Positions 1-64,000 of a stretch of 64,000 nt of DNA are shown in pieces; positions within the stretch are counted from its first letter, which is position 1, and each line of letters begins with the position of its first letter. The position numbers were made by a program, and so were the translations under genes. Below the pieces are notes generated by a model that ran no database searches, was not told where the DNA came from, and worked only from the letters and a program-made list of their open reading frames with translations. Source of the DNA: an uncultured Bacillota bacterium (GTDB lineage Bacteria; Bacillota; Clostridia; Christensenellales; UBA1242); the NCBI GenBank assembly GCA_900551705.1, contig URWY01000001.1, positions 22,273 through 86,272 on the forward strand. The letters are read 5' to 3'.

Positions 1-2963
1 AAGCAATTGAAATTGTGAATGAATGGGAGAAGCAAAATAGTGCATCTTTTGACATCTTTAAGGAATGCAAAACTTCTTTGGATATTGATTTTAACAAATT
101 AAAGAGTGGATTATTAAAGTTTGATGAAGAGGCTTTTGAGAATTTTAAAAAATTATTTAAATGTGTTAATCATGGATACCAATATAATACATTGGTAAGT
201 TCTGATTTTGCTTTAACATATACTGATGTTTCAAAGAAAATTAAGGAATATGGATTTTCAGGAATCTTCGTTATATATGATGAATTTGGTGTGTTGTTAG
301 AAAACCAAGATCAAGATTTCGTTTCAAAATTAAATAAAATACAATCTTTTGCGGAAAAGTGTGAGACATCTGAAAAAGATTCTCAGATGCATGTTTGTTG
401 TATTACGCACAAGGAAGTAACTCTTTATAGTGTTGATGGATCTCATTTAGATAGCTTCGAAAAGATAGCAGGAAGATTTAAACAAATAAGATTTGATAGA
501 TCTATGGAAGAAAACTATCAAATAATTTGTGCTGCTATTGAAAAGAGTAAGGGATATCAAGAGCTAGTATCAAAAGAATTAGAAAAAAATAACTATTTAG
601 AAAAATATAAGAAATCAAGTTTATTTAGTGCCGATCAACTGGAGTATATATTTAATAATGGTTATCCATTTAATCCATTTGCTTTATATGCATTGATTCA
701 AGTATCTGAGAAAGTTGCTCAAAACGAAAGAACTTTATTTACTTTCATGTCTGATACAGATATAAATAGTTTTAATTATTTTATAGCGAACAACAATACA
801 GGGTTATTAAATGTTCCAGCAATATATGATTATTTTGAGCCATTAATAAAAGATAATACTGAATATAGAATGTTGTGCTATAAAGTTGATGGTTTAAATA
901 AAACAATTATAAAAAGTCAAGAAAGGGATGTTATTAAATGTATAGCAATTTCTAAAATTATTAATGACAATGTAAGGTACGTTTGTAGTGATGAAAACAT
1001 TTCACTAGCTCTTAATAAATCAGAAGGTGAAGTTAAGAAAATAATTACATCTTTAATTAACGCAAATGTATTAAAAAGAAATATCAATGATGATAGTGTT
1101 GATTTTTCAGTAATAACTGACAATCAGTTTTTAACCCTTTTGGATGATACTTTCAATAGTAAATATGGATTTGAATCTGTAAGCAAATTACTAAATGAAT
1201 TTAATGAAGAAAAATATTTTGTTTCAAATCAATATAATTACGAACATAAAATGGTTAGATATTTTAGGTCTGAATATATTGAAGCTTCTGTATTGGAAAA
1301 TTTAAATTCATTGGATGTATATTTTGATCAAGAATTTTGTGATGGTCTTATAATAAATTTAGTAAATGATATAGGAATTACTCAAAAAAGAACAAAAGAA
1401 ATACTTGAGAATCTCGGATATAAAAATGTAATTATTAGATTTATAGATAAGATGATCCCTGCATTTGCAATTAAGAAAATAAGGAGATTATTTGCAGCTA
1501 AAAATTTATTAATTGATTCTGGGGCACTTTCTGAAGATGCAAAAAATACATTACCAAAATATGTGGATGATGAGATTATAGAAATAAATTCTTTTTTAAG
1601 AGATCTTACCTCCAAAGCAAAACTCCTTGCTTTAAATATTCCTGACAATAAATCTTTGTCTGGCTATATTTATCAAGCATTAAATTCGTTATACGAAAAA
1701 ACAGTAATCATAAACAATGAACAAGTTAATAAAAATGAAATATCTTCAGTAACAAATAAAGCTAGAGTAAATGTAATTGAATTAATCTTAAATAAAAATG
1801 AAGGGGAGTATTCTTCTACCTCAGCCGAAGGCACAATCTATGATAGTTTTAAAACATCAATTGATAAAAATTATGAGATTGTTGATAAAATTAAAGAATG
1901 TTTTTTAATCAATAATAAGAATAAGCTGGAATTATATGATTTAGTAGAAATGTTAAAATCTGCTCCTTACGGTATGAGAGATGGGGTAATACCTTTGTTT
2001 GTTGCAAAAGCGATTTCTGATCTTTTAGTAATAAACAACGATATAATAAAAACAATTATTTTATATAACCGAGATCTTGAGATTCCAATGAATGCATTAA
2101 ATCTATGTAAAGCATTGGCTTATCCAGAGCAATATAATATTTCATTTGAAGAAATTAATCACGATAAAATACTTATGATTAATGAGTTGATGTCTTTATT
2201 TAATTGTAAAGCATCAGACAGTTTCTCTGATAATGTTTTGAATTTGGTCAGTGCAATAAAAAATTATGTTCAAAACCTGCCTCCAATTATTATTAAAACA
2301 GGTAAAGCTGAAAATATTTTAAGTTTGTCAACAACTGCAATAAAGTTTAAAGATGAATTTTTAAAACATAACTTAAATATTCACGAATCTCTTTTAGTAA
2401 AATTGCCTAAATTATTGTCTTCACCAATTAAAGATGTATCTAAAAATATAAAAACATTATTAGAAGAATATGATAAGAAATTGGAAAAATATACACAAGA
2501 GATTATAGTTAAGGTTATTAATTCATTTGGCTCTGAAATGGATTCAATAAAATCAACATATGACCTTTGGAAAGCTCAATATCCTCAAATTAAAAATGTA
2601 ATATTTGAAAACAGAGAAAAGGCTCTTTATAAGGCATTTGAAGTTATTAAGTATAACAACAAGGACGCACTTAATTTGTTATCTTATGCTTTATGTAATT
2701 GTACAATAGAAGATTGGAATTCGCAAAGAGAAGCTGAATTTATGTCAGTGTTAGAAAGTTTTATTGATAAAGTATATAATTACGATGAGAATTCAGTTTC
2801 AAAACAAGATTTTAACGATAATAAAACTGTGATTGAGATTAGTCAACTCGGGAAAACACTTTATTCAAATTTGACAGAAATGATAGAAGAGTATGGATCA
2901 TCATTAAGTAATGAAGAGAAGGCTTCTATAATAAAAAGAATTTTAAATGAACTTATTGATTAG
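1..2963 (+). CDS. Very large NTPase-like protein, 5' end outside window (>=986 aa visible); tentatively BrxC/PglY (DUF499)-like
   Basis: Track ORF 15..2963 stays open in frame back to base 3, so the GTG at 15 is not the true start. A Walker-B-like 'GIFVIYDEFG' lies near the visible N-terminus. It is followed by 'GYPFNPFALY...VAQNERTLFTFM', which I recall as resembling the YPxHP...FQRTRGxLRL block of DUF499/BrxC ATPases (from memory, unverified). The stop TAG 2961-2963 abuts the GGAGG SD of the next gene. Confidence 0.6.
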   Translation, partial: AIEIVNEWEKQNSASFDIFKECKTSLDIDFNKLKSGLLKFDEEAFENFKKLFKCVNHGYQYNTLVSSDFALTYTDVSKKIKEYGFSGIFVIYDEFGVLLENQDQDFVSKLNKIQSFAEKCETSEKDSQMHVCCITHKEVTLYSVDGSHLDSFEKIAGRFKQIRFDRSMEENYQIICAAIEKSKGYQELVSKELEKNNYLEKYKKSSLFSADQLEYIFNNGYPFNPFALYALIQVSEKVAQNERTLFTFMSDTDINSFNYFIANNNTGLLNVPAIYDYFEPLIKDNTEYRMLCYKVDGLNKTIIKSQERDVIKCIAISKIINDNVRYVCSDENISLALNKSEGEVKKIITSLINANVLKRNINDDSVDFSVITDNQFLTLLDDTFNSKYGFESVSKLLNEFNEEKYFVSNQYNYEHKMVRYFRSEYIEASVLENLNSLDVYFDQEFCDGLIINLVNDIGITQKRTKEILENLGYKNVIIRFIDKMIPAFAIKKIRRLFAAKNLLIDSGALSEDAKNTLPKYVDDEIIEINSFLRDLTSKAKLLALNIPDNKSLSGYIYQALNSLYEKTVIINNEQVNKNEISSVTNKARVNVIELILNKNEGEYSSTSAEGTIYDSFKTSIDKNYEIVDKIKECFLINNKNKLELYDLVEMLKSAPYGMRDGVIPLFVAKAISDLLVINNDIIKTIILYNRDLEIPMNALNLCKALAYPEQYNISFEEINHDKILMINELMSLFNCKASDSFSDNVLNLVSAIKNYVQNLPPIIIKTGKAENILSLSTTAIKFKDEFLKHNLNIHESLLVKLPKLLSSPIKDVSKNIKTLLEEYDKKLEKYTQEIIVKVINSFGSEMDSIKSTYDLWKAQYPQIKNVIFENREKALYKAFEVIKYNNKDALNLLSYALCNCTIEDWNSQREAEFMSVLESFIDKVYNYDENSVSKQDFNDNKTVIEISQLGKTLYSNLTEMIEEYGSSLSNEEKASIIKRILNELID

Positions 2964-2972
2964 GAGGAATAG

Positions 2973-4088
2973 ATGATTTACTTTGACAATGCGGCGACGA
3001 CTTTTCCAAAGCCTCAATGTGTATACGATGCAGTAAATGAAGGAATGAAGAAATTTTCATTTAATGCAGGAAGAGGAAGTTATAGTGCCGCTATAGACAC
3101 TTTTAATATGATATCAGCTACAAGAGAAAAGATTGCAAACATTGTCAGAGCAAATCCTAATCAAGTAGTTTTTACAGCATCTGCAACTGAATCGTTAAAT
3201 ATTATAATTAATGGTCTTGATTTAAAAAGGGGAGATAAGGTTTATATCTCACCTTTTGAACACAATTCAATTGTAAGAACATTACATAAATGTGATGTGG
3301 AAATAAAGTTTATTCCTTTTAGCAAAAAAAATTGGAGTGTTAATTATGACAAATTAAATGATGAATTGGCAATTAACAAGCCTAAAGCTGTTATTATTAG
3401 TCATATTAGTAATGTTACCGGTTTTGAGTTGCCATATAATGAAATATTTAAGTACTCAAAAAAATATGGCGCGGTTACTGTGTTAGATTCTGCTCAAGGA
3501 TTTGGAACATATCAGGTAGATGCACGATTTGTGGATTTTGTCGTTTTTGCAGGTCATAAATCTTTATACAGTGTATTTGGTGTTGCAGGATTTATAAATA
3601 AAACAAACATCCCTTTGATTGTTTTTAAAACTGGGGGAACTGGTTCTGACTCGTTAAATTTAGACATGCCACAAGAACTCCCTGCAAAAATGGAAGCTGG
3701 TAGTCTAAATGCAGTTGCTATATACGCATTAAATAAAAGTATAGATTTCATTGTTAATAGCGATTTTGCAATAAAAAAACATGAACTAACAAGTTATTTA
3801 ATAGAAAGATTGAAGGAGCTTGATAATGTTATAATTTATTGCCCAGATGATATTGAAACCAAAGGTATAGTTGCCTTTAATATTGAAGGTTATACCTCTG
3901 ATGAGATTGGCAAAATATTGTCTTCGCAATATGATATTTGTGTAAGAACGGGATATCACTGTGCACCTTATATACATGATTTTTTAGAAGATAAAAAATA
4001 TTCTGGATGTGTTAGGGTTAGTTTAAGTGGTTTCAATACAATTGATGAAATAGATACTTTAATTGATGCAATAAATAATTTGATATAA
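2973..4088 (+). CDS. PLP-dependent cysteine desulfurase (class V aminotransferase; SufS/Csd-type active-site loop)
   Basis: N-terminal 'IYFDNAATTFPKP'. PLP-lysine motif 'FAGHKS' (Lys196, nt 3558-3560). Catalytic Cys loop 'RTGYHCAPY' (Cys330, nt 3960-3962). GGAGG SD 5 nt upstream of the ATG. Confidence 0.85.
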   Translation: MIYFDNAATTFPKPQCVYDAVNEGMKKFSFNAGRGSYSAAIDTFNMISATREKIANIVRANPNQVVFTASATESLNIIINGLDLKRGDKVYISPFEHNSIVRTLHKCDVEIKFIPFSKKNWSVNYDKLNDELAINKPKAVIISHISNVTGFELPYNEIFKYSKKYGAVTVLDSAQGFGTYQVDARFVDFVVFAGHKSLYSVFGVAGFINKTNIPLIVFKTGGTGSDSLNLDMPQELPAKMEAGSLNAVAIYALNKSIDFIVNSDFAIKKHELTSYLIERLKELDNVIIYCPDDIETKGIVAFNIEGYTSDEIGKILSSQYDICVRTGYHCAPYIHDFLEDKKYSGCVRVSLSGFNTIDEIDTLIDAINNLI

Positions 4089-4108
4089 ATTTATAGAGAG
4101 GAGGAAAG

Positions 4109-6241
4109 ATGTCTTTAAGAGAAGTTATAATAAAAAAAGAATATCGTTCTTTATTGGATAATGTTGCCAAAGAGTTTTATATTCCATTATTACAAAAAGC
4201 AGTGTTATATAAAAGAGCTGTTGGATTTTTTTCTTCATCTGTTTTAATAGAAATATCAAAAGGAATATTGGGATTAGTAAAAAATGCTGGCAAAATACAA
4301 TTGATAGCATCGCCATATTTGTCTGATGAAGATGTAGAGGCAATAAAAAATGGTTACAGTAGGCGGGAAATTGTTAGAAAGGCTGCGTTAAGAGAGTTGA
4401 AAGAACCAAGAAATGCATTTCAAGAAGAACGATTAAATTTTTTGGCAAATCTAATTGCTGATGGTATTTTGGATGTTAAAATAGCTATAACTGATACTGG
4501 TAATAAGATTGGTATGTATCATGAAAAAGTTGGGATAATTGAAGATTTGGAAGGTAATAAAGTTGCTTTTTCGGGTTCAATGAATGAGTCTGCGAACGCT
4601 CTTTTAGCTAATTATGAAACCATAGATGTATATACAAGTTGGAGTGATGATAAGGATAGAGTTGAATCAAAAGAAAAAGCCTTTGATTTAATTTGGAATA
4701 ATAATGAATCAAATATAAAAACTATTGAGTTTGAGGATATTGGAGAGGACTTTATAAAGAGATATAAACGAAATACAATTGACTATAAGGAATATTCTAC
4801 AAATGAAAACGATTGTGATAATATAGAAGAATGGAAGTTTTTTAAAGTCCCAGAAGAAGTTGATTTTTATGATTATCAGAAAGATGCTATTGACGCGTGG
4901 ATAAAAAATTCTTGTTGTGGAATTTATGATATGGCAACTGGTTCTGGTAAAACATATACAGCTCTAGGATCAATTACGAAATTGTCACAAATGTTAAATG
5001 AAGAAATTGCGATTGTAATAGTTGCGCCATATCAACATTTAGTTGAACAATGGGTTGAAGATATAAATAACTTTAATGTTAATCCAATAGTTGCTTATTC
5101 TTATAGAGGTCAAAAATGGCGACAATATTTTATCGATGCGGTGAATGCTTATAATATTGGAGCGAGGAAGAATTTCTGCATAATTACAACAAACGCGACT
5201 TTTGCAAGTGATGATTTTCAAAACATTCTAAATAAGTTAAAAAAGAATTTTTGCTTTATTGTTGATGAGGCTCATAATTTTGGTGCAACAAAATTAAGTT
5301 CATTATTACCCAAAAAAGCAAGATATAGATTGGCTCTATCTGCCACAATTGAAAGACATAGAGATGAAGAAGGTACAGCTTGTTTAAGAAAATACTTTAG
5401 TAAAACGTGTATTTCATTTAGTTTGAAGGATGCTATAAATAAAGGATTCTTAACAAGTTACTACTATCATCCAATCATTGTATATTTATCTCCTGAGGAG
5501 CTTGAAGATTACAATGAAATAACAAAAAAGATCATAAAAATGGGTGGAATAACAAAAGAAAATCTTGAAAAAAATAAAAACTTAGAGTTATTATTAATTA
5601 AAAGGGCTAGGATTGTTGCCGGGTGCAAATCAAAGGTTGATAAATTATTAGATATTATAAAACCATTTAAAGATGATAGTTATATATTAGTGTATTGTGG
5701 TGCAACCAAATATGATAATCAAGATATTTCTGATGATCAAGATATTCGTCAAATTGATGAAGTAAGTAATAGGTTGTATGGAGATTTGGGGATGAAGGTA
5801 AGAAAATTTACTTCATCAGAAAGTAAAGAAGAGAGAATAGAAATAAAAAGAATGTTTGCTACTGGCAGAGAATTGCAAGTAATAACAGCTATTAAATGTT
5901 TGGATGAGGGTGTTAATATTCCTGCAATAAAAACTGCATTTATATTGGCTAGTAGTACAAATCCAAAAGAATATATTCAAAGAAGAGGAAGGGTTTTAAG
6001 AAAATTTGAAGGGAAAGAATATGCTGAAATCTTTGACTTTATTACGTTGCCAAGACCTTTAAGTAGAGTTAGATTTTGTTCTCCAGATGAAAAATCATAT
6101 GACTTGTCACTGGTTAGGAAGGAATTTACAAGAATGATAGATTTTGCAGATACGGCACGAAATAAATTTGAAATTGATAATATTAAGTCTGAAATAGAAA
6201 GGGCTTATACAAATCTAACAGGAGGATATTTTGATGAATAA
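4109..6241 (+). CDS. Single-HKD PLD-family nuclease domain fused to SF2 (DEAH) helicase
   Basis: HKD motif 'YHEKVGIIED' followed by 'GSMNES' (aa 137-160). Helicase motif I 'MATGSGKTYTA', II 'VDEAHNFG', III 'SATIER', VI 'QRRGRVLRK'. GAGGAGG SD upstream. Confidence 0.85.
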   Translation: MSLREVIIKKEYRSLLDNVAKEFYIPLLQKAVLYKRAVGFFSSSVLIEISKGILGLVKNAGKIQLIASPYLSDEDVEAIKNGYSRREIVRKAALRELKEPRNAFQEERLNFLANLIADGILDVKIAITDTGNKIGMYHEKVGIIEDLEGNKVAFSGSMNESANALLANYETIDVYTSWSDDKDRVESKEKAFDLIWNNNESNIKTIEFEDIGEDFIKRYKRNTIDYKEYSTNENDCDNIEEWKFFKVPEEVDFYDYQKDAIDAWIKNSCCGIYDMATGSGKTYTALGSITKLSQMLNEEIAIVIVAPYQHLVEQWVEDINNFNVNPIVAYSYRGQKWRQYFIDAVNAYNIGARKNFCIITTNATFASDDFQNILNKLKKNFCFIVDEAHNFGATKLSSLLPKKARYRLALSATIERHRDEEGTACLRKYFSKTCISFSLKDAINKGFLTSYYYHPIIVYLSPEELEDYNEITKKIIKMGGITKENLEKNKNLELLLIKRARIVAGCKSKVDKLLDIIKPFKDDSYILVYCGATKYDNQDISDDQDIRQIDEVSNRLYGDLGMKVRKFTSSESKEERIEIKRMFATGRELQVITAIKCLDEGVNIPAIKTAFILASSTNPKEYIQRRGRVLRKFEGKEYAEIFDFITLPRPLSRVRFCSPDEKSYDLSLVRKEFTRMIDFADTARNKFEIDNIKSEIERAYTNLTGGYFDE

Positions 6242-6419
6242 TACCAATGAAAGCATTAACAATTTAACAAATACTATTGTGTTTGAGCCTCAAAAATTAA
6301 AAGAAATGGTATCAAGAATTTATGATGCTGAAGTTAGGAATACTAAAACAAAACAAAGAACTGAAAAACAGATGAAAGATATGATAGAAAAAATTATAGA
6401 GGAGGTTGCAAATAAATGA
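6234..6419 (+). CDS. 61-aa protein of unknown function, overlapping both neighbours
   Basis: ATG 6234 is preceded by GGAGGA (6221-6226). It overlaps the helicase 3' end by 8 nt, and its TGA overlaps the next ATG (ATGA at 6416-6419). The product is charged and K/E-rich with no recognisable motif. Confidence 0.45.
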   Translation: MNNTNESINNLTNTIVFEPQKLKEMVSRIYDAEVRNTKTKQRTEKQMKDMIEKIIEEVANK

Positions 6420-8425
6420 TTTTAAAAAAGATAAAATTTCATAACTTTAGACCATTTATTGGTGATCAAACTATAGATTTATCATCTGAAGATAAAGAAA
6501 AGAATGTTACAGTTATTTTGGGTTCTAATACATTTGGAAAAACAACATTTGTTTTATCTTTTATATGGTGTTTATATGGAGATAGTAGATTTTCTCGACC
6601 AAATGAAATTCTTAACAAGAAGGTTGAGAAGGAAATGGGGTATGGAGAACAAAAAACTGCTTCTGTAGAAATAGAATTTGAAGATGATGGTGTCTATTAT
6701 ACAGTTATTAGGTCTCAAATGTTTACAATGGGGAGTAATAGAACGCTAACAACAAATGGTAGCGATGTTAAAATGACCTATGTTGAAGATTCAATGACAA
6801 AGTCTGTTGGTAATTTAAAACATCAAGTAGAAGAAGCAATAGAGGCTATTTTGCCAAAAGATTTATCACCATTTTTCTTCTTTGAAGGTGAAAAAGGCAA
6901 TGAAATTCCAAAAGCGGATTTAGGTAAATCGGTTAGAACCTTATTGGGGCTTGAGGCTTTTGAAAAAATGAGAGAACATATTCATGGTTCGGGTTCAAAC
7001 TACAATACAGATAGCGTTATGGGTAGATATGCGGCTAAGATAAGTGAAAAAAGTGGAAAGGATGCAAAAAATGCTCTTCAAAATAAAAAACAGGCAGAAG
7101 AAGAGCTTCAAAGTACTAATACTAGAATTAAAGAAATAGAAAATGATATAAAAGATTATTCTGACAAGATTGAAATGATAAATACAGAGTTAAGGAATGC
7201 TGAACCTACTAAAGCTTTACAAGAGAAAAGAGATTCTATACTTGCAGAAACACAAAGATTAAAAGAAAGTTTGAATTCTAGTATGAAAAAATTCCTAACA
7301 TCATTTAGTAAAAATTCATTACCATTGTTAGTTTCATCGTTTACAGAAAAAGCCAGAGAAAGATTAAAGGAAATGGATATTGCGGATAAAGGAATAAAGG
7401 GAATAGAAGCACCTGCCATTTACGAATTATTGAAAAGAGGAACTTGTCTTTGTGGGACCCAACTAAATGAAGGTAGTATTGCCTATAAAAACGTTAAAGA
7501 TTATATAGATTATATTCCACCTAAAAACGTAGGAACTCTTGCGGCTGAAATGTTAGAAAATATTGACAAATTTGACGAATGCGCCAAAGATTATGTGGAA
7601 GAATTTGAAGAATTATACAAAGAAATTCAAAAGATTAAAACAAGAATTAATGATTTGGAAAGAGAAGAAAAAAGAGTTTTGTTTGAGATTTCAAGAATTG
7701 GTAGTATAGACACTTCAAATTTAGAAAGTGATTTGTCTTCGTATAATTCAAGAATTAAAGATTTAAAAGAAGAAAAAGAATTAAAACTAATAAAAATTGG
7801 ATCTTTACAAAATAGAATTGAAAATGCGGAAAAAGATTTTAATACAGCTCAGAGCAAAAATGTGTCTAATGAAAAATTTCAAACATACTTCAAATATGCG
7901 GAATCAATATATATTTGGTTAAATAACAATTATAATTCAAAAGAAAACACAATGAGAGAGCGTTTAAGCAAATATATTAATGAGCTATATAACGAAATGT
8001 ATAGCGGAACTCGTGATGTTTCAATTGATAAAAATTATAATATTCACATGTTATATGAAGGTGAAGAGAGTGCGACTACTGGATTATTAAAGACCATCCA
8101 ATATTGTGCATATGTAGCATCTTTGGTAAAATTATCTAAAGAGGTTATGTTAGAGAGAAATAATGATGATCCGTTATCGGATCCTCAAAATAAAAGTGAA
8201 AAATACCCATTAGTTTTTGATGCTGTATTTTCTACTGCAGATGAAGAACATACACCTAAAATTGCAAAAACATTGGCTGAAAGTACAGAACAACTTGTTT
8301 TTGCTGTGATGAGAAAAGACTGGACATTAGCAGAATCTGGCTTAATTGGAAAGGTTGGTAGATTTTATGAGCTTGAAAAAATAGATGAGTGGGAAGTAAA
8401 AATTGTGGAGGTGAATAATGGATAA
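6416..8425 (+). CDS. DndD/SspC-like SMC-type ABC ATPase with central Cys-x-Cys
   Basis: N-terminus 'MILKKIKFHNFRPFIGDQTIDL...VILGSNTFGKTTFVLSFIWCLYG' (Walker A, Lys42) is typical of DndD/SbcC-type ATPases. Long heptad-like K/E/L-rich middle region. 'GTCLCGTQL' at aa 342-350 of 669 (nt 7445-7453). C-terminal Walker-B-like 'YPLVFDAVFSTADEEH'. Confidence 0.75.
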   Translation: MILKKIKFHNFRPFIGDQTIDLSSEDKEKNVTVILGSNTFGKTTFVLSFIWCLYGDSRFSRPNEILNKKVEKEMGYGEQKTASVEIEFEDDGVYYTVIRSQMFTMGSNRTLTTNGSDVKMTYVEDSMTKSVGNLKHQVEEAIEAILPKDLSPFFFFEGEKGNEIPKADLGKSVRTLLGLEAFEKMREHIHGSGSNYNTDSVMGRYAAKISEKSGKDAKNALQNKKQAEEELQSTNTRIKEIENDIKDYSDKIEMINTELRNAEPTKALQEKRDSILAETQRLKESLNSSMKKFLTSFSKNSLPLLVSSFTEKARERLKEMDIADKGIKGIEAPAIYELLKRGTCLCGTQLNEGSIAYKNVKDYIDYIPPKNVGTLAAEMLENIDKFDECAKDYVEEFEELYKEIQKIKTRINDLEREEKRVLFEISRIGSIDTSNLESDLSSYNSRIKDLKEEKELKLIKIGSLQNRIENAEKDFNTAQSKNVSNEKFQTYFKYAESIYIWLNNNYNSKENTMRERLSKYINELYNEMYSGTRDVSIDKNYNIHMLYEGEESATTGLLKTIQYCAYVASLVKLSKEVMLERNNDDPLSDPQNKSEKYPLVFDAVFSTADEEHTPKIAKTLAESTEQLVFAVMRKDWTLAESGLIGKVGRFYELEKIDEWEVKIVEVNNG

Positions 8426-8984
8426 CATTATTGAAAAGGGTTCTAGGAATGGTTTGTTTACCAGAGAAATTGAACTAAATAATAGATATGCCACAATTAT
8501 AAGGTATTTAAAAGAGGAAGTTAATATATTCTCATCTTTTAGAGATGCGTACTTAAATGCAGCAATAATTGGTTTTTTAAAAAATACTAATACTTCTAAT
8601 TTTAAATTAAATGAAAATGTAAAACCAGCATCAATATTTCCTAATGAATTATCAGCAAGAAGGGCTGATTTAAGATTTGTTTTTAGAATAATAATGGCTG
8701 TTAAAGATGAAGATGATTATAAAATTGATGATTACATGAATAGAACATTTAGAGACGGCTCTGAAGAAGATTCATATAGTGGATTAGATGAAAAAATGGA
8801 AATATTCAATACATATGTTTGTAAGGGATTAGATTATCTTTATAATAAGTTTGAGAATATTCATAACCAAGAAGAAATTGTTAATACTTTATATGAAATA
8901 TTGAGAGATATTGGTATAGAATCTGGTTTGGTTGTTACAGATGGATTACCTGATTTTGATGTTAATGATATTATAGTTGAATAG
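8418..8984 (+). CDS. 188-aa hypothetical protein (operon member)
   Basis: ATG overlaps the upstream stop by 8 nt and has a GGAGGTG SD. No catalytic motif recognised. 'FSSFRDAYLNAAIIGF' vaguely recalls the small helical proteins annotated as dnd-system-associated (from memory, unverified). Confidence 0.55.
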   Translation: MDNIIEKGSRNGLFTREIELNNRYATIIRYLKEEVNIFSSFRDAYLNAAIIGFLKNTNTSNFKLNENVKPASIFPNELSARRADLRFVFRIIMAVKDEDDYKIDDYMNRTFRDGSEEDSYSGLDEKMEIFNTYVCKGLDYLYNKFENIHNQEEIVNTLYEILRDIGIESGLVVTDGLPDFDVNDIIVE

Positions 8985-9020
8985 TATTCGAAAGGATAAA
9001 ATAAAAACGAAGGAGAAATT

Positions 9021-9923
9021 ATGGAGGAATTTTTTGATTTCACATTTGATGACATAAAAAAAATACATGTAGATAATTTTTGCCAACGAGATCAAATGGT
9101 ATCTTCTAATTTCTTAGCATATAAAGAAAATTTTTTATATAAAAAACAAGAAATAGATGAATCCTTGTTGGGAGAATCTTTTCCGCCTATTGAAGAGATT
9201 CCGAATAAGTTTACTGATTTGGTTTTTGATAACAATTCAAGATATTATGTTGAAGATTTAACATTGAGAAATTATTTGTTAGAAAATACTACACCATACA
9301 AAATTGAAATTTTTAACAATGTTATAGAGGAATCTTCATGGGGGAATTTATTATGTAAAATTTCTATACTTTTATTGACACTATATCCTGATAAAAGAGA
9401 AAATATTTGTGAGTTTAAATGTAATTGGACAAAGTCTGTTATGTTTAGTCAAAGCATGAAGACAAACTTTAAATCTATATTTAAGGGGTTATATATAAAT
9501 TGTAATCATACAGCTGTACATGCGTGTTGGTTTTTACAAGACATTTTAGATTTTTTTGAAATTGATAAATCTAAAGTTTTATTTATAATTCATAGGCCGT
9601 GTGGGTCTGAAGACACAGAAATTAAACAAAAATTAAAGAACTTTTTCGTTCGAGGATTTGCCTATTATTTGATTACTAATAAAAATAAAACACTAGAGAA
9701 AGCAAAAAAAATAATCAATGTAATAGATAAACATTTGAATCCTATTTTGGCGGGTTTGTCAAAGAGCTATAATGATTTATTTTTGTTTAATAACAATATG
9801 ATTGTTATTAATTACACAAAAAAGGTTAGAGATAAATTATCAACAATTTCATCTTATAGTGATGATAATAAACGAATTTTAAATAAATATTTGGATTATT
9901 TGGTAGCGTACTATAAGATATAA
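9021..9923 (+). CDS. 300-aa hypothetical protein (last gene of operon)
   Basis: AAGGAG SD 7 nt upstream. Same strand, 36 nt after the previous gene. Followed by a strong terminator. No recognisable motif. Confidence 0.55.
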   Translation: MEEFFDFTFDDIKKIHVDNFCQRDQMVSSNFLAYKENFLYKKQEIDESLLGESFPPIEEIPNKFTDLVFDNNSRYYVEDLTLRNYLLENTTPYKIEIFNNVIEESSWGNLLCKISILLLTLYPDKRENICEFKCNWTKSVMFSQSMKTNFKSIFKGLYINCNHTAVHACWFLQDILDFFEIDKSKVLFIIHRPCGSEDTEIKQKLKNFFVRGFAYYLITNKNKTLEKAKKIINVIDKHLNPILAGLSKSYNDLFLFNNNMIVINYTKKVRDKLSTISSYSDDNKRILNKYLDYLVAYYKI

Positions 9924-9939
9924 GTGGGAATAAAATTAT

Positions 9940-9971
9940 TCATTGTCTCTCTTTTTGAGATAAAAGAAAAA
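9940..9971. repeat. 32-bp direct repeat, copy 1 (tcattgtctctctttttgAgataaaagaaaaa)
   Basis: 31/32 identical to 12276-12307. Starts 16 nt after the stop of the 300-aa gene and lies upstream of terminator 9992-10027. Confidence 0.9.
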
Positions 9972-9991
9972 TAAAAAATTTAATAGAAATT

Positions 9992-10027
9992 AAAAGAAGA
10001 GTTCAAATGTTGAGCTCTTCTTTTTTA
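9992..10027 (+). terminator. Rho-independent terminator of the 7-gene operon
   Basis: aaaagaagagttcaa-atg-ttgagctcttctttttt: a stem of about 14 bp with one mismatch, followed by a T-run. Confidence 0.7.
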
Positions 10028-10064
10028 TACTTTGATTATAAAATTTTAATTAAATTTTGAAAAT

Positions 10065-12269
10065 TTGAGAAAATTATTACAAATGTGTGTTATACTGTCT
10101 TTGTCAAGTATATTAAAGGATAGGATAAATACGAAAAAAAGTCCACGATGTTTATTTAATAGTGATTTTGAAAATTTTTTAAGTTTAGATACAAGTGCAA
10201 TACTAGGAACTTTATGTGATAGTTATCATGGAACTGCGCTTACTACTACAATAGAAGCATGGAAATCTGAAATTGGAATATTGAAAAACGTTGTTTCAAA
10301 ATTAAATGATGACAGAGGTCAGATTGTTTTTGAGTATGATATTCCACGTTTGGGTAAAAGAATTGACTCTGTACTACTTTATAGGGGTATAGTATTTTGT
10401 CTTGAATTTAAAGTGGGTGAGTCTAAAGTTTTAGAAATGGATGTTGACCAAGTATTGGATTATGCTTTAGATTTAAAGAACTTCCATAAACTTAGCAGAG
10501 ATAAAGTTATTGCGCCGATTTTAATCGCAACAAAATATACAAATAGAACAGATACTATACAAATGTCAGTTTATGATGATAGCGTAATTAATCCACTGGT
10601 TACAGGTGAATTTGGAGTTTTAGAGTTAATAGAAAAAGTTTTAGATAGATTTCCAAATGAAGAAATTGTAGATGCTAATTGGATAATAAGCCCATATGCT
10701 CCAACGCCAACAATTGTTGAAGCGGCTAAAAAACTTTATGAAAATCATTCGGTTGAAGATATTACAAGACATGAAGCAGATGATGTTTCAACTGATAGAA
10801 CAATTAAATATATCCTTGATGTAATTCAAAAAAGTAAAACCAATAGAGAAAAGAGTATTTGTTTTGTAACGGGTGTTCCTGGTGCAGGAAAAACTTTGGT
10901 TGGACTTGATATTGCTGTTCGACAAACATATCAAGGAAGTGATAAGCCAGTTGAAGATGAAGGTGCTGTTTATCTTTCAGGAAATGGTCCATTGGTTGCT
11001 GTTTTGAATGAAGCTTTGGCGAAAGATAATTTCAAGAAGTGTAAAGATAAAGGTGAAAATAAGAAATTATCAGATTCTCGCAGAGAGGTTGGAAAATTTA
11101 TTCAAATAATTCATCGTTATCGTGATAATATGCTAGCAAAAATAAAAAATCCAGTAGAAAATGGAGTGCTGGAAATTGATCCTGAAAAGGCTATAAAACT
11201 TGCTGAATCTGGTTATGGTGAAGTAGAACACGTTGCTATTTTTGATGAAGCACAACGTTCATGGACAAAGAAAAGATTGGCTGATTATTTAAAAAGAGGT
11301 GGAACGTATGGAAATAAATTAAAAGTTCCAAACTTTCCATTATCTGAGGCTGCGTTTTTGATTTGGCCATTAGATCAACGTGAAGACTGGGCAACAATAG
11401 TTTGTTTGGTTGGTGGCGGTCAAGAAATTAACACAGGTGAAGCGGGAATATCTGAATGGATAAAAGCTTTGAATGATATATTTCCACATTGGAAAGTTCA
11501 TATTTCTCCAAAGCTAACAGAGCCTGAATACGCAGAGGGTAAAGTTAATGAATTGTTAGAAAAGAATAATAATGTTTCATATTCTGATGATTTACATTTG
11601 AGTGTTTCACTTCGTTCGTATAGAGCAGAAAAATTATCCGCATTTGTTCATTCAATGCTTTCATTTGAATCTAATGCTGCAGAACTTTATAATGAAATAA
11701 AAGATAAGTATCCAATAGTTTTAGCCAGGGATATGGAAAAAGCTAAAAAGTGGTTGCACGAAAAAGTTAGAGGGACTGAACGTACGGGTGTTTTAGTAAC
11801 AAAAGAATCTGCAAGATTTAAACCACTTGGTATACATATACTTGAAGCGGGTGATGAAAATGCAGTGCACTGGTTCCTTGAAGATAAAGTTGATACTAGA
11901 TCATCAAACTATTTAGAAGATGCTGCAACAGAAATTCAAGTTCAAGGTTTGGAACTTGATTATACTTGCGTGTTGTGGGATGCAGATATGAGATGTAATA
12001 ACGACAAATGGCGTTATTATAAATTTAATGGACAAACAAAATGGGTTGAACAAACACCTGATACAGAAAATAAGCAAGAATTAATTAAATACATGTTAAA
12101 CGCATATAGGGTTCTTTTAACACGTGCTAGAGTAGGTATGGTTATTTGTGTTCCAACAGGTAATCCAAATAAAAATCCAAGCGGATATTGGGAAGATAGT
12201 ACTAGGTTGCCTGAATATTATGATGGAACTTATGAGTATTTAAAAAGTTTAGGTATTGAAGAAATATAA
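10065..12269 (+). CDS. PD-(D/E)xK nuclease-like N-domain fused to DUF2075/SF1-type P-loop ATPase
   Basis: 'GKRIDSVLLYRGIVFCLEFKVGE' (D...ExK). Walker A 'GVPGAGKT'. Walker B 'VAIFDEAQRSW'. C-terminal 'AYRVLLTRARVGMVICV' (SF1 motif VI-like). The true start is uncertain (TTG 10065, ATG 10083 or TTG 10101). Confidence 0.75.
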   Translation: MRKLLQMCVILSLSSILKDRINTKKSPRCLFNSDFENFLSLDTSAILGTLCDSYHGTALTTTIEAWKSEIGILKNVVSKLNDDRGQIVFEYDIPRLGKRIDSVLLYRGIVFCLEFKVGESKVLEMDVDQVLDYALDLKNFHKLSRDKVIAPILIATKYTNRTDTIQMSVYDDSVINPLVTGEFGVLELIEKVLDRFPNEEIVDANWIISPYAPTPTIVEAAKKLYENHSVEDITRHEADDVSTDRTIKYILDVIQKSKTNREKSICFVTGVPGAGKTLVGLDIAVRQTYQGSDKPVEDEGAVYLSGNGPLVAVLNEALAKDNFKKCKDKGENKKLSDSRREVGKFIQIIHRYRDNMLAKIKNPVENGVLEIDPEKAIKLAESGYGEVEHVAIFDEAQRSWTKKRLADYLKRGGTYGNKLKVPNFPLSEAAFLIWPLDQREDWATIVCLVGGGQEINTGEAGISEWIKALNDIFPHWKVHISPKLTEPEYAEGKVNELLEKNNNVSYSDDLHLSVSLRSYRAEKLSAFVHSMLSFESNAAELYNEIKDKYPIVLARDMEKAKKWLHEKVRGTERTGVLVTKESARFKPLGIHILEAGDENAVHWFLEDKVDTRSSNYLEDAATEIQVQGLELDYTCVLWDADMRCNNDKWRYYKFNGQTKWVEQTPDTENKQELIKYMLNAYRVLLTRARVGMVICVPTGNPNKNPSGYWEDSTRLPEYYDGTYEYLKSLGIEEI

Positions 12270-12275
12270 AGGTGC

Positions 12276-12307
12276 TCATTGTCTCTCTTTTTGCGATAAA
12301 AGAAAAA
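12276..12307. repeat. 32-bp direct repeat, copy 2 (tcattgtctctctttttgCgataaaagaaaaa)
   Basis: 31/32 identical to 9940-9971. Starts 6 nt after the stop of the DUF2075-like gene and lies upstream of terminator 12367-12397. Confidence 0.9.
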
Positions 12308-12366
12308 AGTGGCTGAAAAATCTGGCAATAAAATTGAATTTTTAAAAATAATTTATATGGCTAAAT

Positions 12367-12397
12367 CTCTGATAAAATCAGAGGTTTTCTTTTTTTA
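12367..12397 (+). terminator. Rho-independent terminator downstream of the DUF2075-like gene
   Basis: ctctgat-aaa-atcagag 7-bp stem followed by gttttcttttttt. Confidence 0.65.
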
Positions 12398-12456
12398 TGT
12401 AAAGAAATCCAGTGTAAAAAGTGACTTATAAAACCCCTTATATAGAGGAGGTTTTT

Positions 12457-12489
12457 ATGAGTAAGAAGAATAAAATCGGAAGAATATAA
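12457..12489 (+). other. 10-codon micro-ORF (MSKKNKIGRI) with consensus SD
   Basis: GAGGAGG (12445-12451), 5 nt, then ATG. Followed by a GC-richer hairpin-forming stretch and a terminator-like hairpin at 12639-12665 (actggg-aaa-cccagt plus a T-rich tail). Confidence 0.3.
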
Positions 12490-12711
12490 AAGCTTAATTT
12501 ACTAAGCAGGAAAAGGAGTGACGTAAATTGTTTTTTATGTGGCTAAAACCCGCTAGATATGGACACTTTTAGTGCCGTCACGCATTTTGTACGTGCCAGC
12601 ACATTGACTCAATTTGCATCTCTCCGCTTTTCGCCACAACTGGGAAACCCAGTTTGTCTTTATTGAACATTTTATTTAATAAGAAAAAATTTCATTGCCC
12701 CTCTAATTGCA

Positions 12712-12978
12712 ATGAAAAGGAAATCTTATATGAATAAAAACATACAAATAATAAATTTACTAAATAGAGATGAGAAAATAACAAAGATTGAAATAGATAA
12801 AACTACTTTAGAAATAGGTGCTTATTTTTTAAAAAACATACTTAAAAATTTTTTGAGAGATAATGGAGATATAGAGAAAATTAAAAAAGAATATACAGGT
12901 TTTGATTGGACTTGTGAAAGCGTTTGTAATATGTGTGTTTGTGATAATTCAAAAAGGAGTAAAACAAGTGAAAAGTAA
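12712..12978 (+). CDS. 88-aa ORF upstream of and overlapping the recombinase start (possible accessory/directionality factor; may be non-coding)
   Basis: ORF-track entry only, with no motif. Its ATG sits inside an 8-bp inverted repeat (ttcattgc-N10-gcaatgaa, 12691-12716). Confidence 0.3.
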   Translation: MKRKSYMNKNIQIINLLNRDEKITKIEIDKTTLEIGAYFLKNILKNFLRDNGDIEKIKKEYTGFDWTCESVCNMCVCDNSKRSKTSEK

Positions 12979-14571
12979 AGTGGTAATATATGCAAGATTC
13001 AGTTCTCATAGCCAAACAGAACAATCAATTGAAGGACAACTCCGTGAATGTTATGAGTTTGCAAAACGAAATGATTATGTGGTTGTAAATGAGTATATAG
13101 ACCGAGCAATTTCTGGTATGACTGATAATCGACCAGCATTCTTGCAAATGATTGAAGATAGCAAAAAGAAAGAGTTTGAATATGTGCTAGTTTACCAATT
13201 AGATAGATTTGCAAGAAGTAGATATGATAGTGCTAATTACAAAGCAAAGCTAAAAAAGAATGGAGTTAGAGTATTGTCTGCAAGAGAAAATATTTCAGAT
13301 GATGCTAGCGGTGTGCTAATGGAATCTGTGCTAGAAGGTATGGCTGAATACTATTCCAAAGAACTTGGTCAAAAAGTAAGACGAGGAATAAATGAAAGTT
13401 TAATCAAAGGTAACTACATTGGTGGAAGTGTTAATCTAGGATACAAGATTATTGACAAAAAATGGGCGGTAGAACCGCAAGAAGCAATCCTTGTGGAAGA
13501 AGTATTCAAACAGTATGCTAATGGTAAATTTGCAAAAGAAATTTGCGATGATTTGAATAAAAATGGATTTAAGAACAAACAAGGCAAAAAGTTTACAGTT
13601 GAGATAATTGCGAAAATGCTTCGCAATAGAAAATATATTGGTGAATTTAATTGTAAAGGAATAGTTTATAATGATATTGTTCCGCCAATCATAAGCAAGG
13701 AATTATTTGATAAATACAATAAAATTATGGATCAACATAAACATAGACAAAAGCACAAAAATAGAGTTGATGATTACATATTAAGTAGCAAGCTATATTG
13801 TGGATATTGTGGTTGCACTATGACAGCTGAATCTGGTAATGGAAAATGTGGGACAAAACATAGATATTATAAATGTAGGAATCGTAAGCATTTAATAAAA
13901 GAATGCGAAAGTAAAACAATTAGAAAGGATTATATTGAAAATCTAATTGTTGATGTAACAAAGAAACATATTCTAACAAAATCAAGAGTAGATCAAATAG
14001 CAAACTTAATTGCAAAACAATATAATGCCGAATTGGGAGAAAATTTAGAACTTGCAAATTTACAGGCACAATTAAATAGATTGACAAACAAATTGAGTCT
14101 TTAATTACTGCGATTATGAATGGATTAAATTCCAAATCGATTGAATTGAAAATTAAACAATTAGAAAATGAAAAATCCATTTTAACAGAAAAAATGGTTT
14201 TATCAGAATCGCACCAAACGAAGCCAATAAAACCAGAAGATATAAAACACTTTATATATTATTTTATGAGTAAGGATTACTCAAATCACAATGAAAGAGT
14301 GGAGTTCCTTACCAAGTTTATATCAAAAATAATTTATTATAATGACAGACTAATAATTATTTATAATACAAAACAAAACGATAGCGAAGAAATAGTAATT
14401 AACAGCAAAGAAGATATAGAAAAGATTCAGAATACAATAAAAAATTTAGAAGAAAAAAAGTCGCTTGGCGAAATTCACGCCGAACGACAGGTTAATGGCG
14501 GGACAGTAAGGGACTCGAACCCCAGGATGTTTTCACATCAATGGTTTTCAAGTTTTTTACGCACGAGTTAG
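12968..14571 (+). pseudogene. Large serine recombinase, interrupted by a -1 frameshift (two ORFs 12968..14104 and 14080/14116..14571)
   Basis: GTG 12968 has an AAGGAG SD. Resolvase catalytic domain 'VVIYARFSSHSQ...EGQ...', recombinase domain and zinc ribbon 'CGYCGCTM...YYKCRN'. The reading frame stops at 14102-14104 but continues in the -1 frame ('IDKQIESLITAIMNGLNSKSIELKIKQLENEK', a typical LSR coiled coil). The indel must lie within 14080-14101. The joined length of about 534 aa is normal for this family. Confidence 0.8.
14496..14552 (-). pseudogene. Degenerate 3' half of a tRNA-Ser gene (CCA end to anticodon loop); att-type remnant
   Basis: Aligns with 15480-15535 of the intact tRNA-Ser. 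About 41/44 identical over the T-arm, variable arm and anticodon loop, while the acceptor strand has diverged. Similarity ends exactly at ...ggttttcaag (anticodon loop). Confidence 0.8.
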
Positions 14572-14722
14572 TTCGAGTAATTTTAGTTAAAAGTAAGTCA
14601 TTTTGAAAAACCAAAACTGCAAGAGTTTCCCGCATAAAACCAGCGACTTCAAACCTTTTTTTTGTGCAAGTATGATATCATTTGAAGTTAGTTTAGTCAA
14701 GCCTATTAAAAATCAAATTTCT

Positions 14723-14815
14723 AACCCATTTGTTAGAACAAACCGTTTCATAACCACTGCCTGCTATGCTCACTTCGGGAGACCTGAATTCCCATGGGAA
14801 AAAATTAAACCATAA
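14723..14815 (+). pseudogene. Remnant of the 3' end of an S-adenosylmethionine synthetase (metK) gene
   Basis: The tail of track ORF 14603..14815 reads 'TTACYAHFGRPEFPWEKIKP'. Compare the conserved MetK C-terminus TAAYGHFGR..FPWEK (from memory). The upstream part of the ORF has no MetK similarity. Confidence 0.45.
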
Positions 14816-14870
14816 ATGAAAATCTAACATTTTTGTTTGTTCTTTAGAAAAAAGAGTTTATAATGAATTA

Positions 14871-15446
14871 ATGGAAAAAACATTTAAACTTATTAAAATA
14901 ACTAAAGAAAATGTAATTTTGGCAACCGAATTTCAGTCAAGCATTTTTCAAGAGGAATGCGGGTATGGAAGTTTTATGTATTCAATTAAAAAGGAAAGCG
15001 ACTATTTTTCATACTATTTAGCTTATGATAACGAAAACTTGATTGGTATAACAGGTATATATTCATTTGAAAAAGTTGAAGAAACAAATTCGTTATGGCT
15101 TGGATGGTTTGGAGTTTCTCCAATCTATCGCGGAAAAGGCTATGGGAAAGCCTTGTTAAAGCAGACAATTGACATGGTTAAAGGATATGCGAAAAAAGAT
15201 CCTAGAATTAAATATTTTAGACTTTACACATCATCAAGAGACAACCCAGTTGCATGCGAAATGTATCGCAAAGTAATGGATTTTGAAGAAAAATATGAAT
15301 GCGATGGTGATTTTAATTATGACGGAACTTGTCTTATTTTTACCAAATGTATTTGTAAAGATTGCGAAAATCCGCTTTGGAACGATCGATTTTTAAATTT
15401 AAGCAGCATAACAGAAATGGAAAATATTAAGCCCCCAACAATATAA
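14871..15446 (+). CDS. GNAT-family N-acetyltransferase
   Basis: Acetyl-CoA motif A 'VSPIYRGKGYGKALL'. Size 191 aa. Followed by a terminator. Confidence 0.8.
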   Translation: MEKTFKLIKITKENVILATEFQSSIFQEECGYGSFMYSIKKESDYFSYYLAYDNENLIGITGIYSFEKVEETNSLWLGWFGVSPIYRGKGYGKALLKQTIDMVKGYAKKDPRIKYFRLYTSSRDNPVACEMYRKVMDFEEKYECDGDFNYDGTCLIFTKCICKDCENPLWNDRFLNLSSITEMENIKPPTI

Positions 15447-15454
15447 TTATAAAA

Positions 15455-15479
15455 AAGTCTTCAGTTTGAAGACTTTTAT
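15455..15479. terminator. Hairpin terminator between the GNAT gene and the tRNA-Ser 3' end
   Basis: aagtcttca-gtt-tgaagactt 9-bp stem flanked by A-run and T-run, so usable in both directions. Confidence 0.6.
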
Positions 15480-15567
15480 TGGCGCAGAGTTAGGGATTCG
15501 AACCCCAGGATGCTTTCACATCAACGGTTTTCAAGACCGCCGCTTTCGACCGCTCAGCCAACTCTGC
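15480..15567 (-). tRNA. tRNA-Ser (anticodon UGA), class II with long variable arm, encoded CCA
   Basis: The reverse complement folds as GCAGAGT/ACTCTGC acceptor, anticodon loop CUUGAAA, T-loop GGTTCGAATCC and GCCA 3' end. A TTGACA-17-TAAAGT promoter lies upstream on the minus strand. Confidence 0.9.
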
Positions 15568-15701
15568 AAAGCATGATAACTTTATCATATTAATTTTATA
15601 TTGTCAATTATTTTTTGATAAAAAATTTTTAAATTTGGTTTAAAACAAATTATTATTGACAAATATTTAGTTTTGATATAAAATATAATTAGAGGTTAAA
15701 T

Positions 15702-16061
15702 ATGAAAGAAGTTAGATTTGGTAAAAATGTTTATAAAATTGAAAATTTATATAAAGGCTTATCTTTGGACAAAAGCGGTAATTATGTTGTTCAAAGGATG
15801 AATAGCACATCAAGCCGCGTTGGCATTTCAATGGACGCCATGGTAAAAATTGCTGCATCATTTGATAGCAGTGCAATGAATGTTAAAAATAAACTTATGA
15901 TTTATAAAAATGTAAATAAATTGATTGGCGAAGAAAAAGACGATGTCAAAAAGTTTGCATTTATGAAAGCAATTCAAACAATTATGGACGAAAAAGAGTT
16001 GGAACAAAATGCCGAGAAATCAACTGACAGAACAGTATTTTATGGCGGAAGAATTCAATAA
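15702..16061 (+). CDS. Hypothetical protein (119 aa)
   Basis: TTGACA-17-TAAAAT promoter and GAGG SD upstream, terminator downstream. No motif recognised. Confidence 0.5.
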   Translation: MKEVRFGKNVYKIENLYKGLSLDKSGNYVVQRMNSTSSRVGISMDAMVKIAASFDSSAMNVKNKLMIYKNVNKLIGEEKDDVKKFAFMKAIQTIMDEKELEQNAEKSTDRTVFYGGRIQ

Positions 16062-16104
16062 TTTATTAAAATAACAAAAAAAACAAGCAATTTTGCTTGT
16101 TTTT

Positions 16105-17232
16105 TTAATATATTTGGATTGTTTTGTTAAATAATTTTTCTAAAATAGCATTTTTAATTAATTCTGTGTTTTCGTTATGTTTTGCGGAAACGAAAATTGC
16201 GTCAGGCTCAATCAGCCCGCTATTTCTCATTCTGATTTTTTCTTCGGTGGTTAAAACATCAACTTTATTATAAATTGTTATTCTTGGAATGTCGTAAGCA
16301 TTTAATTCTTTCAATTCATTTAAAACAACTTCTTTGTGGACATCTAAGTGTTTGTCTGTAACATCAATGACATGCAAAATCAAGTCCGAATAAGTCACTT
16401 CTTCAAGAGTTGCGGAAAAGGCGTCAACGAAACTATGTGGGAGTTTGTTTATAAAGCCGACCGTATCGGTTAAGACGATTTCGCATTTTGGAGCAAGCCA
16501 AAGTTGACGAGTTGTGGTGTCGAGCGTGGCGAATAATTTATCGTCAGCATAAATATTTGCTTTTGTTATTATGTTCATAAGTGTTGACTTGCCAGCGTTT
16601 GTGTAGCCAACAATCGAAACTTTTTTTACGCCAGTATTGGAACGATTTTTACGCCTTAGGTCGCGTTCTTGTTTAATCTTATCTATTTCTTTTTCGAGTT
16701 TTAAGATTTGGTCGCGAATTTTTCTTTTGTCAAGTTCAAGTTTTGTTTCACCAGGGCCGCGCATACCAACGCCGCCAGAGCCAAATCTACCACTTGTTCC
16801 GGCAATTCCAGAAAGCCTTGGAAGATAGTATTTTAACATGGCAAGTTCAACTTGCAACTTACCTTCGTTTGTTGTTGCGTGTTTGGCAAAGATATCTAAG
16901 ATTAAAGTTGTTCTATCTATAACTTTAACGCCTAAGATTTCTGTTAGGTTATTCACTTGTGAGCCGGAAAGTTCGTTGTCGCAAATTGCAAGGTTGGCGC
17001 CTGTTGACTCAACAAGTTGTTTAAGTTCTTCCGCTTTTCCTGTTCCGATATATGTTGCAGGGGTAATTTCTTTTGCTTTTTGGAAAAGTTTTGCAAGCAC
17101 TTCAACATCGGCTGTTTCGGCAAGCCTTTCAAGTTCTTTCATAGAAAAATATCCATCGTCTTTTTGCGATAGACTAAGACCGAACAAAACGGCTTTTTCT
17201 TTTATTTTTTCTGTTTTTTTAAGTTCAACCAT
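16105..17232 (-). CDS. hflX: GTPase HflX
   Basis: G1 'GYTNAGKST', G3 'DTVGF', G4 'NKVD', and an HflX-type N-terminal domain. Confidence 0.9.
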   Translation of the reverse strand: MVELKKTEKIKEKAVLFGLSLSQKDDGYFSMKELERLAETADVEVLAKLFQKAKEITPATYIGTGKAEELKQLVESTGANLAICDNELSGSQVNNLTEILGVKVIDRTTLILDIFAKHATTNEGKLQVELAMLKYYLPRLSGIAGTSGRFGSGGVGMRGPGETKLELDKRKIRDQILKLEKEIDKIKQERDLRRKNRSNTGVKKVSIVGYTNAGKSTLMNIITKANIYADDKLFATLDTTTRQLWLAPKCEIVLTDTVGFINKLPHSFVDAFSATLEEVTYSDLILHVIDVTDKHLDVHKEVVLNELKELNAYDIPRITIYNKVDVLTTEEKIRMRNSGLIEPDAIFVSAKHNENTELIKNAILEKLFNKTIQIY

Positions 17233-17346
17233 GTTTTTATTATACTTTAATTTAAGATTAATTTCAATTATTTTGTCATTTAATTTAAAAGATTTATTTG
17301 TTTATTTGATTAAATATGGTATATTCTAATTAAGAAAGGAGAAAAA

Positions 17347-19590
17347 ATGAAAAAGTTTGCAATTTCATTTTGTTTAATTTTGTTATTTGGTATGGTCGGG
17401 CTTTTTGGCTTGAATTATAATCCTGTTCAAGCAGACGCTTCTCTTGAAGGTGATGGCTCGGTTGCAAATCCATACATAATCAAAAGCGTAGAAGATTTTA
17501 GTTTTATGTCAAACAAAGTCAATGCTGGCGATGCTGATTATATTTCTGCGAATTATAAGTTGACCAACGACTTGCTTTTTACTAGCGAAATGTTTGTAAG
17601 CATAGGAAATCAAACATATCCATTCCAAGGAACTTTTGATGGCGGCGGAAATTCAATAAAAAATGCGATTTGTAATGTTCATGGCGACGCAAGTTTGAGT
17701 TATGGAATTTTCAATTATATTCAAAATGCAATAATAAAGAACTTGTCCGTTGAAATAGTTTTTAACTTTATAGGGCAAAGCACAGATAATTCTCAAATCA
17801 ATATGGGCGGAATTGTTGGTGTTTCACTTGCTGGTAGCGAAATCACAAATTGTAAAACAATCACAAAACTATATACAATTAATGAAAATGATGAAAAAAC
17901 AAATGCGAACATCTATTCAAGCGTAAACTTTGGCGGCATTATTGGACAAAGTGACGGAACAAGTATTCATGATTGCTTTTCACTTGTAGAATTTGATTGC
18001 GTGCAATACGGTAATTCTTTAACAGAAAGTTATTTTGGTGGAATTGTTGGTAAAATCAATGGTGGCGAAATCTACAATGTTTATGCAGCCCCAACAGATA
18101 GCACGATTTCATCTTTAACGGGCGTAATTGCAGATAAAGCAAATATGACATTAAAAAATAGCGAAAATGCAAGCGTTTATTTCGGCGGAATTGCAGGTAG
18201 CGTTTCTGGCAGAAATTTCTCGCTTACAAACACGCTTTTCATTGGTTATTTAGATGTGAAGAACTCACCAGTGAAATATGGTGGCATTATTGGTAAAATG
18301 CACGCAAGTGCAGCATCAAGACCTGTGTCAGCAAATATAACTCAAAGCAAATATCTCAGAATTAACAACGCTAACACTGTTAGTTTTGACCTTCCTATTG
18401 CAAATGCGGCAGATGTTTCGTTCACAGTCCATTCAACTTTGGTTCAAATCACAACAATGCCAAACAATAGAACATATTTTGAAGATGCTTCAAATGGTTG
18501 GAACAGTCTTAGAATGTGGGATTTTGAAGATGTTTGGAAAACGACAACAATTTTCAATGCAAGTGGAATTTTCCTTCCAGACTTGCAACAATTCTCAGAA
18601 CTTTCATTTTATTTAGATTATCAAAATTATTCGACTTATTATTCATTAAACTTTGAAGGCGAAACAGCAGATGTGACTTCAAAAAAATTCAAAATTGGCG
18701 ATACAGTTGTTATTGAAGGCAATTTCAAAAGCACAGAAACAATGAATTATGCAAATTTCTACAATTTTGATAGTTGGAAAAAAGTTGGTGATGAAAATTT
18801 TGAAAGCGACGGAAAAATTAAGTTAACTTTAACTTGCACAAATCAAACAGCGGGCAGTTACTACTTAACAATCAGCGGAAAAACTGTTAGAGTTGATGTA
18901 AACATCGTCAATGAAAGTGGAAATGCTGGTGCATACGGCAGCGTTAAACAAGGCGATAATGTTAAAGTGGAAAACTTTTCATTCAACGCTAAATACGCAG
19001 ATGATGCGTCCGCAATCAGGCTTGAAGCAATAGATACTCTTGAAGAATATAAGTTTTCACATTTTGCAAGTGGAGAAAATTTTACTTCTCAAAACAGAAC
19101 TATCAGTTTTAAATTGGATAACAACAGAGCAAACTTGCCACCAGTTATTGTTTTAGACGGTCAACTTGTTTGCACAATAAATGCAGTGTTCACAAACAAT
19201 ACATCAAAACTTAATGTTAATATGACAGAAGGCGGCGGAACATTAAAAATTGACGAAGGTCAAGCGGAATCTGGAAACCTTGAAAAGATTTTGGTTAATG
19301 GAAAAAGTTATGCGTTAACTGCAACCGCGGCAGAAGGCTATACATTTGATGGCTGGTATATGAATGGCGAGAAAGTTGAAAGCGAAAATGTTTATACTAT
19401 AACAATTAGAGAAAACACAAATTTGGAAGTTAGATTTACAAAAGCGGAAGAAGGTAAAAACGGAGTTAATATTTGGGTGATTATTGGACCAATTTTGGGC
19501 GCATTAGTTTTGGGCGGAATAATTGCTTTAATTGTTGTAAAAGTCAAGAAAAATGGGGCAAATTCCTATAAAAAGAATTACAGATATTAA
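17347..19590 (+). CDS. Surface protein with signal peptide, GLUG-motif repeats, Listeria-Bacteroides-type repeat and C-terminal TM anchor
   Basis: Signal 'MKKFAISFCLILLFGMVGLFG...VQA'. Repeated '(Y)FGGI(I/V/A)G' about 5 times. 'GYTFDGWY'. C-terminal 'IWVIIGPILGALVLGGIIALIVV' followed by a basic tail. Confidence 0.7.
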   Translation: MKKFAISFCLILLFGMVGLFGLNYNPVQADASLEGDGSVANPYIIKSVEDFSFMSNKVNAGDADYISANYKLTNDLLFTSEMFVSIGNQTYPFQGTFDGGGNSIKNAICNVHGDASLSYGIFNYIQNAIIKNLSVEIVFNFIGQSTDNSQINMGGIVGVSLAGSEITNCKTITKLYTINENDEKTNANIYSSVNFGGIIGQSDGTSIHDCFSLVEFDCVQYGNSLTESYFGGIVGKINGGEIYNVYAAPTDSTISSLTGVIADKANMTLKNSENASVYFGGIAGSVSGRNFSLTNTLFIGYLDVKNSPVKYGGIIGKMHASAASRPVSANITQSKYLRINNANTVSFDLPIANAADVSFTVHSTLVQITTMPNNRTYFEDASNGWNSLRMWDFEDVWKTTTIFNASGIFLPDLQQFSELSFYLDYQNYSTYYSLNFEGETADVTSKKFKIGDTVVIEGNFKSTETMNYANFYNFDSWKKVGDENFESDGKIKLTLTCTNQTAGSYYLTISGKTVRVDVNIVNESGNAGAYGSVKQGDNVKVENFSFNAKYADDASAIRLEAIDTLEEYKFSHFASGENFTSQNRTISFKLDNNRANLPPVIVLDGQLVCTINAVFTNNTSKLNVNMTEGGGTLKIDEGQAESGNLEKILVNGKSYALTATAAEGYTFDGWYMNGEKVESENVYTITIRENTNLEVRFTKAEEGKNGVNIWVIIGPILGALVLGGIIALIVVKVKKNGANSYKKNYRY

Positions 19591-19753
19591 AAAAATTAAA
19601 TAAAAAATAAAAAATATTAAAAAAATATATAAAAATGTTTTGAAAATTAATTTTAATATGTTAATATTTGATTAGTTTATAAGAGATTAACAGCAATTTT
19701 GAATATATTTTCAAGAAAAGTTTAATCTAATATAAAATACGCGGAGGTGAAAA

Positions 19754-20152
19754 ATGTTATTTCAATTAGCAAATTTGTTTATGAGAGGAGTTAGCCTTTT
19801 AGGTGCAGACATTGAAACAGGAGCAACAGAAGTTGCAAACACAGTTGTTAGCACAGTTAAAAGTATTTTAATTCCAGTATTGGCAATCTTGGGTGCAGCA
19901 GGTATGATTTGGGCTATTGTTTTAGGTGTTAACATGGCTAGAGCAGACAGCACAGAAAAACGAGAAGAAGCGAAAAAGCGTTTAATTTCATTAATCGTTG
20001 GTATTGTTATCATGATTGTATTAATCTTCTTCTTCTTATTTGGATTTGAACCACTCCTTAAAGCATTCGGTGTTGACAAATCAATTCAAACTGATAATCC
20101 AGGCGGAACAGGTGTTGTAAAATCTTTCCTTCAATTAACAAATTTGATGTAA
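19754..20152 (+). CDS. Small two-TM protein, TrbC/VirB2-type pilin-like (tentative)
   Basis: 132 aa with two hydrophobic helices flanking 'ARADSTEKREEAKKRLISLIVG', a pattern I associate with pilin-like conjugal transfer proteins of Firmicutes and Mollicutes (from memory). Sits directly upstream of a VirD4-type gene. Confidence 0.45.
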   Translation: MLFQLANLFMRGVSLLGADIETGATEVANTVVSTVKSILIPVLAILGAAGMIWAIVLGVNMARADSTEKREEAKKRLISLIVGIVIMIVLIFFFLFGFEPLLKAFGVDKSIQTDNPGGTGVVKSFLQLTNLM

Positions 20153-20165
20153 GATAAAACAATTT

Positions 20166-20196
20166 AAAAGAGCAGCAAAATGCTGCTCTTTTTTAT
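20166..20196 (+). terminator. Rho-independent terminator after the pilin-like gene
   Basis: aaaagagcagca-aaa-tgctgctctttttt. Confidence 0.7.
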
Positions 20197-20291
20197 TTTT
20201 TATGTTGAAATTAAAAAAAATTATTTGACAATAATATTATTTATGTTATATTAAAATTAATATAGTATATATAACTAAGAAAGGAGCGGAA

Positions 20292-22283
20292 ATGAAGGAA
20301 AAATTAAAAAAATTTGCACCTTTAATTGTGATTGTTGCAATTATAATTTTGGCTTTAATTATAGGAAATGCAACAAGAGAACACTTTGCTTTTGATAAAG
20401 AATTTATAACAAATAAAGTCACATTGATTATTTTGGGGGTTGGGCTTGCTTTTGTTGGGCTTTATTATATTGCCAAATTGACAAAACCAGATAATAAAGC
20501 AAAGGCTAGCGGCGAAGGCACAACAAAAAGTGGCGATAAAATCAGCCAATATTATGATGCTAGATTTATCAGAGAGTCTGAACTTAACACACTTTCAAAA
20601 TTTATGCCATACACTTGGAGCACAATCAAAACTGCTAAAAAAGATGGTATTGTTATTAGAAGTGCAGTGCAGGGTGGAAAACTTCACATTAATATGTATG
20701 ACCCAATTCATACAATGATTATTGGTACAACCGGTTCTGGTAAAACTCAAACATACATCAATCCATCAATTCGTATTTTGTCACAAATCGGAACAAAACC
20801 TTGTATGGTTATCACAGACCCAAAGGGTGAAGTCTATAACGACAACTCAATTCAGTTAAAAGAAGCGGGATATAGAATTATCGTTCTTGACCTTCGTTAT
20901 CCTTATGCGTCTACAAGATGGAACCCAATGGATAACGCTTATGTTCAATATCACCGTGCAGCACAACTTATTAAAGAAATTAAAATTCATAGAGGCGATA
21001 AGCCAACAACATATAATTTAAAACTTGCTGATGACCCAAAAAACTTTGGAGAAGAATGGTACGAATTTAACAGGTCAGCATACGCAAAAAAAGAACAAAT
21101 TAGAAGTGACTTGGACGCAAAAGCACAAGAACTTAGAGATAATGCAGAAAACGAACTCAGAGAAGTTGCTTCTTCAATCGTTCCTATTGAATCTAAAACA
21201 GATAGTTCATGGGAAAGAGGTGCGCAAGACTTCTTGTATGGTATTATGCTTGCAATGCTTGAAGATAGTATGGATCCAAATCTTGGCATGACAAGAGAAA
21301 AATTCAATTTTTATAACCTTGCAAAAATTGCAACATTTAAAGATGACGACCCAGATAATCCATTTGGAACAGTTAGAAATTATTGCGCATTTAGAGATAA
21401 ATTTTCAAAAGTTCCATCACTAACTTCAACAGCAATCAATAACGCTCCTAACACAACTCGTTCATACATGGGCGTATTGATGAGCAGAATTTCAATATTC
21501 CAAGATGCTGGTATTTGCTATGCAACGAGTTATAACGACATGAACTTTGACGATTTCACAGACCAACCAACAGTTTTGTTCATCAAAGTTCCAGATGAAA
21601 AAGAAAGCAGACACTGCATTGCAACAATGTGCGTTTCACAACTTTATAAAAAACTTGTTGAAAAAGCATCAGAAACAGAAAAACTCAGACTTAAAAGAAA
21701 TGTTTATTTCTTGCTTGATGAGTTCGCTAACTTGCCAAAAATTGATAAAATGGACAGTTTAATCACTGTTGGTCGTTCAAGAGGAATTTTCTTCTCACTT
21801 GTTGTTCAATCATACAGCCAGTTGGAGAGTAAATACGGCAAAGAAGTTGCAGAAACAATAAGAGGCAACTGTAATATTCAAATTTTCATTGGAACAGAAG
21901 ACCAGAAAACTCGTGAAGAATTTTCAAAAATGTGCGGCGAAGTTTCTATTGAAACCCAAAGCACATCAACATCAAAATCAGATGGTGAACAAAGCAGTAT
22001 TAATAGAACACAGCAAGCCCAGCGTGTTACAAGACCACTCATTTACCCTTACGAACTTGGTCAACTTGAAAAATTTGAAGTTATTGTTAAAATTTTCAAA
22101 GAACACCCAATTAGAACAAAAATGACACCTTTCTTTGCAACTCCACAGTTTGATAAGAGAAAGGCAAAAGAAGAATATGCACCATCAAAACCACTTAACG
22201 AACAAGCAATTTATTATGATATTCGCGAACGCAACCGCAAGGTAAGAAAGAGTTCGGGCGGATTTGATGACTTTGATTTTTAA
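20292..22283 (+). CDS. Type IV coupling protein (VirD4/TraG/TraD family ATPase)
   Basis: Two N-terminal TM helices. Walker A 'IIGTTGSGKTQT', 'TDPKGE', Walker B 'YFLLDEFANLP', 'GRSRGIFFSLVVQSYSQLE'. Confidence 0.8.
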   Translation: MKEKLKKFAPLIVIVAIIILALIIGNATREHFAFDKEFITNKVTLIILGVGLAFVGLYYIAKLTKPDNKAKASGEGTTKSGDKISQYYDARFIRESELNTLSKFMPYTWSTIKTAKKDGIVIRSAVQGGKLHINMYDPIHTMIIGTTGSGKTQTYINPSIRILSQIGTKPCMVITDPKGEVYNDNSIQLKEAGYRIIVLDLRYPYASTRWNPMDNAYVQYHRAAQLIKEIKIHRGDKPTTYNLKLADDPKNFGEEWYEFNRSAYAKKEQIRSDLDAKAQELRDNAENELREVASSIVPIESKTDSSWERGAQDFLYGIMLAMLEDSMDPNLGMTREKFNFYNLAKIATFKDDDPDNPFGTVRNYCAFRDKFSKVPSLTSTAINNAPNTTRSYMGVLMSRISIFQDAGICYATSYNDMNFDDFTDQPTVLFIKVPDEKESRHCIATMCVSQLYKKLVEKASETEKLRLKRNVYFLLDEFANLPKIDKMDSLITVGRSRGIFFSLVVQSYSQLESKYGKEVAETIRGNCNIQIFIGTEDQKTREEFSKMCGEVSIETQSTSTSKSDGEQSSINRTQQAQRVTRPLIYPYELGQLEKFEVIVKIFKEHPIRTKMTPFFATPQFDKRKAKEEYAPSKPLNEQAIYYDIRERNRKVRKSSGGFDDFDF

Positions 22284-22295
22284 ACGGAGAAAAAC

Positions 22296-23954
22296 ATGAT
22301 ACCTAAGGTAGAAGCAACAAATTTCATTGAAGAAATAATAAACAAAGATTTAGAAGACGGCAGATTTAACGCCGTTCAAACACGACATCCACCAGAGCCA
22401 AGCGGCTATTTGCATATCGGCCATGTTAGAAACATTGTTTTAAACTATGGTATTGCCGAAAAATATAATGGCGTATGTAATTTAAGATACGATGACACAA
22501 ACCCTACAAAAGAAAGCCAAGAGTTTGTTAATTCAATTCAAGAAGATGTAAAATGGCTTGGCTATCATTGGAATAAAATTTACTATGCAACTGATTATTT
22601 CCAACAAAACTACGAATATGCAGTTAAATTAATAAAAGACGGAAAAGCGTTTGTTTGTGATTTGTCACCGGAAGAACTTTCAAAATCTCGCGGAACATTA
22701 ACAGAACCAGGCGTTGAAAGTCCATACAAAAATCGTTCAGTAGAAGAAAACTTAGAGTTGTTTGAAAGAATGAAAAATGGCGAATTTCCAGCAGGTTCAA
22801 GATGTTTGCGTGCAAAAATTGATATGGCAAGTCCAAACATGAATATGCGTGATCCTGTTATTTACAGAATTCAATACACACATCACCAAAGAATTGGCGA
22901 TAAATGGTGTATTTATCCATCTTATGACTTCGCACACCCACTTGATGACGCGTTGGAAGGTGTTTCGCACTCAATTTGTGGACCAGAATTTGAAGACCAT
23001 AGACCACTTTATAACTGGGTTATTGAAAATTGCGGGGTAGCAAATAAGTCAAGGCAAATTGAATATGCAAACCTTTATATTAAGGGCGCAATTCTCGGTA
23101 AAAGATTTATTAAAAAGCTTGTTCAAGATGGTAAGGTTTGCGGTTTTGACGACCCAAGGCTTTACACAATTCGCGGGCTTAGAAGACGCGGAGTTCTTCC
23201 AGAAAGTTTAAAAGAGTTTGTTCGTGCAGCAGGTATTTCAAAAAGTAATGCACTTATTGAACCAGCATTTTTGGAGCATTTCATAAGAGATGACTTAAAC
23301 AAGGTTTCAAGGCGTGTTATGGCAGTTTTAAATCCGCTTCCACTTGAAATTACAAATATGGAAGGCGAAGAAGAAATTGTTTTGGAAGACTACCCACAAA
23401 ACGAAGAAACAACATATAGAAAATATTATTTTGGCAAAAACTTGTTAATTGAAAAAGAAGACTTTATCAAAGAACCAGATCCAAAATTCTATCGTTTATA
23501 TGTAGGCGCAAAAGTTCGCTTGAAAGGCGCTTATATCATAACTTGCACAGGATTTGACCAAGATGAAAACGGAAATGTAACAAAAGTTTATGCTGAATAT
23601 GATAAAGACACAAAATCAGGCACAAACTGCACAGTTAAAGTTAAAGGGACAATTCATTGGATCAATCCAACTCATGCAGAAAAAATTGAGGTCAGATTGT
23701 TCGATAATCTTGTTGAAGAAGAAAGTGCAGAACTCGTTGAAGGTCATGAACGCGCGGTAAATGATTATAAAATCAATCCAAATTCAATTATTACAATAGA
23801 AAATGCTTATATTGAAGACAATTTGAATGTAAACTTTGACGAAAGATATCAATTTATGAGAAATGGTTATTTCTGTTTAGATAAAGACAGCACTGAACTT
23901 AAAAAGGTATTTAACAGAACTATAACATTAAAAGAAACGAAAAAAGTTAAATAG
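22296..23954 (+). CDS. glnS: Glutamine--tRNA ligase
   Basis: 'NFIEEIINKDLEDGRF..VQTRHPPEPSGYLHIGH' (HIGH). Size 552 aa. GlnRS-type C-terminal beta-barrel region. Confidence 0.9.
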   Translation: MIPKVEATNFIEEIINKDLEDGRFNAVQTRHPPEPSGYLHIGHVRNIVLNYGIAEKYNGVCNLRYDDTNPTKESQEFVNSIQEDVKWLGYHWNKIYYATDYFQQNYEYAVKLIKDGKAFVCDLSPEELSKSRGTLTEPGVESPYKNRSVEENLELFERMKNGEFPAGSRCLRAKIDMASPNMNMRDPVIYRIQYTHHQRIGDKWCIYPSYDFAHPLDDALEGVSHSICGPEFEDHRPLYNWVIENCGVANKSRQIEYANLYIKGAILGKRFIKKLVQDGKVCGFDDPRLYTIRGLRRRGVLPESLKEFVRAAGISKSNALIEPAFLEHFIRDDLNKVSRRVMAVLNPLPLEITNMEGEEEIVLEDYPQNEETTYRKYYFGKNLLIEKEDFIKEPDPKFYRLYVGAKVRLKGAYIITCTGFDQDENGNVTKVYAEYDKDTKSGTNCTVKVKGTIHWINPTHAEKIEVRLFDNLVEEESAELVEGHERAVNDYKINPNSIITIENAYIEDNLNVNFDERYQFMRNGYFCLDKDSTELKKVFNRTITLKETKKVK

Positions 23955-23963
23955 GAGATTTCG

Positions 23964-24224
23964 ATGTCAGGTAAAAAACTTTTAAGTATAGTTGCATTTG
24001 TCGGAACAATTTGTATTGCTTTTGCACTTATGTTTAGAGCAATTTTTGAAAGCAATCCAAGTGTTGTTCAAGCATTTATGATAACTGGCGAAATCATTGC
24101 CTTTGCAGTAACCATAATTTGTGCGTTTCCATTTATCCATGCTAAAAAGCATATCGCTTGGAAAATCATCTACGCAATCGCTTGCACGGCAATAATTGCA
24201 CTTTTAATTGTTGTAAACATTTAA
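23964..24224 (+). CDS. Small membrane protein (86 aa)
   Basis: Three hydrophobic helices. GGAG SD. Confidence 0.5.
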   Translation: MSGKKLLSIVAFVGTICIAFALMFRAIFESNPSVVQAFMITGEIIAFAVTIICAFPFIHAKKHIAWKIIYAIACTAIIALLIVVNI

Positions 24225-24236
24225 GCGAGGTGAAAA

Positions 24237-24617
24237 ATGAAATTTAGACTTTGGCAAATAATTGCTTTCATAATTTTAGCAGTTTTCACAATCGCATTTG
24301 GTGTTCTAAAACAAGTTTGGTCAGGTTTTACTTATTTCAGCATGGCATCAGTTTTCCTGCTATGTGTGTTGTTTATAGTCAATCGAATTATGTATTTGCT
24401 CGATTTAAAAGCAGAATATGACGATAATTTGGAATTGTATTTAGTTGAAATGTTAAACAAAGGCTTGATAACAAGAACTCAGTTTGATGAGCGCGACCCA
24501 AGAGTAGTGAAAGGCTATTACAAACAATACAATCGCTCAAAAAATTTACAAATTTTAATTTTGGTCATTACATTTTTGATTCTTGCAAGCATTATCTATG
24601 TGTTAATTCGCGTATAA
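24237..24617 (+). CDS. Membrane protein (126 aa)
   Basis: Hydrophobic helices at both ends. GAGGTG SD. Confidence 0.5.
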   Translation: MKFRLWQIIAFIILAVFTIAFGVLKQVWSGFTYFSMASVFLLCVLFIVNRIMYLLDLKAEYDDNLELYLVEMLNKGLITRTQFDERDPRVVKGYYKQYNRSKNLQILILVITFLILASIIYVLIRV

Positions 24618-24664
24618 TAAAAATATAAAAAGTGTGCAAACTAATTTCATAAAACGGAGAGTTT

Positions 24665-25750
24665 ATGAAAGAAAAACACACTTTTTTTAATAAAAAACGC
24701 GTTTTTAACGCATTTTTTTGCATTTTCTTATCAATTTTAATGATTTTACCTATTTTTATTTTTGCTGGCTGTGGCAAGCAAAGCGGAGTTAGCGGCAAGG
24801 CTGACCCTAATGTAAACATGACTCCAAGAATGATAACTGCAAAAAGTACAAACTTGGAAGAAATGATAAAAAGTGTAACGCCAGCAGTTGTTGGAATTAG
24901 CGCCATATATTCCAATGTTGAAAGTGTAGGCAGCGGCGTTGCTATCGCACCAAACGGGTATATTGCAACAAACAACCATGTTGTTGAAGGTGCAAAAGAT
25001 ATAACAATATATTTTGCTAATAAAACAAGTGCGAAAGCGAAACTCATCTGGAGTGACAAAGCAATGGACTTGGCAATTATTAAAACTGAAGTTAATATGC
25101 CATATTTAGAAACATCGAGCCTAGATAGCATTAATGTCGGTGCTGATGTAATTGCTATTGGAACGCCACTTACCTTACAGTTTAAACACACAACAACAAA
25201 AGGCATTGTTTCAGCACTAAACAGAACGATTGAAGTCGACAATGAAGACGGTTCAACAAGTTATTTGCAAAATTTAATTCAACATGATAGCAGTATCAAT
25301 CCGGGAAATTCTGGTGGGCCACTTATCAATTCAAATGGACAAGTTATCGGAATTAACACTCTTAAAGTAACTGACGCCGAAGGGCTAGGTTTTGCAATAC
25401 CGGTTGAGATTGTTCTTCCGGTGGTAAATAAAATCTTAAAATCTGGCGGATACGAAACTCCATATTTAGGAATGTTTGGTTTTGACGCAACGATTGCTAA
25501 ATTTTATAATAAAACTCTTGAAACAGACGGCGTTTATGTTTTGAATATTGACAGTTCTGCTCCAATTTACAAAGCAGGGATAAGACAAGGCGATATAATT
25601 GTTGGTGTTGATGACATAGAAATTAACACGATGTTAGACCTAAAAAAATCAATTTATAACTATGAAATCGGCGATAATATCACAATAACTTACCTTAGAA
25701 ATGGCATTAAAACGATAAAAAATATAACTTTATCTAAGCGTCCAAATTAA
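24665..25750 (+). CDS. HtrA/DegP-like S1C serine protease with PDZ domain
   Basis: Catalytic triad contexts 'TNNHVV', 'DLAIIK', 'GNSGGPL'. C-terminal PDZ-like 'GIRQGDIIVGVDD'. N-terminal membrane anchor. Confidence 0.85.
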   Translation: MKEKHTFFNKKRVFNAFFCIFLSILMILPIFIFAGCGKQSGVSGKADPNVNMTPRMITAKSTNLEEMIKSVTPAVVGISAIYSNVESVGSGVAIAPNGYIATNNHVVEGAKDITIYFANKTSAKAKLIWSDKAMDLAIIKTEVNMPYLETSSLDSINVGADVIAIGTPLTLQFKHTTTKGIVSALNRTIEVDNEDGSTSYLQNLIQHDSSINPGNSGGPLINSNGQVIGINTLKVTDAEGLGFAIPVEIVLPVVNKILKSGGYETPYLGMFGFDATIAKFYNKTLETDGVYVLNIDSSAPIYKAGIRQGDIIVGVDDIEINTMLDLKKSIYNYEIGDNITITYLRNGIKTIKNITLSKRPN

Positions 25751-25869
25751 CCAATGTAATCTAAGTGAATATAATGATTATTGATGAGGTGAAATGGCGG
25801 AAATGGGCAAAATTTGACTTTTGCTTAAAAATGTGCTATATTACTCATGTTTCCTAAAAAGGAGGAAAT

Positions 25870-26937
25870 ATGAACTCAGACAATAACTGTGATATTCAGA
25901 GATTGCGAGAACTTTTTACAAATAAGAAAAATATTGCGATAATCGGGCATGTAAATCCTGATGCAGACGCTCTAAGTTCACTTGTAATACTTAAATATCA
26001 ACTAGAAAATTACTTTAATGACGAGAAAAATCCAAAGCAAATCGACATTTATGCAGATGTTCTGGAAATTGACGAACTATACGCACCAATGTTGAAAAAA
26101 TACAATTTAAATGGTCAAAAAGTGCTTGGCAGATACGATTTAGCCATTGGCGTTGACTGCACAGATCAAACCAGATTTGGTAGTTTTAGACATATTTTTG
26201 ACACTGCTTATGAAACTTTGAATATTGACCATCATGAAACGAACGCTTATTTTGCGGACAACAACTTTGTTTATAAAACAAGTTCGACTGCGGAATTGTT
26301 GTTTTTGATAATGACAAAGATGAAAGTCGAAATTAATGAACCTATCGGGAAACTTGTTTATGCTGGCATAATTACAGACACAAACAACTTGTCAAATGGC
26401 TCAATAAGCGACAAAACTTATTCAATAATCAACTATTTTTTAAGAAAGGGCTATGATATTAGCAAAGTTAAAGAGCATTTTTTCAAAAATAACTCTGTTT
26501 CGAAGATAAAATTGCTAGAAAAAGCAATTCACTCTTTAAATTTTGCTTGTAACGGCAAATTAGCGATTATGAAATTGAATAAAGTCGATTATAACGAATG
26601 TGAAGCCAACCCTGAAACGGACACTCTCGGAATTGTTGACCACGCTATCGGACTAAAAGATGTTAAAATCGCCATGATGATTATGAAACAAGAAGACAAC
26701 TCTTATCGCATCAGTTTGAGAAGCAAACAGGGCATAAATGTTGGAGAAATTGCAGCGAAATTTGGTGGCGGTGGCCACGAAACTATGGCTGCGTTTTCGG
26801 CGCTTAATATCTCCGATTTTAAAGACGACTTTTTAAAAATCTGCAACAAAGAATTTGGAAATGCTGAAAAAGACAATTCTGCTGACAACTTATTTTTTGA
26901 TGATAATCAAGAAAATAAATTTAATTTTGATTTTTAA
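25870..26937 (+). CDS. nrnA: DHH/DHHA1 phosphoesterase (NrnA-type oligoribonuclease/pAp phosphatase)
   Basis: 'GHVNPDADALSS', 'NIDHHETN', 'GGGHETMAAF'. Confidence 0.75.
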   Translation: MNSDNNCDIQRLRELFTNKKNIAIIGHVNPDADALSSLVILKYQLENYFNDEKNPKQIDIYADVLEIDELYAPMLKKYNLNGQKVLGRYDLAIGVDCTDQTRFGSFRHIFDTAYETLNIDHHETNAYFADNNFVYKTSSTAELLFLIMTKMKVEINEPIGKLVYAGIITDTNNLSNGSISDKTYSIINYFLRKGYDISKVKEHFFKNNSVSKIKLLEKAIHSLNFACNGKLAIMKLNKVDYNECEANPETDTLGIVDHAIGLKDVKIAMMIMKQEDNSYRISLRSKQGINVGEIAAKFGGGGHETMAAFSALNISDFKDDFLKICNKEFGNAEKDNSADNLFFDDNQENKFNFDF

Positions 26938-27008
26938 TTTTAAAATCTTTTCGTTTTGTTTGAAAACGAGAAGATTTTTATTATAATAATGTATTCAAAG
27001 GAAGAAAT

Positions 27009-28544
27009 ATGTTATCAAAAGTAAACGCATTTGGATTAAACGGCATTGAAGGTTATCTTGTTTCCACTGAGGTGGATATAACAAACGGTTTGCCAGGGTT
27101 TGATATTGTCGGACTTGGCGACACATCAGTTAAAGAAAGTAAAGAAAGGGTTAAGTCAGCAATTAAAAACTCGGGATTAAAATATCCTATGAGCAAAATT
27201 GTTGTCAATCTTGCTCCTGCAGATATTAAAAAAGAAGGGCCAATTTACGATTTAGCAATCGCAGTTGGAATTTTATTTGCAACAGGACAAATTGATATTG
27301 CAAAAAAAGACAACACAGTGTTTATTGGCGAACTTTCGCTTGACGGAAGTATTAGGCAAGTAAACGGAGTTTTACCTATTTTGATTGCTGCAAGAAATTT
27401 AGGTTTTACAAAATTTGTAATTCCGTATGATAACCAAATTGAAGCAAGTTATATTGAAGGAATTGAAGTTTATTGCTTAAAATCGCTTTCTGAAGTGGCA
27501 AATTTTGTTGAGAATCCAACAAGTTTTCAAAAAGTTAAATTCAATGATTATTCGCACGAAAGACAAAATGAAAATAAGCACTTAGATTTTTGTTTTGTTA
27601 AAGGGCAAGCAAGTGCCAAAAGGGCGCTTGAAATTGCTGCCGCTGGCGGGCACAATGTTTTAATGATTGGGCCACCAGGAAGCGGGAAAACAATGCTTGC
27701 AAAATGTTTGCCAACAATTTTGCCAGACTTAACATTTGATGAAGCATTAGAAACAACAAAAATACATAGCGTTGCAGGGCAGTTAGATAGCAAAGTTGGA
27801 ATTTTATCTGAAAGACCTTTCAGAAGTCCACATCATACTGCCACAATGGTTAGTTTAACTGGCGGTGGCAAGAACTCAAAGCCTGGAGAAATTAGTTTGG
27901 CTCATAATGGAGTGCTATTTTTAGATGAATTGCCAGAATATTCAAGGCAAACCATTGAAGCGCTTCGTCAACCGCTTGAAGATGGCGTTATAACAGTTGC
28001 ACGCGCTCAACAAACGGTCACCTATCCTGCAAATTTCATGCTTATTGCCAGTATGAATCCTTGTCCATGCGGACATTATGGCTCATCAACGGGCGAATGT
28101 AAATGTTCACAACAACAAATTCATAAATATTTATCAAAATTGTCGGGCCCATTGATGGACAGAATTGATTTGCACATTGAAGTTGACAATGTTACTTATG
28201 ATGAACTAACAAACAAGCAAACTAAAGAAGAAACATCTGCTGAAATCAAAGAAAGAGTTAATTTTGCAAGAGAAAAGCAACTTGAAAGGTTTAAAGGTGA
28301 AAAACAGTATTGCAATGCGCACATGAGTGTAAAAAATTGTAATAAATATTGCAAGTTAGACGAAACAAGCGAACTTATTTTAAAATCAGCATTTGAAAAG
28401 TTAAATTTGAGTGCAAGGGCACATAATAGAATATTGAAAGTTGCACGCACTATTGCAGATCTTGAAGGTAGTGAAAATATTTTACCAGAACATATTGCTG
28501 AAGCAATTCAATATCGTTCACTCGATAAAAAATATTGGTCATAA
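27009..28544 (+). CDS. YifB/ComM-family Mg-chelatase-like AAA+ ATPase
   Basis: Lon-like N-domain, 'GPPGSGKTMLA', 'GVLFLDELPE', Cys cluster 'CPCGHYG...CKC'. Confidence 0.85.
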   Translation: MLSKVNAFGLNGIEGYLVSTEVDITNGLPGFDIVGLGDTSVKESKERVKSAIKNSGLKYPMSKIVVNLAPADIKKEGPIYDLAIAVGILFATGQIDIAKKDNTVFIGELSLDGSIRQVNGVLPILIAARNLGFTKFVIPYDNQIEASYIEGIEVYCLKSLSEVANFVENPTSFQKVKFNDYSHERQNENKHLDFCFVKGQASAKRALEIAAAGGHNVLMIGPPGSGKTMLAKCLPTILPDLTFDEALETTKIHSVAGQLDSKVGILSERPFRSPHHTATMVSLTGGGKNSKPGEISLAHNGVLFLDELPEYSRQTIEALRQPLEDGVITVARAQQTVTYPANFMLIASMNPCPCGHYGSSTGECKCSQQQIHKYLSKLSGPLMDRIDLHIEVDNVTYDELTNKQTKEETSAEIKERVNFAREKQLERFKGEKQYCNAHMSVKNCNKYCKLDETSELILKSAFEKLNLSARAHNRILKVARTIADLEGSENILPEHIAEAIQYRSLDKKYWS

Positions 28545-28557
28545 AAAAGCCGAACAA

Positions 28558-29019
28558 TTAGTTCGGTTTTTTGTCGTCTAAGTTTTGTAAGAAGTTGATT
28601 AAATTTGAAACATCTTCAAATTTGCGATAAACACAAGCAAAGCGAATATATGAAATGTCGTCCAATTCTTTTAGTGCGTCCATAACCATTTCACCAATTT
28701 TCTTTGATGTGATTTCTGGAACTAAATCTGACGAAAGTTCTTTTTCAATATTTGTTACAATCTCGTTGATTTGGTCTATGCTAACAGGGCGTTTTTCGCA
28801 GGCTTTGATTATACCTTTTCTAATTTTTAATTTATCAAAAGGTTGCCTTGAACCATCTCTTTTAACGACCAAGAGTGGGGCGGTTTCGATTGTTTCGTAG
28901 GTTGTGAACCTTTTTCCGCAATTTAAGCATTCTCTTCTTCTTCTGATTGAGTTTAATTCTTCTGTTGAGCGAGAGTCTATAACTTTACTTTCTGTCCAAC
29001 CACAATAAATACACTTCAT
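28558..29019 (-). CDS. nrdR: Transcriptional repressor NrdR
   Basis: 'MKCIYCGWTESKVIDSRS...CLNCGKRFTTYE' zinc ribbon plus ATP-cone. True start ATG 29019 with an AGGAG SD. The track's longer ORF (to 29109) is an upstream extension. Confidence 0.9.
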   Translation of the reverse strand: MKCIYCGWTESKVIDSRSTEELNSIRRRRECLNCGKRFTTYETIETAPLLVVKRDGSRQPFDKLKIRKGIIKACEKRPVSIDQINEIVTNIEKELSSDLVPEITSKKIGEMVMDALKELDDISYIRFACVYRKFEDVSNLINFLQNLDDKKPN

Positions 29020-29139
29020 AACTTCTCCTAAATAATTCAAAGGTATGATAACACAAAAAAATTTTTTATGAAAGTGTTTAAGAGAATATTTTATGTGATT
29101 TTCTGACATTTTGTTACAAATAAACGCATAGATTATGTT

Positions 29140-29364
29140 GTGGTCAATTTGTGTGATGTTGAAATAAACAAAGAATATAAAATTGTTGAGTTTGCGGAAG
29201 GACCTTTTCCTATTAGACGCAGACTTTATGAACTAGGTTTTATGTGTGGTAGGAAAATCAAGGTTGTTAAAAAATCTTTGATAAAAAAAACCATTTTGGT
29301 TGAAATAGAAAACTATCTTTTATCGTTGCGTTGCACTGTTGCACAAATTATTTTGGTGGAGTAA
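29140..29364 (+). CDS. feoA: FeoA-family iron transport protein
   Basis: About 74 aa, 'YKIVEF...IRRRLYELGFMCGRKIKVV'. Directly upstream of feoB. Start is GTG 29140 or TTG 29149. Confidence 0.75.
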   Translation: MVNLCDVEINKEYKIVEFAEGPFPIRRRLYELGFMCGRKIKVVKKSLIKKTILVEIENYLLSLRCTVAQIILVE

Positions 29365-29366
29365 CA

Positions 29367-31505
29367 ATGGAACAATTTCTTCTTGTTGGAAATCCAAACA
29401 CTGGGAAAACAACTTTATTTAACGCACTTACAAAATCAAACGAGCATGTTGGAAACTGGCACGGCGTGACAGTTAGTGAAAAAGTCAAGGAATGTAAACT
29501 TGAAAATAAAAAAATTTTAATTGCAGACCTTCCTGGGCTTTATTCTTTAACGCCACTTAGTTTTGAAGAAGAAGTTGCTGCCGATTTTATTTATGAACAT
29601 GATGATAAGATTATCAACATTTGCGATATAAACAATTTGAAAAGAAATCTTTATCTAACTTTACAACTTTTAGAAGCGGATAAACAAGTTATTTTGTTTG
29701 TTAATACAATGAAAAAAAAGGTGTCTAAAAATCTTATAAATTCAACAGAAAAAATATTAAATAAATTAAAAATAGATTATTTTATTGGAAATCCGAATAA
29801 TAAAAAAGATATTAAATTATTTAAAAATAAATTAAGCGAAAAAATAGATAAAATAAAATTAAATTATATTAATAAAATAGGTTTAGAAAATAATAAAAAA
29901 ATAATAAATAAATTAGATATTAATAACCTACAGAAAGCTGAATATGCCTTGTTTAGGGCATTGGAAGGCGATAAATTATTTTTTGAAAGATATTATTCCA
30001 ATAAATTAAATAATGAAGAAATTAATGAAATAAATAATATAAATAATTTAGAAAATATTGTTAAAATTAGGCAAGAATACATTGATAATCTTTATAAAAA
30101 TATAACAGAAAATAATCAGGTTTATGGTTATTCAAAATTAGACAAAATATTATTAAATAAATATTTATGTTTGCCAATATTTTTCGGTATATTATTTTTA
30201 ATTTTCTATTTAACATTTTTTTCAATAGGTGCATTTTTTTCCGATCTTCTAAGAACATTCATTCAAGATGTTGTTGGTGCAAATTTAGTTAGTTGGCTCA
30301 AAACTTTTGTGACTGTTCAATGGGTTGTAGACTTGGTTGAAGTTGGAATAATCGGTGGAGTTGGTTCGCTGTTATCTTTCTTGCCACAAATTATTCTTCT
30401 ATTTTTCTTCTTATCGTTAATTGAAGATAGCGGTTATCTATCTCGCGTTGCATTTATGTTTGAAGACCTTTTTGCAAAAGTTGGTTTGTCAGGCAAAAGT
30501 GTTTACACGCTATTGATGGGATTTGGCTGCTCAACGACTGCTGCACTTACAGCAAGAAATATGGAAGATAAAAATGCAAAAATCAAAACGGCGCTTTTAA
30601 CTCCTTATATGAGTTGCTCTGCAAAATTGCCAATTTATGCTGTGATTGGCGGAGCTTTCTTTATAAAAACAAATGTCCTTGTAATTTTTGCATTATATCT
30701 ACTTGGTGTTATTGTTGCACTAACATTAAGTTCAATTTTTGAAAGGACTTCACTTAAAAGCAAAGAACAATCGTTTATTTTGGAATTTCCTGAATATAGA
30801 TTGCCATCATTTAAACGAGTGCTTTTGATTTTGTGGGACAATGTTAAACTGTTCCTTGTGAGGGTTGGCACTCTACTTGTGTCGATTAATATTATTGTTT
30901 GGGTTCTTCAAGGATTTAGTTTTAAGTTTGAATATGTCAGTTGTGTGCCTGGGGCAAGAAGTATATTAGAAGTGTTGGGCGGAATTTTAGCACCTTTGTT
31001 TATACCGCTTGGTTTTGGTAATTGGGGTGCAGTGTCAGCATTAATTGCAGGATTAATTGCAAAAGAAGTTGTTGTGTCGTCAATAGCGATGTTCAATGGC
31101 GTTGATGTAAATGGTGCGGACATGAAAGCGCAAACAATAAAAACAATCGCAACTGCTGGTTCTGTTGTATGCTTCACGCAGGCAAGTGCGTTGTCGTTTA
31201 TGGTTTTCTGCCTTTTATATTCGCCATGCTTGGCTACAATTTCGGTGTTTAGAAAAGAAATTGGTAAGAAATGGACTTGGCTTTCAATATTAATTCAATT
31301 TGCTGTCGCTTATGTTATTTCCTTAGTAGTTTATCAATCTGCAAATTTATTTGAAAATCATGGAATTTTAACAAGTTTAATCACCATATTTGCAGTTTGT
31401 TTAATAGTCTTTTGCACTTGCTTTGTTGTTAAAAAAATCAAAAAGAAAAAATTATGTGCTAAATGTGGTGATTGCAAAGGCTGTGGCGGTTGTAATTTAA
31501 AATAA
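29367..31505 (+). CDS. feoB: Ferrous iron transporter FeoB
   Basis: 'LVGNPNTGKTTLFNALT' G-domain, followed by polytopic membrane domains ('GFGCSTTA', gate motifs). Start taken at ATG 29367 (MEQFLLVG). Confidence 0.9.
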   Translation: MEQFLLVGNPNTGKTTLFNALTKSNEHVGNWHGVTVSEKVKECKLENKKILIADLPGLYSLTPLSFEEEVAADFIYEHDDKIINICDINNLKRNLYLTLQLLEADKQVILFVNTMKKKVSKNLINSTEKILNKLKIDYFIGNPNNKKDIKLFKNKLSEKIDKIKLNYINKIGLENNKKIINKLDINNLQKAEYALFRALEGDKLFFERYYSNKLNNEEINEINNINNLENIVKIRQEYIDNLYKNITENNQVYGYSKLDKILLNKYLCLPIFFGILFLIFYLTFFSIGAFFSDLLRTFIQDVVGANLVSWLKTFVTVQWVVDLVEVGIIGGVGSLLSFLPQIILLFFFLSLIEDSGYLSRVAFMFEDLFAKVGLSGKSVYTLLMGFGCSTTAALTARNMEDKNAKIKTALLTPYMSCSAKLPIYAVIGGAFFIKTNVLVIFALYLLGVIVALTLSSIFERTSLKSKEQSFILEFPEYRLPSFKRVLLILWDNVKLFLVRVGTLLVSINIIVWVLQGFSFKFEYVSCVPGARSILEVLGGILAPLFIPLGFGNWGAVSALIAGLIAKEVVVSSIAMFNGVDVNGADMKAQTIKTIATAGSVVCFTQASALSFMVFCLLYSPCLATISVFRKEIGKKWTWLSILIQFAVAYVISLVVYQSANLFENHGILTSLITIFAVCLIVFCTCFVVKKIKKKKLCAKCGDCKGCGGCNLK

Positions 31506-31554
31506 ATTAAATATTTTTCTTGATATTTTTCACATTCTGTGGTAATGTAAAAGC

Positions 31555-32877
31555 ATGAAAAAACCTTTAGTCGCTATTGTGGGAAGACCAAACACAGGTA
31601 AAAGCACATTCTTTAACAAAATTTGTGGAAAAAGAATTTCAATCGTGGACGATTTGCCTGGAGTAACAAGAGATAGAATATATGCCGATGCAGAATGGTG
31701 CGGGCATGCTTTTACTATGGTCGACACTGGCGGCCTTGATGTTAAAAGTGACGACACTTTCCAAAAATCAATTAAAACACAAGCACAAATCGCTATTGAC
31801 TTGGCGGAAGTCATAGTTTTTATAGTTGATGGTATGGCAGGGCTTGTTCCTGCGGACTACGAAGTTGCAGAACTTTTAAGAAAAACAAAAAAACCAGTTG
31901 TTTTGGTTGTTAATAAATTGGATAAGTTTGAAGTTGAAAAAACTTATGATTTCTATCAACTTGGTTTGGGAGAGCCTTATCCTATTTCATGTGCACAAAG
32001 CAAAGGTCTTGGCGAAGTTTTGGACGCAATAGTAAATAGTTTTTCGTTCAAAGTTGAAGCAGATGCTGTTGACGAGGCTATCAAAATTGCTGTTGTGGGC
32101 AGGCCAAATGCTGGTAAATCTTCAATCGTTAATAGAATTCTTGGGGAAGACAGAGTTTTGGTGTCAAATGTCGCTGGAACAACTCGTGATGCTATTGACA
32201 CAGATTTCAAATACAATGGCAAAAAATATACAATTATAGATACAGCAGGAATGAGAAGACAACGCAGTGTTTTAAAAGAAAGCGTGGAAGGTTATTCTGT
32301 TATTCGTGCTATGGAAGCGATTAAAAGAGCCGATGTCGTGCTTATTGTTTTTGATGCAAGCGAAGAAATTTCTGAGCAAGATGTTCGTATCGCTGGTTAT
32401 GTTCATGAAGAAAACAAACCAAGCATTGTTGTTATGAACAAGTGGGATTTGGTTGAAAAAGATGGCAACACAATCAATAATTATCAAAAAATGCTTGAAG
32501 ATAAATTGTCGTTTATGAGTTATTTTAAACCTTTATATTTGTCTGCATTGACAGGCAAAAGGCTTGAAAAAATTATGCCAACAGTCAACGAAGTTTATGA
32601 AAACAGCACAAGAAGAATAACAACTGGCACGCTTAATGAAATAATTCAAAAGGCTATTTTGTCGCAAGAACCGCCAATAAAGAAAGGTAAAAAACTTAAA
32701 ATAATGTATGCAACGCAAGCGGAAACAAATCCACCAACATTCGTGATTTTTGTTAATGATGCTACGCTTGTGCATTTCTCTTATGAAAGATTTTTAGAAA
32801 ACAGGTTGCGTGATGCTGTAAATTTTGAAGGAACGCCAATCAAACTTGTTTTCAAAAATAGAAAGGAGGAAAAATAA
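31555..32877 (+). CDS. der: Ribosome-associated GTPase Der (EngA)
   Basis: Tandem G-domains 'GRPNTGKST' and 'GRPNAGKSS', each with 'NKxD', plus a KH-like C-terminus. Confidence 0.9.
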   Translation: MKKPLVAIVGRPNTGKSTFFNKICGKRISIVDDLPGVTRDRIYADAEWCGHAFTMVDTGGLDVKSDDTFQKSIKTQAQIAIDLAEVIVFIVDGMAGLVPADYEVAELLRKTKKPVVLVVNKLDKFEVEKTYDFYQLGLGEPYPISCAQSKGLGEVLDAIVNSFSFKVEADAVDEAIKIAVVGRPNAGKSSIVNRILGEDRVLVSNVAGTTRDAIDTDFKYNGKKYTIIDTAGMRRQRSVLKESVEGYSVIRAMEAIKRADVVLIVFDASEEISEQDVRIAGYVHEENKPSIVVMNKWDLVEKDGNTINNYQKMLEDKLSFMSYFKPLYLSALTGKRLEKIMPTVNEVYENSTRRITTGTLNEIIQKAILSQEPPIKKGKKLKIMYATQAETNPPTFVIFVNDATLVHFSYERFLENRLRDAVNFEGTPIKLVFKNRKEEK

Positions 32878-33617
32878 TGGAATGGTGGAAATTTGTCATC
32901 GTCATTGTTGTTTCCTATCTTATTGGGAATATAAGTTTTGCAAGGATTTTGTCTAAACATAAAAAGAAAGATATAACAAAGCAGGGTAGTGGTAACCCTG
33001 GAACAATGAACATGCTTAGAACATTTGGTTTTGGCATGGGGCTTTTAACTTTGCTTTTGGACGCTTCAAAAGGCGTTTTGGCGGCATTGCTTGGTCTTCT
33101 GCTTTTTGGCGGCGCTGGTTGCCCTGTAACATTTATGGGTTTGCAAGCATCTCCAACTGCAATGATGGGAATGTATATTGGCGGTTTAAGCGTTGTTTTA
33201 GGGCATAATTTTCCAATATTTTATGGCTTTAAAGGCGGTAAAGGTGTTGCCTGTATTTTTGGCGTATATTTAGTTGCATCGCCTATATGCGTAGCAATTT
33301 GCTTCGTTTTTGCATTTATATACTTGTATGTTTTTGATTACGCTGCCGTTGCTTCTTTCATATTCTTAACTGTTTTAACTTTCCTTGAAGCGCAAAAAGT
33401 TAAAGGTAACTTGGTTGTTACTTTATTGTTATTCTGCTTGTATTTCATGACAGTATACGCTCATAGAGCAAATTTCCGCAGATTGTTAGTCGGTAAAGAA
33501 AATAAAGCAAATTTGCGTAAATCATTGAAGAAAATTTATACCAAGAAAGAGATTAAAGCCGAACAAAAAGAAATTAAAACAGAAATCAAAAACGACAAAC
33601 ACGAGGAAATAGGTTAA
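32877..33617 (+). CDS. plsY: Glycerol-3-phosphate acyltransferase PlsY (with K/E-rich C-terminal extension)
   Basis: 'GSGNPGTMN' and 'GHNFPIFYGFKGGKGVA'. TAATG overlap with der. Confidence 0.85.
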   Translation: MEWWKFVIVIVVSYLIGNISFARILSKHKKKDITKQGSGNPGTMNMLRTFGFGMGLLTLLLDASKGVLAALLGLLLFGGAGCPVTFMGLQASPTAMMGMYIGGLSVVLGHNFPIFYGFKGGKGVACIFGVYLVASPICVAICFVFAFIYLYVFDYAAVASFIFLTVLTFLEAQKVKGNLVVTLLLFCLYFMTVYAHRANFRRLLVGKENKANLRKSLKKIYTKKEIKAEQKEIKTEIKNDKHEEIG

Positions 33618-34174
33618 TGGTTGAATTTATAGTTTCTCAGTGTTTTTTTGCCTTGGGGTATATTTTTTCATTTTTATATATCTTCTTCAATGTTAGCAGA
33701 AAAACAATTCTTTATTGTGGAATAATTTTTAACCTAGCGAGCGCAATAGGCTTTCTTTTGTTGTATGCTTGGACAGGCGCGATAATGAATGTGTTGGGAG
33801 CGCTTTTAAATTTCATATACATATTTAAAAACAAAAATAAATTTTTCAGTTCGCCAGCAATTCCGGTTATTTTTGAAATTTTGTTTTTAGTTGGTGGAAT
33901 ATTAACTTGGCAAGGCTGGTTATCAATTTTGCCAATCGTTGCAAATGTGATTTATGGAATTTCGCTGTGGTTTGACAAAGAATACGCAATCAAACTTTTA
34001 AATTTGATAGTTAACATTATTTATATTGTATATCATGGATTTTTGCTTTCCTATGTTGCAATAATCGGTACGGGAATATCAATAGTTTTAGGTATTGCAT
34101 ACTTAATTTGGGGAGAAAAATATACCAAATTTATAAAAAATATATTTAGTAAAAAAAATGAGAAAAATTGTTGA
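33617..34174 (+). CDS. Polytopic membrane protein (YgjV-like, tentative)
   Basis: 185 aa with about 6 hydrophobic helices. TAATG overlap with plsY. Confidence 0.5.
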   Translation: MVEFIVSQCFFALGYIFSFLYIFFNVSRKTILYCGIIFNLASAIGFLLLYAWTGAIMNVLGALLNFIYIFKNKNKFFSSPAIPVIFEILFLVGGILTWQGWLSILPIVANVIYGISLWFDKEYAIKLLNLIVNIIYIVYHGFLLSYVAIIGTGISIVLGIAYLIWGEKYTKFIKNIFSKKNEKNC

Positions 34175-34199
34175 CAAGCATATATTTTTATGGTATTAT
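34171..34199 (+). promoter_or_regulatory. SigA-type promoter for the tRNA-Ala/tRNA-Ile pair
   Basis: TTGACA (34171-34176), 17 nt, TATTAT (34194-34199), 18 nt upstream of tRNA-Ala. Confidence 0.6.
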
Positions 34200-34217
34200 G
34201 TTCAAGCATTTGATCGT

Positions 34218-34294
34218 GGGGGTATAGCTCAGCTGGCTAGAGCACCTGCCCTGCAAGCAGGGGGTCATCGGTTCGAATCCGATTATCTCCACCA
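34218..34294 (+). tRNA. tRNA-Ala (anticodon UGC), encoded CCA
   Basis: GGGGGTA/TATCTCC acceptor with G3:U70. Anticodon loop CCUGCAA. T-loop GGTTCGAATCC. Confidence 0.9.
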
Positions 34295-34297
34295 CGA

Positions 34298-34374
34298 TGG
34301 AATGTAGCTCAGCCGGTTAGAGCACCACCCTGATAAGGTGGGGGTCGGTGGTTCGAGTCCACTCATTCCAACCA
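34298..34374 (+). tRNA. tRNA-Ile (anticodon GAU), encoded CCA
   Basis: TGGAATG/CATTCCA acceptor (U1:A72). Anticodon loop CUGAUAA. T-loop GGTTCGAGTCC. Confidence 0.85.
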
Positions 34375-34380
34375 ATTAAA

Positions 34381-34405
34381 GTGAGGTTATCCTCACTTTT
34401 TTTGT
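34381..34405 (+). terminator. Terminator after the tRNA pair
   Basis: gtgagg-ttat-cctcac followed by ttttttt. Confidence 0.7.
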
Positions 34406-34694
34406 TGCAATAAAACCACCACCTTGTGTTGCAAAGCAACACGCAAAGTTTCGAACTTTGCATCAGGGTGGTCCACCATGTAGCCGAGCGAAGCGAGCGC
34501 CGATTCTTTTTGACGGGTTATAAAAAGTATGGTCAAATAATGGCTTTTAATTGATATATTTAACATTTCTACATTCATAAAATAAAACTATATAATAAAT
34601 TTTGCATTGTAAAAAAAGGAAGAATATGAAAATGAATCAAACAAAATAATTGCTGAAAATGGATTTGATTTATAAAAAATAACTCTCAGTTTTT

Positions 34695-35207
34695 CTAAGA
34701 GTTCTTTTTTTCTAATTCTAAAAGTTTTTCTTTGTTATTAATTCCGCCGCCATAGCCGATAAGGTTGCCGTTTGAACCGATAACTCTGTGACAAGGAACA
34801 ATTATACAAATGGGATTTGCTCCGACCGCGCCGCCAACTGCTTGTGCGGACATCTTTTTGATATTTTCTTGCGCGGCAATTTCTTTTGCGATCTCGTTAT
34901 ATGTCACCAACTCACCATAACCAATTTTTTCTAAAATTTTAATGACCTTTTTTCTAAATGTCGTTAGATTTTCAATTTTGTATTTTGGTGTGGAATTAGG
35001 TATTTGACCTGCGAAGTATTCATCAAGCCATTTTCGAGTTTCATTAAAAATTGGAAGGTTAGTTTCTTCCGCTTCAATGTTTTTATCTTCTTTTGAATTT
35101 TTAAATAACAAACCTGTTAAAAATGTTCCGTCACTATGTAGTATAATGTCGTCAAATCCATTAGGCGTTTTATAATTTTGTTTATATATCATAATAAAAT
35201 TATACAA
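34695..35207 (-). CDS. ogt: Methylated-DNA--protein-cysteine methyltransferase (Ogt/MGMT)
   Basis: Active site 'IVPCHRVIGSNGNLIGYGGG'. Confidence 0.85.
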   Translation of the reverse strand: MYNFIMIYKQNYKTPNGFDDIILHSDGTFLTGLLFKNSKEDKNIEAEETNLPIFNETRKWLDEYFAGQIPNSTPKYKIENLTTFRKKVIKILEKIGYGELVTYNEIAKEIAAQENIKKMSAQAVGGAVGANPICIIVPCHRVIGSNGNLIGYGGGINNKEKLLELEKKNS

Positions 35208-35297
35208 TTAACCATAGAAAACTCAAAATTTTATATACAATTTTTAAAAAATGTGTTATTATCTTAACTGATTGTAATTAATAAAAGGAAAAAAGAA

Positions 35298-36581
35298 ATG
35301 AAAGTATCAAATATTGGCTTAATATCAAGAAAACTAACAAACTTAGATGAGCAATTTCCAGTTCAAGATATGCTTTTGCAAACTGGTCAAATTGAACAAT
35401 ATGCTGGTGGGATTTATGCCTACGGTCATGTTCCATATCTTGTTAAGCGCAATGTTGAAAAAATAATTAGCGACACATTGACATCTTATGGCTGTGCGGA
35501 AGTTTTGCTTCCAATTTTGCAACCAGAAAAAATATGGGCTGAATCTGGCAGGTTAGATAAATATGTTAGTGATGGTGTTATGTTTAGAACACTCACTAAA
35601 AACGGCAATTATTGCTTAGCACCAACAGCGGAAGAAGCGATAGTTGCATTTGCAAGAAAAAGATTATCAACATACAAACAATTACCTGTAACATATTTCC
35701 AAATTGGTCCAAAATTCAGAAACGAAATCAGAACAAGGGGATATTTGCTTCGCGGAAAAGCATTTGAAATGCTTGATGCATATAGCTTTGGACGCAATCA
35801 AGAAGATTTAGACAAAGAATATGCGCATATGAAACAAGCGTATATGGATATTTTCAATAAAATGGAATTAAAAGTGCAACCAGTTGGTGCAGATAGCGGT
35901 GCTATTGGTGGCAGTAAATCTGAAGAATTTATGTGTTTGTCTGATATTGGGGAAGATAATATCTTATACGATTCAGAGTCTGGACAAACATTCAATTCCG
36001 AACTTTTGGAAAGGGAAGACGCTGCTCAATATTTGCTTGAAACTTATGGTATTAAAAATATTAACAATGTTATTTCAAGAAAAGCGGTTGAACTTGGACA
36101 CATTTTCCAACTTGGCAACAAATATTCAAAAACAATGAACGGCAATTATGTTGACAGTGATGGCAATGTAAAAGAATATATGATGGGTTGCTACGGAATT
36201 GGCATTGGTAGAACTGTCGCGATGATTTATGAAAACAGCATAATAACCAAAGACGGCAAGTTTGACGGAATTTCTCTTCCAAAGAGTGTGGCACCATATA
36301 TGATTTATATGATTCCAAAAACTGATGACAAAGAAAAATACGAACTTGCAACAGAACTTTATAATCAACTTGAAAATGCGGGTGTTAAAGTTCTGTTTGA
36401 CGACAGACAAGAAATATCTATCGGCGCAAAAATAAAAGATTCTAAAATTGTTGGTTCGCCTTACATGGCAGTTATTGGAAAAAGCGTTGATAATGGCAAG
36501 ATTGAAATTGAAGAAATTAAAACTGGCGATAAACAAGAAATTAATATTGATGAATTTGTTAATTATTGTAAAAACCTATAA
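35298..36581 (+). CDS. proS: Proline--tRNA ligase, bacterial-type but lacking the INS editing domain
   Basis: Colinear with E. coli ProRS through motif 2 ('YKQLPVTYFQIGPKFRNEIRTRGYLLRGKAFEMLDAYSF') and motif 3 ('MGCYGIGIGR'). Only about 50 aa lie where the INS domain of about 180 aa would be. 427 aa in total. Confidence 0.75.
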   Translation: MKVSNIGLISRKLTNLDEQFPVQDMLLQTGQIEQYAGGIYAYGHVPYLVKRNVEKIISDTLTSYGCAEVLLPILQPEKIWAESGRLDKYVSDGVMFRTLTKNGNYCLAPTAEEAIVAFARKRLSTYKQLPVTYFQIGPKFRNEIRTRGYLLRGKAFEMLDAYSFGRNQEDLDKEYAHMKQAYMDIFNKMELKVQPVGADSGAIGGSKSEEFMCLSDIGEDNILYDSESGQTFNSELLEREDAAQYLLETYGIKNINNVISRKAVELGHIFQLGNKYSKTMNGNYVDSDGNVKEYMMGCYGIGIGRTVAMIYENSIITKDGKFDGISLPKSVAPYMIYMIPKTDDKEKYELATELYNQLENAGVKVLFDDRQEISIGAKIKDSKIVGSPYMAVIGKSVDNGKIEIEEIKTGDKQEINIDEFVNYCKNL

Positions 36582-36643
36582 AAACATTAAAAAATACGAT
36601 AAAAATCGTATTTTTTTATAATTTGATTTAAAAAAGCAGGTTT

Positions 36644-37525
36644 TTAACCTGCAATTTTTATAACATAATATTTTGTTTCGCCTTCAATTACGAAGTCATA
36701 ATCTGTTGCTCCAAGACCTTTTAAGGAATAAGTGAAGCCATCATTTTCTTCGTTTCCAATCAATGCGTTAATGAATGGTGAACCTAAACTTAAACAAAGT
36801 TCGTCTGCTGTGCCGCAATGAAGAGCGATATTCAAAACTTTAACAAACTCTTGTGTTTCTTCTGCTGTTAAGTTGTTTATAGAAAGTTCTTTGCTTTCAA
36901 TTTTGTAATTGAATTGTCCTTCCAACTTTGTTACAGTGACAGTTGATGAAAAATACAATGTTTCTGGAACATATTTTGAAACCATGCTTAATGGGAAACT
37001 TGACATTGAGTCTTTGATTTCTTTTGTATTCAATTTGATAACAATGTTGACATCGGCACTATTTTCTTCAATGTTTACAAAGTTTACTTGAACAAGTTCA
37101 ATTTGCAAACTTTTATCTCCGATTTGAACTGTTGCAGAGTTGCCGTCTTCGTGCATAAGGTTATCAATGATAGCGGCGATTTGTTTGTCTGTCAATTTTA
37201 TTTCGCCAGTCAATGCGTTGAGCCCAGAACCTGTGCGAATTGTGTAACCATCTGTTGCGTTACCAGTAACTAAGTCTGCGGATTTTGCATTGATTGCCAA
37301 TTTTGCAGATTCCATATCGCTAATATTAAATGCGTTAGGGAATTTTTCGCTCTCATTAACTTCTGAGTTAAGTGTTTTAACTTGTGAAATTGTGCTTATA
37401 AGATTCACATCGTATTTGATTTTGAAGAATGCCCAAATTCCGACAAGCACGAGTGCGACAAAAATAATAATTCCAGCAATCGCACTGATTAATTTTACCC
37501 ACCAAGGCTTTTTTGTTTTTTCCAT
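36644..37525 (-). CDS. Membrane-anchored hypothetical protein (293 aa)
   Basis: Start ATG 37525 (MEKTKKPWWVKLISAIAGIIIFVALVLVGIW) with an AGGAG SD. The track's longer ORF is an upstream extension. Confidence 0.55.
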   Translation of the reverse strand: MEKTKKPWWVKLISAIAGIIIFVALVLVGIWAFFKIKYDVNLISTISQVKTLNSEVNESEKFPNAFNISDMESAKLAINAKSADLVTGNATDGYTIRTGSGLNALTGEIKLTDKQIAAIIDNLMHEDGNSATVQIGDKSLQIELVQVNFVNIEENSADVNIVIKLNTKEIKDSMSSFPLSMVSKYVPETLYFSSTVTVTKLEGQFNYKIESKELSINNLTAEETQEFVKVLNIALHCGTADELCLSLGSPFINALIGNEENDGFTYSLKGLGATDYDFVIEGETKYYVIKIAG

Positions 37526-37666
37526 AATTTTATCTCCTATAAAAAATATATCACAATCTTGAAAAAAACAAAAGGAATTATAAAAATTTTGTATAGAAAA
37601 GTTAAAGAAAACGATAAACATTTTTAAATATACATTATATAATATTGTTGTATAAAAGGAAAAAAC

Positions 37667-38602
37667 ATGAGTGTAATTGAAGTTAAAGATTTAACAAAAG
37701 ATTATGGCAGCGGCAGGGGCGTTTTTGATGTTTCATTTGCAATCAATCAAGGCGAAGTTTTTGGCTTTTTAGGTCCAAACGGCGCTGGTAAGTCAACCAC
37801 AATTAGGCATTTAATGGGTTTTTCTAAACCACAAAAAGGTGAAACCTATATTTTAGGTATGCCAACTTTTAAGAATTATTATAAATTTCTAAGCAAAGTG
37901 GGTTATATTCCTGGCGAAATAGCGCTTCCACAAGGCTTGACAGGGTGGCAATTTATTCGCATGATGCAAAATATGCAAAAAATACATAATGAAGAACAAC
38001 TTAGCAAAATGTTGAACTTGTTTGAGCTTGACGATGTTGTTTTAAAGGGCGAAACTAAACGCATGAGTTTAGGTGTTAAAAGAAAACTTGCAATTGTTGT
38101 TGCATTTATGAGCGACCCAGACATTTTGATTTTGGATGAACCAACAAGCGGTCTTGACCCTGTTATGCAAGAAGTTTTTATACAACTTATTAAAAAAGAA
38201 AAAGAAAGGGGCAAAACAATACTTTTGTCTAGCCATATTTTCTCAGAAGTTGACGCAACTTGCGATAGAATTGCAATTATTAAAGATGGCAAAATTGTTT
38301 CCGAATTTATTGCGAACGACTTGAAACATGCTTCAACAAAATTTTATAAAATAGATTTTTTGAGTAAAGAAGATTATCAAGACTTTAACAAAATTTGTAA
38401 AGATGGTAAAATTATCAAAGTTTTAGATAAAAATGAGAGTGAACTTTGGACTTATATTGCTGTTGACGATAAACATATAAATTTATTGGTTGAATTGCTT
38501 TCACATTTAAACATAAAAGAATTTTCAAATATAAAAGAAACATTAGAAGATTATTTCATGAAATTCTATAAAGAAGATAAAGATTTTGGAGGTGCGTTGT
38601 AA
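37667..38602 (+). CDS. ABC transporter ATP-binding protein
   Basis: 'GPNGAGKST', 'LSLGVKRKL', 'LILDEPTSGLD'. Confidence 0.85.
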   Translation: MSVIEVKDLTKDYGSGRGVFDVSFAINQGEVFGFLGPNGAGKSTTIRHLMGFSKPQKGETYILGMPTFKNYYKFLSKVGYIPGEIALPQGLTGWQFIRMMQNMQKIHNEEQLSKMLNLFELDDVVLKGETKRMSLGVKRKLAIVVAFMSDPDILILDEPTSGLDPVMQEVFIQLIKKEKERGKTILLSSHIFSEVDATCDRIAIIKDGKIVSEFIANDLKHASTKFYKIDFLSKEDYQDFNKICKDGKIIKVLDKNESELWTYIAVDDKHINLLVELLSHLNIKEFSNIKETLEDYFMKFYKEDKDFGGAL

Positions 38603-39528
38603 TGGAAACTATTGAACTTCAAAATTTAACAAAAGATTATGGTGAAGGACGAGGCATTTTTGATGTTAACTTAACAATCAAAAAGGGCGAAATGGTCGGT
38701 TTTGTTGGAACGAATGGTTCTGGCAAAACAACAACAATTAGAAACATAATGGGATTTTTAAAACCAACAAGTGGCAACGCGTATGTTGACGGGCTTGAAA
38801 CTTGGCACAATGCAAGTAAAATTGCAAAACACATTGGATATGTCCCAGGCGAAATTGCATTTCCAGATTTGCCATCAGGCACAGCATTTTTGAAAAGTCA
38901 AGCAGAGTTTTATGGCTTGAAAGACATGACTTTTGCTAACAATTTAATTGAAAAATTGCAATTAGACCCAAGAGCAAATTTAAAAAGAATGAGTAAAGGC
39001 ATGAAACAAAAAACAGCTCTTGTTGCGGCACTTATGAATAATCCAGATATTTTAATTTTGGACGAACCAACAACAGGGCTTGACCCACTTATGCGACTTG
39101 CTTTTTTGGATATTATTAAACAGGAGCATAAAAAGGGCAAAACAATTTTTATGAGCAGTCATTTGTTCAATGAAATGGAAGATACTTGCGATAGAGTTGT
39201 TTTAATTGACCGTGGGCACATAATTGCAATCGCAGACATGGATAAAGATGTGCGAAATCGTCCTTGCAAAGATTTTAAAATTGAATTTAAAAATAAAACA
39301 GATTATGAAAAGTTTAAAAAACTTAAATACAAAATAATTCGTGATCAAGAACAATACAATCAAGTGACAATCAATATTAATAATAATGAAATAAATAAGT
39401 TGTTTAAGTCACTACATAATTATGATGTTAAATTTATCGCAGAGGTTAAATATACTCTTGAAAAACATTTTAAGAATATATTAATCAATAATAAAATCAT
39501 GGAAAATAAATTTAAGGAGGAAAATTAA
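38602..39528 (+). CDS. ABC transporter ATP-binding protein (second subunit)
   Basis: 'GTNGSGKTT', 'MSKGMKQK', 'LILDEPTTGLD'. TAATG overlap with the upstream gene. Confidence 0.85.
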   Translation: METIELQNLTKDYGEGRGIFDVNLTIKKGEMVGFVGTNGSGKTTTIRNIMGFLKPTSGNAYVDGLETWHNASKIAKHIGYVPGEIAFPDLPSGTAFLKSQAEFYGLKDMTFANNLIEKLQLDPRANLKRMSKGMKQKTALVAALMNNPDILILDEPTTGLDPLMRLAFLDIIKQEHKKGKTIFMSSHLFNEMEDTCDRVVLIDRGHIIAIADMDKDVRNRPCKDFKIEFKNKTDYEKFKKLKYKIIRDQEQYNQVTININNNEINKLFKSLHNYDVKFIAEVKYTLEKHFKNILINNKIMENKFKEEN

Positions 39529-41046
39529 ATGTTTAGTAAAGCACTTTTTAAACAAACTTGCAAAGCGAACGGACTTATGTGGGCGATTGTCGCATTTGCA
39601 GTGTGCTTTATGCTTGCTTGTGTTATGCTTATTTCTGGAAGCGGTAATATTTCAAAAATGACCGAAGGAATAAGCGATACCATAATTGATAGCACCATTG
39701 AATCATACATGGAAAAACGGGCTATTAATTATTACGATATTTCAGCGAATGCATTAACAACTTTTGATGAATATTTCAAACAAGGATATTTAGCAACAGG
39801 TGATGCAACTGCAGCCTACGCAAATGCTGTCAATAAATTACAAGCATACACTGCTGCATTGTGTTCTAGCCTTGGCTATGCTGCGGATAGTGACGAAGCA
39901 CAAGAAGTTCAAGGTTTGATTTTTTGTGTTTTAAATGCAGGACATCAATTTGATGAGTTCTATACATCAGTTGGTGAGACAGCGCCAACCTATGACATAA
40001 CAACTGTTATGGCGGCGGATAGAGCAGAATATATTTCAGAATATGCAAGAAACAATTCATCAATATTTTTAGCAGCCAACATGGTAAAAGAAGAAAATGT
40101 TGATAAGATTTTAAATCAACTTGCATCTTTCAAAGTCTCTGCTGAAAAATATGCTGAATATGGCTATGCAGGTAGTGATGGTTACAACAATATCAAAACA
40201 ATTTCACAAAACACGCTTGTAACTTATATCGCAAGATATAATTACGATTATAGCCTTGTTGACACATCAACAATGACGCCAGAAGAAATCTCAGCAAAAC
40301 AAAACGAAATCAAAACCAATATTGCTGGCGATATCACTTCAAGTTTCATTTCAACATTGCCAAAAGATGTTTCTGATGGACTTTCAGAACTCGGCGAAAT
40401 GGATATGTATAGCATGATAATTGGCTCAATATTCTTCAAAATGGCTGGCCTATTATTACCAATTATTTATATGATTATGGTTGCAAACAACTTAATTGCA
40501 GGTCAAGTGGATAGTGGCTCAATGGCATACATATTATCAACTTCAACAAAAAGAAAACAAGTTATATTTACACAAGCACTATATTTAGTCTTATCTCTTT
40601 TTGCAATGTTCAGTGTAACAACTGTAACAAGTTTAGTTTGTTTACGAATTGTCGACTCATCGGCAATTACACTAACTTATGGAGATTTGGTTTTGATTAA
40701 CCTTGGAGCATTCTTAACAATGTTTGCGATGAGCGGAATTTCATTTATGGCTTCTTGCTTGTTCAATAGAAGCAAGCACTCAATGAATATTGGTGGCGGA
40801 CTTAATATGTTCTTCCTTGTCGCGTCAATGCTTGGATTATTTGGTTCAAAAATTATGCCATCAGTTGTTAGGTTAAGTTCATTAAATTTCTTCAATTATG
40901 TAACAATAATCACTTTGTTTGATGTAAATTCCATTCTTGCGGGAACAACAACATTTATTTGGAAATGGGCTATACTTGTTGGAATCGGCTTGATTTGCTT
41001 TCTCATTGGTAGTATCAGATTTCAAAAGAAAGACCTACCACTATAA
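39529..41046 (+). CDS. ABC-2-type permease with large extracytoplasmic domain
   Basis: N-terminal TM helix, a soluble region of about 250 aa, then about 5 C-terminal TM helices. Immediately follows the two ATPase genes. Confidence 0.65.
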   Translation: MFSKALFKQTCKANGLMWAIVAFAVCFMLACVMLISGSGNISKMTEGISDTIIDSTIESYMEKRAINYYDISANALTTFDEYFKQGYLATGDATAAYANAVNKLQAYTAALCSSLGYAADSDEAQEVQGLIFCVLNAGHQFDEFYTSVGETAPTYDITTVMAADRAEYISEYARNNSSIFLAANMVKEENVDKILNQLASFKVSAEKYAEYGYAGSDGYNNIKTISQNTLVTYIARYNYDYSLVDTSTMTPEEISAKQNEIKTNIAGDITSSFISTLPKDVSDGLSELGEMDMYSMIIGSIFFKMAGLLLPIIYMIMVANNLIAGQVDSGSMAYILSTSTKRKQVIFTQALYLVLSLFAMFSVTTVTSLVCLRIVDSSAITLTYGDLVLINLGAFLTMFAMSGISFMASCLFNRSKHSMNIGGGLNMFFLVASMLGLFGSKIMPSVVRLSSLNFFNYVTIITLFDVNSILAGTTTFIWKWAILVGIGLICFLIGSIRFQKKDLPL

Positions 41047-41117
41047 AAATAAAACTGATTGCCTTGGCAGTCAGTTTTTTAATCAAAAAACTCCACAATT
41101 AAGTGGAGTTTATTTTT

Positions 41118-43097
41118 TTAAGGCTCTTGAACGCTAGATTTGTTGTATGTTCTTTTTATCAATTTGATAGTGTTTGAATGTTTAGATTTTATATTTGCGG
41201 CTGATTCCATAATTTTATTATAATTTTCATTATTTTTTTCAGCATTTACAATTTGGTCTCTTAATTCTTTAAGCTCATCTACACATTCTTTTGAATCTTT
41301 ATATAATTCTTGATTTTCTGCCTTTTTAGCATCTTTGCCATAATAGTTGTTGTAATCTTCAAGAGTATCAATAGTTTTGTTTGTTTTATTTAAAATATCG
41401 TTAAATTTTTGATCTGTTTCTTCTTGTGAAACCCTAGCTTCATTTTGTTTTTTAATTTCTGCTTTTTTCTCAGCTTTTTCTTGCTTTGAATTTATTTTTT
41501 CTTGTTTAGAAGCGGTTTTATCTTTTTGTTTTTTCTTGCTTTGTTCTTTTACAACTGCTTTTTCTTCGGTTTTTTGGTTATCAGTTTGTTTTTCTTCTGA
41601 ATTGTCTTTGGCTGCTGCTTTTTTCGCTTTCTTTTTAGCTGCTTTCTTGTCAATAGCCTTTTTAACATATCTTCCCGATGCCGCAAGTGTTGGAATTGCA
41701 GTTGCAGCGCCTAATAAACCAGTCATAAGAGGAATTGCAAATGGAATGCCAGGCATCAATGCGGTTGCTATACACAATGCAAATGCGATAATTGCGAAAA
41801 TTCCTGATAGTAACAATTTCCAACCAGGTATTTGTTTGTCGTCTGGCTTTTTATCTTTTGCTTTACCATCTTTGCCGTCTGCCTTATCATCTTTGCCATT
41901 TTGATTATCTTCTTGCTTGTCTTCCGCTTTTGGTTGTTCAGCATTTTCTTGTTTTTCTTCTTGAACTGTTTCTTCTTTCGTTGGATCAAGCACTGTTATA
42001 GGTTCAGGTTCTGGTGTTGGTTCTTCAACAACGGGTTTTTCAGGTTCTGGCTGTATTGGAGTGAAAGCGTTTACATCTTCCAACGATTGAATCGCAGGCT
42101 CTGCATTTGTATTTTCAAAAGCATTAATGCCAACTTTAATGCCAGGTTTTGTTAAAGACTTGATAGATTCAATTTGCATTTTTTCAATATCTGCTTTTGT
42201 TTCTTCGTCAACAACTTTTTCACCATTTTTTTCTTGTGGCAAGAATTCTGTTATTTCTTTAATAATTTCAGGGGATAATCCGTCAACCAATTTTGAGTTT
42301 TTAGATTCTCCAACTTTTTCGCTTGATTTATCAAAGCGAACAATCAAATCTTTTTTGTCTGTCACTTCGCCATTATTACCCATATCTGGGACAACTTTAA
42401 AGCCCGCATAAACTTCTTTAAGTTCAACGCCGTCACCAACTAAAATTCTGTCGCCATAAAGAGCGATTCTTAAAGTTTGACCCTTTTTGCCAACATTTGC
42501 CCATTCTTTAACTTTGATATTTGGTGAGCCGTTAGCTTCCATTGCTTTTAATGTTTCAAACATTTGAGCTGGAAGGGCACAGCGTTTTGCTTGTTTTGAT
42601 GCTCTAAGTTGAATAGGTGCTGCATCGTTTTGTGTGAGTTCAACAATATTTTTTGGAAGTTCAACATTTAGGTTTTCACTTTCAAGTTTAAGCAAAGTTG
42701 TTTGAACACCATTTTTTTCATGAATGATGCCCTTTGATTTAATTGTTATATTTCCGAAAGATTTTGCATCAGGATTGTTAAGAGCAAAGGAGATGTCTTC
42801 ATTAGCATACATTGTTACATTTTTAAGTTTGTAAACATTGTAGTTTTCGTTTTCGGCATCTGAGAAAATCTGTAAGTCTTTTAATTGCTCAAAATTTTTG
42901 TCAACCATCAAATAAAGTTGGTTGTCATTTTTAATTATTGAGCAGACAGGTGAGTGGCTTTCAGTTAAGTTTTTGCCAAAATTTATGATGTCGTTATAGT
43001 TTGAAACACTAACAACTTGGCTGCCGATATCTTGATATTTTCCATTAACTTTTTGTTTTTGTGGAATTGTGAATGATAATGAATCTTTTTGTTCCAT
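41118..43097 (-). CDS. Large hypothetical protein with P/E-rich and K/E/D-rich low-complexity regions and central TM helices
   Basis: Start ATG 43097 (MEQKDSLSF) after a GGAGGAG SD. 'PEPEKPVVEEPTPEPEP'. TM block 'WKLLLSGIFAIIAFALCIATALMPGIPFAIPLMTGLLGAATAIPTLAA'. KE-rich C-terminus. Confidence 0.6.
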   Translation of the reverse strand: MEQKDSLSFTIPQKQKVNGKYQDIGSQVVSVSNYNDIINFGKNLTESHSPVCSIIKNDNQLYLMVDKNFEQLKDLQIFSDAENENYNVYKLKNVTMYANEDISFALNNPDAKSFGNITIKSKGIIHEKNGVQTTLLKLESENLNVELPKNIVELTQNDAAPIQLRASKQAKRCALPAQMFETLKAMEANGSPNIKVKEWANVGKKGQTLRIALYGDRILVGDGVELKEVYAGFKVVPDMGNNGEVTDKKDLIVRFDKSSEKVGESKNSKLVDGLSPEIIKEITEFLPQEKNGEKVVDEETKADIEKMQIESIKSLTKPGIKVGINAFENTNAEPAIQSLEDVNAFTPIQPEPEKPVVEEPTPEPEPITVLDPTKEETVQEEKQENAEQPKAEDKQEDNQNGKDDKADGKDGKAKDKKPDDKQIPGWKLLLSGIFAIIAFALCIATALMPGIPFAIPLMTGLLGAATAIPTLAASGRYVKKAIDKKAAKKKAKKAAAKDNSEEKQTDNQKTEEKAVVKEQSKKKQKDKTASKQEKINSKQEKAEKKAEIKKQNEARVSQEETDQKFNDILNKTNKTIDTLEDYNNYYGKDAKKAENQELYKDSKECVDELKELRDQIVNAEKNNENYNKIMESAANIKSKHSNTIKLIKRTYNKSSVQEP

Positions 43098-43283
43098 AAT
43101 CTCCTCCATTTCTTTAAAGATAATTATATATATTTTTTTGACTTTGTCAATAGTTGGAAAAAAAGATTTCGTTGAAAACAATATAAAAAAATATTAAAAA
43201 ATAGTTGCAAAAGATTTTTTTTTATGCTAATATAATGCCGAATTGGAGATTATCCAAAATTTTTTTAAGGAGAGATATTAAAA

Positions 43284-44486
43284 ATGGCAAAGGAAAAATT
43301 TGACAGAAGCAAACCACACGTTAACATTGGTACTATCGGCCACGTTGACCATGGTAAAACTACTTTAACTGCAGCTATCACTTTCTACAGCTCATTGAAA
43401 GGCAACGCAGCAGCTATGAAGTATGATGATATCGACAAAGCGCCAGAAGAAAAGGCTAGAGGTATTACTATTAATACTGCTCACGTTGAATATCAAACAG
43501 ACAAAAGGCACTACGCTCACGTAGACTGCCCAGGACACGCTGACTATGTTAAAAACATGATCACAGGTGCAGCACAAATGGATGGAGCAATCTTAGTTGT
43601 TTCAGCCGCTGATGGTCCTATGCCTCAAACAAGAGAACACATTCTTCTTGCTCGTCAAGTTGGCGTTCCTTATATCATTGTTTTCATGAATAAGGTTGAC
43701 CAAGTTGATGATCCAGAACTTCTTGAACTTGTTGAAATGGAAATTAGAGACCTTCTTTCATCTTATGGATTCCCAGGAGATACAACACCAATTATTAAAG
43801 GTTCAGCTCTTAAAGCTCTTGAAGCTTGCCAAGCTGGTGACATTAATAGTGAATGGTGCAAACCAATTCAAGAACTTCTTGATGCAGTTGACTCATATAT
43901 CCCAGAACCTACAAGAGATACAGATAAACCTTTCTTGATGCCAGTTGAAGACGTTTTCACAATCACAGGTCGTGGAACAGTTGCAACAGGTAGAGTAGAA
44001 AGAGGAACTGTTAAAGTAGGCGACACAGTAGAAATTGTTGGTATGGGTTCAAACAAACAAACAGTTATTACTGGCGTTGAAATGTTCAGAAAACTTCTTG
44101 ACGAAGCTCAAGCAGGAGATAATGTAGGTCTTCTTCTTCGTGGTATTCAAAGAAACGAAATCGAAAGAGGACAAGTTCTTTGCAAACCAGGCTCAATTAA
44201 GCCTCACACAGAATTCAAAGCAGAAGTTTATGTTCTTAAGAAAGAAGAAGGCGGACGCCACACACCATTCTTCAATGGTTATCGTCCACAATTCTACTTC
44301 AGAACAACTGATGTTACAGGAACAATCGAACTTCCACAAGGCGTTGAAATGGTTATGCCAGGCGACAATGTTAGCATGACAATTAAACTTATCACACCTA
44401 TCGCTATCGAACAAGGATTGCGTTTCGCTATCCGTGAAGGTGGCAGAACTGTTGGTTCAGGCGTTGTTTCTTCAATCATCGCTTAA
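43284..44486 (+). CDS. tuf: Elongation factor Tu
   Basis: '[33 protein letters not shown]', 'DCPGHADY', 'NKVD'. 400 aa. Confidence 0.97.
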
Positions 44487-44502
44487 TCGAAGTAAAAATA
44501 AA

Positions 44503-44529
44503 ACACTCACAATCGTGGGTGTTTTTTAT
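44503..44529 (+). terminator. tuf terminator
   Basis: acactcac-aatc-gtgggtgt followed by tttttt. Confidence 0.7.
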
Positions 44530-45122
44530 TTTTCAATGTTTTGTTCGTTTATTTTGGTAATTTTATTGTTTTTAACATCATTCATTGTCTTTTCAATGGT
44601 ATAGATATTTTGCAAGCTTAAAGGTTTGTAAATGTTTTCATTTTTTATGAAATTAAATTCGTCAATGCCGCATAAACTCATTAAATAGTCGTTTAGAACT
44701 TTTACTTGTTTTTCGTTAATTAAATACAAATAATCTTTCATATAATCAAAAAACTTATTTCCCTTATAGCTATCTGATAAATTGTTCTTGGTTTTTTCAT
44801 CATTTTTTTCTGGAAGCAAGGCAATAAAGTCCCCCCAGCCAAGTTCCTCTTGCGCTTCTATTGTAAGGATAATAGGGAAAATGATAGTTGATATATTGTT
44901 AATTTCAGTTTGATAAAATTGTGTTACGATGCCACGCTTGTAATAAATGAAATTGATGTGTTCGGTTATTTCAGCATTTTGAATTTTTCCATCATTTAAT
45001 AAATAATATTCTTTGTTGTCTGTTAAAGTTTTAACTTTTGTTTTTTGCTTGTTAAGAACACACAATTTAATAGATTTTGTATCGTCTATTAATAAATAAA
45101 CATCTTTAAGTGAAATTTGCAT
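44526..45122 (-). CDS. Hypothetical protein (about 198 aa)
   Basis: Long ORF. Likely start ATG 45122 (MQISLKD) after GGAG. No motif recognised. Confidence 0.5.
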   Translation of the reverse strand: MQISLKDVYLLIDDTKSIKLCVLNKQKTKVKTLTDNKEYYLLNDGKIQNAEITEHINFIYYKRGIVTQFYQTEINNISTIIFPIILTIEAQEELGWGDFIALLPEKNDEKTKNNLSDSYKGNKFFDYMKDYLYLINEKQVKVLNDYLMSLCGIDEFNFIKNENIYKPLSLQNIYTIEKTMNDVKNNKITKINEQNIEK

Positions 45123-45310
45123 AAAACACTCCATATTGAATATATATCATAGTTCAGCTAAAAGTACAATCATTTTAGACCAAAATAATATGTAAATAAA
45201 TTCATTTTTATAAAGATTTGTTTTGCATAGGTCTTTTTATATGTATTTTGTAAAGCTAAAATAAAAAAGGGGCACAACATCTATATTTAACAGATATTGC
45301 GCCCACAATA

Positions 45311-45387
45311 TGGTGGAAGTTATAGGACTCGAACCTATGACCCCCTGCTTGTAAGGCAGGTGCTCTAACCAACTGAGCTAAACTTCC
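45311..45387 (-). tRNA. tRNA-Val (anticodon UAC), encoded CCA
   Basis: The reverse complement gives GGAAGTT/AACTTCC acceptor, anticodon loop CUUACAA and T-loop GGTTCGAGTCC. TTGACA-17-TATATT promoter upstream. A 13-bp hairpin plus T-run lies downstream (about 45267-45305). Confidence 0.9.
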
Positions 45388-45504
45388 ATCAGCGTGGTTT
45401 AATATATCATATCAATTTTTAAATGTCAACAATTTTTATCAAATTTGCAAAATATTTTTTTGTAAGCTTGTATTAAGTTTTTTGAACTTCCATATAATAA
45501 GTTT

Positions 45505-46104
45505 ATGAAGTGGAAAATCATTATATCATCAATAATTGTTGCTGTAATTCTTGCAGGTCTAGGGGCAATGATTTTTTGCTATAACAACATTCAATATCCA
45601 GTGAAATATACCAAAGAAATAAATGCAGCAAGTGAAGAATTTGGAGTTCAAAAAGAACTAATTGCAAGCGTAATCAATGCGGAAAGTCATTATAACGAAA
45701 AGGCGGTTTCAAATAAAGGTGCGATTGGACTTATGCAAATCATGCCTTCAACGGCAGAATGGATACTAAACAAGATATCAAAACAAAATAGCAGTGTTCC
45801 AAGATTGTCACAAATCGAATTGTTTGACTATGAAAAATCTGATGGTAAACTTTTTGACGCTAATTTGAATATTAGAATAGGAACATATTATTTGGCATAT
45901 TTGATAAACAAATTTAAAGATGTAAACACCGCTTTATGTGCCTATAATGCTGGCGAAGGAAAGGTTGGTGAGTGGTTAAATTCAAACGAGTTTTCTGAGG
46001 ATAAACAAACATTAAAAAAAATACCATATCGCGAAACAGATAATTATGTTAACAAAGTGAATATGAATTTAAAGATATATAGCAAGAAATTGAATTTTCG
46101 TTGA
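45505..46104 (+). CDS. Membrane-anchored lytic transglycosylase (SLT domain)
   Basis: 'VINAESHYNEKAVSNKGAIGLMQIMPSTAEW', 'AYNAGEGKV'. Confidence 0.8.
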   Translation: MKWKIIISSIIVAVILAGLGAMIFCYNNIQYPVKYTKEINAASEEFGVQKELIASVINAESHYNEKAVSNKGAIGLMQIMPSTAEWILNKISKQNSSVPRLSQIELFDYEKSDGKLFDANLNIRIGTYYLAYLINKFKDVNTALCAYNAGEGKVGEWLNSNEFSEDKQTLKKIPYRETDNYVNKVNMNLKIYSKKLNFR

Positions 46105-46113
46105 AAAAAACTA

Positions 46114-46142
46114 TTGACAAGTGACTTTTCTTAGGGTATAAT
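46114..46142 (+). promoter_or_regulatory. Consensus SigA-type promoter
   Basis: TTGACA (46114-46119), 17 nt, TATAAT (46137-46142), upstream of the 109-aa ORF. Confidence 0.6.
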
Positions 46143-46164
46143 TAGCACATCTAAAAGGAAAGTT

Positions 46165-46494
46165 ATGAAAAAAGAAATTGTTAAAATCGTTTTACCTTAT
46201 GCAGTTTTGAATAAAGAAACATATATAAACGAAGCAAAAGAAATTGAAATTGCAAACAACGAAAAACATGTTTTAAATATCTTCACAAACAGCACAAAAG
46301 TTAATGCATTCATAGATGCTATCATTGCAACAGGAAAAGTAAGTGCAGAACAAAGAAAAGAACATTTTGCAAAAGATATGAAAAAAATTAGAAATCAAAG
46401 CGAAGAAGTTGTTTCAGTTTTGGGCAGTGCTGCTTCATATCCAGTTGCAAAAAACAAATCTATGATTGTTGTTGAAGAAGAAAATTGTCAATAA
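46165..46494 (+). CDS. Hypothetical protein (109 aa)
   Basis: Consensus promoter and AAGGAAAG SD upstream, hairpin terminator downstream (about 46516-46540). No motif recognised. Confidence 0.5.
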   Translation: MKKEIVKIVLPYAVLNKETYINEAKEIEIANNEKHVLNIFTNSTKVNAFIDAIIATGKVSAEQRKEHFAKDMKKIRNQSEEVVSVLGSAASYPVAKNKSMIVVEEENCQ

Positions 46495-46606
46495 ATTTAA
46501 AATTTGCATAATTAAATGGTGGCATTGCCACCATTTTTCAATTTAAAAAGCAAATCGCTTGTAAAAATTGACTATTTTTGCAATAATTAGGTTAATCGGA
46601 GAAAAT

Positions 46607-47635
46607 ATGGAAATTGTTATTGATGCTTTTGGGGGAGATAATGCTCCTGGGGAAATCGTTAAAGGTGCAGTTGAATTTTTAAATGGTTATAAAGATAAAA
46701 ATCTTCAAATTTGTTTATGTGGCGATGAAGCCAAAGTAAACAAGGAACTTGAAAATTTGAAATATAGCGGTAACCAAATTGTCGTTTTTCATGCACCTGA
46801 TATTATCACAAATGACGATGTTCCAACAAAAGCAATTAAAGAAAAAACTGATTCGTCACTCGCAAAATGTTTTGATATTTTAAGGCATGACGAAGATTGT
46901 ATCGGATTGATTTCTGCTGGTTCAACGGGAGCAATTTTGGCGGGCGGATTTTTAAAAATTGGTAGGATAAAAGGTGTTTCAAGGCCAGCACTTGCTCCAT
47001 TTATGCCAACAAAAACTGGCAGCCAAGTTTTGCTTATTGATTGCGGTGCAAATATGGACGCAAACGCATTGAATTTGTGTCATTTTGCCGCTATGGGCAG
47101 TGCATATTACACATGCATGACTAAAAAAGAAAATCCGAGAGTTGCTCTTTTGAATGTTGGAACAGAAAATCATAAAGGTGATGAACTTTCAAAAGAAGTT
47201 TTTCCAATGCTTCAAAAAATGAATATTAATTTCGTTGGAAATATGGAAGCAAGAGATATTATGAGTGGCAAGTATGATGTTGTTGTTGCCGATGGCTTTT
47301 CTGGAAATGTGCTTTTAAAATCAACGGAAGGCGCATTAAAACTCATGATTGATGAACTTAAAAATATGTTTATGCAAAATGTTTTTACCAAACTTGGTGC
47401 TTTAACTATGAGAAAAAGTATCAAAAAAATGAAAAAAATTTATGATTTTGATGCTTATGGTGGTTCTCCATTTTTGGGTTGCAAAAAAATAATTATAAAA
47501 TCGCATGGTTCTTCAAAATCTGCTGCGATTGTTGCGTCTATCAATCAAATTTTAGCTCTTTACAAAAATCAAATTAATGATATAATAGAAAATAGTGTTA
47601 AAGATGTAACGCTGGATAACTTACAAAACGCTTAG
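46607..47635 (+). CDS. plsX: Phosphate acyltransferase PlsX
   Basis: 'MEIVIDAFGGDNAP', 'SAGSTGA', 'VADGFSGNVLLK'. Start at ATG 46607 rather than the track's 46568. Confidence 0.9.
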   Translation: MEIVIDAFGGDNAPGEIVKGAVEFLNGYKDKNLQICLCGDEAKVNKELENLKYSGNQIVVFHAPDIITNDDVPTKAIKEKTDSSLAKCFDILRHDEDCIGLISAGSTGAILAGGFLKIGRIKGVSRPALAPFMPTKTGSQVLLIDCGANMDANALNLCHFAAMGSAYYTCMTKKENPRVALLNVGTENHKGDELSKEVFPMLQKMNINFVGNMEARDIMSGKYDVVVADGFSGNVLLKSTEGALKLMIDELKNMFMQNVFTKLGALTMRKSIKKMKKIYDFDAYGGSPFLGCKKIIIKSHGSSKSAAIVASINQILALYKNQINDIIENSVKDVTLDNLQNA

Positions 47636-47643
47636 GAGAAATT

Positions 47644-48279
47644 ATGGCTGAAATATTCAATATTTCTAAGGAAGATTCTGACAGATGGCATGCAAAAAAG
47701 GCCGTTGACAAGTTTTTGGATAGCAATAAAATGTATTCGCATTTAGGTGTAGATATCTTCATGATTCCAGAGTTTATGAATATGAGACTCGGTGTGATGT
47801 TGAGAGCAGATAACATTTACGCAGCGATGGATAATTATGATGGTAAAGTAAAAATTACTATTGCTGTTGGTGACGAAATAGACAGAAAAGCAGCACTTGC
47901 GCTTGGATATTGTTTGGCAGTTGATTTTTATAATAAACAAGAGATTGAAAATAAAATCAAAAACTATGAAAGAACTTTTGCTGAAACATATTTAGACGAA
48001 AATGGCAATATAAGTAAAACAACTTTTATGTTTTTGGGCGAAAAAACTTGCAGAAAACTCATGTCTATGGACGATGAAATGAAAAAAGAGGTCGTTCAAA
48101 AAGTTGTAGAAAATAATTACGGAACTTATTCTTGTGCATTGAATGATGACTTTATGGAAAATAATGATCCATTAACTAAAAAGTATAGATATTTTGCGGA
48201 AGAACTTGTTTCGCGCGATTGCACAAATAGATTTTTGCCAGATAAAAATCAAAACAAAAATCAAGAATATGAATTTTAA
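47644..48279 (+). CDS. Hypothetical protein (211 aa)
   Basis: AGGAG SD. 8 nt after plsX. No motif recognised. Confidence 0.5.
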   Translation: MAEIFNISKEDSDRWHAKKAVDKFLDSNKMYSHLGVDIFMIPEFMNMRLGVMLRADNIYAAMDNYDGKVKITIAVGDEIDRKAALALGYCLAVDFYNKQEIENKIKNYERTFAETYLDENGNISKTTFMFLGEKTCRKLMSMDDEMKKEVVQKVVENNYGTYSCALNDDFMENNDPLTKKYRYFAEELVSRDCTNRFLPDKNQNKNQEYEF

Positions 48280-48299
48280 AATTCACTTTAAAAACACTT

Positions 48300-48413
48300 G
48301 ACAACAAGTGTTTTTTATGTTAAATTTACCATGTTACCGCGTTGAAGTGGTTTTTTAAGTTATGGCAAAAGTCATCACCATAAAAGCGAGTCTGGTTAGA
48401 GGAGGTACTTGTA
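48300..48413 (+). promoter_or_regulatory. Promoter plus structured 5' leader of rplU (possible L21-leader-type element)
   Basis: TTGACA-17-TAAATT at about 48298-48326, followed by about 85 nt containing hairpins (for example tatgg...ccata) before a GAGGAGG SD. Firmicutes rplU operons commonly carry an L21 leader. The fold was not verified. Confidence 0.3.
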
Positions 48414-48719
48414 ATGTTTGCAATAGTTGAAACTGGCGGAAAGCAATACAAAGTTGAAGAAGGTCAATTCATTGAAGTTGAAAAATTAGAACGCAATGTT
48501 GGCGATAAAATCAATTTGAATGTATTGTTAGTTTCCGATGGTGAAAATGTAAAAGCGGGCAGTCCTTATGTTGAAGGCTGCACAGTTGAAGCCGAAGTTG
48601 TTGAACATGGTAAAGGAGACAAAATTGTTGTTTTCAAATACAAAGCTAAGAAAAATGTTCGCAGAAAACAAGGTCATAGACAACCATATACAAAATTGAA
48701 AATAACGGCTATTAAGTAA
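48414..48719 (+). CDS. rplU: 50S ribosomal protein L21
   Basis: '[18 protein letters not shown]...[14 protein letters not shown]'. Confidence 0.95.
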
Positions 48720-48720
48720 G

Positions 48721-49062
48721 ATGATAAATTTAGTTTTTAAAGAAAAGAATAATTTGATAATTGGCTTCACTTGTAATGGTCATGCAGGCTATGCTAGCAG
48801 TGGGGAAGACATTGTTTGTGCGGCGATTTCATCGCTTGTGCAAAACGCAGAGATTTGCCTTTCCGAAGTTATGAATATCAAATTAAATGTGCAAAGAAAT
48901 GATAAAAACGCAAAGTTTGATTTAACTTTTGCAAAAAATGTTTCAGAAAACGAAATTATAAATGCTCAAAACATTTTGAAAGCATTAAAAATATCATCAC
49001 AAAGAATTGAAAAAGAATATAAAAAATATTTAAAAGTGGAGGTCGAAAATGAAATTATTTAA
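48721..49062 (+). CDS. prp: Ribosomal-processing cysteine protease Prp
   Basis: 113 aa, located between rplU and rpmA. '[20 protein letters not shown]'. Confidence 0.85.
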
Positions 49063-49330
49063 TATTCAACTTTTCGCTCACAAAAAGGGTGGCGGTTCAA
49101 CTAAGAACGGCAGAGATAGTAATTCAAAACGCCTTGGCGTTAAAGCAGCAGATGGTCAATTTGTATTGGCTGGCTCAATAATTATCCGTCAAAGAGGAAC
49201 CAAAGTATATCCAGGTAAAAATGTTGGACTTGGAAAAGACTACACTCTATTTGCGCTTACAGATGGAAAAGTTAAGTTTGAAAAGAGCGGATGCAAAAAA
49301 TTAGTAAGCATCTGCGAAGTAGCAGAATAA
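49049..49330 (+). CDS. rpmA: 50S ribosomal protein L27 (with Prp-cleavable N-terminal extension)
   Basis: '...[25 protein letters not shown]'. Confidence 0.95.
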
Positions 49331-49348
49331 AAATGGAGGAAAGCATAT

Positions 49349-49528
49349 ATGAGTAAAGTATGTGAAATCTGCGGAAGAGGCAAAATGTCAGGCCATGTTG
49401 TTAGCCATAGTAATAGAAAAGCAAACAGAACATGGGACATCAATCTTCAACAGACAACAATCGTAGAAGACGGAAAAGAAAAGAAAGTTAAAGCATGCAC
49501 AAAATGCATCAAAACAAATAGAAAATAA
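49349..49528 (+). CDS. rpmB: 50S ribosomal protein L28 (59 aa; below the ORF-track size cutoff)
   Basis: My own translation gives MSKVCEICGRGKMSGHVVSHSNRKANRTWDINLQQTTIVEDGKEKKVKACTKCIKTNRK. GGAGGAAAG SD upstream, hairpin terminator downstream. Confidence 0.85.
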   Translation: MSKVCEICGRGKMSGHVVSHSNRKANRTWDINLQQTTIVEDGKEKKVKACTKCIKTNRK

Positions 49529-49599
49529 TTAAAAAACACCTTAAATTAGGTGTTTTTTCTTTTTTAATAATAATTTATTAATTGCAAAAAATAAGAGCA

Positions 49600-50166
49600 A
49601 TGGAAAGTTTATATTTATTGTTTCTTATTTTTTTTATAATTTTATTAATAATCCCGCTTGGTTTTAAGGGAAAATGTTTTTACAGTTTAAAAACAAATCA
49701 TGGCGTAATTGCAATAAAATTATGGGGCATTAAAATTATCAATTTGAAAATTAAAATTAAAGGCAATCAAATTTTGATTATTAAAAACCATAAGCGTAGC
49801 AAAGACGAAATTGCTGTGGGTGAACCAGAACTTAAATTTTTACGCTTTTTTAATGATGAGATAAAAGACAAAATCAAACTCCGCTCACTTAATTGCTATA
49901 TGCGTGTTGGACTAGAAAATCCTTTCTACTCTGCAATACTATCCAGTGGGGTAAGTGATTTTATCTTGGGCGTTTTTGCGTATATAAAAAACAAGCGCCC
50001 ATCAGCGTCTTGCAACCTTGTTACTCATACAAGTTTTACTGAAAATAATTTTATTTTATGTTTTAATGTTAGAATGTCCATTTCAATTTTAGATGTAATT
50101 TATTCAATTATAATTGCGATTTTGCGAACTCGCACAGACAGGTTAATTGAAAGAAAAATACAATAA
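49600..50166 (+). CDS. Membrane protein, YtfI/DUF2953-like (tentative, by synteny with ytfJ)
   Basis: N-terminal TM helix 'LYLLFLIFFIILLIIPLGF'. Located upstream of a YtfJ/GerW homologue. Start uncertain. Confidence 0.4.
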   Translation: MESLYLLFLIFFIILLIIPLGFKGKCFYSLKTNHGVIAIKLWGIKIINLKIKIKGNQILIIKNHKRSKDEIAVGEPELKFLRFFNDEIKDKIKLRSLNCYMRVGLENPFYSAILSSGVSDFILGVFAYIKNKRPSASCNLVTHTSFTENNFILCFNVRMSISILDVIYSIIIAILRTRTDRLIERKIQ

Positions 50167-50286
50167 AAATTAATAAAAAATGCGATTTTTATTACATTTT
50201 TTAATTATTTTTTAATATTTTTAAATTTATTTAATAAAAAATCGAAAAATAATCAAACTATTTTTTGAAAAATTTTTGGAGTTTTT

Positions 50287-50679
50287 ATGAAAGAATATGA
50301 AAAGAATAGTTCAATAAAAAATTTAATTGCAGAAACAATGGATAATTTGCAATCGCTTACAAGTTCATCAACAATTTTTGGTGAAGCAAAAATATTGCCT
50401 GATGGGACGGCTATTATTCCTGTTTCAAAACTTACAATTGGCTTTGTTGTTGGTGGTGGAGAATATGCTGATTTAAGCACTCGCAGAGTTGGCACTTGTT
50501 ATCCAATGGCTGGTGGTTCGGGCGGTGGAATTTCGTCAACTCCTATTGGTTTCATTGTCAACACGCCAAATGAAATTAAATTTGTATCAACAGCAAATGC
50601 TGCGCTTATGGAAAATTTGATGGATAAGTTGACAAAATTGGGCGGATATTTAAAAAACAAAATGGATAATAAGGAGTAG
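50287..50679 (+). CDS. ytfJ: Sporulation protein YtfJ (GerW family)
   Basis: 'IFGEAKILPDGTAIIPVSKLTIGFVVGGGEY...AGGSGGGISSTPIGFIV'. Confidence 0.8.
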   Translation: MKEYEKNSSIKNLIAETMDNLQSLTSSSTIFGEAKILPDGTAIIPVSKLTIGFVVGGGEYADLSTRRVGTCYPMAGGSGGGISSTPIGFIVNTPNEIKFVSTANAALMENLMDKLTKLGGYLKNKMDNKE

Positions 50680-50683
50680 AAAT

Positions 50684-51847
50684 ATGAATTTAAAAAACAA
50701 AAAATTGTTTGTATGTTGTTTAATAATTTTGTCAGTTATAATGCTTGCAAGTTTTTTATTTTCCGTTATTCTTGCATCAAAATCAAAAGTTTTTGCTGAC
50801 GGCGAATGCCCCGCAAAAGCAATGGTGGTTATTGAAGCATCAACTGGCAGAGTTTTGGAAGAGAAAAACAAGGACGATAGACTTGCAATGGCGAGCACAA
50901 CTAAAATCATGACTGCTCTTGTAACTTGCAAAAACACGAAAAATTTTGATGAAGTTGTAACTATTCACGATAATGCAATTGGGATTGAAGGGACAAGCAT
51001 GTATCTCAGAAAGGGCGAAAAGTTGACAGTTAAAGAACTTTTGTTTGGGCTAATGTTGCCATCAGGAAATGACGCTGCAATGGCTCTTGCTTATCATATA
51101 GGTGGCAGTGAAGAAAAGTTTGTGGAAATGATGAACGCTCAGGCTAGCGAACTTGGACTTAAAAACACTCATTTTGCAAATCCTCATGGACTTGATGCTG
51201 ACGGACATTACACATCGGCTTTTGACCTTGCACTTATAACTGCCGAGGGTATGAAAAATGATATGTTTAGGGAAATAATCGCAACAAAAAATGTTAGAGT
51301 AACTGGAAGCAAGGAAAACGAGCCAAGATTGTTATCAAATAAAAACAGACTTTTAAAAACTCTTGATGGTTGCACAGGCGTTAAAACGGGTTTTACAGAT
51401 AATGCAGGCAGGTGTTTTGTTTGTTCATGTACTCGCGATGGAATGACGCTTATTTCTGTTGTTTTAAATTGTGGACCAATGTTTGAAGAAAGTGCAAGGC
51501 TTATGAATTTGTGCTTTAAAAAATTTAAAATGCACGAGCTTTTAGAACCTTATGCACAAGGTGATAGCATTTTAGTAACGAACGGCGACCAAGAATTTGT
51601 TCAAACGGTGACAAAACATGGTTTTAGTTATCCATTGACTGATGAAGAATATCAAAGCGTAAAAATTGTGAGAAATCAACCTGAAAATTTAGATGCTCCA
51701 GTTGTTAAAGAACAAAAAATCGGCGAAATTGAAATTTATTTAGATAAAGATTTGCTTTTTAAAGAAAATATATATACAATGGAAAATGTTAAATCCATAA
51801 AATATCTTGATAAGATTTGGGAAATCGTTGACCAATGGAATATTTAA
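50684..51847 (+). CDS. D-alanyl-D-alanine carboxypeptidase (PBP5/DacB-type)
   Basis: SxxK 'ASTTKIMT', 'SGND', 'KTGFT'. Signal or anchor at the N-terminus. Confidence 0.85.
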   Translation: MNLKNKKLFVCCLIILSVIMLASFLFSVILASKSKVFADGECPAKAMVVIEASTGRVLEEKNKDDRLAMASTTKIMTALVTCKNTKNFDEVVTIHDNAIGIEGTSMYLRKGEKLTVKELLFGLMLPSGNDAAMALAYHIGGSEEKFVEMMNAQASELGLKNTHFANPHGLDADGHYTSAFDLALITAEGMKNDMFREIIATKNVRVTGSKENEPRLLSNKNRLLKTLDGCTGVKTGFTDNAGRCFVCSCTRDGMTLISVVLNCGPMFEESARLMNLCFKKFKMHELLEPYAQGDSILVTNGDQEFVQTVTKHGFSYPLTDEEYQSVKIVRNQPENLDAPVVKEQKIGEIEIYLDKDLLFKENIYTMENVKSIKYLDKIWEIVDQWNI

Positions 51848-51863
51848 CTTTTAAGGACAAAAG

Positions 51864-52583
51864 ATGAGATTAAATAAATTTTTAAGTAGTGCAGGTGTTG
51901 CATCTCGTAGAAAATGTGACGAACTTATTTCACAAGGGAAAATAACAGTAAACGGGAAAGTCATAACTGAACTTGGAACAATTATTGACGAAAAAAAAGA
52001 CAAAGTTTTGGCTTTTGGAGAGCCAGTTTCTTTGCAAAATGAGTTTATATATTTGAAATTGCATAAGCCAAAAGGATATATTTGTTCCGCTTCTGACGAA
52101 AAAGGCCGTAAAACCATATATGAGCTTTTGCCAAAAGAACATAGGCTATTTTCAATAGGTAGGTTAGACTACAATACAGAAGGTTTGATTTTGGTTACAA
52201 ACGATGGAGATTTTGCAAAAGCAATGTCGCACCCATCTTTTGAAATTGAAAAGGAATATGTTGTTACGATTGAAGGTAGAATTTCTGAAAGCGAACTTGC
52301 GGTTATGCGTGCTGGCGTTGTTGAAAAAGGGGAAAGGTTGCCAAAAGCAAAAGTTACTCCAATAAAATTTGATGGCAAATTAACAAGGCTTTCTGTTGTA
52401 ATTGACGAAGGTAAAAACAGGCAAATTAGGCGTATGTTTGAAGCAATAAATAAAAATATCGTGCTATTAAAACGAGTATCGGTTGGCCCATTTTTGCTTG
52501 GCGGACTTGTTAGAGGTAAATATAAAGAATTCACAAAAGAAGAACTCGGGCTTGTTGAAGAAATCAAAAATTATATAATTTAA
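51864..52583 (+). CDS. rluB: Pseudouridine synthase (RsuA/RluB family, S4 domain)
   Basis: 'MRLNKFLSSAGVASRRK' S4 domain. Catalytic 'GRLDYNTEGL'. Confidence 0.8.
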   Translation: MRLNKFLSSAGVASRRKCDELISQGKITVNGKVITELGTIIDEKKDKVLAFGEPVSLQNEFIYLKLHKPKGYICSASDEKGRKTIYELLPKEHRLFSIGRLDYNTEGLILVTNDGDFAKAMSHPSFEIEKEYVVTIEGRISESELAVMRAGVVEKGERLPKAKVTPIKFDGKLTRLSVVIDEGKNRQIRRMFEAINKNIVLLKRVSVGPFLLGGLVRGKYKEFTKEELGLVEEIKNYII

Positions 52584-52615
52584 TTAAAAAAACATGCGAT
52601 TTTGCATGTTTTTTA

Positions 52616-53311
52616 TTATTTACAGAATTTAACTTCGATTTTTGCTTCTATTTGTAAACTACCTTTTACAATAGATTCTTTATTTGCTCTTGCTAAAACA
52701 AATGCTGAATCTCTGTAAATTTCATTTGAATATAAACTCTTTTCTTCAATTTTACACACGCTCAAATTTTCATCGGTAAGAGATTCCATTTTTGACTTTG
52801 CATTTTCTAAGGCAAGTTTTAACGCTTTGTTATAATAGTTTTCTAGGTCTGAGCAAGTGAAGGTGATGCCGCCAAGTCTGTTCGCACCAAGGTCGGTAAG
52901 TTTCGTTAAAACTGAACTCAGATTTTGTAAATCAGTTGTTTTAAATTCCAAACTGTTGTCAACTTGGTAACCTAAAAATTTTTCGCCATCATTATAATTG
53001 TATCGTTGGTAAACTGAGTAATTTTTTGTTTGAATGTTTTCTTCTGTGATTCCTATTGATTTTAAATAATCAATTATTTTTGACATCGTTCCATTGTTTT
53101 CTTCAACTGCAACATTTATGTTCGTGTTTAAATTTTCAATTCCAACATTCACGACAGCAACATCAGGTGTTGCGTTGACAACTGCTGAGCCAAAAACGGT
53201 GATTTCTTTTGTGTTTGTATCTGCTTGCACTTTTCCTATCGGTTTGTTTATACAGAATATTGATAGTAGTAAAAGCAAAAAACAAATTGCTAAATTAAAA
53301 CCTTTTTGCAT
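52616..53311 (-). CDS. SIMPL/DUF541-family secreted protein
   Basis: Start ATG 53311 (MQKGFNLAICFLLLLLSIFC) after GGAGG. I recall the pattern 'ITVFGSAVVNATPDVAVVNVGIE' and the C-terminal 'GSLQIEAKIEVKF' as typical of the family. Confidence 0.6.
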   Translation of the reverse strand: MQKGFNLAICFLLLLLSIFCINKPIGKVQADTNTKEITVFGSAVVNATPDVAVVNVGIENLNTNINVAVEENNGTMSKIIDYLKSIGITEENIQTKNYSVYQRYNYNDGEKFLGYQVDNSLEFKTTDLQNLSSVLTKLTDLGANRLGGITFTCSDLENYYNKALKLALENAKSKMESLTDENLSVCKIEEKSLYSNEIYRDSAFVLARANKESIVKGSLQIEAKIEVKFCK

Positions 53312-53382
53312 AAAAACCTCCATTTACTACTTTGTGTAAATGAATAATTTTTATTAAAAAATCACCTAAAAAGGTGATTTTG

Positions 53383-53916
53383 TTATTTTATGAAATCAAA
53401 ATCGTTCATCTTGTCGTATCTTTCTTTCATTTTCTTTTCATCTTCACAAGAGATAAAAAGCTTGCCGTCTTCATCAACATAAGTTTTATATTTTGCTTTG
53501 ATGCTATCTGCAAGTTCTTTGTCTTTTTTATAATCTCTATCTTTTTTGACTTTTGAAGTTTTTTGCTGTTCGTCAAATGTTGTTGCAAGATTTTCCATCT
53601 TTTTAAGAATTTGTGTATTTAATGTGAAGTTTATGCCAAACCTTTCTGCTTCAAGATAAAGTTCTTGCAAACAGTCTGAGCCCCACCAAAGAGTGTTTGA
53701 AAGGTCGTTTAAATCTTTTTCAGTGACTTCATCATAAACAATTTTTGTGCTGTTGCAATTTATTATGTCAATATCATTTTGGAATTGCTGTGCGCGTTCT
53801 AAGTTGGTGTAAATACCAGAACAAGTTTGAGGGCAATCATTAAGATTTATTTGAGTTTTGCCATCATTCATTTCGTTGTCGTGAATTTCAATTACTAAAT
53901 AAAATTTTCTATTCAT
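53383..53916 (-). CDS. Hypothetical protein (177 aa)
   Basis: AGGAG SD. Flanked by terminators. No motif recognised. Confidence 0.5.
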   Translation of the reverse strand: MNRKFYLVIEIHDNEMNDGKTQINLNDCPQTCSGIYTNLERAQQFQNDIDIINCNSTKIVYDEVTEKDLNDLSNTLWWGSDCLQELYLEAERFGINFTLNTQILKKMENLATTFDEQQKTSKVKKDRDYKKDKELADSIKAKYKTYVDEDGKLFISCEDEKKMKERYDKMNDFDFIK

Positions 53917-54003
53917 AATAACTCCTTAATTAAAAATAATTATACATTATATTAAATTATATGTCAAGGCACAAAAAAACATCAATAAATGATGTTTTCT
54001 TAT

Positions 54004-54807
54004 TTATGCGCCTTCGATTAACATTTTATCTGCGACAAGAGCGATAAATTCGCCATTTGTTGGCTTTTCATTGCTGTTGTAAACGCGAAGTCCAAATAAT
54101 GAATTTATATTTTCAATTTTGCCTCTGTTCCAAGCGACTTCTATTGCGTGTCGAATTGCTCTTTCAACTTTGCTTGGACTTGTGTCAAATTTTTCTGCAA
54201 TAGCAGGATATAATTTCTTGGTTATTGAATTTATAATCTCAGGTGTTTCAATCGCGAGTTTAATTGCTTCTCTTAAAAAGTGATAACCTTTGATGTGGGC
54301 AGGGATACCAACCGTGATGAAAATGTTGGTTATCTTTTCTTCGGTTATTTTGGCTTTGTATTTTGCTGCAATATTTTCGCCAGAATTTTCATTTGACATA
54401 ATTGATGTTATTATTGGTTTATCAAGATTTGCAATTTCACTTAATCTATCAAGCAAAATCTTTTCGTCAACTGGCTTAATCATAAAATAACTAACTCCAA
54501 GTTGCATTGCTTTTGTTATAAAACCTTCGTGAGTAAGAGAACTTACAACAACAATCTTTGGCTTTTTAACAAGTGATGTTGAATTTTGAATATTTTCAAT
54601 AAGTGCAAAGCCGTCCAAACTCGGAAGCATAACATCCATGAGTAAAATATCTGGTGTGTTTTTCTTGATTTCGCTGAGCGTTTCAGCACCATCAGCACTT
54701 ACGCCAAGCACTTCAAATTTACTGTCCTTTTTAAATATTTCGGCAAGTTCTTTGCCTTGATTGCAATCTGCTATAAATAATGTTGTCTTATTATTTTGCG
54801 TTTCCAT
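54004..54807 (-). CDS. spo0A: Sporulation master regulator Spo0A
   Basis: Receiver domain plus the diagnostic C-terminal 'GIPAHIKGYHFLREAI...SKVERAIRHAIEVAWNRG...KPTNGEFIALVADKM'. Start ATG 54807 (METQNNK) with a GGAGGA SD. Confidence 0.95.
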   Translation of the reverse strand: METQNNKTTLFIADCNQGKELAEIFKKDSKFEVLGVSADGAETLSEIKKNTPDILLMDVMLPSLDGFALIENIQNSTSLVKKPKIVVVSSLTHEGFITKAMQLGVSYFMIKPVDEKILLDRLSEIANLDKPIITSIMSNENSGENIAAKYKAKITEEKITNIFITVGIPAHIKGYHFLREAIKLAIETPEIINSITKKLYPAIAEKFDTSPSKVERAIRHAIEVAWNRGKIENINSLFGLRVYNSNEKPTNGEFIALVADKMLIEGA

Positions 54808-54901
54808 TGTTCCTCCAAACTTAATCTTTTTGCTGACATAAAAATGGTAGCACAAACATAATTGAATAAATAGATTTTTTGGAAAATTAATTTGCAAATA
54901 T

Positions 54902-54957
54902 TATCGAAAAATTGGTGAAAGTGCAGTAATTTGTCGAAAATATTCAAAACATTCGAA
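54902..54957. promoter_or_regulatory. Cluster of 0A-box-like sites upstream of spo0A
   Basis: TGTCGAA (54932-54938, exact match to the TGNCGAA consensus), plus TATCGAA (54902-54908) and ATTCGAA (54951-54957), each followed by AAA. They lie 95-150 nt upstream of the spo0A start. Confidence 0.4.
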
Positions 54958-55098
54958 AAAAATAGTTTAAAAAATTAACTTTTTGATTTTTTTCTTTTAA
55001 AAAATTATTTAAAACAACAAATTTTGCATGTTAATTTGCTTGAAAATTTTAATTTAATGATTATAATAAAAATAATTACAATTTTTTGGAGAAAAACG

Positions 55099-56430
55099 AT
55101 GGAAAATATTGAAAAATTGATTACACAAGACAAATTAATAAAAAGCGGCGAAAGAATTGCTGTTGCTGTAAGCGGCGGGGAAGACAGCATGGCGCTTTTA
55201 ACATACCTTAATAATATCAAAGAAAAATATGATTTTGAATTGGTTGCTGTTACAGTTGATCATTGTCTTCGTGATGCAAGCGCATCAGATGCTTTTTTTG
55301 TTGTAAACTATTGCCGCGAACTTGGCATCAGAGCATATAAATTTAAAGTTGATGTAAAAAAACTTGCCATTGAAAATAATCAATCGCTTGAAACGGCTGC
55401 AAGAGAAGCAAGATATGGCATTTTTAAATCACTTATCAAAAAAGATATTGTAGATAAAATTGCACTTGCTCATCATATGGAAGACCAAGCAGAAACCGTT
55501 TTGCTCCATATTTTGCGCGGTTCTGGTGTTGGCGGAGCAAAAGGCATGCAAACTTTCAGTGAAGGCATCTATATCAGACCAATGCTTCAAACAACCAAAA
55601 ATGAAATCAGAAAATATATAAATTATTACGACATACCTTATGTTGAAGACGAAACAAACAAAGATTGCGAATTTTCAAGAAATTATATTAGAAATAAAAT
55701 TATGCCACTCATCAACAGTAAATGGCCAAATGCAGTGACTGCAATTAACAATTTTGCAAGTGCTTGCAAAGAAGATGACGACTACATAAAATCACAAATT
55801 ATTGATAATGCAATTTTTATGGAGAGCAAAAAGGTTGTTAAAATTCCAACATCATATTTTATTAACTCGCCAGCAATAACATCAAGAATGATTTTTAAAG
55901 CATTTAAAAAGATTGGTGTTGAAAAGGATATTGAAAGAAAACATATTGATTTAATCAGGGCACTTGCTTTGAATGGTCAAAATGGAAATAAAATCAAATT
56001 ACCAATGGACGTGACAGCGCTTAAAGAATACGATTTTGTTACGCTTTCAAACGAGCAAAAAGAAAAGAAAGTTGGTTCTTGGAGTTTCAAATGCGGAAGC
56101 ATAGATTTTCCAAATTTTGGAAAGGTCGTTGTTAAAAAATCAAGAGATTTAACAATAAATGAAAACGAATTGATTATTGATAGCAAAAAGTTGCCAGAAG
56201 ATGTTGAATGGCGCTATCGAAGAGAAGGTGATATCATCACAAAATTTGGTGGTGGCACACAAAAACTAAAAACATACTTTTCACAAAAGAAAATTCCTTT
56301 AAGGCAAAGGGAAGATTTGCCAGTGCTTGCAAGTTTAAACGAAGTTTATGTTGTTCCTGGCTATGGCATTTCTGATAAAGTAAAATTAGATGAAAACAGC
56401 AAAGTTGCATATATTATCAAAGTGAATTAA
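55099..56430 (+). CDS. tilS: tRNA(Ile)-lysidine synthase
   Basis: PP-loop 'IAVAVSGGEDSMAL'. Start ATG 55099 (MENIEKL). TilS C-terminal domain 'REGDIITKFGGGTQKLKTYF'. Confidence 0.85.
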   Translation: MENIEKLITQDKLIKSGERIAVAVSGGEDSMALLTYLNNIKEKYDFELVAVTVDHCLRDASASDAFFVVNYCRELGIRAYKFKVDVKKLAIENNQSLETAAREARYGIFKSLIKKDIVDKIALAHHMEDQAETVLLHILRGSGVGGAKGMQTFSEGIYIRPMLQTTKNEIRKYINYYDIPYVEDETNKDCEFSRNYIRNKIMPLINSKWPNAVTAINNFASACKEDDDYIKSQIIDNAIFMESKKVVKIPTSYFINSPAITSRMIFKAFKKIGVEKDIERKHIDLIRALALNGQNGNKIKLPMDVTALKEYDFVTLSNEQKEKKVGSWSFKCGSIDFPNFGKVVVKKSRDLTINENELIIDSKKLPEDVEWRYRREGDIITKFGGGTQKLKTYFSQKKIPLRQREDLPVLASLNEVYVVPGYGISDKVKLDENSKVAYIIKVN

Positions 56431-56431
56431 T

Positions 56432-57967
56432 ATGGAAATTTTAACACAAAAGATTAAGAATAAGTTTGGCGAGAAATACTCATATTTAAAATTATATGAA
56501 GTAAATTTTGACAAGCAAAAAAAATATGTTGAAATTATCTTTTTGTATCCAGAAAACATAGAGACAATGAGTGAAGAAGATAAAAAGCAAATTAGCGACT
56601 TTTTAAAGCAATCCTTAAACTTAAATTCTGATTTATATGTTAAATTTAAAAAGAGTTATTTAGACGCCGATCTTATTATGTCTTCGCTTTTAAATTACAT
56701 TAAATCTAACCATTCGTCAGTCTATACTTTTTTAGATGAAGATAAAATCAACATAAGAAGAGAAGGCTTTTGGATTGAAATTTCGTTTGTATTAAACGAA
56801 GAATTATATGAACTATATTCCAATAAAAATTTGGAAGAAGAAATTAGAAAATTTCTTGAAAAAAACTTTTTATGCGATTTTACAGTTAAAATTGATAAAA
56901 TTCAAGAAAATATTAACACGGAAGGCATTTTAGAAAAGCAAAACAAGTTGACTTACGACAAAGTTTCAGTCATGCCAAAAATTCCAAGATATCGTGTTAG
57001 CGATGTTGATAATATTTTTGGACATGATATTGAACCATTGCCAGAGTTTATCAAAAATATTAAATTTGAGAAAAGTTCTGTTATTTTAGCAGGTAGAATT
57101 GAAGATTTTGAAAAGAAAAGTTATGAATCTAAAAAAGGTAAAAGCAAAGGTAAAACAAAATTCTATTATGCTTTTGTTTTGAATGACACAACGGCAAAAA
57201 TTGAAGTTCGTTACTTCACAACAAAAGCAAATGAAGTTAAAATGGATAAACTTTTCAATGGTGGCGAAGTTATCATTGTTGGTGATGTGAGAGAGTTCAA
57301 TAAAAAGTTCACTTTGTATGTAAATTCAATTTCATATTGCAAATTGCCTGAAATTATTGAGTATAAATCTGAATTTTCAGACGGCTATGAAGTTGTCAAA
57401 CCAAAGCCATATTCTATTGTTAAGCAAGAAAATATTTTCATTAAAGAAAAACCACTTCCAAGAGAAGTTTTGGAAACGGAATATGTTGTATTTGATACGG
57501 AAACAACTGGACTTGATGGAGATGTTGATGAAATTATCGAAATAGGAGCGGTAAAAATTAAAAATGGCGTCATTTGCGAACAATTCCAAACACTTATTAA
57601 ACCACAAAGACCAATTCCAGAAGAAGCCACAAAAATTAACAATATTTCAAATGAAATGGTTAGTGATGCACCAACTGGCGATGTTGCAATTAGAGATTTC
57701 TATCGTTGGACAAGGGGTGCAACGCTGGTTGCATATAACATTCAATTTGACCAAAAATTTATCAATAATGCAGGAAAAAAGGAAGGGCTTACTTTTGATA
57801 ACCCAGGCATAGATTGTTTGGTGATCGCAAGAAACAAACTTAGACTTCCAAAGTATAGATTGTCAGATGTTGTAAAACGCCTTGACATAACTTTAAACAA
57901 CGCACATCGTGCACTTGCTGATGCGATTGCAACAGCAGAAGCGTTTTTAATATTAATGAGAAGTTAA
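56432..57967 (+). CDS. PolC-like N-terminal/OB-fold region fused to a DEDDh 3'-5' exonuclease (no polymerase domain)
   Basis: Exo I 'YVVFDTETTGL', Exo II 'LVAYNIQFDQKF', Exo III 'HRALADAIATAEAF'. The preceding OB-like block 'VILAGRIEDFEKKS...FYYAFVLNDTTAKIEVRYF...VIIVGDVREF' resembles the PolC OB domain. Confidence 0.7.
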   Translation: MEILTQKIKNKFGEKYSYLKLYEVNFDKQKKYVEIIFLYPENIETMSEEDKKQISDFLKQSLNLNSDLYVKFKKSYLDADLIMSSLLNYIKSNHSSVYTFLDEDKINIRREGFWIEISFVLNEELYELYSNKNLEEEIRKFLEKNFLCDFTVKIDKIQENINTEGILEKQNKLTYDKVSVMPKIPRYRVSDVDNIFGHDIEPLPEFIKNIKFEKSSVILAGRIEDFEKKSYESKKGKSKGKTKFYYAFVLNDTTAKIEVRYFTTKANEVKMDKLFNGGEVIIVGDVREFNKKFTLYVNSISYCKLPEIIEYKSEFSDGYEVVKPKPYSIVKQENIFIKEKPLPREVLETEYVVFDTETTGLDGDVDEIIEIGAVKIKNGVICEQFQTLIKPQRPIPEEATKINNISNEMVSDAPTGDVAIRDFYRWTRGATLVAYNIQFDQKFINNAGKKEGLTFDNPGIDCLVIARNKLRLPKYRLSDVVKRLDITLNNAHRALADAIATAEAFLILMRS

Positions 57968-58014
57968 AAAAATCACGAAAATATCGTGATTTTTTCGTAT
58001 TTTTTATATTTTTT

Positions 58015-59547
58015 CTATATATCAACGCGTTTTTGATTGTAATAAACAACTTTTTCTCCACCAGTAAGCGGTTCAGTAAGTTCTGGGTTTTGAACTCTCA
58101 AAACTTCTTGGGCAACTTTTAAATCTTTTGCGATGTCCCAAATTGTTTGACCAGGAACAGCGTAGTAAATTTCAATAGCAGATGTGTTTTGTTCAACTTC
58201 TTCGCCACGAACGATATCTGAGATGATAGCGTTTGCAACAGTTTTATTAAACCAAGCACCAAGTTTGATTTTGCCGTCAATGAAAATCTCTCTGCCGCGT
58301 TTTGCTGTTGCATCAACATCGTATAAAATTGTTTCAACTTTGACATTAACATCAGTGTTGTCTAAATTTGTTCTTTCTGTTTGTGAGAATGGAATTTCAA
58401 TTTCAACTGAATTGATTGAATTTTCGTCATCGTTAAGGTAAATCACTGTTGAATGTAAAATTCCTTCAACTAATAATTCTCTGTTTTCGTAAGCAACATT
58501 CGTTAAGGTGATATAGGAGCCGTCAACAGCAAGAATTTTATCAATTCTAGGAAGTGACTCGTCAAGAGTGATATTTCCGTCAATTTTGAAATCAAAATTT
58601 TCATTTCCTAAATGTTCTGTTGATTGGAACCCGATAGTTGTAAGCGAAATTTCATTTTTTGTTGCATAAGCATCAGTTGTGATTGTGATGTTTTTGTTCT
58701 CAAAAATTTCATAGCAAAGTCTTATTGGTATGGAAATTTCAACACTTTGATTTTCTTCCAAAACTTTGGCTTCAACATTTTCGCAAACAACTCTTGCGCA
58801 CGCTTCAATTACACTGTCTTTCTTTGCGTTGCCGTCTTCAATTTCTTCTCTGAAATTTTCAAAGTTTGAAAGAGCAATTAAAAGCGGACGATCTTCGTTT
58901 GTTGTAACAAGTGCGCGAGCAAAAACTTCTCCTTCAAAAATAACCATACTATCAAGAGAATCAACTTTTTTGATGATTGCTCCTGCGTTTAAAGAAAGGA
59001 TTTCGCCAACAGGTATTTTGCTGTCAAGCACAACAGGTTGTGTGAATGTTGAGCAGTTTTTACCTGTGAAATTTGAAAGGGGAATTTCAGATTGCATAAC
59101 AAAGATATCGTCATCGCCACCAGCATAAACTTGAACATCTTGATTTTCAAGGTGATAGAAAGAAACTTCAACAGTTGTTTTAACTCTTGCAGTGTCATTA
59201 GACAATTTTTCAATTTCGCTTGAAACAATGTTTGGAATCAACCTAATTGCACCGCTTACATTAACGCCAGCATTTTCATATTTGCTGCTAAAAGGTGTGG
59301 TTGCTTTTAGATATTCCATATTTCCGTCTTCTTTCATATACACAACATTGGTGTTAAGCGAACCAGAGAAATTAACTTCGCCAACTAAAAGTTCTGTGCT
59401 GTCCACAAAGAAACAAGAACTAACTGACAAAATTTTAGTTACATTTTTGTCTGCCAAATTGATATTTGTTTCAATTTGTTCCGTTTTGCTGCCAAGTAAA
59501 TGTTCGATTACTGCCTTTTCATTGGTGATGTTTGAATCGTTCTGCAT
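58015..59547 (-). CDS. DUF3794-like repeat protein with C-terminal LysM domain (sporulation-associated, tentative)
   Basis: C-terminal LysM 'IYYAVPGQTIWDIAKDLKVAQEVLRVQNPEL'. Located next to yabP/yabQ/divIC. Confidence 0.6.
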   Translation of the reverse strand: MQNDSNITNEKAVIEHLLGSKTEQIETNINLADKNVTKILSVSSCFFVDSTELLVGEVNFSGSLNTNVVYMKEDGNMEYLKATTPFSSKYENAGVNVSGAIRLIPNIVSSEIEKLSNDTARVKTTVEVSFYHLENQDVQVYAGGDDDIFVMQSEIPLSNFTGKNCSTFTQPVVLDSKIPVGEILSLNAGAIIKKVDSLDSMVIFEGEVFARALVTTNEDRPLLIALSNFENFREEIEDGNAKKDSVIEACARVVCENVEAKVLEENQSVEISIPIRLCYEIFENKNITITTDAYATKNEISLTTIGFQSTEHLGNENFDFKIDGNITLDESLPRIDKILAVDGSYITLTNVAYENRELLVEGILHSTVIYLNDDENSINSVEIEIPFSQTERTNLDNTDVNVKVETILYDVDATAKRGREIFIDGKIKLGAWFNKTVANAIISDIVRGEEVEQNTSAIEIYYAVPGQTIWDIAKDLKVAQEVLRVQNPELTEPLTGGEKVVYYNQKRVDI

Positions 59548-59737
59548 AATTATCCCCCTTCGATAAAAGTTGTTATATTTTATCTTTTCAGTTTTTGAAA
59601 TATGACAATTTTATAAAAAAACTTTTCAAAGTTTTATGTTTTATGGCAAATTTGATATGTGTTGCTTGCAATTTCTTTCTATTTATTTGACTTAATTTTC
59701 TTAATTAAGTATTATATTTATATAGTAAGGGGGTTGT

Positions 59738-60511
59738 ATGGGTAAAACTAATACAAAAAAAATTCAAATTTGGCTTATCTGTATAATTTGCTTTTTGTTT
59801 GCAGTGCTGCTTGCTTTTAGCGTAACTGCTGCATATTTTGGTAGAAATAGATCCTTTGAAGGCACTTTGGAGTTTTCTTCGGGAATTAAAATAGATTATT
59901 CCAATGTTGAAGATAATGGCGACAAGAGTTTTACGCTTTTAAAACTTGGTAATAAAGCAACGATAGGCTCTTTTAACGGAAATAATTTAACAAAATTAGA
60001 TGAAAACAGCAGTGATGTTGCGTCTTCGGATATTTTTTATATTGCAAATCCAGAGATTTCACCAGCACAAGACACCATAGAATATTATTTGCGAATAAAG
60101 GTGCAATTTTTAACAACCGTGCAAGATGGTGCAACAGTGAGAGATAGAGAAATGACGGTGGCGGAGATTTTAAATGTATTTGGAACTGCAAATCCAATTT
60201 CAGCAAATCAAACAACCGAAGAAAGCATTGGCTTTATTTATAAAGACGGATATTATTATTTAACTAAAGCAGGCGAAACAAGCGTTAATGGCTATGAAAG
60301 TTTGCATTTGAACACATCAGAACAAAGCGGCGGAGTTTATCTTTTCAAATCTGATGGCGTAAATCAAAGCGTAAATTATTTTGAACTTAAACTCGCTGAA
60401 ATCGTTGACGAATACTTGGTGGACAACTTCAAGTTGTCAATCAAAATCGAAGCGATTGACGCTCGTTCAAATTCAGGCGCGGTTATAGATGATGTTTGGA
60501 ACATAGCGTAA
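59738..60511 (+). CDS. Secreted protein with SipW-dependent (TasA/camelysin-type) signal peptide (tentative)
   Basis: 'KKIQIWLICIICFLFAVLLAFSVTAAYFGRN' resembles the T-x-AYF signal class. Confidence 0.5.
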   Translation: MGKTNTKKIQIWLICIICFLFAVLLAFSVTAAYFGRNRSFEGTLEFSSGIKIDYSNVEDNGDKSFTLLKLGNKATIGSFNGNNLTKLDENSSDVASSDIFYIANPEISPAQDTIEYYLRIKVQFLTTVQDGATVRDREMTVAEILNVFGTANPISANQTTEESIGFIYKDGYYYLTKAGETSVNGYESLHLNTSEQSGGVYLFKSDGVNQSVNYFELKLAEIVDEYLVDNFKLSIKIEAIDARSNSGAVIDDVWNIA

Positions 60512-60582
60512 TAATTTAATAATCATTTTTTAAACTTCTATACAATAAAATATATAGAAGTTTTTTTATGCAAGGAGATTTT

Positions 60583-60834
60583 ATGGACAATAAATTGACG
60601 CTAACAAACAGAAAAAATTTATGCTTAACAGGCATTGAAAAGGTGGTTGGAATTTCCGATAGCGAACTTTTGGTTGAAGTAGATGGGGTTGCTTTATCTG
60701 TTCAAGGATCTAACATGGAAGTTAAAAAGTTAGATGTTGAGAGTGGTATTTTGGAAGTTGACGGTATGATAAATAATGTAAAATATTTCGATAAAAAACA
60801 AAAATTGAGTTTTATTAAGCGTATTTTTAAATAA
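60583..60834 (+). CDS. yabP: Sporulation protein YabP
   Basis: 'LTLTNRKNLCLTGIEKVVGISDSELLVEV...LSVQGSNMEVKKLDVESG'. ATG 60583 after an AAGGAG SD. Confidence 0.8.
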   Translation: MDNKLTLTNRKNLCLTGIEKVVGISDSELLVEVDGVALSVQGSNMEVKKLDVESGILEVDGMINNVKYFDKKQKLSFIKRIFK

Positions 60835-60849
60835 AATTGAGAGAAATTC

Positions 60850-61236
60850 ATGATTTTATATGAAACTTTAAATCAACCTTTAATTTTTTTGATTATCTTG
60901 TGTGCTGGTTTTTTGTCTGGCTTAGTTTTTGATGTCAGTAAATATTTAACATTTTTGTTTAACAATAATAAAATATTTCAAAAGATTTTCGACACAATCG
61001 CTGTGGCGATATGTGGCTGTGTATTTTTTGTTTGTCTATTGTATTTAAATTTTGGAGAATTTAGATTTTATATTTTGCTCGGCTATGTTGCCGGAATTTT
61101 AATTGAACGATTTTCATTAGGTTTAATAGTTGCAAAAATTTGCGCGGTTTGTTATAATGCTTTTAGAAATTTAATGACAAAGTTGTCTAGCAAAATTTTT
61201 AAGAGAAAAACAAATGAAAGTGACAAGCAAAGGTAA
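60850..61236 (+). CDS. yabQ: Spore cortex biosynthesis protein YabQ
   Basis: 128-aa multi-TM protein immediately after yabP. Confidence 0.6.
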   Translation: MILYETLNQPLIFLIILCAGFLSGLVFDVSKYLTFLFNNNKIFQKIFDTIAVAICGCVFFVCLLYLNFGEFRFYILLGYVAGILIERFSLGLIVAKICAVCYNAFRNLMTKLSSKIFKRKTNESDKQR

Positions 61237-61492
61237 AAGAAATTTGATAATTATTGTGAGTGCAATAACTGTTGTTGTGCTTGTTTTGCTTTGCGTGATA
61301 ATTTGGCAAACAGTCAAAGTGAATAAATTAAAATCCGAGATTAATGATTTAGACACTAAGATAGTCGAAACTAACGCGGAACTTGAATTAAAAGAAAGTA
61401 AAGTGAAATATTTTGAAAGCGAACAATATCAAGAAGATTATAAGAAATATGAACTTGGCTATGCCGAAAACGAAAACACTATGTATAAATAA
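61214..61492 (+). CDS. divIC: Septum formation initiator (DivIC/FtsB family)
   Basis: N-terminal TM helix, coiled coil, and a C-terminal 'YELGYAENENTMY'-type tail. yabP-yabQ-divIC synteny. Confidence 0.7.
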   Translation: MKVTSKGKRNLIIIVSAITVVVLVLLCVIIWQTVKVNKLKSEINDLDTKIVETNAELELKESKVKYFESEQYQEDYKKYELGYAENENTMYK

Positions 61493-61552
61493 ATTTGAGA
61501 AAAACTCGTCCGAATTGGAGGAGTTTTATTTTGTTTAAAATAGGCTAATTTG

Positions 61553-61581
61553 TTGACAAAATCGGGGTGCTTTATTATAAT
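61553..61581 (+). promoter_or_regulatory. Consensus SigA promoter of valS
   Basis: TTGACA (61553-61558), 17 nt, TATAAT (61576-61581), preceded by the divIC terminator hairpin (aaaactc...gagtttt). Confidence 0.65.
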
Positions 61582-61620
61582 AAAACAAGTTTATAAATTT
61601 ATATAAAAAAGGCAAGAAAA

Positions 61621-64000
61621 ATGTTAGATAAAAAGTATAATTTTAATGAATCAGAAAAGAAATGGCAAAAATTTTGGCAAGAGAAAGGAATTTACAAGTT
61701 CAATAAAAATTCCGATAAAAAGATATTTTCAATAGACACTCCACCACCAACAGTTAGCGGCAAAATTCATATTGGGCATATTTTTTCATATTCACAAGCA
61801 GAATTTGTTGCTAGATACAAAAGAATGACAGGCTACAATGTCTTTTATCCATTTGGATTTGACGATAACGGATTGCCAACAGAAAGGCTTGTTGAAAAAG
61901 AATTCGGCATAAAAGCGCACGAAGTTTCAAGAGAAGAATTTAGAGATAAATGCATGCAAGTTGCAAAAAAATATGAAGAAGAATTTAAAAATCTTTTCAT
62001 TGCAGCGGGCAATAGCGCAGATTTTTCAATGTGCTACTCAACAGTAAGCCCAGAAGTGCAAAGAATATCTCAAAAATCATTTTTAGATTTGGTTAGAGCA
62101 GGGGAAGCATATTATGGCGAAAAACCTGCAATTTGGTGTCCGGAATGTAGAATTTCGATTGCACAAGCAGAACTTGAAAGTAAAGATATTGAAAGTTCTT
62201 TCAACTATTTAAAATTCAATTTGGCGGACGGCTCAGGCTATCTTGAAATCGCAACAACAAGGCCTGAAATGCTTTGTGCTTGCGTTTGCGTTTTTGTTAA
62301 TCCAAATGACGAAAGATTTGCTAGTTATGTTGGCAAAAAAGTAATCGTTCCACTTTACAACTTTGAAGTTGAAATTTTAACTGACGATAAAGTAGCGTTA
62401 GACAAAGGCACTGGTGTAGTTATGTGCTGCACTTATGGTGACGAAACAGATTTATATTGGCAAGAAGCACATCATTTGCCACGCAAAACAGCGATTGATG
62501 ACGGCGGCAGAATGACTGCACTTGCTGGAAAATATGAAGGCATGAAAGTTAAGGTCGCTAGGGCTCAAATTATTGAAGATTTAAGAGCAGCAGACTTGCT
62601 TTTGAAACAAGAACCACTTGTTCACGCCGTTGCAACTCATGAAAGATGTGGAACTCCAATGGAAATCAACATCAAAAAACAATGGTTTATCAAACTTGTT
62701 GAACATAAAGACGAATTTTTGAAGCGTGGAGAACAAATAAATTGGTATCCAGACTTTATGAAAAGCAGATATACAAATTGGGTTGAAAATGTTGACCGCG
62801 ATTGGTGTATTTCGCGTCAAAGATATTTCGGTGTTCCAATTCCTGTTTGGTATTGCGAAGATTGCGGCGAAATTATTTTGCCAGAAGACGACAGATTGCC
62901 AATCAATCCACTTGTAGACGCTCCTAATAAGCCATGTCCAAAATGCGGAAGCACTCATTTCAGACCAGAAACAGATATTTTTGACACATGGCAAACTTCG
63001 TCAATCGCTCCACAAATCAACTGCAAATGGAATGTTGATGACGAATTCTATAAAAAGATGATGCCAATGAGTTTGCGTCCAAATGCTCACGACATTATCA
63101 GAACTTGGGATTTCTACACAATAGCGAAATCTCATTATCATTCAAATTGTTTGCCATGGGAAAATGTTATGATTTCCGGATTTGTTATGGCAAATAAAGA
63201 CGAAAAAATAAGTAAATCAAAATCAAATTCTAAAATGTCGCCAGAACTTTTGCTTCAAGAAAAATCTGCAGACATAACAAGATACTGGGCAAGCACAGGA
63301 AGCCTTGGTAGAGATATTATTTTCACAGAGGAAGAATTTAAAAATGGCGCAAAACTTGTAAACAAAATTTGGAATGCGTCAAGGTTTGTTTTGTCACTTT
63401 TGGAAGGATATGCTCCTCACGAAGTTGAATTAAAACCTATGGACCAATGGATTATTGCAAAGTTCAACGAAATGCAAAAACGCTTTAAAGGCTATTTTGA
63501 CAAGTATGAAATTGGACTTTCAATGAATGAACTTGAAAAATTCTTCTGGAATTTCTGCGATAATTATATTGAAATCGTTAAAAGAAGATTATATAATCCA
63601 GACATTTATGGTATGGACGCAACAGAAAGTGCAAGATACGCATCTTATAAAGTTTTATTTGGTATGTTGCAACTCTTTGCTATCTATTTGCCTCATATCA
63701 CAGAAGAAATTTATCAATCATATTTTAGAGAGTTTGAAAAAGAAATTTCAATTCATTTAACTCAAATTAATGAAATTAACGCAAAATTTGATGAAAATAT
63801 CATAAAAAACGGCGATGAAGTTGTTGATGTTGTGTCGTTTGTTAGAGGATATAAATCTGAAAACAACTATTCAATGAAAGAAGAACTTGACGAAGTTACA
63901 ATCGTTGGCTATTCAGACTTCTTGAAATCTGTTGACTACGATATAACAGCCGTTTGCGGAATTAAGTCTTTAAAATTTAAAGACGGCGAGAAAGAAATTA
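61621..64000 (+). CDS. valS: Valine--tRNA ligase, 3' end outside window (absent from the ORF track because no stop is reached)
   Basis: My own translation gives 'MLDKKYNFNESEKKWQKFWQEKGIYKF...DTPPPTVSGKIHIGHIFSYSQAEFVARYKRMTGYNVFYPFGFDDNGLPTERLVEKE'. KMSKS-like 'KISKSKSNS' near 63200. The frame is open to base 64000. Confidence 0.85.
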   Translation, partial: MLDKKYNFNESEKKWQKFWQEKGIYKFNKNSDKKIFSIDTPPPTVSGKIHIGHIFSYSQAEFVARYKRMTGYNVFYPFGFDDNGLPTERLVEKEFGIKAHEVSREEFRDKCMQVAKKYEEEFKNLFIAAGNSADFSMCYSTVSPEVQRISQKSFLDLVRAGEAYYGEKPAIWCPECRISIAQAELESKDIESSFNYLKFNLADGSGYLEIATTRPEMLCACVCVFVNPNDERFASYVGKKVIVPLYNFEVEILTDDKVALDKGTGVVMCCTYGDETDLYWQEAHHLPRKTAIDDGGRMTALAGKYEGMKVKVARAQIIEDLRAADLLLKQEPLVHAVATHERCGTPMEINIKKQWFIKLVEHKDEFLKRGEQINWYPDFMKSRYTNWVENVDRDWCISRQRYFGVPIPVWYCEDCGEIILPEDDRLPINPLVDAPNKPCPKCGSTHFRPETDIFDTWQTSSIAPQINCKWNVDDEFYKKMMPMSLRPNAHDIIRTWDFYTIAKSHYHSNCLPWENVMISGFVMANKDEKISKSKSNSKMSPELLLQEKSADITRYWASTGSLGRDIIFTEEEFKNGAKLVNKIWNASRFVLSLLEGYAPHEVELKPMDQWIIAKFNEMQKRFKGYFDKYEIGLSMNELEKFFWNFCDNYIEIVKRRLYNPDIYGMDATESARYASYKVLFGMLQLFAIYLPHITEEIYQSYFREFEKEISIHLTQINEINAKFDENIIKNGDEVVDVVSFVRGYKSENNYSMKEELDEVTIVGYSDFLKSVDYDITAVCGIKSLKFKDGEKEI

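What the first reader, a model, noticed from the sequence alone, without database searches (positions are those of the whole stretch)
9940..12307. 32-bp direct repeat (31/32) brackets a self-contained single-gene cassette
tcattgtctctctttttg[A/C]gataaaagaaaaa occurs twice, 2336 bp apart. The copies start 16 nt and 6 nt after the stop codons of two unrelated genes, and each lies upstream of its own terminator. The bracketed segment holds a terminator, a promoter region and the nuclease-DUF2075 gene, and nothing else. The arrangement looks like a cassette inserted into the 3' UTR of the operon by site-specific or short-homology recombination, with duplication of the target. That would be a mechanism for swapping defence genes. 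At 32 bp it is far longer than a transposition target-site duplication.
Basis: seen in the sequence. Interest (0 to 1): 0.7.

Follow-up and report, generated by a model that had tools for sequence, protein, structure and literature searches.

The report
Conserved junction motif brackets defence-gene module
The 32-bp repeat is real and is a conserved non-coding "junction" sequence of a family of defence islands in gut Clostridia, where it marks the points at which defence-gene modules have been reassorted, most likely by ordinary homologous recombination and not by a dedicated cassette enzyme.

Summary
In detail: 31/32 identical copies lie at 9940-9971 and 12276-12307 (0 expected by chance), bracketing a terminator, a promoter and one DUF2075/PDC-S41 gene.

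The motif (core TTGYCTYTCTTTTTGNRATAAAAGAAAA) is not scattered through genomes. It occurs in a sub-family of defence islands of gut Clostridia that are integrated at tRNA-Ser and carry a large serine recombinase. It joins at least six different left flanks (Pbe operon, DndB module, GmrSD, type III Res, DUF2075, a small divergent gene) to three right flanks in reticulate combinations. Single-copy forms without DUF2075 exist.

The cassette was exchanged recently: synonymous divergence to the closest relative is 0.027 in DUF2075 against 0.29 in the adjacent recombinase.

The fine detail argues against site-specific cutting at the motif:
- Both copies lie just outside the low-divergence tract.
- Divergence inside the gene is mosaic.
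- The other end of a module swap lies in a coding sequence with no motif.
- The recombinase's own site is the tRNA-Ser anticodon-loop region, and the gene is frameshifted here.

Best reading: a conserved junction element that serves as short homology for modular exchange. An integron-like, site-specific mechanism is not excluded (about 0.2). The motif's primary molecular function is unknown.

The parts
4073..9939 (+). Swappable restriction module (PbeA 4109-6241, small ORF, PbeC 6416-8425, ORFs 8418-8984 and 9021-9923). L019 has a DEAD-helicase/HATPase/PLD/DndB module in its place.
   Evidence: PADLOC PbeA/PbeC. Compared with L019, homology ends at about 4073 inside the 3' end of the aminotransferase gene and resumes exactly at 9940.
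9940..9971 (+). Junction motif copy 1 (M1)
   Evidence: Homology to L014/L019 starts at exactly 9940 and to L008-L013 at 9934.
9992..10024 (+). Intrinsic terminator (right-flank type A), bidirectional hairpin
   Evidence: fold energy -23.9 kcal/mol for M1 plus terminator, z=-5.2.
10088..10096 (+). Extended -10 promoter element (TGtTATACT) of the DUF2075 gene
   Evidence: Read from the sequence. It is conserved in L008, L015 and L016, where homology to the window begins just upstream of it. Inferred, not tested.
10131..12269 (+). DUF2075 / Schlafen-group-3-helicase-like defence gene (PADLOC PDC-S41). The canonical ATG start is ACG in this window.
   Evidence: ATG in L019 and L031 against ACG here.
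12276..12307 (+). Junction motif copy 2 (M2)
   Evidence: L002 shares 171 bp starting exactly here.
12308..12446 (+). Right-flank type B: spacer, terminator 12363-12387 and the CCTTATATAGAGG box (12436-12450)
   Evidence: L002 homology ends at 12446, right after the box.
12692..12723 (+). Third, degenerate motif copy (W3, 21/32). It forms a conserved hairpin (TCATTGC...GCAATGA) at the 5' edge of the integration module.
   Evidence: It is present upstream of the small ORF and recombinase in L003, L004, L007, L014, L019 and L020. L020 homology begins at 12687.
12730..12978 (+). Small Cys-rich ORF (82 aa) overlapping the recombinase start; no family match
   Evidence: Called as a gene in L014, L019 and L020; no Pfam match.
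12968..14571 (+). Large serine recombinase, split by a 1-nt frameshift near 14078-14085 (ORFs 12968-14104 and 14116-14571)
   Evidence: Pfam Resolvase+Recombinase+Zn_ribbon_recom. The two ORFs align to residues 3-375 and 384-480 of a 545-aa relative. The intact 545-aa form is 96% identical.
14487..14545 (-). 3' half of a tRNA-Ser gene (up to the anticodon loop), fused to the recombinase 3' end: the island's right attachment junction
   Evidence: Full tRNA-Ser genes occupy this position in L004, L014, L019, L020, L024 and L025.
14546..15479 (+). Second, recombinase-less island remnant in tandem: conserved island left end, metK C-terminal fragment (14603-14815), GNAT gene (14871-15446), terminator
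   Evidence: L015 6398-6496 is 87% identical to 14525-14623. Pfam GNAT; S-AdoMet_synt_C E=0.014; terminator.
15480..15567 (-). Intact tRNA-Ser(tga), the integration target

Best explanation
**What it is.** The 32-mer (M; conserved core TTGYCTYTCTTTTTGNRATAAAAGAAAA) is a conserved non-coding junction element. It belongs to a sub-family of defence islands of gut Clostridia that are integrated at tRNA-Ser and carry a large serine recombinase at the tRNA-proximal end. M sits at the start of the non-coding stretch (M, then a terminator, then further boxes) that follows a cargo module. A diverged copy (W3) opens the integration module itself.

**What the window holds.** Two M copies bracket a self-contained DUF2075/PDC-S41 module with its own terminator and promoter. 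This module, and the modules upstream of it, are reassorted between islands of different species.

**How it most likely works.** Exchange is by homologous or homology-facilitated recombination. M and the neighbouring conserved non-coding DNA supply the short shared sequence on the cargo side. Longer shared genes (modification genes, DUF2075, the recombinase module) supply the anchor.

**Shown:**
- M is a recurrent junction.
- Left and right flanks occur in reticulate combinations.
- One-copy forms exist.
- The cassette has a recent, discordant ancestry.
- The recombinase's own site is tRNA-Ser.

**Inferred:**
- The recombination is homology-driven and not enzyme-directed.
- M is conserved because it has some cis function, such as protein binding or a hairpin. 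That function is unknown.
For: 1. **M is restricted and specific.** There are 2 full copies and 1 degenerate copy in 64 kb, all in the island. The exact 27-mer occurs in only 4 of about 185,000 species-representative genomes and on 3 metagenome contigs, once each.
2. **Flanks reassort.** Left flanks are the Pbe operon (window, L031), a DndB module (L014, L019), GmrSD (L001, L003-L007), type III Res plus its own terminator (L002), DUF2075, and a small divergent gene (L008). Right flanks are A (terminator, promoter, DUF2075), B (171-bp segment) and C (GGTCACAC... terminator plus a GCAACAAAATG box). DUF2075 pairs with both B and C. B pairs with DUF2075 and with type III Res. C pairs with DUF2075 and with GmrSD.
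3. **M is far better conserved than its surroundings.** It is 27-32/32 identical between islands whose recombinases are 57% identical in protein and next to a DUF2075 gene only 82% identical in DNA.
4. **Ancestry is discordant.** Window against L019: DUF2075 CDS 98.8% and recombinase CDS 93.9% (Fisher p=2e-16). Synonymous divergence is 0.027 (DUF2075), 0.12 (aminotransferase) and 0.29 (recombinase). L014 against L019: 99.45%, 97.1% and 93.5% for upstream module, cassette and recombinase module.
5. **The signatures point to homologous recombination.**
   - The low-divergence tract (no differences from 9987 to 10131; last interior difference at 12013, next at 12240) ends inside the cassette, so both M copies lie in the more diverged flanks.
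   - Differences inside DUF2075 are clustered in patches in L014.
   - The left end of the Pbe/DndB module swap lies in the last codons of the aminotransferase gene, where there is no motif.
   - In L014 against L019 the rise in divergence begins 70-120 bp before M2.
6. **The recombinase has a different site.** All islands end with the recombinase 3' end fused to tRNA-Ser. The window has a half tRNA plus a tandem remnant island. The window's recombinase is frameshifted.
7. **A known system behaves the same way.** Cargo and integration modules with discordant histories are documented for serine-recombinase islands in Dehalococcoides (PMC3146451).
Against: - **Sharp edges.** Unrelated sequence abuts M at the same base on the left in about ten contexts, and three right flanks diverge just after ...AAAAGAAAA. 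Homologous recombination can propagate such junctions but cannot create the first one.
- **Concerted change.** Both window copies carry T at motif position 7, whereas both copies carry C in L008, L014 and L019, even though the cassette interior is about 99% identical. This implies conversion or exchange involving the motif itself.
- **Dyad symmetry.** M has imperfect dyad symmetry, and one variant (L008 copy 1) shows a symmetric double change.
- **Position of W3.** An M-like element sits exactly at the recombinase operon's 5' edge in all three island types. This is reminiscent of res sites upstream of resolvase genes.
- **Short homology.** 32 bp is short for RecA-dependent exchange.
- **Small sample.** There are about 10 independent contexts. 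I could scan the large collections only once, and only for the T-type variant.
- **No direct function.** No function for M was demonstrated.
Confidence: 0.55

Rival explanations
1. **Site-specific cassette system.** M is a recombination site, attC/attI-like or res-like. A circular DUF2075 cassette carrying one M integrated at a resident M and produced the two direct copies. Recombination between direct copies excises it again. The enzyme would be the island's serine recombinase, with or without the 82-aa ORF, or an unidentified recombinase.
For: - M has sharp, base-precise edges in many contexts.
- One-copy and two-copy states exist with the same right flank: L002 against the window.
- L002's single copy reads like a recombinant, with base A at position 19 as in copy 1 and the right flank of copy 2.
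- Both window copies share the same state at position 7.
- The motif has imperfect dyad symmetry with one symmetric double substitution.
- M-like W3 lies at the 5' edge of the recombinase operon in every M-bearing island type.
- L020 has an array of M copies upstream of the recombinase.
Against: - The recombinase's attachment site is the tRNA-Ser anticodon-loop region, which has no similarity to M.
- Large serine integrases exchange at a 2-bp core and do not normally create 32-bp direct repeats (established knowledge).
- The recombinase is frameshifted in the window.
- L002, L008 and L015 show no recombinase within the fetched DNA around M.
- The most recent exchange tract ends inside the cassette, not in M.
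- Only DUF2075, or non-coding DNA, was ever found between two M copies.
- The M array in L020 is explained by tandem duplication of units of about 430 bp.
- The upstream module swap has one end without any motif.
- No circular-contig signature was seen.
Confidence: 0.2
2. **Cis-regulatory or structural element.** M is primarily a binding site for an island or host protein, or a hairpin-forming element derived from the W3 5'-UTR hairpin. It is kept by selection wherever a cargo unit ends. Its two copies here reflect two units placed in series, and recombination at it is incidental.
For: - M is conserved far above neighbouring DNA.
- Its orientation relative to downstream units is fixed.
- It is always followed by a terminator within 14-55 nt.
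- W3 forms a conserved 8-9-bp hairpin with compensatory and wobble changes across island types, at -7 to -8.5 kcal/mol.
- In L008, L016 and L020, M or its left half lies in the divergent promoter region of a conserved small gene.
Against: - There is no consistent predicted RNA structure for M itself: variants fold differently, at -3.2 to -6.6 kcal/mol.
- There is no Rfam match.
- No candidate binding protein is shared by all loci.
- This reading does not by itself explain the reticulate flank combinations or the discordant ancestry of the cassette.
Confidence: 0.2
3. Target-site duplication made by a transposon or insertion sequence that delivered the DUF2075 gene.
For: Direct repeats flank a single-gene segment.
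Against: - 32 bp is far beyond known target duplications.
- There are no terminal inverted repeats at the cassette ends and no transposase.
- The same 32-mer exists as a conserved single copy in other genomes with other neighbours, so it is not an arbitrary duplicated target.
- The downstream copy accompanies DUF2075 without the upstream one in L015.
Confidence: 0.01

Closest known systems
Dehalococcoides ssrA-specific genomic islands (CcrB-like large serine recombinase DsiB; PMC3146451)
   Same: - The islands are integrated at the 3' part of a small-RNA gene.
- The recombinase lies next to the attachment site.
- Islands occur in tandem, including recombinase-less (cis-mobilizable-like) ones separated by repeats of the target's 3' end.
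- Cargo and integration modules have sharply discordant divergence: 99.4% against 75% there, and 98.8% against 93.9% here.
   Different: - The target here is tRNA-Ser, with the crossover near the anticodon loop.
- The cargo is anti-phage defence.
- No internal junction motif comparable to the 32-mer is described there.
Staphylococcal cassette chromosome (SCC/SCCmec) composite islands (own knowledge)
   Same: A large serine recombinase, direct repeats of the integration-site sequence bounding elements, and tandem cassettes of which some lack recombinase genes.
   Different: SCC repeats are the recombinase's own att core at the 3' end of rlmH. In this window that role is played by the tRNA-Ser halves (14487-14545 and 15480-15567), not by the 32-mer.
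Integron gene cassettes and attC sites (own knowledge)
   Same: A gene is followed by a conserved imperfectly palindromic site, copies of which separate successive units next to a recombinase gene. Units without an ORF occur.
   Different: - There is no IntI tyrosine recombinase.
- The motif is 28-32 bp, without the RYYYAAC/GTTRRRY cores.
- The cassette has its own promoter and terminator.
- Only one kind of gene was seen between two sites.
- The breakpoint patterns look like homologous recombination.
Conserved boundary or linker sequences at module junctions of mosaic temperate phages (modular theory of phage evolution; own knowledge; related discussion in PMC2327257, PMC3945230, titles and abstracts only)
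   Same: Short conserved non-coding sequences sit at the joints between interchangeable modules, flanks are reassorted, and divergence is mosaic, consistent with homologous or homeologous recombination.
   Different: The setting here is a chromosomal, non-phage defence island (no hits in phage, viral or plasmid collections). The same 32-mer is shared across several species.
Acinetobacter pdif (XerC/D) modules (own knowledge)
   Same: Small gene modules are bounded by copies of a site of about 28 bp made of two arms and a spacer, and the modules are found in different contexts.
   Different: pdif sites alternate in orientation and match the dif consensus. The copies here are direct, they show no evident dif similarity, and no Xer involvement is indicated.

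Membership tests
Transposon/IS target-site duplication | Short (about 2-14 bp) duplication of an arbitrary target flanking an element with terminal inverted repeats and a transposase | tested here: not met
   The repeat is 32 bp. There are no inverted repeats at the cassette ends and no transposase. The same sequence is conserved as single copies elsewhere.
Integron cassette / attC | IntI-type tyrosine recombinase with adjacent attI | tested here: not met
   The only recombinase in the island is a large serine recombinase (Pfam Resolvase+Recombinase+Zn_ribbon_recom).
Integron cassette / attC | attC of 57-141 bp with R''/L''/L'/R' boxes (RYYYAAC ... GTTRRRY); mostly promoterless cassettes | tested here: not met
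   The motif is 28-32 bp and has no GTTRRRY core. The cassette has its own terminator and extended -10 promoter.
att repeats of a serine-recombinase island (SCC / ssrA-GI type) | The repeat is a copy of the 3' end of the target gene and lies at the island ends, next to the recombinase | tested here: not met
   This is met by the tRNA-Ser halves (14487-14545 and 15480-15567) but not by the 32-mer, which is internal to the island and unrelated in sequence to tRNA-Ser.
res-type sites of resolvases | Directly repeated recombinase-binding sites located at the recombinase gene's own promoter; recombinase-dependent deletion between them | not testable with these tools
   An M-like element (W3) does lie at the 5' edge of the recombinase operon in all M-bearing island types. 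Binding and catalysis cannot be assessed in silico.
Xer/dif-type sites (IMEX, pdif modules) | 28-bp site with 11-bp XerC arm, 6-bp spacer and 11-bp XerD arm matching the dif consensus; dif at the replication terminus | tested here: inconclusive
   By eye there is no resemblance to the Firmicutes dif consensus as I recall it. Gene orientation does not switch across the region. I made no formal comparison with a dif model.
Mosaic-module junction ('linker') sequence used in homologous exchange | A short conserved sequence at the joint of interchangeable modules, with flanks occurring in reticulate combinations | tested here: met
   At least six left and three right flank types occur in at least seven combinations.
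Mosaic-module junction ('linker') sequence used in homologous exchange | Segments of discordant divergence whose breakpoints are not confined to the motif | tested here: met
   Synonymous divergence is 0.027, 0.12 and 0.29. The tract ends fall at 9987-10131 and 12014-12239, inside the cassette. Differences are patchy in L014.
Known structured RNA family | Match to an Rfam covariance model | tested here: not met
   No hits other than tRNAs at gathering threshold on the window. None at E<=1 on window 9850-13000 or on L020 4690-7020.

The most novel reading that the evidence does not exclude
The 32-mer and its diverged copy at the recombinase operon are the attC-like and attI-like sites of a previously unrecognised cassette-capture system in Clostridia. 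The system would be driven by a large serine recombinase (perhaps with the 82-aa Cys-rich partner) or by an unidentified enzyme, and would insert and excise promoter-bearing defence-gene cassettes next to the integration module of a tRNA-Ser island. It would be a functional analogue of integrons built on different enzymology.
Probability: 0.15. Interest if true: 0.85.

Novelty: new variant of a known kind. Interest (0 to 1): 0.5.

Why it matters
Defence islands are known to be mosaics, but how individual systems are swapped is mostly unclear. This case shows a defined 28-32-bp sequence, shared across several gut Clostridia species, that marks the joints at which unrelated defence modules (Pbe, a DndB module, GmrSD, type III restriction, DUF2075) are combined. 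It also gives quantitative evidence that one module moved recently relative to its neighbours.

If the motif merely serves as portable short homology, it is a concrete example of how modular exchange is channelled. If it is a true recombination site, it would be an integron-like system in Firmicutes. Either way the motif is a practical handle: scanning for it should reveal further cargo genes, including unknown defence systems, in uncultured gut bacteria.

Tried and rejected
- **Chance or low complexity.** Rejected: 0 matches in 100 shuffles.
- **Motif scattered through the genome.** Rejected within the data available: only island copies in the 64-kb window and single copies in four species-representative MAGs.
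- **Phage, satellite or plasmid origin.** The motif gave no hits in two scans of viral contigs. A protein-based scan of viral contigs with the recombinase found nothing. The cassette is absent from annotated phages and plasmids.
- **Known RNA family.** None found.
- **Consistent RNA hairpin in M, or M acting as an antiterminator for the downstream terminators.** The variants fold differently and weakly, and the three terminators are unrelated in sequence.
- **M as the recombinase's att site.** Rejected: the att site is tRNA-Ser.
- **M as the island's left-end sequence left over from tandem accretion.** The conserved left end (window 14546-14623, L015 6398-6496) does not resemble M.
- **An empty site with the same Pbe left flank.** The only close relative (L031) is collinear and occupied.
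- **Excised circles among assembled contigs.** No terminal overlaps were found.
- **Exact-sequence look-ups.** The window's own 300-aa protein and the 100%-identical DUF2075 protein were not on record.
- **Identity of the small divergent gene and the 82-aa ORF.** No informative family match.
- **More distant islands.** L025, whose recombinase is 56% identical, lacks both M and W3. The motif is therefore not a universal feature of this recombinase family.
Full report
**1. The observation**

The sequence TCATTGTCTCTCTTTTTG[A/C]GATAAAAGAAAAA is present at 9940-9971 and 12276-12307 on the + strand. The copies are 2336 bp apart and 31/32 identical. With up to three mismatches allowed these are the only two matches in the window, and none occurred in 100 dinucleotide-preserving shuffles. 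The copies begin 16 and 6 nt after the stop codons of ORFs 9021-9923 and 10065-12269. Each is followed by a terminator-like hairpin, at 9992-10024 and 12363-12387.

The segment between the copies contains the first terminator, a TG-extended -10 element (10088-10096) and a single gene. That gene matches Pfam SLFN-g3_helicase (formerly DUF2075; E=7e-66) and the PADLOC candidate defence family PDC-S41 (E=9e-242). A third, degenerate copy (21/32) lies at 12692-12723.

**2. The setting**

The region is a defence island. In order it holds:
- an SspC-like gene and a DndA/SspA-like aminotransferase;
- PbeA, a small ORF, PbeC and two unnamed ORFs;
- motif copy 1, DUF2075 and motif copy 2;
- about 0.7 kb of non-coding DNA;
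- an 82-aa ORF overlapping a large serine recombinase;
- a tRNA-Ser region.

The recombinase is split into two reading frames near 14078-14085. The two ORFs align to residues 3-375 and 384-480 of a 545-aa relative, and an intact 545-aa version that is 96% identical exists elsewhere.

**3. The recombinase's own site**

In L004, L014, L019, L020-L022, L024 and L025 the recombinase gene's 3' end overlaps the 3' end of a complete tRNA-Ser gene.

In the window the same position (14487-14545) holds only the tRNA's 3' half, which breaks off after the anticodon loop. It is followed by:
- a stretch of about 80 nt that is 87% identical to a sequence in L015, which I interpret as the conserved left end of such islands;
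- a metK C-terminal fragment;
- a GNAT gene and a terminator;
- the intact tRNA-Ser(tga) at 15480-15567.

This is the arrangement expected for two islands integrated in tandem at the tRNA, with the second one reduced and lacking a recombinase. It resembles the tandem ssrA islands and cis-mobilizable elements described for a CcrB-like serine recombinase in Dehalococcoides (PMC3146451). The recombinase's attachment site is therefore the tRNA-Ser anticodon-loop region. It has no similarity to the 32-mer.

**4. The motif elsewhere**

An exact 27-mer scan of one genome per species found four MAGs, all uncultured Clostridia, each with one copy. A metagenome scan found three more contigs. Viral contigs gave none.

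- In L001 and L003-L007 the motif directly follows the stop codon of a GmrSD type IV restriction gene. It is followed by a different terminator (flank C) and, 1.1-1.6 kb further on, by a serine recombinase 57% identical in protein to the window's.
- In L002 it follows a type III Res-like gene and that gene's own terminator. From the first base of the motif onward, 171 bp are 96% identical to the window's sequence from copy 2 (flank B). After that, an unrelated convergent CBASS operon follows.

L002 is thus a one-copy form that has copy 2's right flank and no DUF2075.

**5. The cassette elsewhere**

Close relatives of the DUF2075 protein are numerous. I fetched several contexts.

| Locus | DUF2075 similarity to the window | Extent of DNA homology to the window | Upstream context | Motif copies |
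|---|---|---|---|---|
| L014, L019 | protein 97% (L014), CDS 98.8% (L019) | starts at exactly 9940, runs at 95-96% identity to the tRNA | DEAD-helicase / HATPase / PLD / DndB module in place of Pbe | both |
| L008-L013 | protein 97% | 9934 to 12515 | small divergent gene, then a Fic / radical-SAM / DUF4365 set | both |
| L015 | DNA 82% | 10086 to 12311 | different | downstream copy only (27/28), with flank C |
| L017, L018 | DNA 79% | coding sequence only | different | none; a NUDIX gene follows directly |
| L031 | collinear, 99% | 7219 to 11044 (whole contig) | Pbe operon, as in the window | upstream copy; contig ends before copy 2 |

(Sources.)

Left and right flanks therefore occur in reticulate combinations. 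DUF2075 pairs with flanks B and C. Flank B pairs with DUF2075 and with type III Res. Flank C pairs with DUF2075 and with GmrSD. The conserved core across variants is TTGYCTYTCTTTTTGNRATAAAAGAAAA.

**6. Recent exchange of the cassette**

Comparing the window with L019:
- cassette 98.65% identical, and DUF2075 coding sequence 98.8%;
- non-coding stretch after copy 2: 92.2%;
- recombinase coding sequence 93.9% (Fisher p=2e-16).

Proportions of synonymous differences are 0.027 (DUF2075), 0.12 (aminotransferase) and 0.29 (recombinase). The contrast therefore reflects different ancestry and not different selection.

Comparing L014 with L019 gives 99.45% for the upstream module, 97.1% for the cassette and 93.5% for the recombinase module. 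Cargo and integration module thus have discordant histories, and the boundary lies near copy 2.

**7. How the exchange happened**

The fine structure favours homologous recombination.

- In the window against L019, the low-divergence tract has no differences between 9987 and 10131. Its last interior difference is at 12013 and the next is at 12240. Differences are dense at 9946-9986 and from 12240 onward. Both motif copies therefore lie just outside the exchanged tract.
- In L014, differences inside DUF2075 are clustered in patches.
- In L014 against L019, the rise in divergence starts 70-120 bp before copy 2.
- The left end of the Pbe/DndB module replacement lies in the last codons of the aminotransferase gene, where there is no motif.

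Some points argue against a purely homology-driven picture.

- The motif's edges are base-precise in about ten contexts.
- Both window copies carry T at position 7, while both copies carry C in L008, L014 and L019. This implies conversion or exchange involving the motif itself.
- One variant (L008 copy 1) has a symmetric double change (positions 10 and 20) in a short dyad.

I found no circular contigs and no occupied/empty pair sharing the Pbe flank.

**8. What the motif might be in itself**

A diverged copy (W3, window 12692-12723) lies directly upstream of the small ORF and recombinase operon in every M-bearing island type. It marks the left limit of homology between the integration modules of L020 and the window. 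It folds into a conserved 8-9-bp hairpin with compensatory and wobble changes.

The 32-mer shares W3's left arm and loop but not its right arm, and its variants have no consistent predicted structure.

In L008, L015, L016 and L020 a homologous small divergent gene lies to the left of the motif. In L016 only the left half of the motif (TCATTACCTCT) is present, just upstream of the DUF2075 promoter. So the left edge is not a universal breakpoint, and the motif may originally belong to such an intergenic region.

In L020 the 1.75 kb upstream of the recombinase is built of repeated units of 200-245 bp, each with a CCTTATATAGAGRGG box and a GCAACAAAATG box. Alternate units contain the motif. These boxes recur next to the motif in the window (12436-12450), in L015 and in the GmrSD-type loci. 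L002's homology to the window ends right at such a box.

No Rfam family matches any of this. The more distant island L025 has neither the motif nor W3.

**9. Conclusion**

The repeat is real and meaningful. It is a conserved junction element of a sub-family of tRNA-Ser defence islands. In the window it brackets an exchangeable DUF2075 module.

The specific proposals are not: neither target duplication on insertion into an operon's 3' UTR, nor action of the neighbouring serine recombinase.

I commit to recombination guided by short shared sequence plus longer homologous anchors as the mechanism (0.55). A true site-specific cassette mechanism stands at about 0.2. A primarily regulatory or structural role for the motif, with recombination incidental, stands at about 0.2.

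The closest described systems are the Dehalococcoides ssrA islands and SCC elements for the island as a whole, and the boundary sequences of mosaic phages for the motif. I found no description of this motif or of an equivalent internal junction element in defence islands.

Noticed in passing
window 12968-14571 (frameshift near 14078-14085): The large serine recombinase is split into two frames (378 aa from GTG 12968, plus 151 aa). Intact relatives are 545-551 aa (96% identical P0121). This is either a pseudogene or a sequencing error; if real, the island is immobilised in this strain.
   Followed up: yes
window 14487-15567: A half tRNA-Ser (3' part up to the anticodon loop) is fused to the recombinase end. 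It is followed by a conserved island left-end sequence, a metK C-terminal fragment, a GNAT gene, a terminator and the intact tRNA-Ser(tga). This is a second single-gene segment bracketed by direct repeats (51/58), at the recombinase's real attachment site. It looks like a reduced, recombinase-less island in tandem.
   Followed up: partly
window 10131-10133: The canonical ATG start of DUF2075 (ATG in L019, L008 and L031) is ACG in the window. Gene callers then choose ATG 10083 (the 728-aa form), which lies upstream of the conserved extended -10 element. The gene may therefore be poorly expressed or inactive in this strain.
   Followed up: partly
window 12689-12978; L004 2339-2600; L020 6724-7013: A conserved hairpin (TCATTGC...GCAATGA with a CCYCTCT loop) lies at the 5' edge of an 82-88-aa Cys-rich ORF (C-terminal CxxxCxxCxC) that overlaps the recombinase start. 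The ORF has no family match. It could be a recombination directionality factor or a regulator.
   Followed up: partly
L020 5060-6100; window 12436-12450; L003, L004, L007, L015 downstream of the motif; L025 5900-6200: The non-coding DNA between cargo and recombinase is built of repeated units (200-245 bp in L020, about 75-80 bp in L025). The units carry a CCTTATATAGAGRGG box, a GCAACAAAATG box and an AT-rich promoter-like stretch. Their function is unknown, and module homologies also break at these boxes (L002 at window 12446).
   Followed up: partly
window 4073-9939 compared with L019 480-6971: A whole restriction module (PbeA-D type) is replaced by a DEAD-helicase/HATPase/PLD/DndB module between the same phosphorothioation-type modification genes and the same DUF2075 cassette. 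This is a clean natural example of effector-module swapping behind shared modification genes.
   Followed up: partly
L008 5561-5790, L015 7572-7895, L016 7590-7826, L020 4726-4983 (all minus strand): A homologous small gene (49-107 aa, no family match) is transcribed divergently from the motif/DUF2075 side in four loci. Its promoter region adjoins the motif.
   Followed up: partly
one search hit table: A large share of the contigs carrying close DUF2075 relatives are only 2.2-2.8 kb, about the size of the cassette. Assemblies may break at the cassette edges because the cassette sits in several contexts within one sample. P0007's contig (2477 bp) could not be fetched to test for circularity.
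   Followed up: no
window 34218-34374: A tRNA-Ala(tgc)/tRNA-Ile(gat) pair, of the kind usually found in rRNA spacers, occurs here without any rRNA match in the window.
   Followed up: no

Follow-up and report, generated by a model that had tools for sequence, protein, structure and literature searches.

A remnant of a tRNA-Ser gene at the right-hand side of a defence island is probably the target-side (attB-derived) arm of an old large serine recombinase (LSR) junction at a tRNA 3' end. The remnant lies at 14496-14552 of the window, the whole 64,000-nucleotide stretch of DNA analysed here, and directly adjoins the 3' end of an LSR pseudogene, whose 3' part reads antisense through it. In the mechanism proposed here, the Ssp/Pbe/PDC-S41 defence island would have been carried by an LSR element whose recombinase family recombines at the very 3' terminus of tRNA-Ser genes (acceptor positions 71-73 and CCA). 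The attachment-site core (TGGCGG on the + strand, the CCGCCA-3' end of tRNA-Ser) would lie inside the last recombinase codons, and the element would supply only ~(C)GCCA to the tRNA, so that the integrated LSR frame runs antisense into the host tRNA. The tRNA now beside the LSR is the 3' half only of a tRNA-Ser(UGA), which breaks off where the anticodon loop has its 5' edge and carries an extra C at the junction; it was presumably once a whole target gene. The GNAT gene, a metK relic and the resident tRNA-Ser(UGA), which lies 0.93 kb from the remnant, are all DNA common to all strains. The features on which this account rests are listed in Table 1.

Table 1. Features of the window at and around the LSR junction
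Feature	Position	Strand	Basis or remark
Defence cargo of the island	15-12269	+	PADLOC, Pfam
SspC	15-2963	+	PADLOC/Pfam; N-terminus cut by window edge
SspA/DndA	2973-4088	+	PADLOC/Pfam
PbeA	4109-6241	+	PADLOC/Pfam
61-aa ORF	6234-6419	+	between PbeA and PbeC
PbeC	6416-8425	+	PADLOC/Pfam
188-aa ORF, then 300-aa ORF	between PbeC and PDC-S41 helicase	+	
PDC-S41 Schlafen-type helicase	10065-12269	+	PADLOC/Pfam
Conserved 82-aa ORF	12730-12978	+	overlaps LSR start; 87% and 65% identical copies at same position in L031 and L114
Large serine recombinase pseudogene	12968-14571	+	Pfam Resolvase, Recombinase, Zn_ribbon_recom
Predicted element-side (P') arm and core of LSR attachment site, GAACGACAGGTTAATGGCGGG	14482-14502	+	within last LSR codons (..AERQVNGG)
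Relic 3' half of tRNA-Ser(UGA)	14496-14552	-	41/44 identity to resident tRNA
Fragment: TGG (CCA)	14496-14498		+ strand reading
Fragment: C (G73)	14499		+ strand reading
Fragment: extra G	~14500		+ strand reading
Fragment: acceptor GGACAGT	14501-14507		+ strand reading
Fragment: T-arm	14508-14524		+ strand reading
Fragment: variable arm	14525-14540		+ strand reading
Fragment: anticodon-stem 3' strand	14541-14545		+ strand reading
Fragment: anticodon loop	14546-14552		+ strand reading
Island-specific 165 bp between tRNA half and start of island-free homology	14553-14717		begins TTTTTT
Right boundary of strain-variable block	14717-14718		homology loss in all ten island-free loci
metK C-terminus relic (..TTACYAHFGRPEFPWEKIKP*)	14750-14815	+	PF02773 S-AdoMet_synt_C, E=0.014, last 24 profile positions
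GNAT acetyltransferase gene	14871-15446	+	Pfam Acetyltransf_1
Intact resident tRNA-Ser(UGA)	15480-15567	-	ARAGORN; Rfam RF00005, 56.7 bits

Two tRNA-Ser(UGA) copies and the edge of the variable block

The resident tRNA-Ser(UGA) gene encodes a cloverleaf with a long variable arm, a UGA anticodon and a paired acceptor stem as judged by ARAGORN and Rfam (GCAGAGT/ACTCTGC, with C2-G71), followed by G73 and an encoded CCA. A sequence-only reading of this DNA had reported that the 3' half of this gene is repeated, and the repeat was borne out: blastn aligned 14509-14552 with 15492-15535 in the same orientation at 41/44 identities (93.2%, E=3e-13), and the T-arm 20-mer occurs twice in the window against 0 occurrences expected from 100 shuffles. 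The likeness of the two copies stops exactly after ...GGTTTTCAAG, the 5' edge of the anticodon loop on the tRNA strand. No third copy of the tRNA-Ser 3' half was found within the window by blastn or by the 20-mer. The fragment received no tRNA call from ARAGORN and none from Rfam at E<=1, and no 5' half accompanies it; CCA is encoded at its end. Its acceptor part reads ACTGTCC plus one extra C versus ACTCTGC in the gene, and by inspection its T-stem carries a T-T mismatch. The variable arms of the fragment and the resident tRNA are one base apart, which indicates an origin of the fragment in the window species or a closely related one; the halves found at two other loci discussed below (L112 and L245) have strongly different variable arms.

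Ten island-free loci (L002 and L236-L244; 25 contigs) were found that are ~98% identical to the window. All ten have the GNAT gene beside the same tRNA-Ser(UGA), identical in sequence to the window copy, and lack the fragment. Homology with every one of them ends exactly at 14717/14718, and 14718-15479 is retained. In these loci the empty site, ..TAAACGACGA|TTTTCTAACCC.., falls in the divergent spacer between the GNAT and LysR genes; a block inserted as a unit would place ..GGTTGTGCTACCGCAGATCTAAACGACGA directly beside the first base of the island. The GNAT gene, 99.5% identical in L002, is core DNA in the window species, and the metK relic, also present in L002, is likewise part of the DNA common to all strains. 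The sequence-only reading had taken the 0.93-kb GNAT region for an inserted islet and the fragment for the right boundary of the island. Neither claim survives this comparison, since the GNAT gene and metK relic lie beside the same tRNA in every island-free relative examined, the fragment in none, and the boundary against these strains falls beyond the fragment, 165 bp further right. The comparison with an unoccupied locus that it had proposed did yield an empty site from which the fragment is absent, but this site coincides with neither tRNA copy. The fragment is inside the variable block, with 165 bp between it and the edge, and the point at which the block is now inserted is therefore not an LSR junction. 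The 165 bp in question are absent from L002 and L236-L244 and gave no match elsewhere. Their derivation as an extension of the metK relic, or as kin of the P-arm side of locus L114, was not supported by comparison.

The window and L002 differ by 71 SNPs, and L236 differs from either by 94-96, suggesting that the island-free strains are not a clade apart from the window; this weakly favours insertion. The empty site bears a faint resemblance to the outer motifs of the LSR site. A look-up of the LysR protein returned island-free loci only, and synteny in Gastranaerophilales species placed a tRNA-Leu, not a tRNA-Ser, after HflX.

A serine recombinase family that reads into tRNA genes

The window LSR contains the domains PF00239, PF07508 and PF13408 and the N-terminal serine motif VIYARFSSHSQTEQS, which is invariant in the family alignment. 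Its frame is broken: frame 2 covers 12968-14095 and frame 1 ~14074-14571, with a frameshift near 14073-14080, and a tblastn search with an intact 96% identical homologue (P0001) returned two HSPs in different frames. The frameshift is identical in a second assembly. An alternative genetic code does not account for the split gene, since the two different frames indicate a frameshift and no in-frame stop. With its recombinase frameshifted, the island would now be immobile. The frame-1 continuation reaches ..AERQVNGG at 14502, where the fragment has its CCA end. No LSR relative above 43% identity was found in annotated phages or plasmids. The 82-aa ORF that overlaps the LSR start matched nothing in Pfam or PADLOC and is possibly an accessory factor.

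Among the cargo genes, SspC, SspA/DndA, PbeA and PbeC gave strong PADLOC matches; SspB and SspD are not in the window, and the 61-, 188- and 300-aa ORFs received no assignment. In the relative L115, whose contig stops before the LSR, sspB and sspD lie upstream, and an SspC homologue of full length has 1141 aa. Exact searches with the SspA, PbeA and PbeC proteins returned no match, and that with the 61-aa ORF returned short contigs only. The island's left end, with the junction there, falls outside the window, and the evidence on the attachment site comes from the right-hand junction and from relatives.

The block AACGAC(A/G)...TGGCGG is conserved in the window and in loci L031, L114, L112 and L245, whose LSRs are only 48-96% identical, and past this block the five loci diverge at once. 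TGGCGG on the + strand is the CCGCCA-3' end of a tRNA. LSR relatives that are 82-96% identical have sequence in common only up to TGGCGG(G/A)GAC and then continue into different DNA, which identifies the tRNA body as target-side DNA. In L031, whose LSR is 96% identical and whose DNA is 96% identical over window positions 9940-14520, TGGCGG is followed by a complete tRNA-Ser(CGA) (ARAGORN). L114, with an 82% identical LSR, has the junction sequence closest to that of the window, TGGCGGGAC, after which come non-tRNA DNA and then phage-like genes. L112 and L245 (LSRs ~48-50% identical) continue into other tRNA-Ser(UGA) halves, which have the same anticodon-loop breakpoint in two unrelated loci; no intact tRNA or integrase was seen beyond these halves. 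What comes after the core is thus independent of the element.

In L114, GACA...TGTC motifs are symmetric about GTCC|CGCC, and a T-loop-like motif, GATTGAAC, is separated from the core by ~5 bp more than GATTCGAAC is in tRNAs. Serine integrases are said to follow a rule for attP versus attB spacing (reportedly Rutherford et al. 2013), and the L114 spacing, as read from these motifs, would be this known attP-versus-attB spacing. The non-tRNA, dyad-symmetric P arm of L114 looks like a real attP. From sequence comparison and dyad symmetry, recombination would take place at tRNA positions ~71-73. This puts the probable crossover at the acceptor/CCA end, away from the anticodon-loop breakpoint. The sequence-only reading had held that the two copies derive from different tRNA-Ser sequences, with the element carrying its own tRNA 3' end. 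The copies are indeed not simple duplicates, but carriage of the 3' end by the element is contradicted by close LSR relatives, which share no more than the sequence up to TGGCGG(G/A)GAC.

The connection between this recombinase and tRNA genes, suspected in the earlier reading, extends across the family. In 120 homologue clusters, the C-terminal tail is antisense tRNA through the anticodon region in 38, reaches the T-arm only in 12 and enters tRNA halves in 2, such that the LSR frame runs antisense into a tRNA in at least 52/120. A further 42 clusters end <=5 residues past the conserved GG (..GI*), as expected if the TTTGAACC T-loop supplies the stop, and 13 have non-tRNA tails. An example is the P0016 tail, GGEIGIRTPGCFHINGFQDRRFRPLSHLS, which may be compared with the window tRNA read antisense, GAELGIRTPGCFHINGFQDRRFRPLSQLC. 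Within a single lineage, the DNA after the LSR may be a whole UGA gene, a whole CGA gene, a half UGA gene or non-tRNA DNA, and more distant LSRs adjoin tRNA-Lys(CTT) (L064) and a full tmRNA (L034, Rfam 167.9 bits). Taken together, these results support the sequence-only reading in part.

Alternative histories of the half tRNA

Three observations count against the reading of the fragment as an attB-derived arm of an LSR junction. The fragment lies within the variable block, away from the present insertion point, as noted above. If the block arrived as a unit, the closeness of the fragment to the resident tRNA-Ser(UGA) is unexplained and would be a ~1-in-1000 coincidence in a 2-Mb genome; and LSR chemistry does not explain an identical anticodon-loop breakpoint in three loci. 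The last two are addressed by tandem accretion in place, an amended form of the model in the sequence-only reading, which we regard as a possible though doubtful history. Here an element X would have entered the tRNA-Ser(UGA) at its anticodon loop, bringing its own 3' half, and decayed to what is now 14553-15535, a segment with the 165 bp, the metK relic, GNAT and the tRNA 3' half that X supplied. The 3' half of the host gene, displaced, would have become the fragment, with the LSR island at its CCA end, and the island-free strains would have arisen by one deletion of island, half tRNA and 165 bp. On the fragment as the LSR target arm, this model and the preferred explanation agree; they differ only on history. 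It accounts for the 0.93-kb proximity, the near-identical variable arms and the breakpoint exactly at the loop edge, which is the classical anticodon-loop sublocation of tyrosine-integrase islands (reportedly Williams 2002), and the same breakpoint recurs in L112 and L245. The pairing of the fragment with the resident 5' strand cuts both ways: by inspection, four of the five host-derived acceptor positions 66-70 would pair (66, 67, 68 and 70), but G69 clashes with G4 and A42 with C28, and positions 71-72 are replaced by the LSR core, a comparison in which decay and foreign origin are not separable. Against accretion in place, no integrase or mobile-element gene lies between the copies, nor was an intact tRNA or integrase seen past the halves in L112 and L245. 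Every island-free strain has GNAT and the metK relic, and all have one and the same junction, which lies 165 bp from the fragment, so that a deletion must be assumed, and the SNP counts favour insertion, though weakly. No element with such a junction was found in viral contigs, where two pattern scans returned no real half tRNA, no GNAT relative was detected, and the empty-site flank and LSR core were absent.

It is improbable that the half tRNA was carried by the element as the P arm of the LSR attP, either captured from the target or mimicking it, such that the order LSR, core, half tRNA and T-run represents an unrecombined attP and the island arrived by another route. An LSR/half-tRNA/T-rich arrangement does occur in three LSR lineages, the half tRNA is inside the variable block, and LSR P arms must resemble B arms. 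However, L114, with the closest junction, has the non-tRNA P arm described above; a single LSR lineage precedes whole, half or no tRNA; and the variable arms of the halves track the host tRNAs and not the LSR phylogeny, the window half matching the resident arm. We give equally little credence to two tandem tRNA-Ser(UGA) genes ~1 kb apart, of which the left copy, dispensable or made defective by the extra 3' C, received the LSR island and lost its 5' half by ordinary deletion, with the whole copy lost from the island-free strains. Such a pair would account for the proximity and the similar variable arms, and the one C added by a window-type junction (ACTGTCC-C-GCCA) should damage the tRNA 3' end, but no strain with two intact copies was seen among the window and the ten island-free loci, and a deletion at random would leave it unexplained that L112 and L245 have the identical breakpoint. 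For a metagenome assembly, and with tRNA genes being conserved, one might suspect a chance resemblance or a chimeric assembly at a repeated tRNA sequence; this is hardly credible in view of the blastn E value of the repeat, the lack of a second match in all 100 shuffles and the same LSR-tDNA architecture in dozens of independent clusters. The independently assembled contig ERR209454_2247 also shows the same arrangement and is 100% identical, spanning 4871-19789.

Comparison with known systems and implications

Serine recombinases such as those of phiC31, Bxb1, A118, SPbeta (SprA) and SCCmec (Ccr) target protein-coding genes or intergenic sites. They have in common with the window LSR its domain architecture, short dyad-like att sites beside the gene and a small attP/attB common core; unlike them, the window family appears to target tDNA 3' ends, with an LSR frame that extends across the site. 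In the Islander signature of tyrosine-integrase islands, an intact tDNA and a displaced 3' fragment bracket the island (PMC4383910). The window resembles such islands in its intact tRNA, its direct copy of the 3' part to the anticodon loop and its nearby defence island. It differs in that no integrase lies between the copies, strains with the empty site retain the intervening DNA, the recombinase lies outside the bracket and is of the serine type, and the element would give only the last few tRNA bases and no long 3' segment.

According to the available part of its report, the LSR of Roseburia phage Shimadzu has its attachment site inside the 3' end of the integrase gene, the integrated and excised C-termini differing in the last 22 aa (bioRxiv 10.1101/575076; LR596903.1), and a second copy of the phage is inserted in a tRNA (bioRxiv 10.1101/575076). 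The Shimadzu attP region, CAATGGCGCGAAGCCGAACCCGG, resembles a tRNA 3' end (LR596903.1). This gut Firmicute element, as described there, is thus like the window element in the placement of its att site in the LSR gene 3' end. Its LSR is, however, only ~35% identical, it is a phage and not a defence island, and the same part of the report neither describes the primary site as a tRNA nor mentions tRNA-Ser specificity. Paracoccus phage vB_PamS_Pami6 encodes a serine recombinase and has a predicted integration site in tRNA-Met (PMC6536676); it shares with the window a serine-recombinase element assigned to a tRNA gene, but is a single case, in an alphaproteobacterium and at another tRNA, likened to the window family by description. 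The integrase of phage mv4 of Lactobacillus delbrueckii targets the 3' end of a tRNA-Ser gene (bioRxiv 10.1101/2023.11.06.565760, in the portion available). On that description it shares its target location with the window LSR, although as a tyrosine recombinase it works by a different chemistry and the two proteins are unrelated.

The targeting of tRNA genes is treated as a hallmark of tyrosine integrases; here the final bases of tRNA-Ser genes seem to be the target of a serine recombinase family. Programs that detect islands by matching a tDNA fragment to a tyrosine integrase will set wrong limits for islands of this kind, as the sequence-only reading did: the window island, a fossil whose recombinase is broken, has its boundary at 14717 and not at the tRNA copies. 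The flipped 2-71 pair of the resident tRNA (3' end TGCGCCA versus TCCGCCA) could protect it from a window-type LSR. Island DNA is 96% identical between a Gastranaerophilales-like genome and a spore-forming Firmicute, and phosphorothioation-type defence islands may thus have been moved between phyla by this LSR family. Genome engineering would also profit from serine integrases whose short target is conserved across bacteria. We offer, very tentatively, a broader view in which a gut-bacterial LSR clade has specialised in tDNA 3' ends (all isoacceptors of tRNA-Ser, tRNA-Lys and tmRNA), with attP inside its own frame, and in which a second, hypothetical site-specific system cuts tRNA-Ser(UGA) genes at the anticodon loop; the displaced or truncated halves would be landing pads on which defence islands build up while the working tRNA is untouched. 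Relic half tRNAs would then be a record of competition between integrating elements at a single tRNA.

The half tRNA and its neighbourhood

The fragment, a relic 3' half of tRNA-Ser(UGA), and the intact resident tRNA are listed with their neighbours in the table below. On the tRNA strand the fragment begins with the anticodon loop (CTTGAAA), followed by the variable arm, the T-arm and a CCA that is encoded in the DNA. Positions 14509-14552 match 15492-15535 at 41 of 44 sites (blastn, E=3e-13), and similarity ends precisely at the 5' edge of the anticodon loop, where ..GGTTTTCAAG continues as TTTTTTACG in the fragment and as ACCGCCG in the gene. The acceptor strand is ACTGTCC plus one extra C in the fragment and ACTCTGC in the resident gene. 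The sequence-only reading had described this pair, with its loop breakpoint and diverged acceptor, and ARAGORN, Rfam and blastn bear the description out. A 20-mer of the T-arm occurs exactly twice in the window and in none of 100 shuffles, k-mer counts and blastn detected no third tRNA-Ser copy within the window, and the window is matched at 100% identity across 4871-19789 by a second assembly, ERR209454_2247. Outside the recombinase core, five positions separate the fragment from the resident 3' half, and one of these differences produces a T-T mismatch within the fragment's own T-stem; the variable arms differ by a single base. The resident tRNA has an unusual C2-G71 pair, giving the 3' end TGCGCCA, and this flipped pair might leave the gene a poor recombinase target.

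Features of the window around the fragment
Feature	Position	Strand	Basis or remark
Defence genes SspC, SspA/DndA, PbeA, PbeC, PDC-S41 Schlafen-type helicase	left of LSR		Pfam, PADLOC
Conserved 82-aa ORF	12730-12978	+	overlaps LSR gene start; no family match
Large serine recombinase (LSR) pseudogene	12968-14571	+	Resolvase, Recombinase, Zn-ribbon domains
Fragment	14496-14552	-	3' half of tRNA-Ser(UGA)
Unique DNA, 165 bp	immediately right of fragment
metK C-terminal relic, ~21 codons (..TTACYAHFGRPEFPWEKIKP, then stop)	~14750-14815	+	in all-strain DNA beside variable junction
Hairpin	15451-15478		strong; A and T runs alongside
Resident tRNA-Ser(UGA)	15480-15567	-	ARAGORN; Rfam 56.7 bits
Type IV secretion pilin-like gene and VirD4-type coupling protein	19754-22283		beside glnS; also in island-free strains' DNA
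tRNA-Ala(UGC) and tRNA-Ile(GAU)	34218-34374		spaced 3 bp

The LSR gene is frameshifted near 14073-14080, and its alignment to P0001, an intact 96% homologue, follows frame 2 to 14095 and then frame 1 to 14502. In the second frame the motif ..AERQVNGG coincides exactly with the CCA end of the fragment; from there the frame stays open, antisense to the fragment, as far as 14571. The 82-aa ORF, which may encode an accessory or directionality factor, is found at the same position in L031 (87% identical) and L114 (65%), two loci of LSR relatives. Rightward, the 165 bp are followed by the metK relic, the GNAT gene, the hairpin, the tRNA, a 119-aa gene, hflX and core genes; no metK gene lies near the relic. 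The hairpin, which stands between the GNAT stop and the tRNA 3' end in all strains, is probably a two-way terminator.

Island-free strains and the edge of the variable block

Ten island-free loci (L002, L236-L244), representing 25 contigs, were retrieved via HflX and a LysR homologue, and are 95-99% identical to the window right of the island. All ten carry the same tRNA-Ser(UGA), GNAT gene and metK relic, and all lose homology at exactly 14717/14718, where a divergent LysR gene comes straight after the relic, and then M60 peptidase, prmC and prfA. Neither the fragment nor the 165 bp is present in any of the ten. The variable block takes in the fragment, and its right edge lies in the GNAT/LysR spacer; the left end of the island is beyond the window. 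Because every island-free locus has the GNAT gene and metK relic and breaks at this point, the GNAT "islet" of ~0.93 kb is fixed chromosome and no strain-variable insert. The unoccupied loci that the sequence-only reading had proposed for comparison were found, and they overturn its view of the islet as an inserted unit and move the right boundary of the island 165 bp beyond the fragment, off both tRNA copies. SNP counts are 71 (window-L002), 96 (window-L236) and 94 (L002-L236); the window is no farther from the island-free strains than these are from each other, which weakly favours insertion over shared deletion.

Two other differences were seen among these strains. In L239 (1290-1680) the tRNA-Ser 5' acceptor strand is GGGAGAT, not GCAGAGT, and tRNA-Cys and an epimerase lie upstream in place of the 119-aa gene and hflX, so that this tRNA has a second point of rearrangement. 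The GNAT protein is called as 227 aa in most of L236-L244, with a 36-residue N-terminal extension upstream of 14871, and as 191 aa in the window and L002.

Junctions and C-terminal tails of the recombinase family

L031, a 468-kb scaffold of a spore-forming Firmicute, carries a 96% LSR, and its positions 6972-11553 and 1-479 match window positions 9940-14520 and 3594-4072 at 96% DNA identity. There the common sequence ends ..GAACGACAGGTTAATGGCGG and a complete tRNA-Ser(CGA) follows. In L114 (82% LSR) ..GAACGACAGGTTTATGGCGGGAC is followed by non-tRNA DNA, a dCMP deaminase and an Apyc1-like gene; its LSR (3171-4771) is also broken, into ORFs of 121 and 409 aa, implying recurrent decay of this recombinase. 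In L112 and L245, whose LSRs are about 48-50% identical, the core is the same and what follows it is another half of a tRNA-Ser(UGA). The block AACGAC(A/G)..TGGCGG is kept in all five loci and the sequence past it varies, so that the tRNA body beside the LSR is target DNA, and the element brings no more of the tRNA than its final bases (about CCGCCA). This five-locus comparison argues against the earlier suggestion that the element carries its own tRNA 3' end. In L114, GACA and TGTC motifs lie symmetrically around the junction of GTCC and CGCC, and a T-loop-like GATTGAAC is ~5 bp farther from the core than GATTCGAAC in the tRNAs; Rutherford et al. in 2013 reportedly described such attP-versus-attB spacing for serine integrases. 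From this symmetry and spacing we infer a crossover at about tRNA positions 71-73.

LSR homologues are very numerous. No close one was found in annotated phage or plasmid collections. After a conserved ..FKRxxxGG many have tails such as GGExGIRTPG.FH.NGFQDRRFRPLS, and this type is an antisense translation of tRNA-Ser(UGA), the window tRNA likewise translated giving GAELGIRTPGCFHINGFQDRRFRPLSQLC. In a rough sorting of 120 homologue clusters, the tail passes through the anticodon region (UGA, CGA, GGA and GCU types) in 38, through the T-arm only in 12 and through a half tRNA in 2; 42 stop within 5 residues past GG (..GI, stop), 13 have a non-tRNA tail and 13 were unclassified. The early stops fit the TTTGAACC T-loop as source of the stop codon. 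The use of a tRNA site by a serine recombinase, flagged earlier as unusual, is upheld by these homologue frames running antisense into tRNAs. Among more distant LSRs (42-46% identical), that of L064 (10001-11529) overlaps tRNA-Lys(CTT) and that of L034 (9072-10872) extends into an entire tmRNA gene (Rfam 167.9 bits). In L033 and L037 the sequence terminates with TGGCGGAGAG.. where the contigs stop.

Origin of the fragment and rival histories

The fragment is likely an attB-side relic of LSR integration at the 3' end of a tRNA-Ser, with the islet as core DNA and the block edge at 14717. It would represent the B-arm of the junction, with a hybrid acceptor end in which ACTGT derives from the target and CC-CGCCA from the core. 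The core of the window and L114 type has one G more than that of L031, which would give the junction tRNA its extra C and probably render it defective. The original target would be a tRNA-Ser(UGA) from this species or from a close relative, since the fragment and resident variable arms differ at one base and those of L112 and L245 differ strongly from the resident's. The L112 half tRNA (11553-11621) is identical to the resident in T-arm and acceptor, except for a recombinase-type TCCGCCA end.

The break in the tRNA is at the anticodon loop, whereas the LSR crossover falls at the 3' end. An identical cut followed by T-rich DNA is found in L112 (11553-11626; CAAG, then TTTTTCC) and L245 (~2240-2310; CAAG, then TCTTTGA), two unrelated recombinase loci with only the 3' half of tRNA-Ser(UGA), and this recurrence away from the crossover points to a second site-specific event. 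An integrase targeting the anticodon loop and carrying a replacement 3' half is the classical candidate for such a cut. The tandem accretion at a tRNA hotspot proposed from the sequence alone survives on that reading in amended form, in which the islet would be a decayed element of that kind and the island-free strains would share a deletion. Against it, the islet genes are fixed and include no mobile-element gene, every island-free locus breaks at the same position, 14717, the SNP counts lean towards insertion, and searches of viral contigs recovered neither an element explaining the loop cut nor a relative of the GNAT. Alternatively, the block may have arrived as a unit, a history in which the present insertion point is not an LSR junction and which requires the improbable coincidence of landing <1 kb from a homologous tRNA.

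Between the window and L031, the LSR module and sspA end are 96% identical and the middle restriction module differs, being Pbe in the window and helicase/HATPase_c_3/PLD plus DndB in L031. With the window genome taken as Gastranaerophilales-like, from human gut, this identity with a spore-forming Firmicute and the module swap suggest that the island moved between phyla recently and exchanged cargo modules.

Tyrosine recombinases have been described as the only ones known to target tDNAs (Islander paper, PMC4383910), and the later TIGER/Islander papers searched make no mention of serine enzymes there. There are exceptions: for Paracoccus phage Pami6, which encodes a serine recombinase, a tRNA-Met site is predicted (PMC6536676), and in Roseburia phage Shimadzu (bioRxiv 10.1101/575076) the attachment site lies within the LSR gene, integration alters the last 22 residues, and a second copy sits in a tRNA. 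The Shimadzu attP region is tRNA-end-like, but the phage's LSR shares only about 35% identity with the LSR family of the window. With the fragment read as an attB-side relic, the feature in the window is rated a fossil of this family's behaviour at tDNAs.
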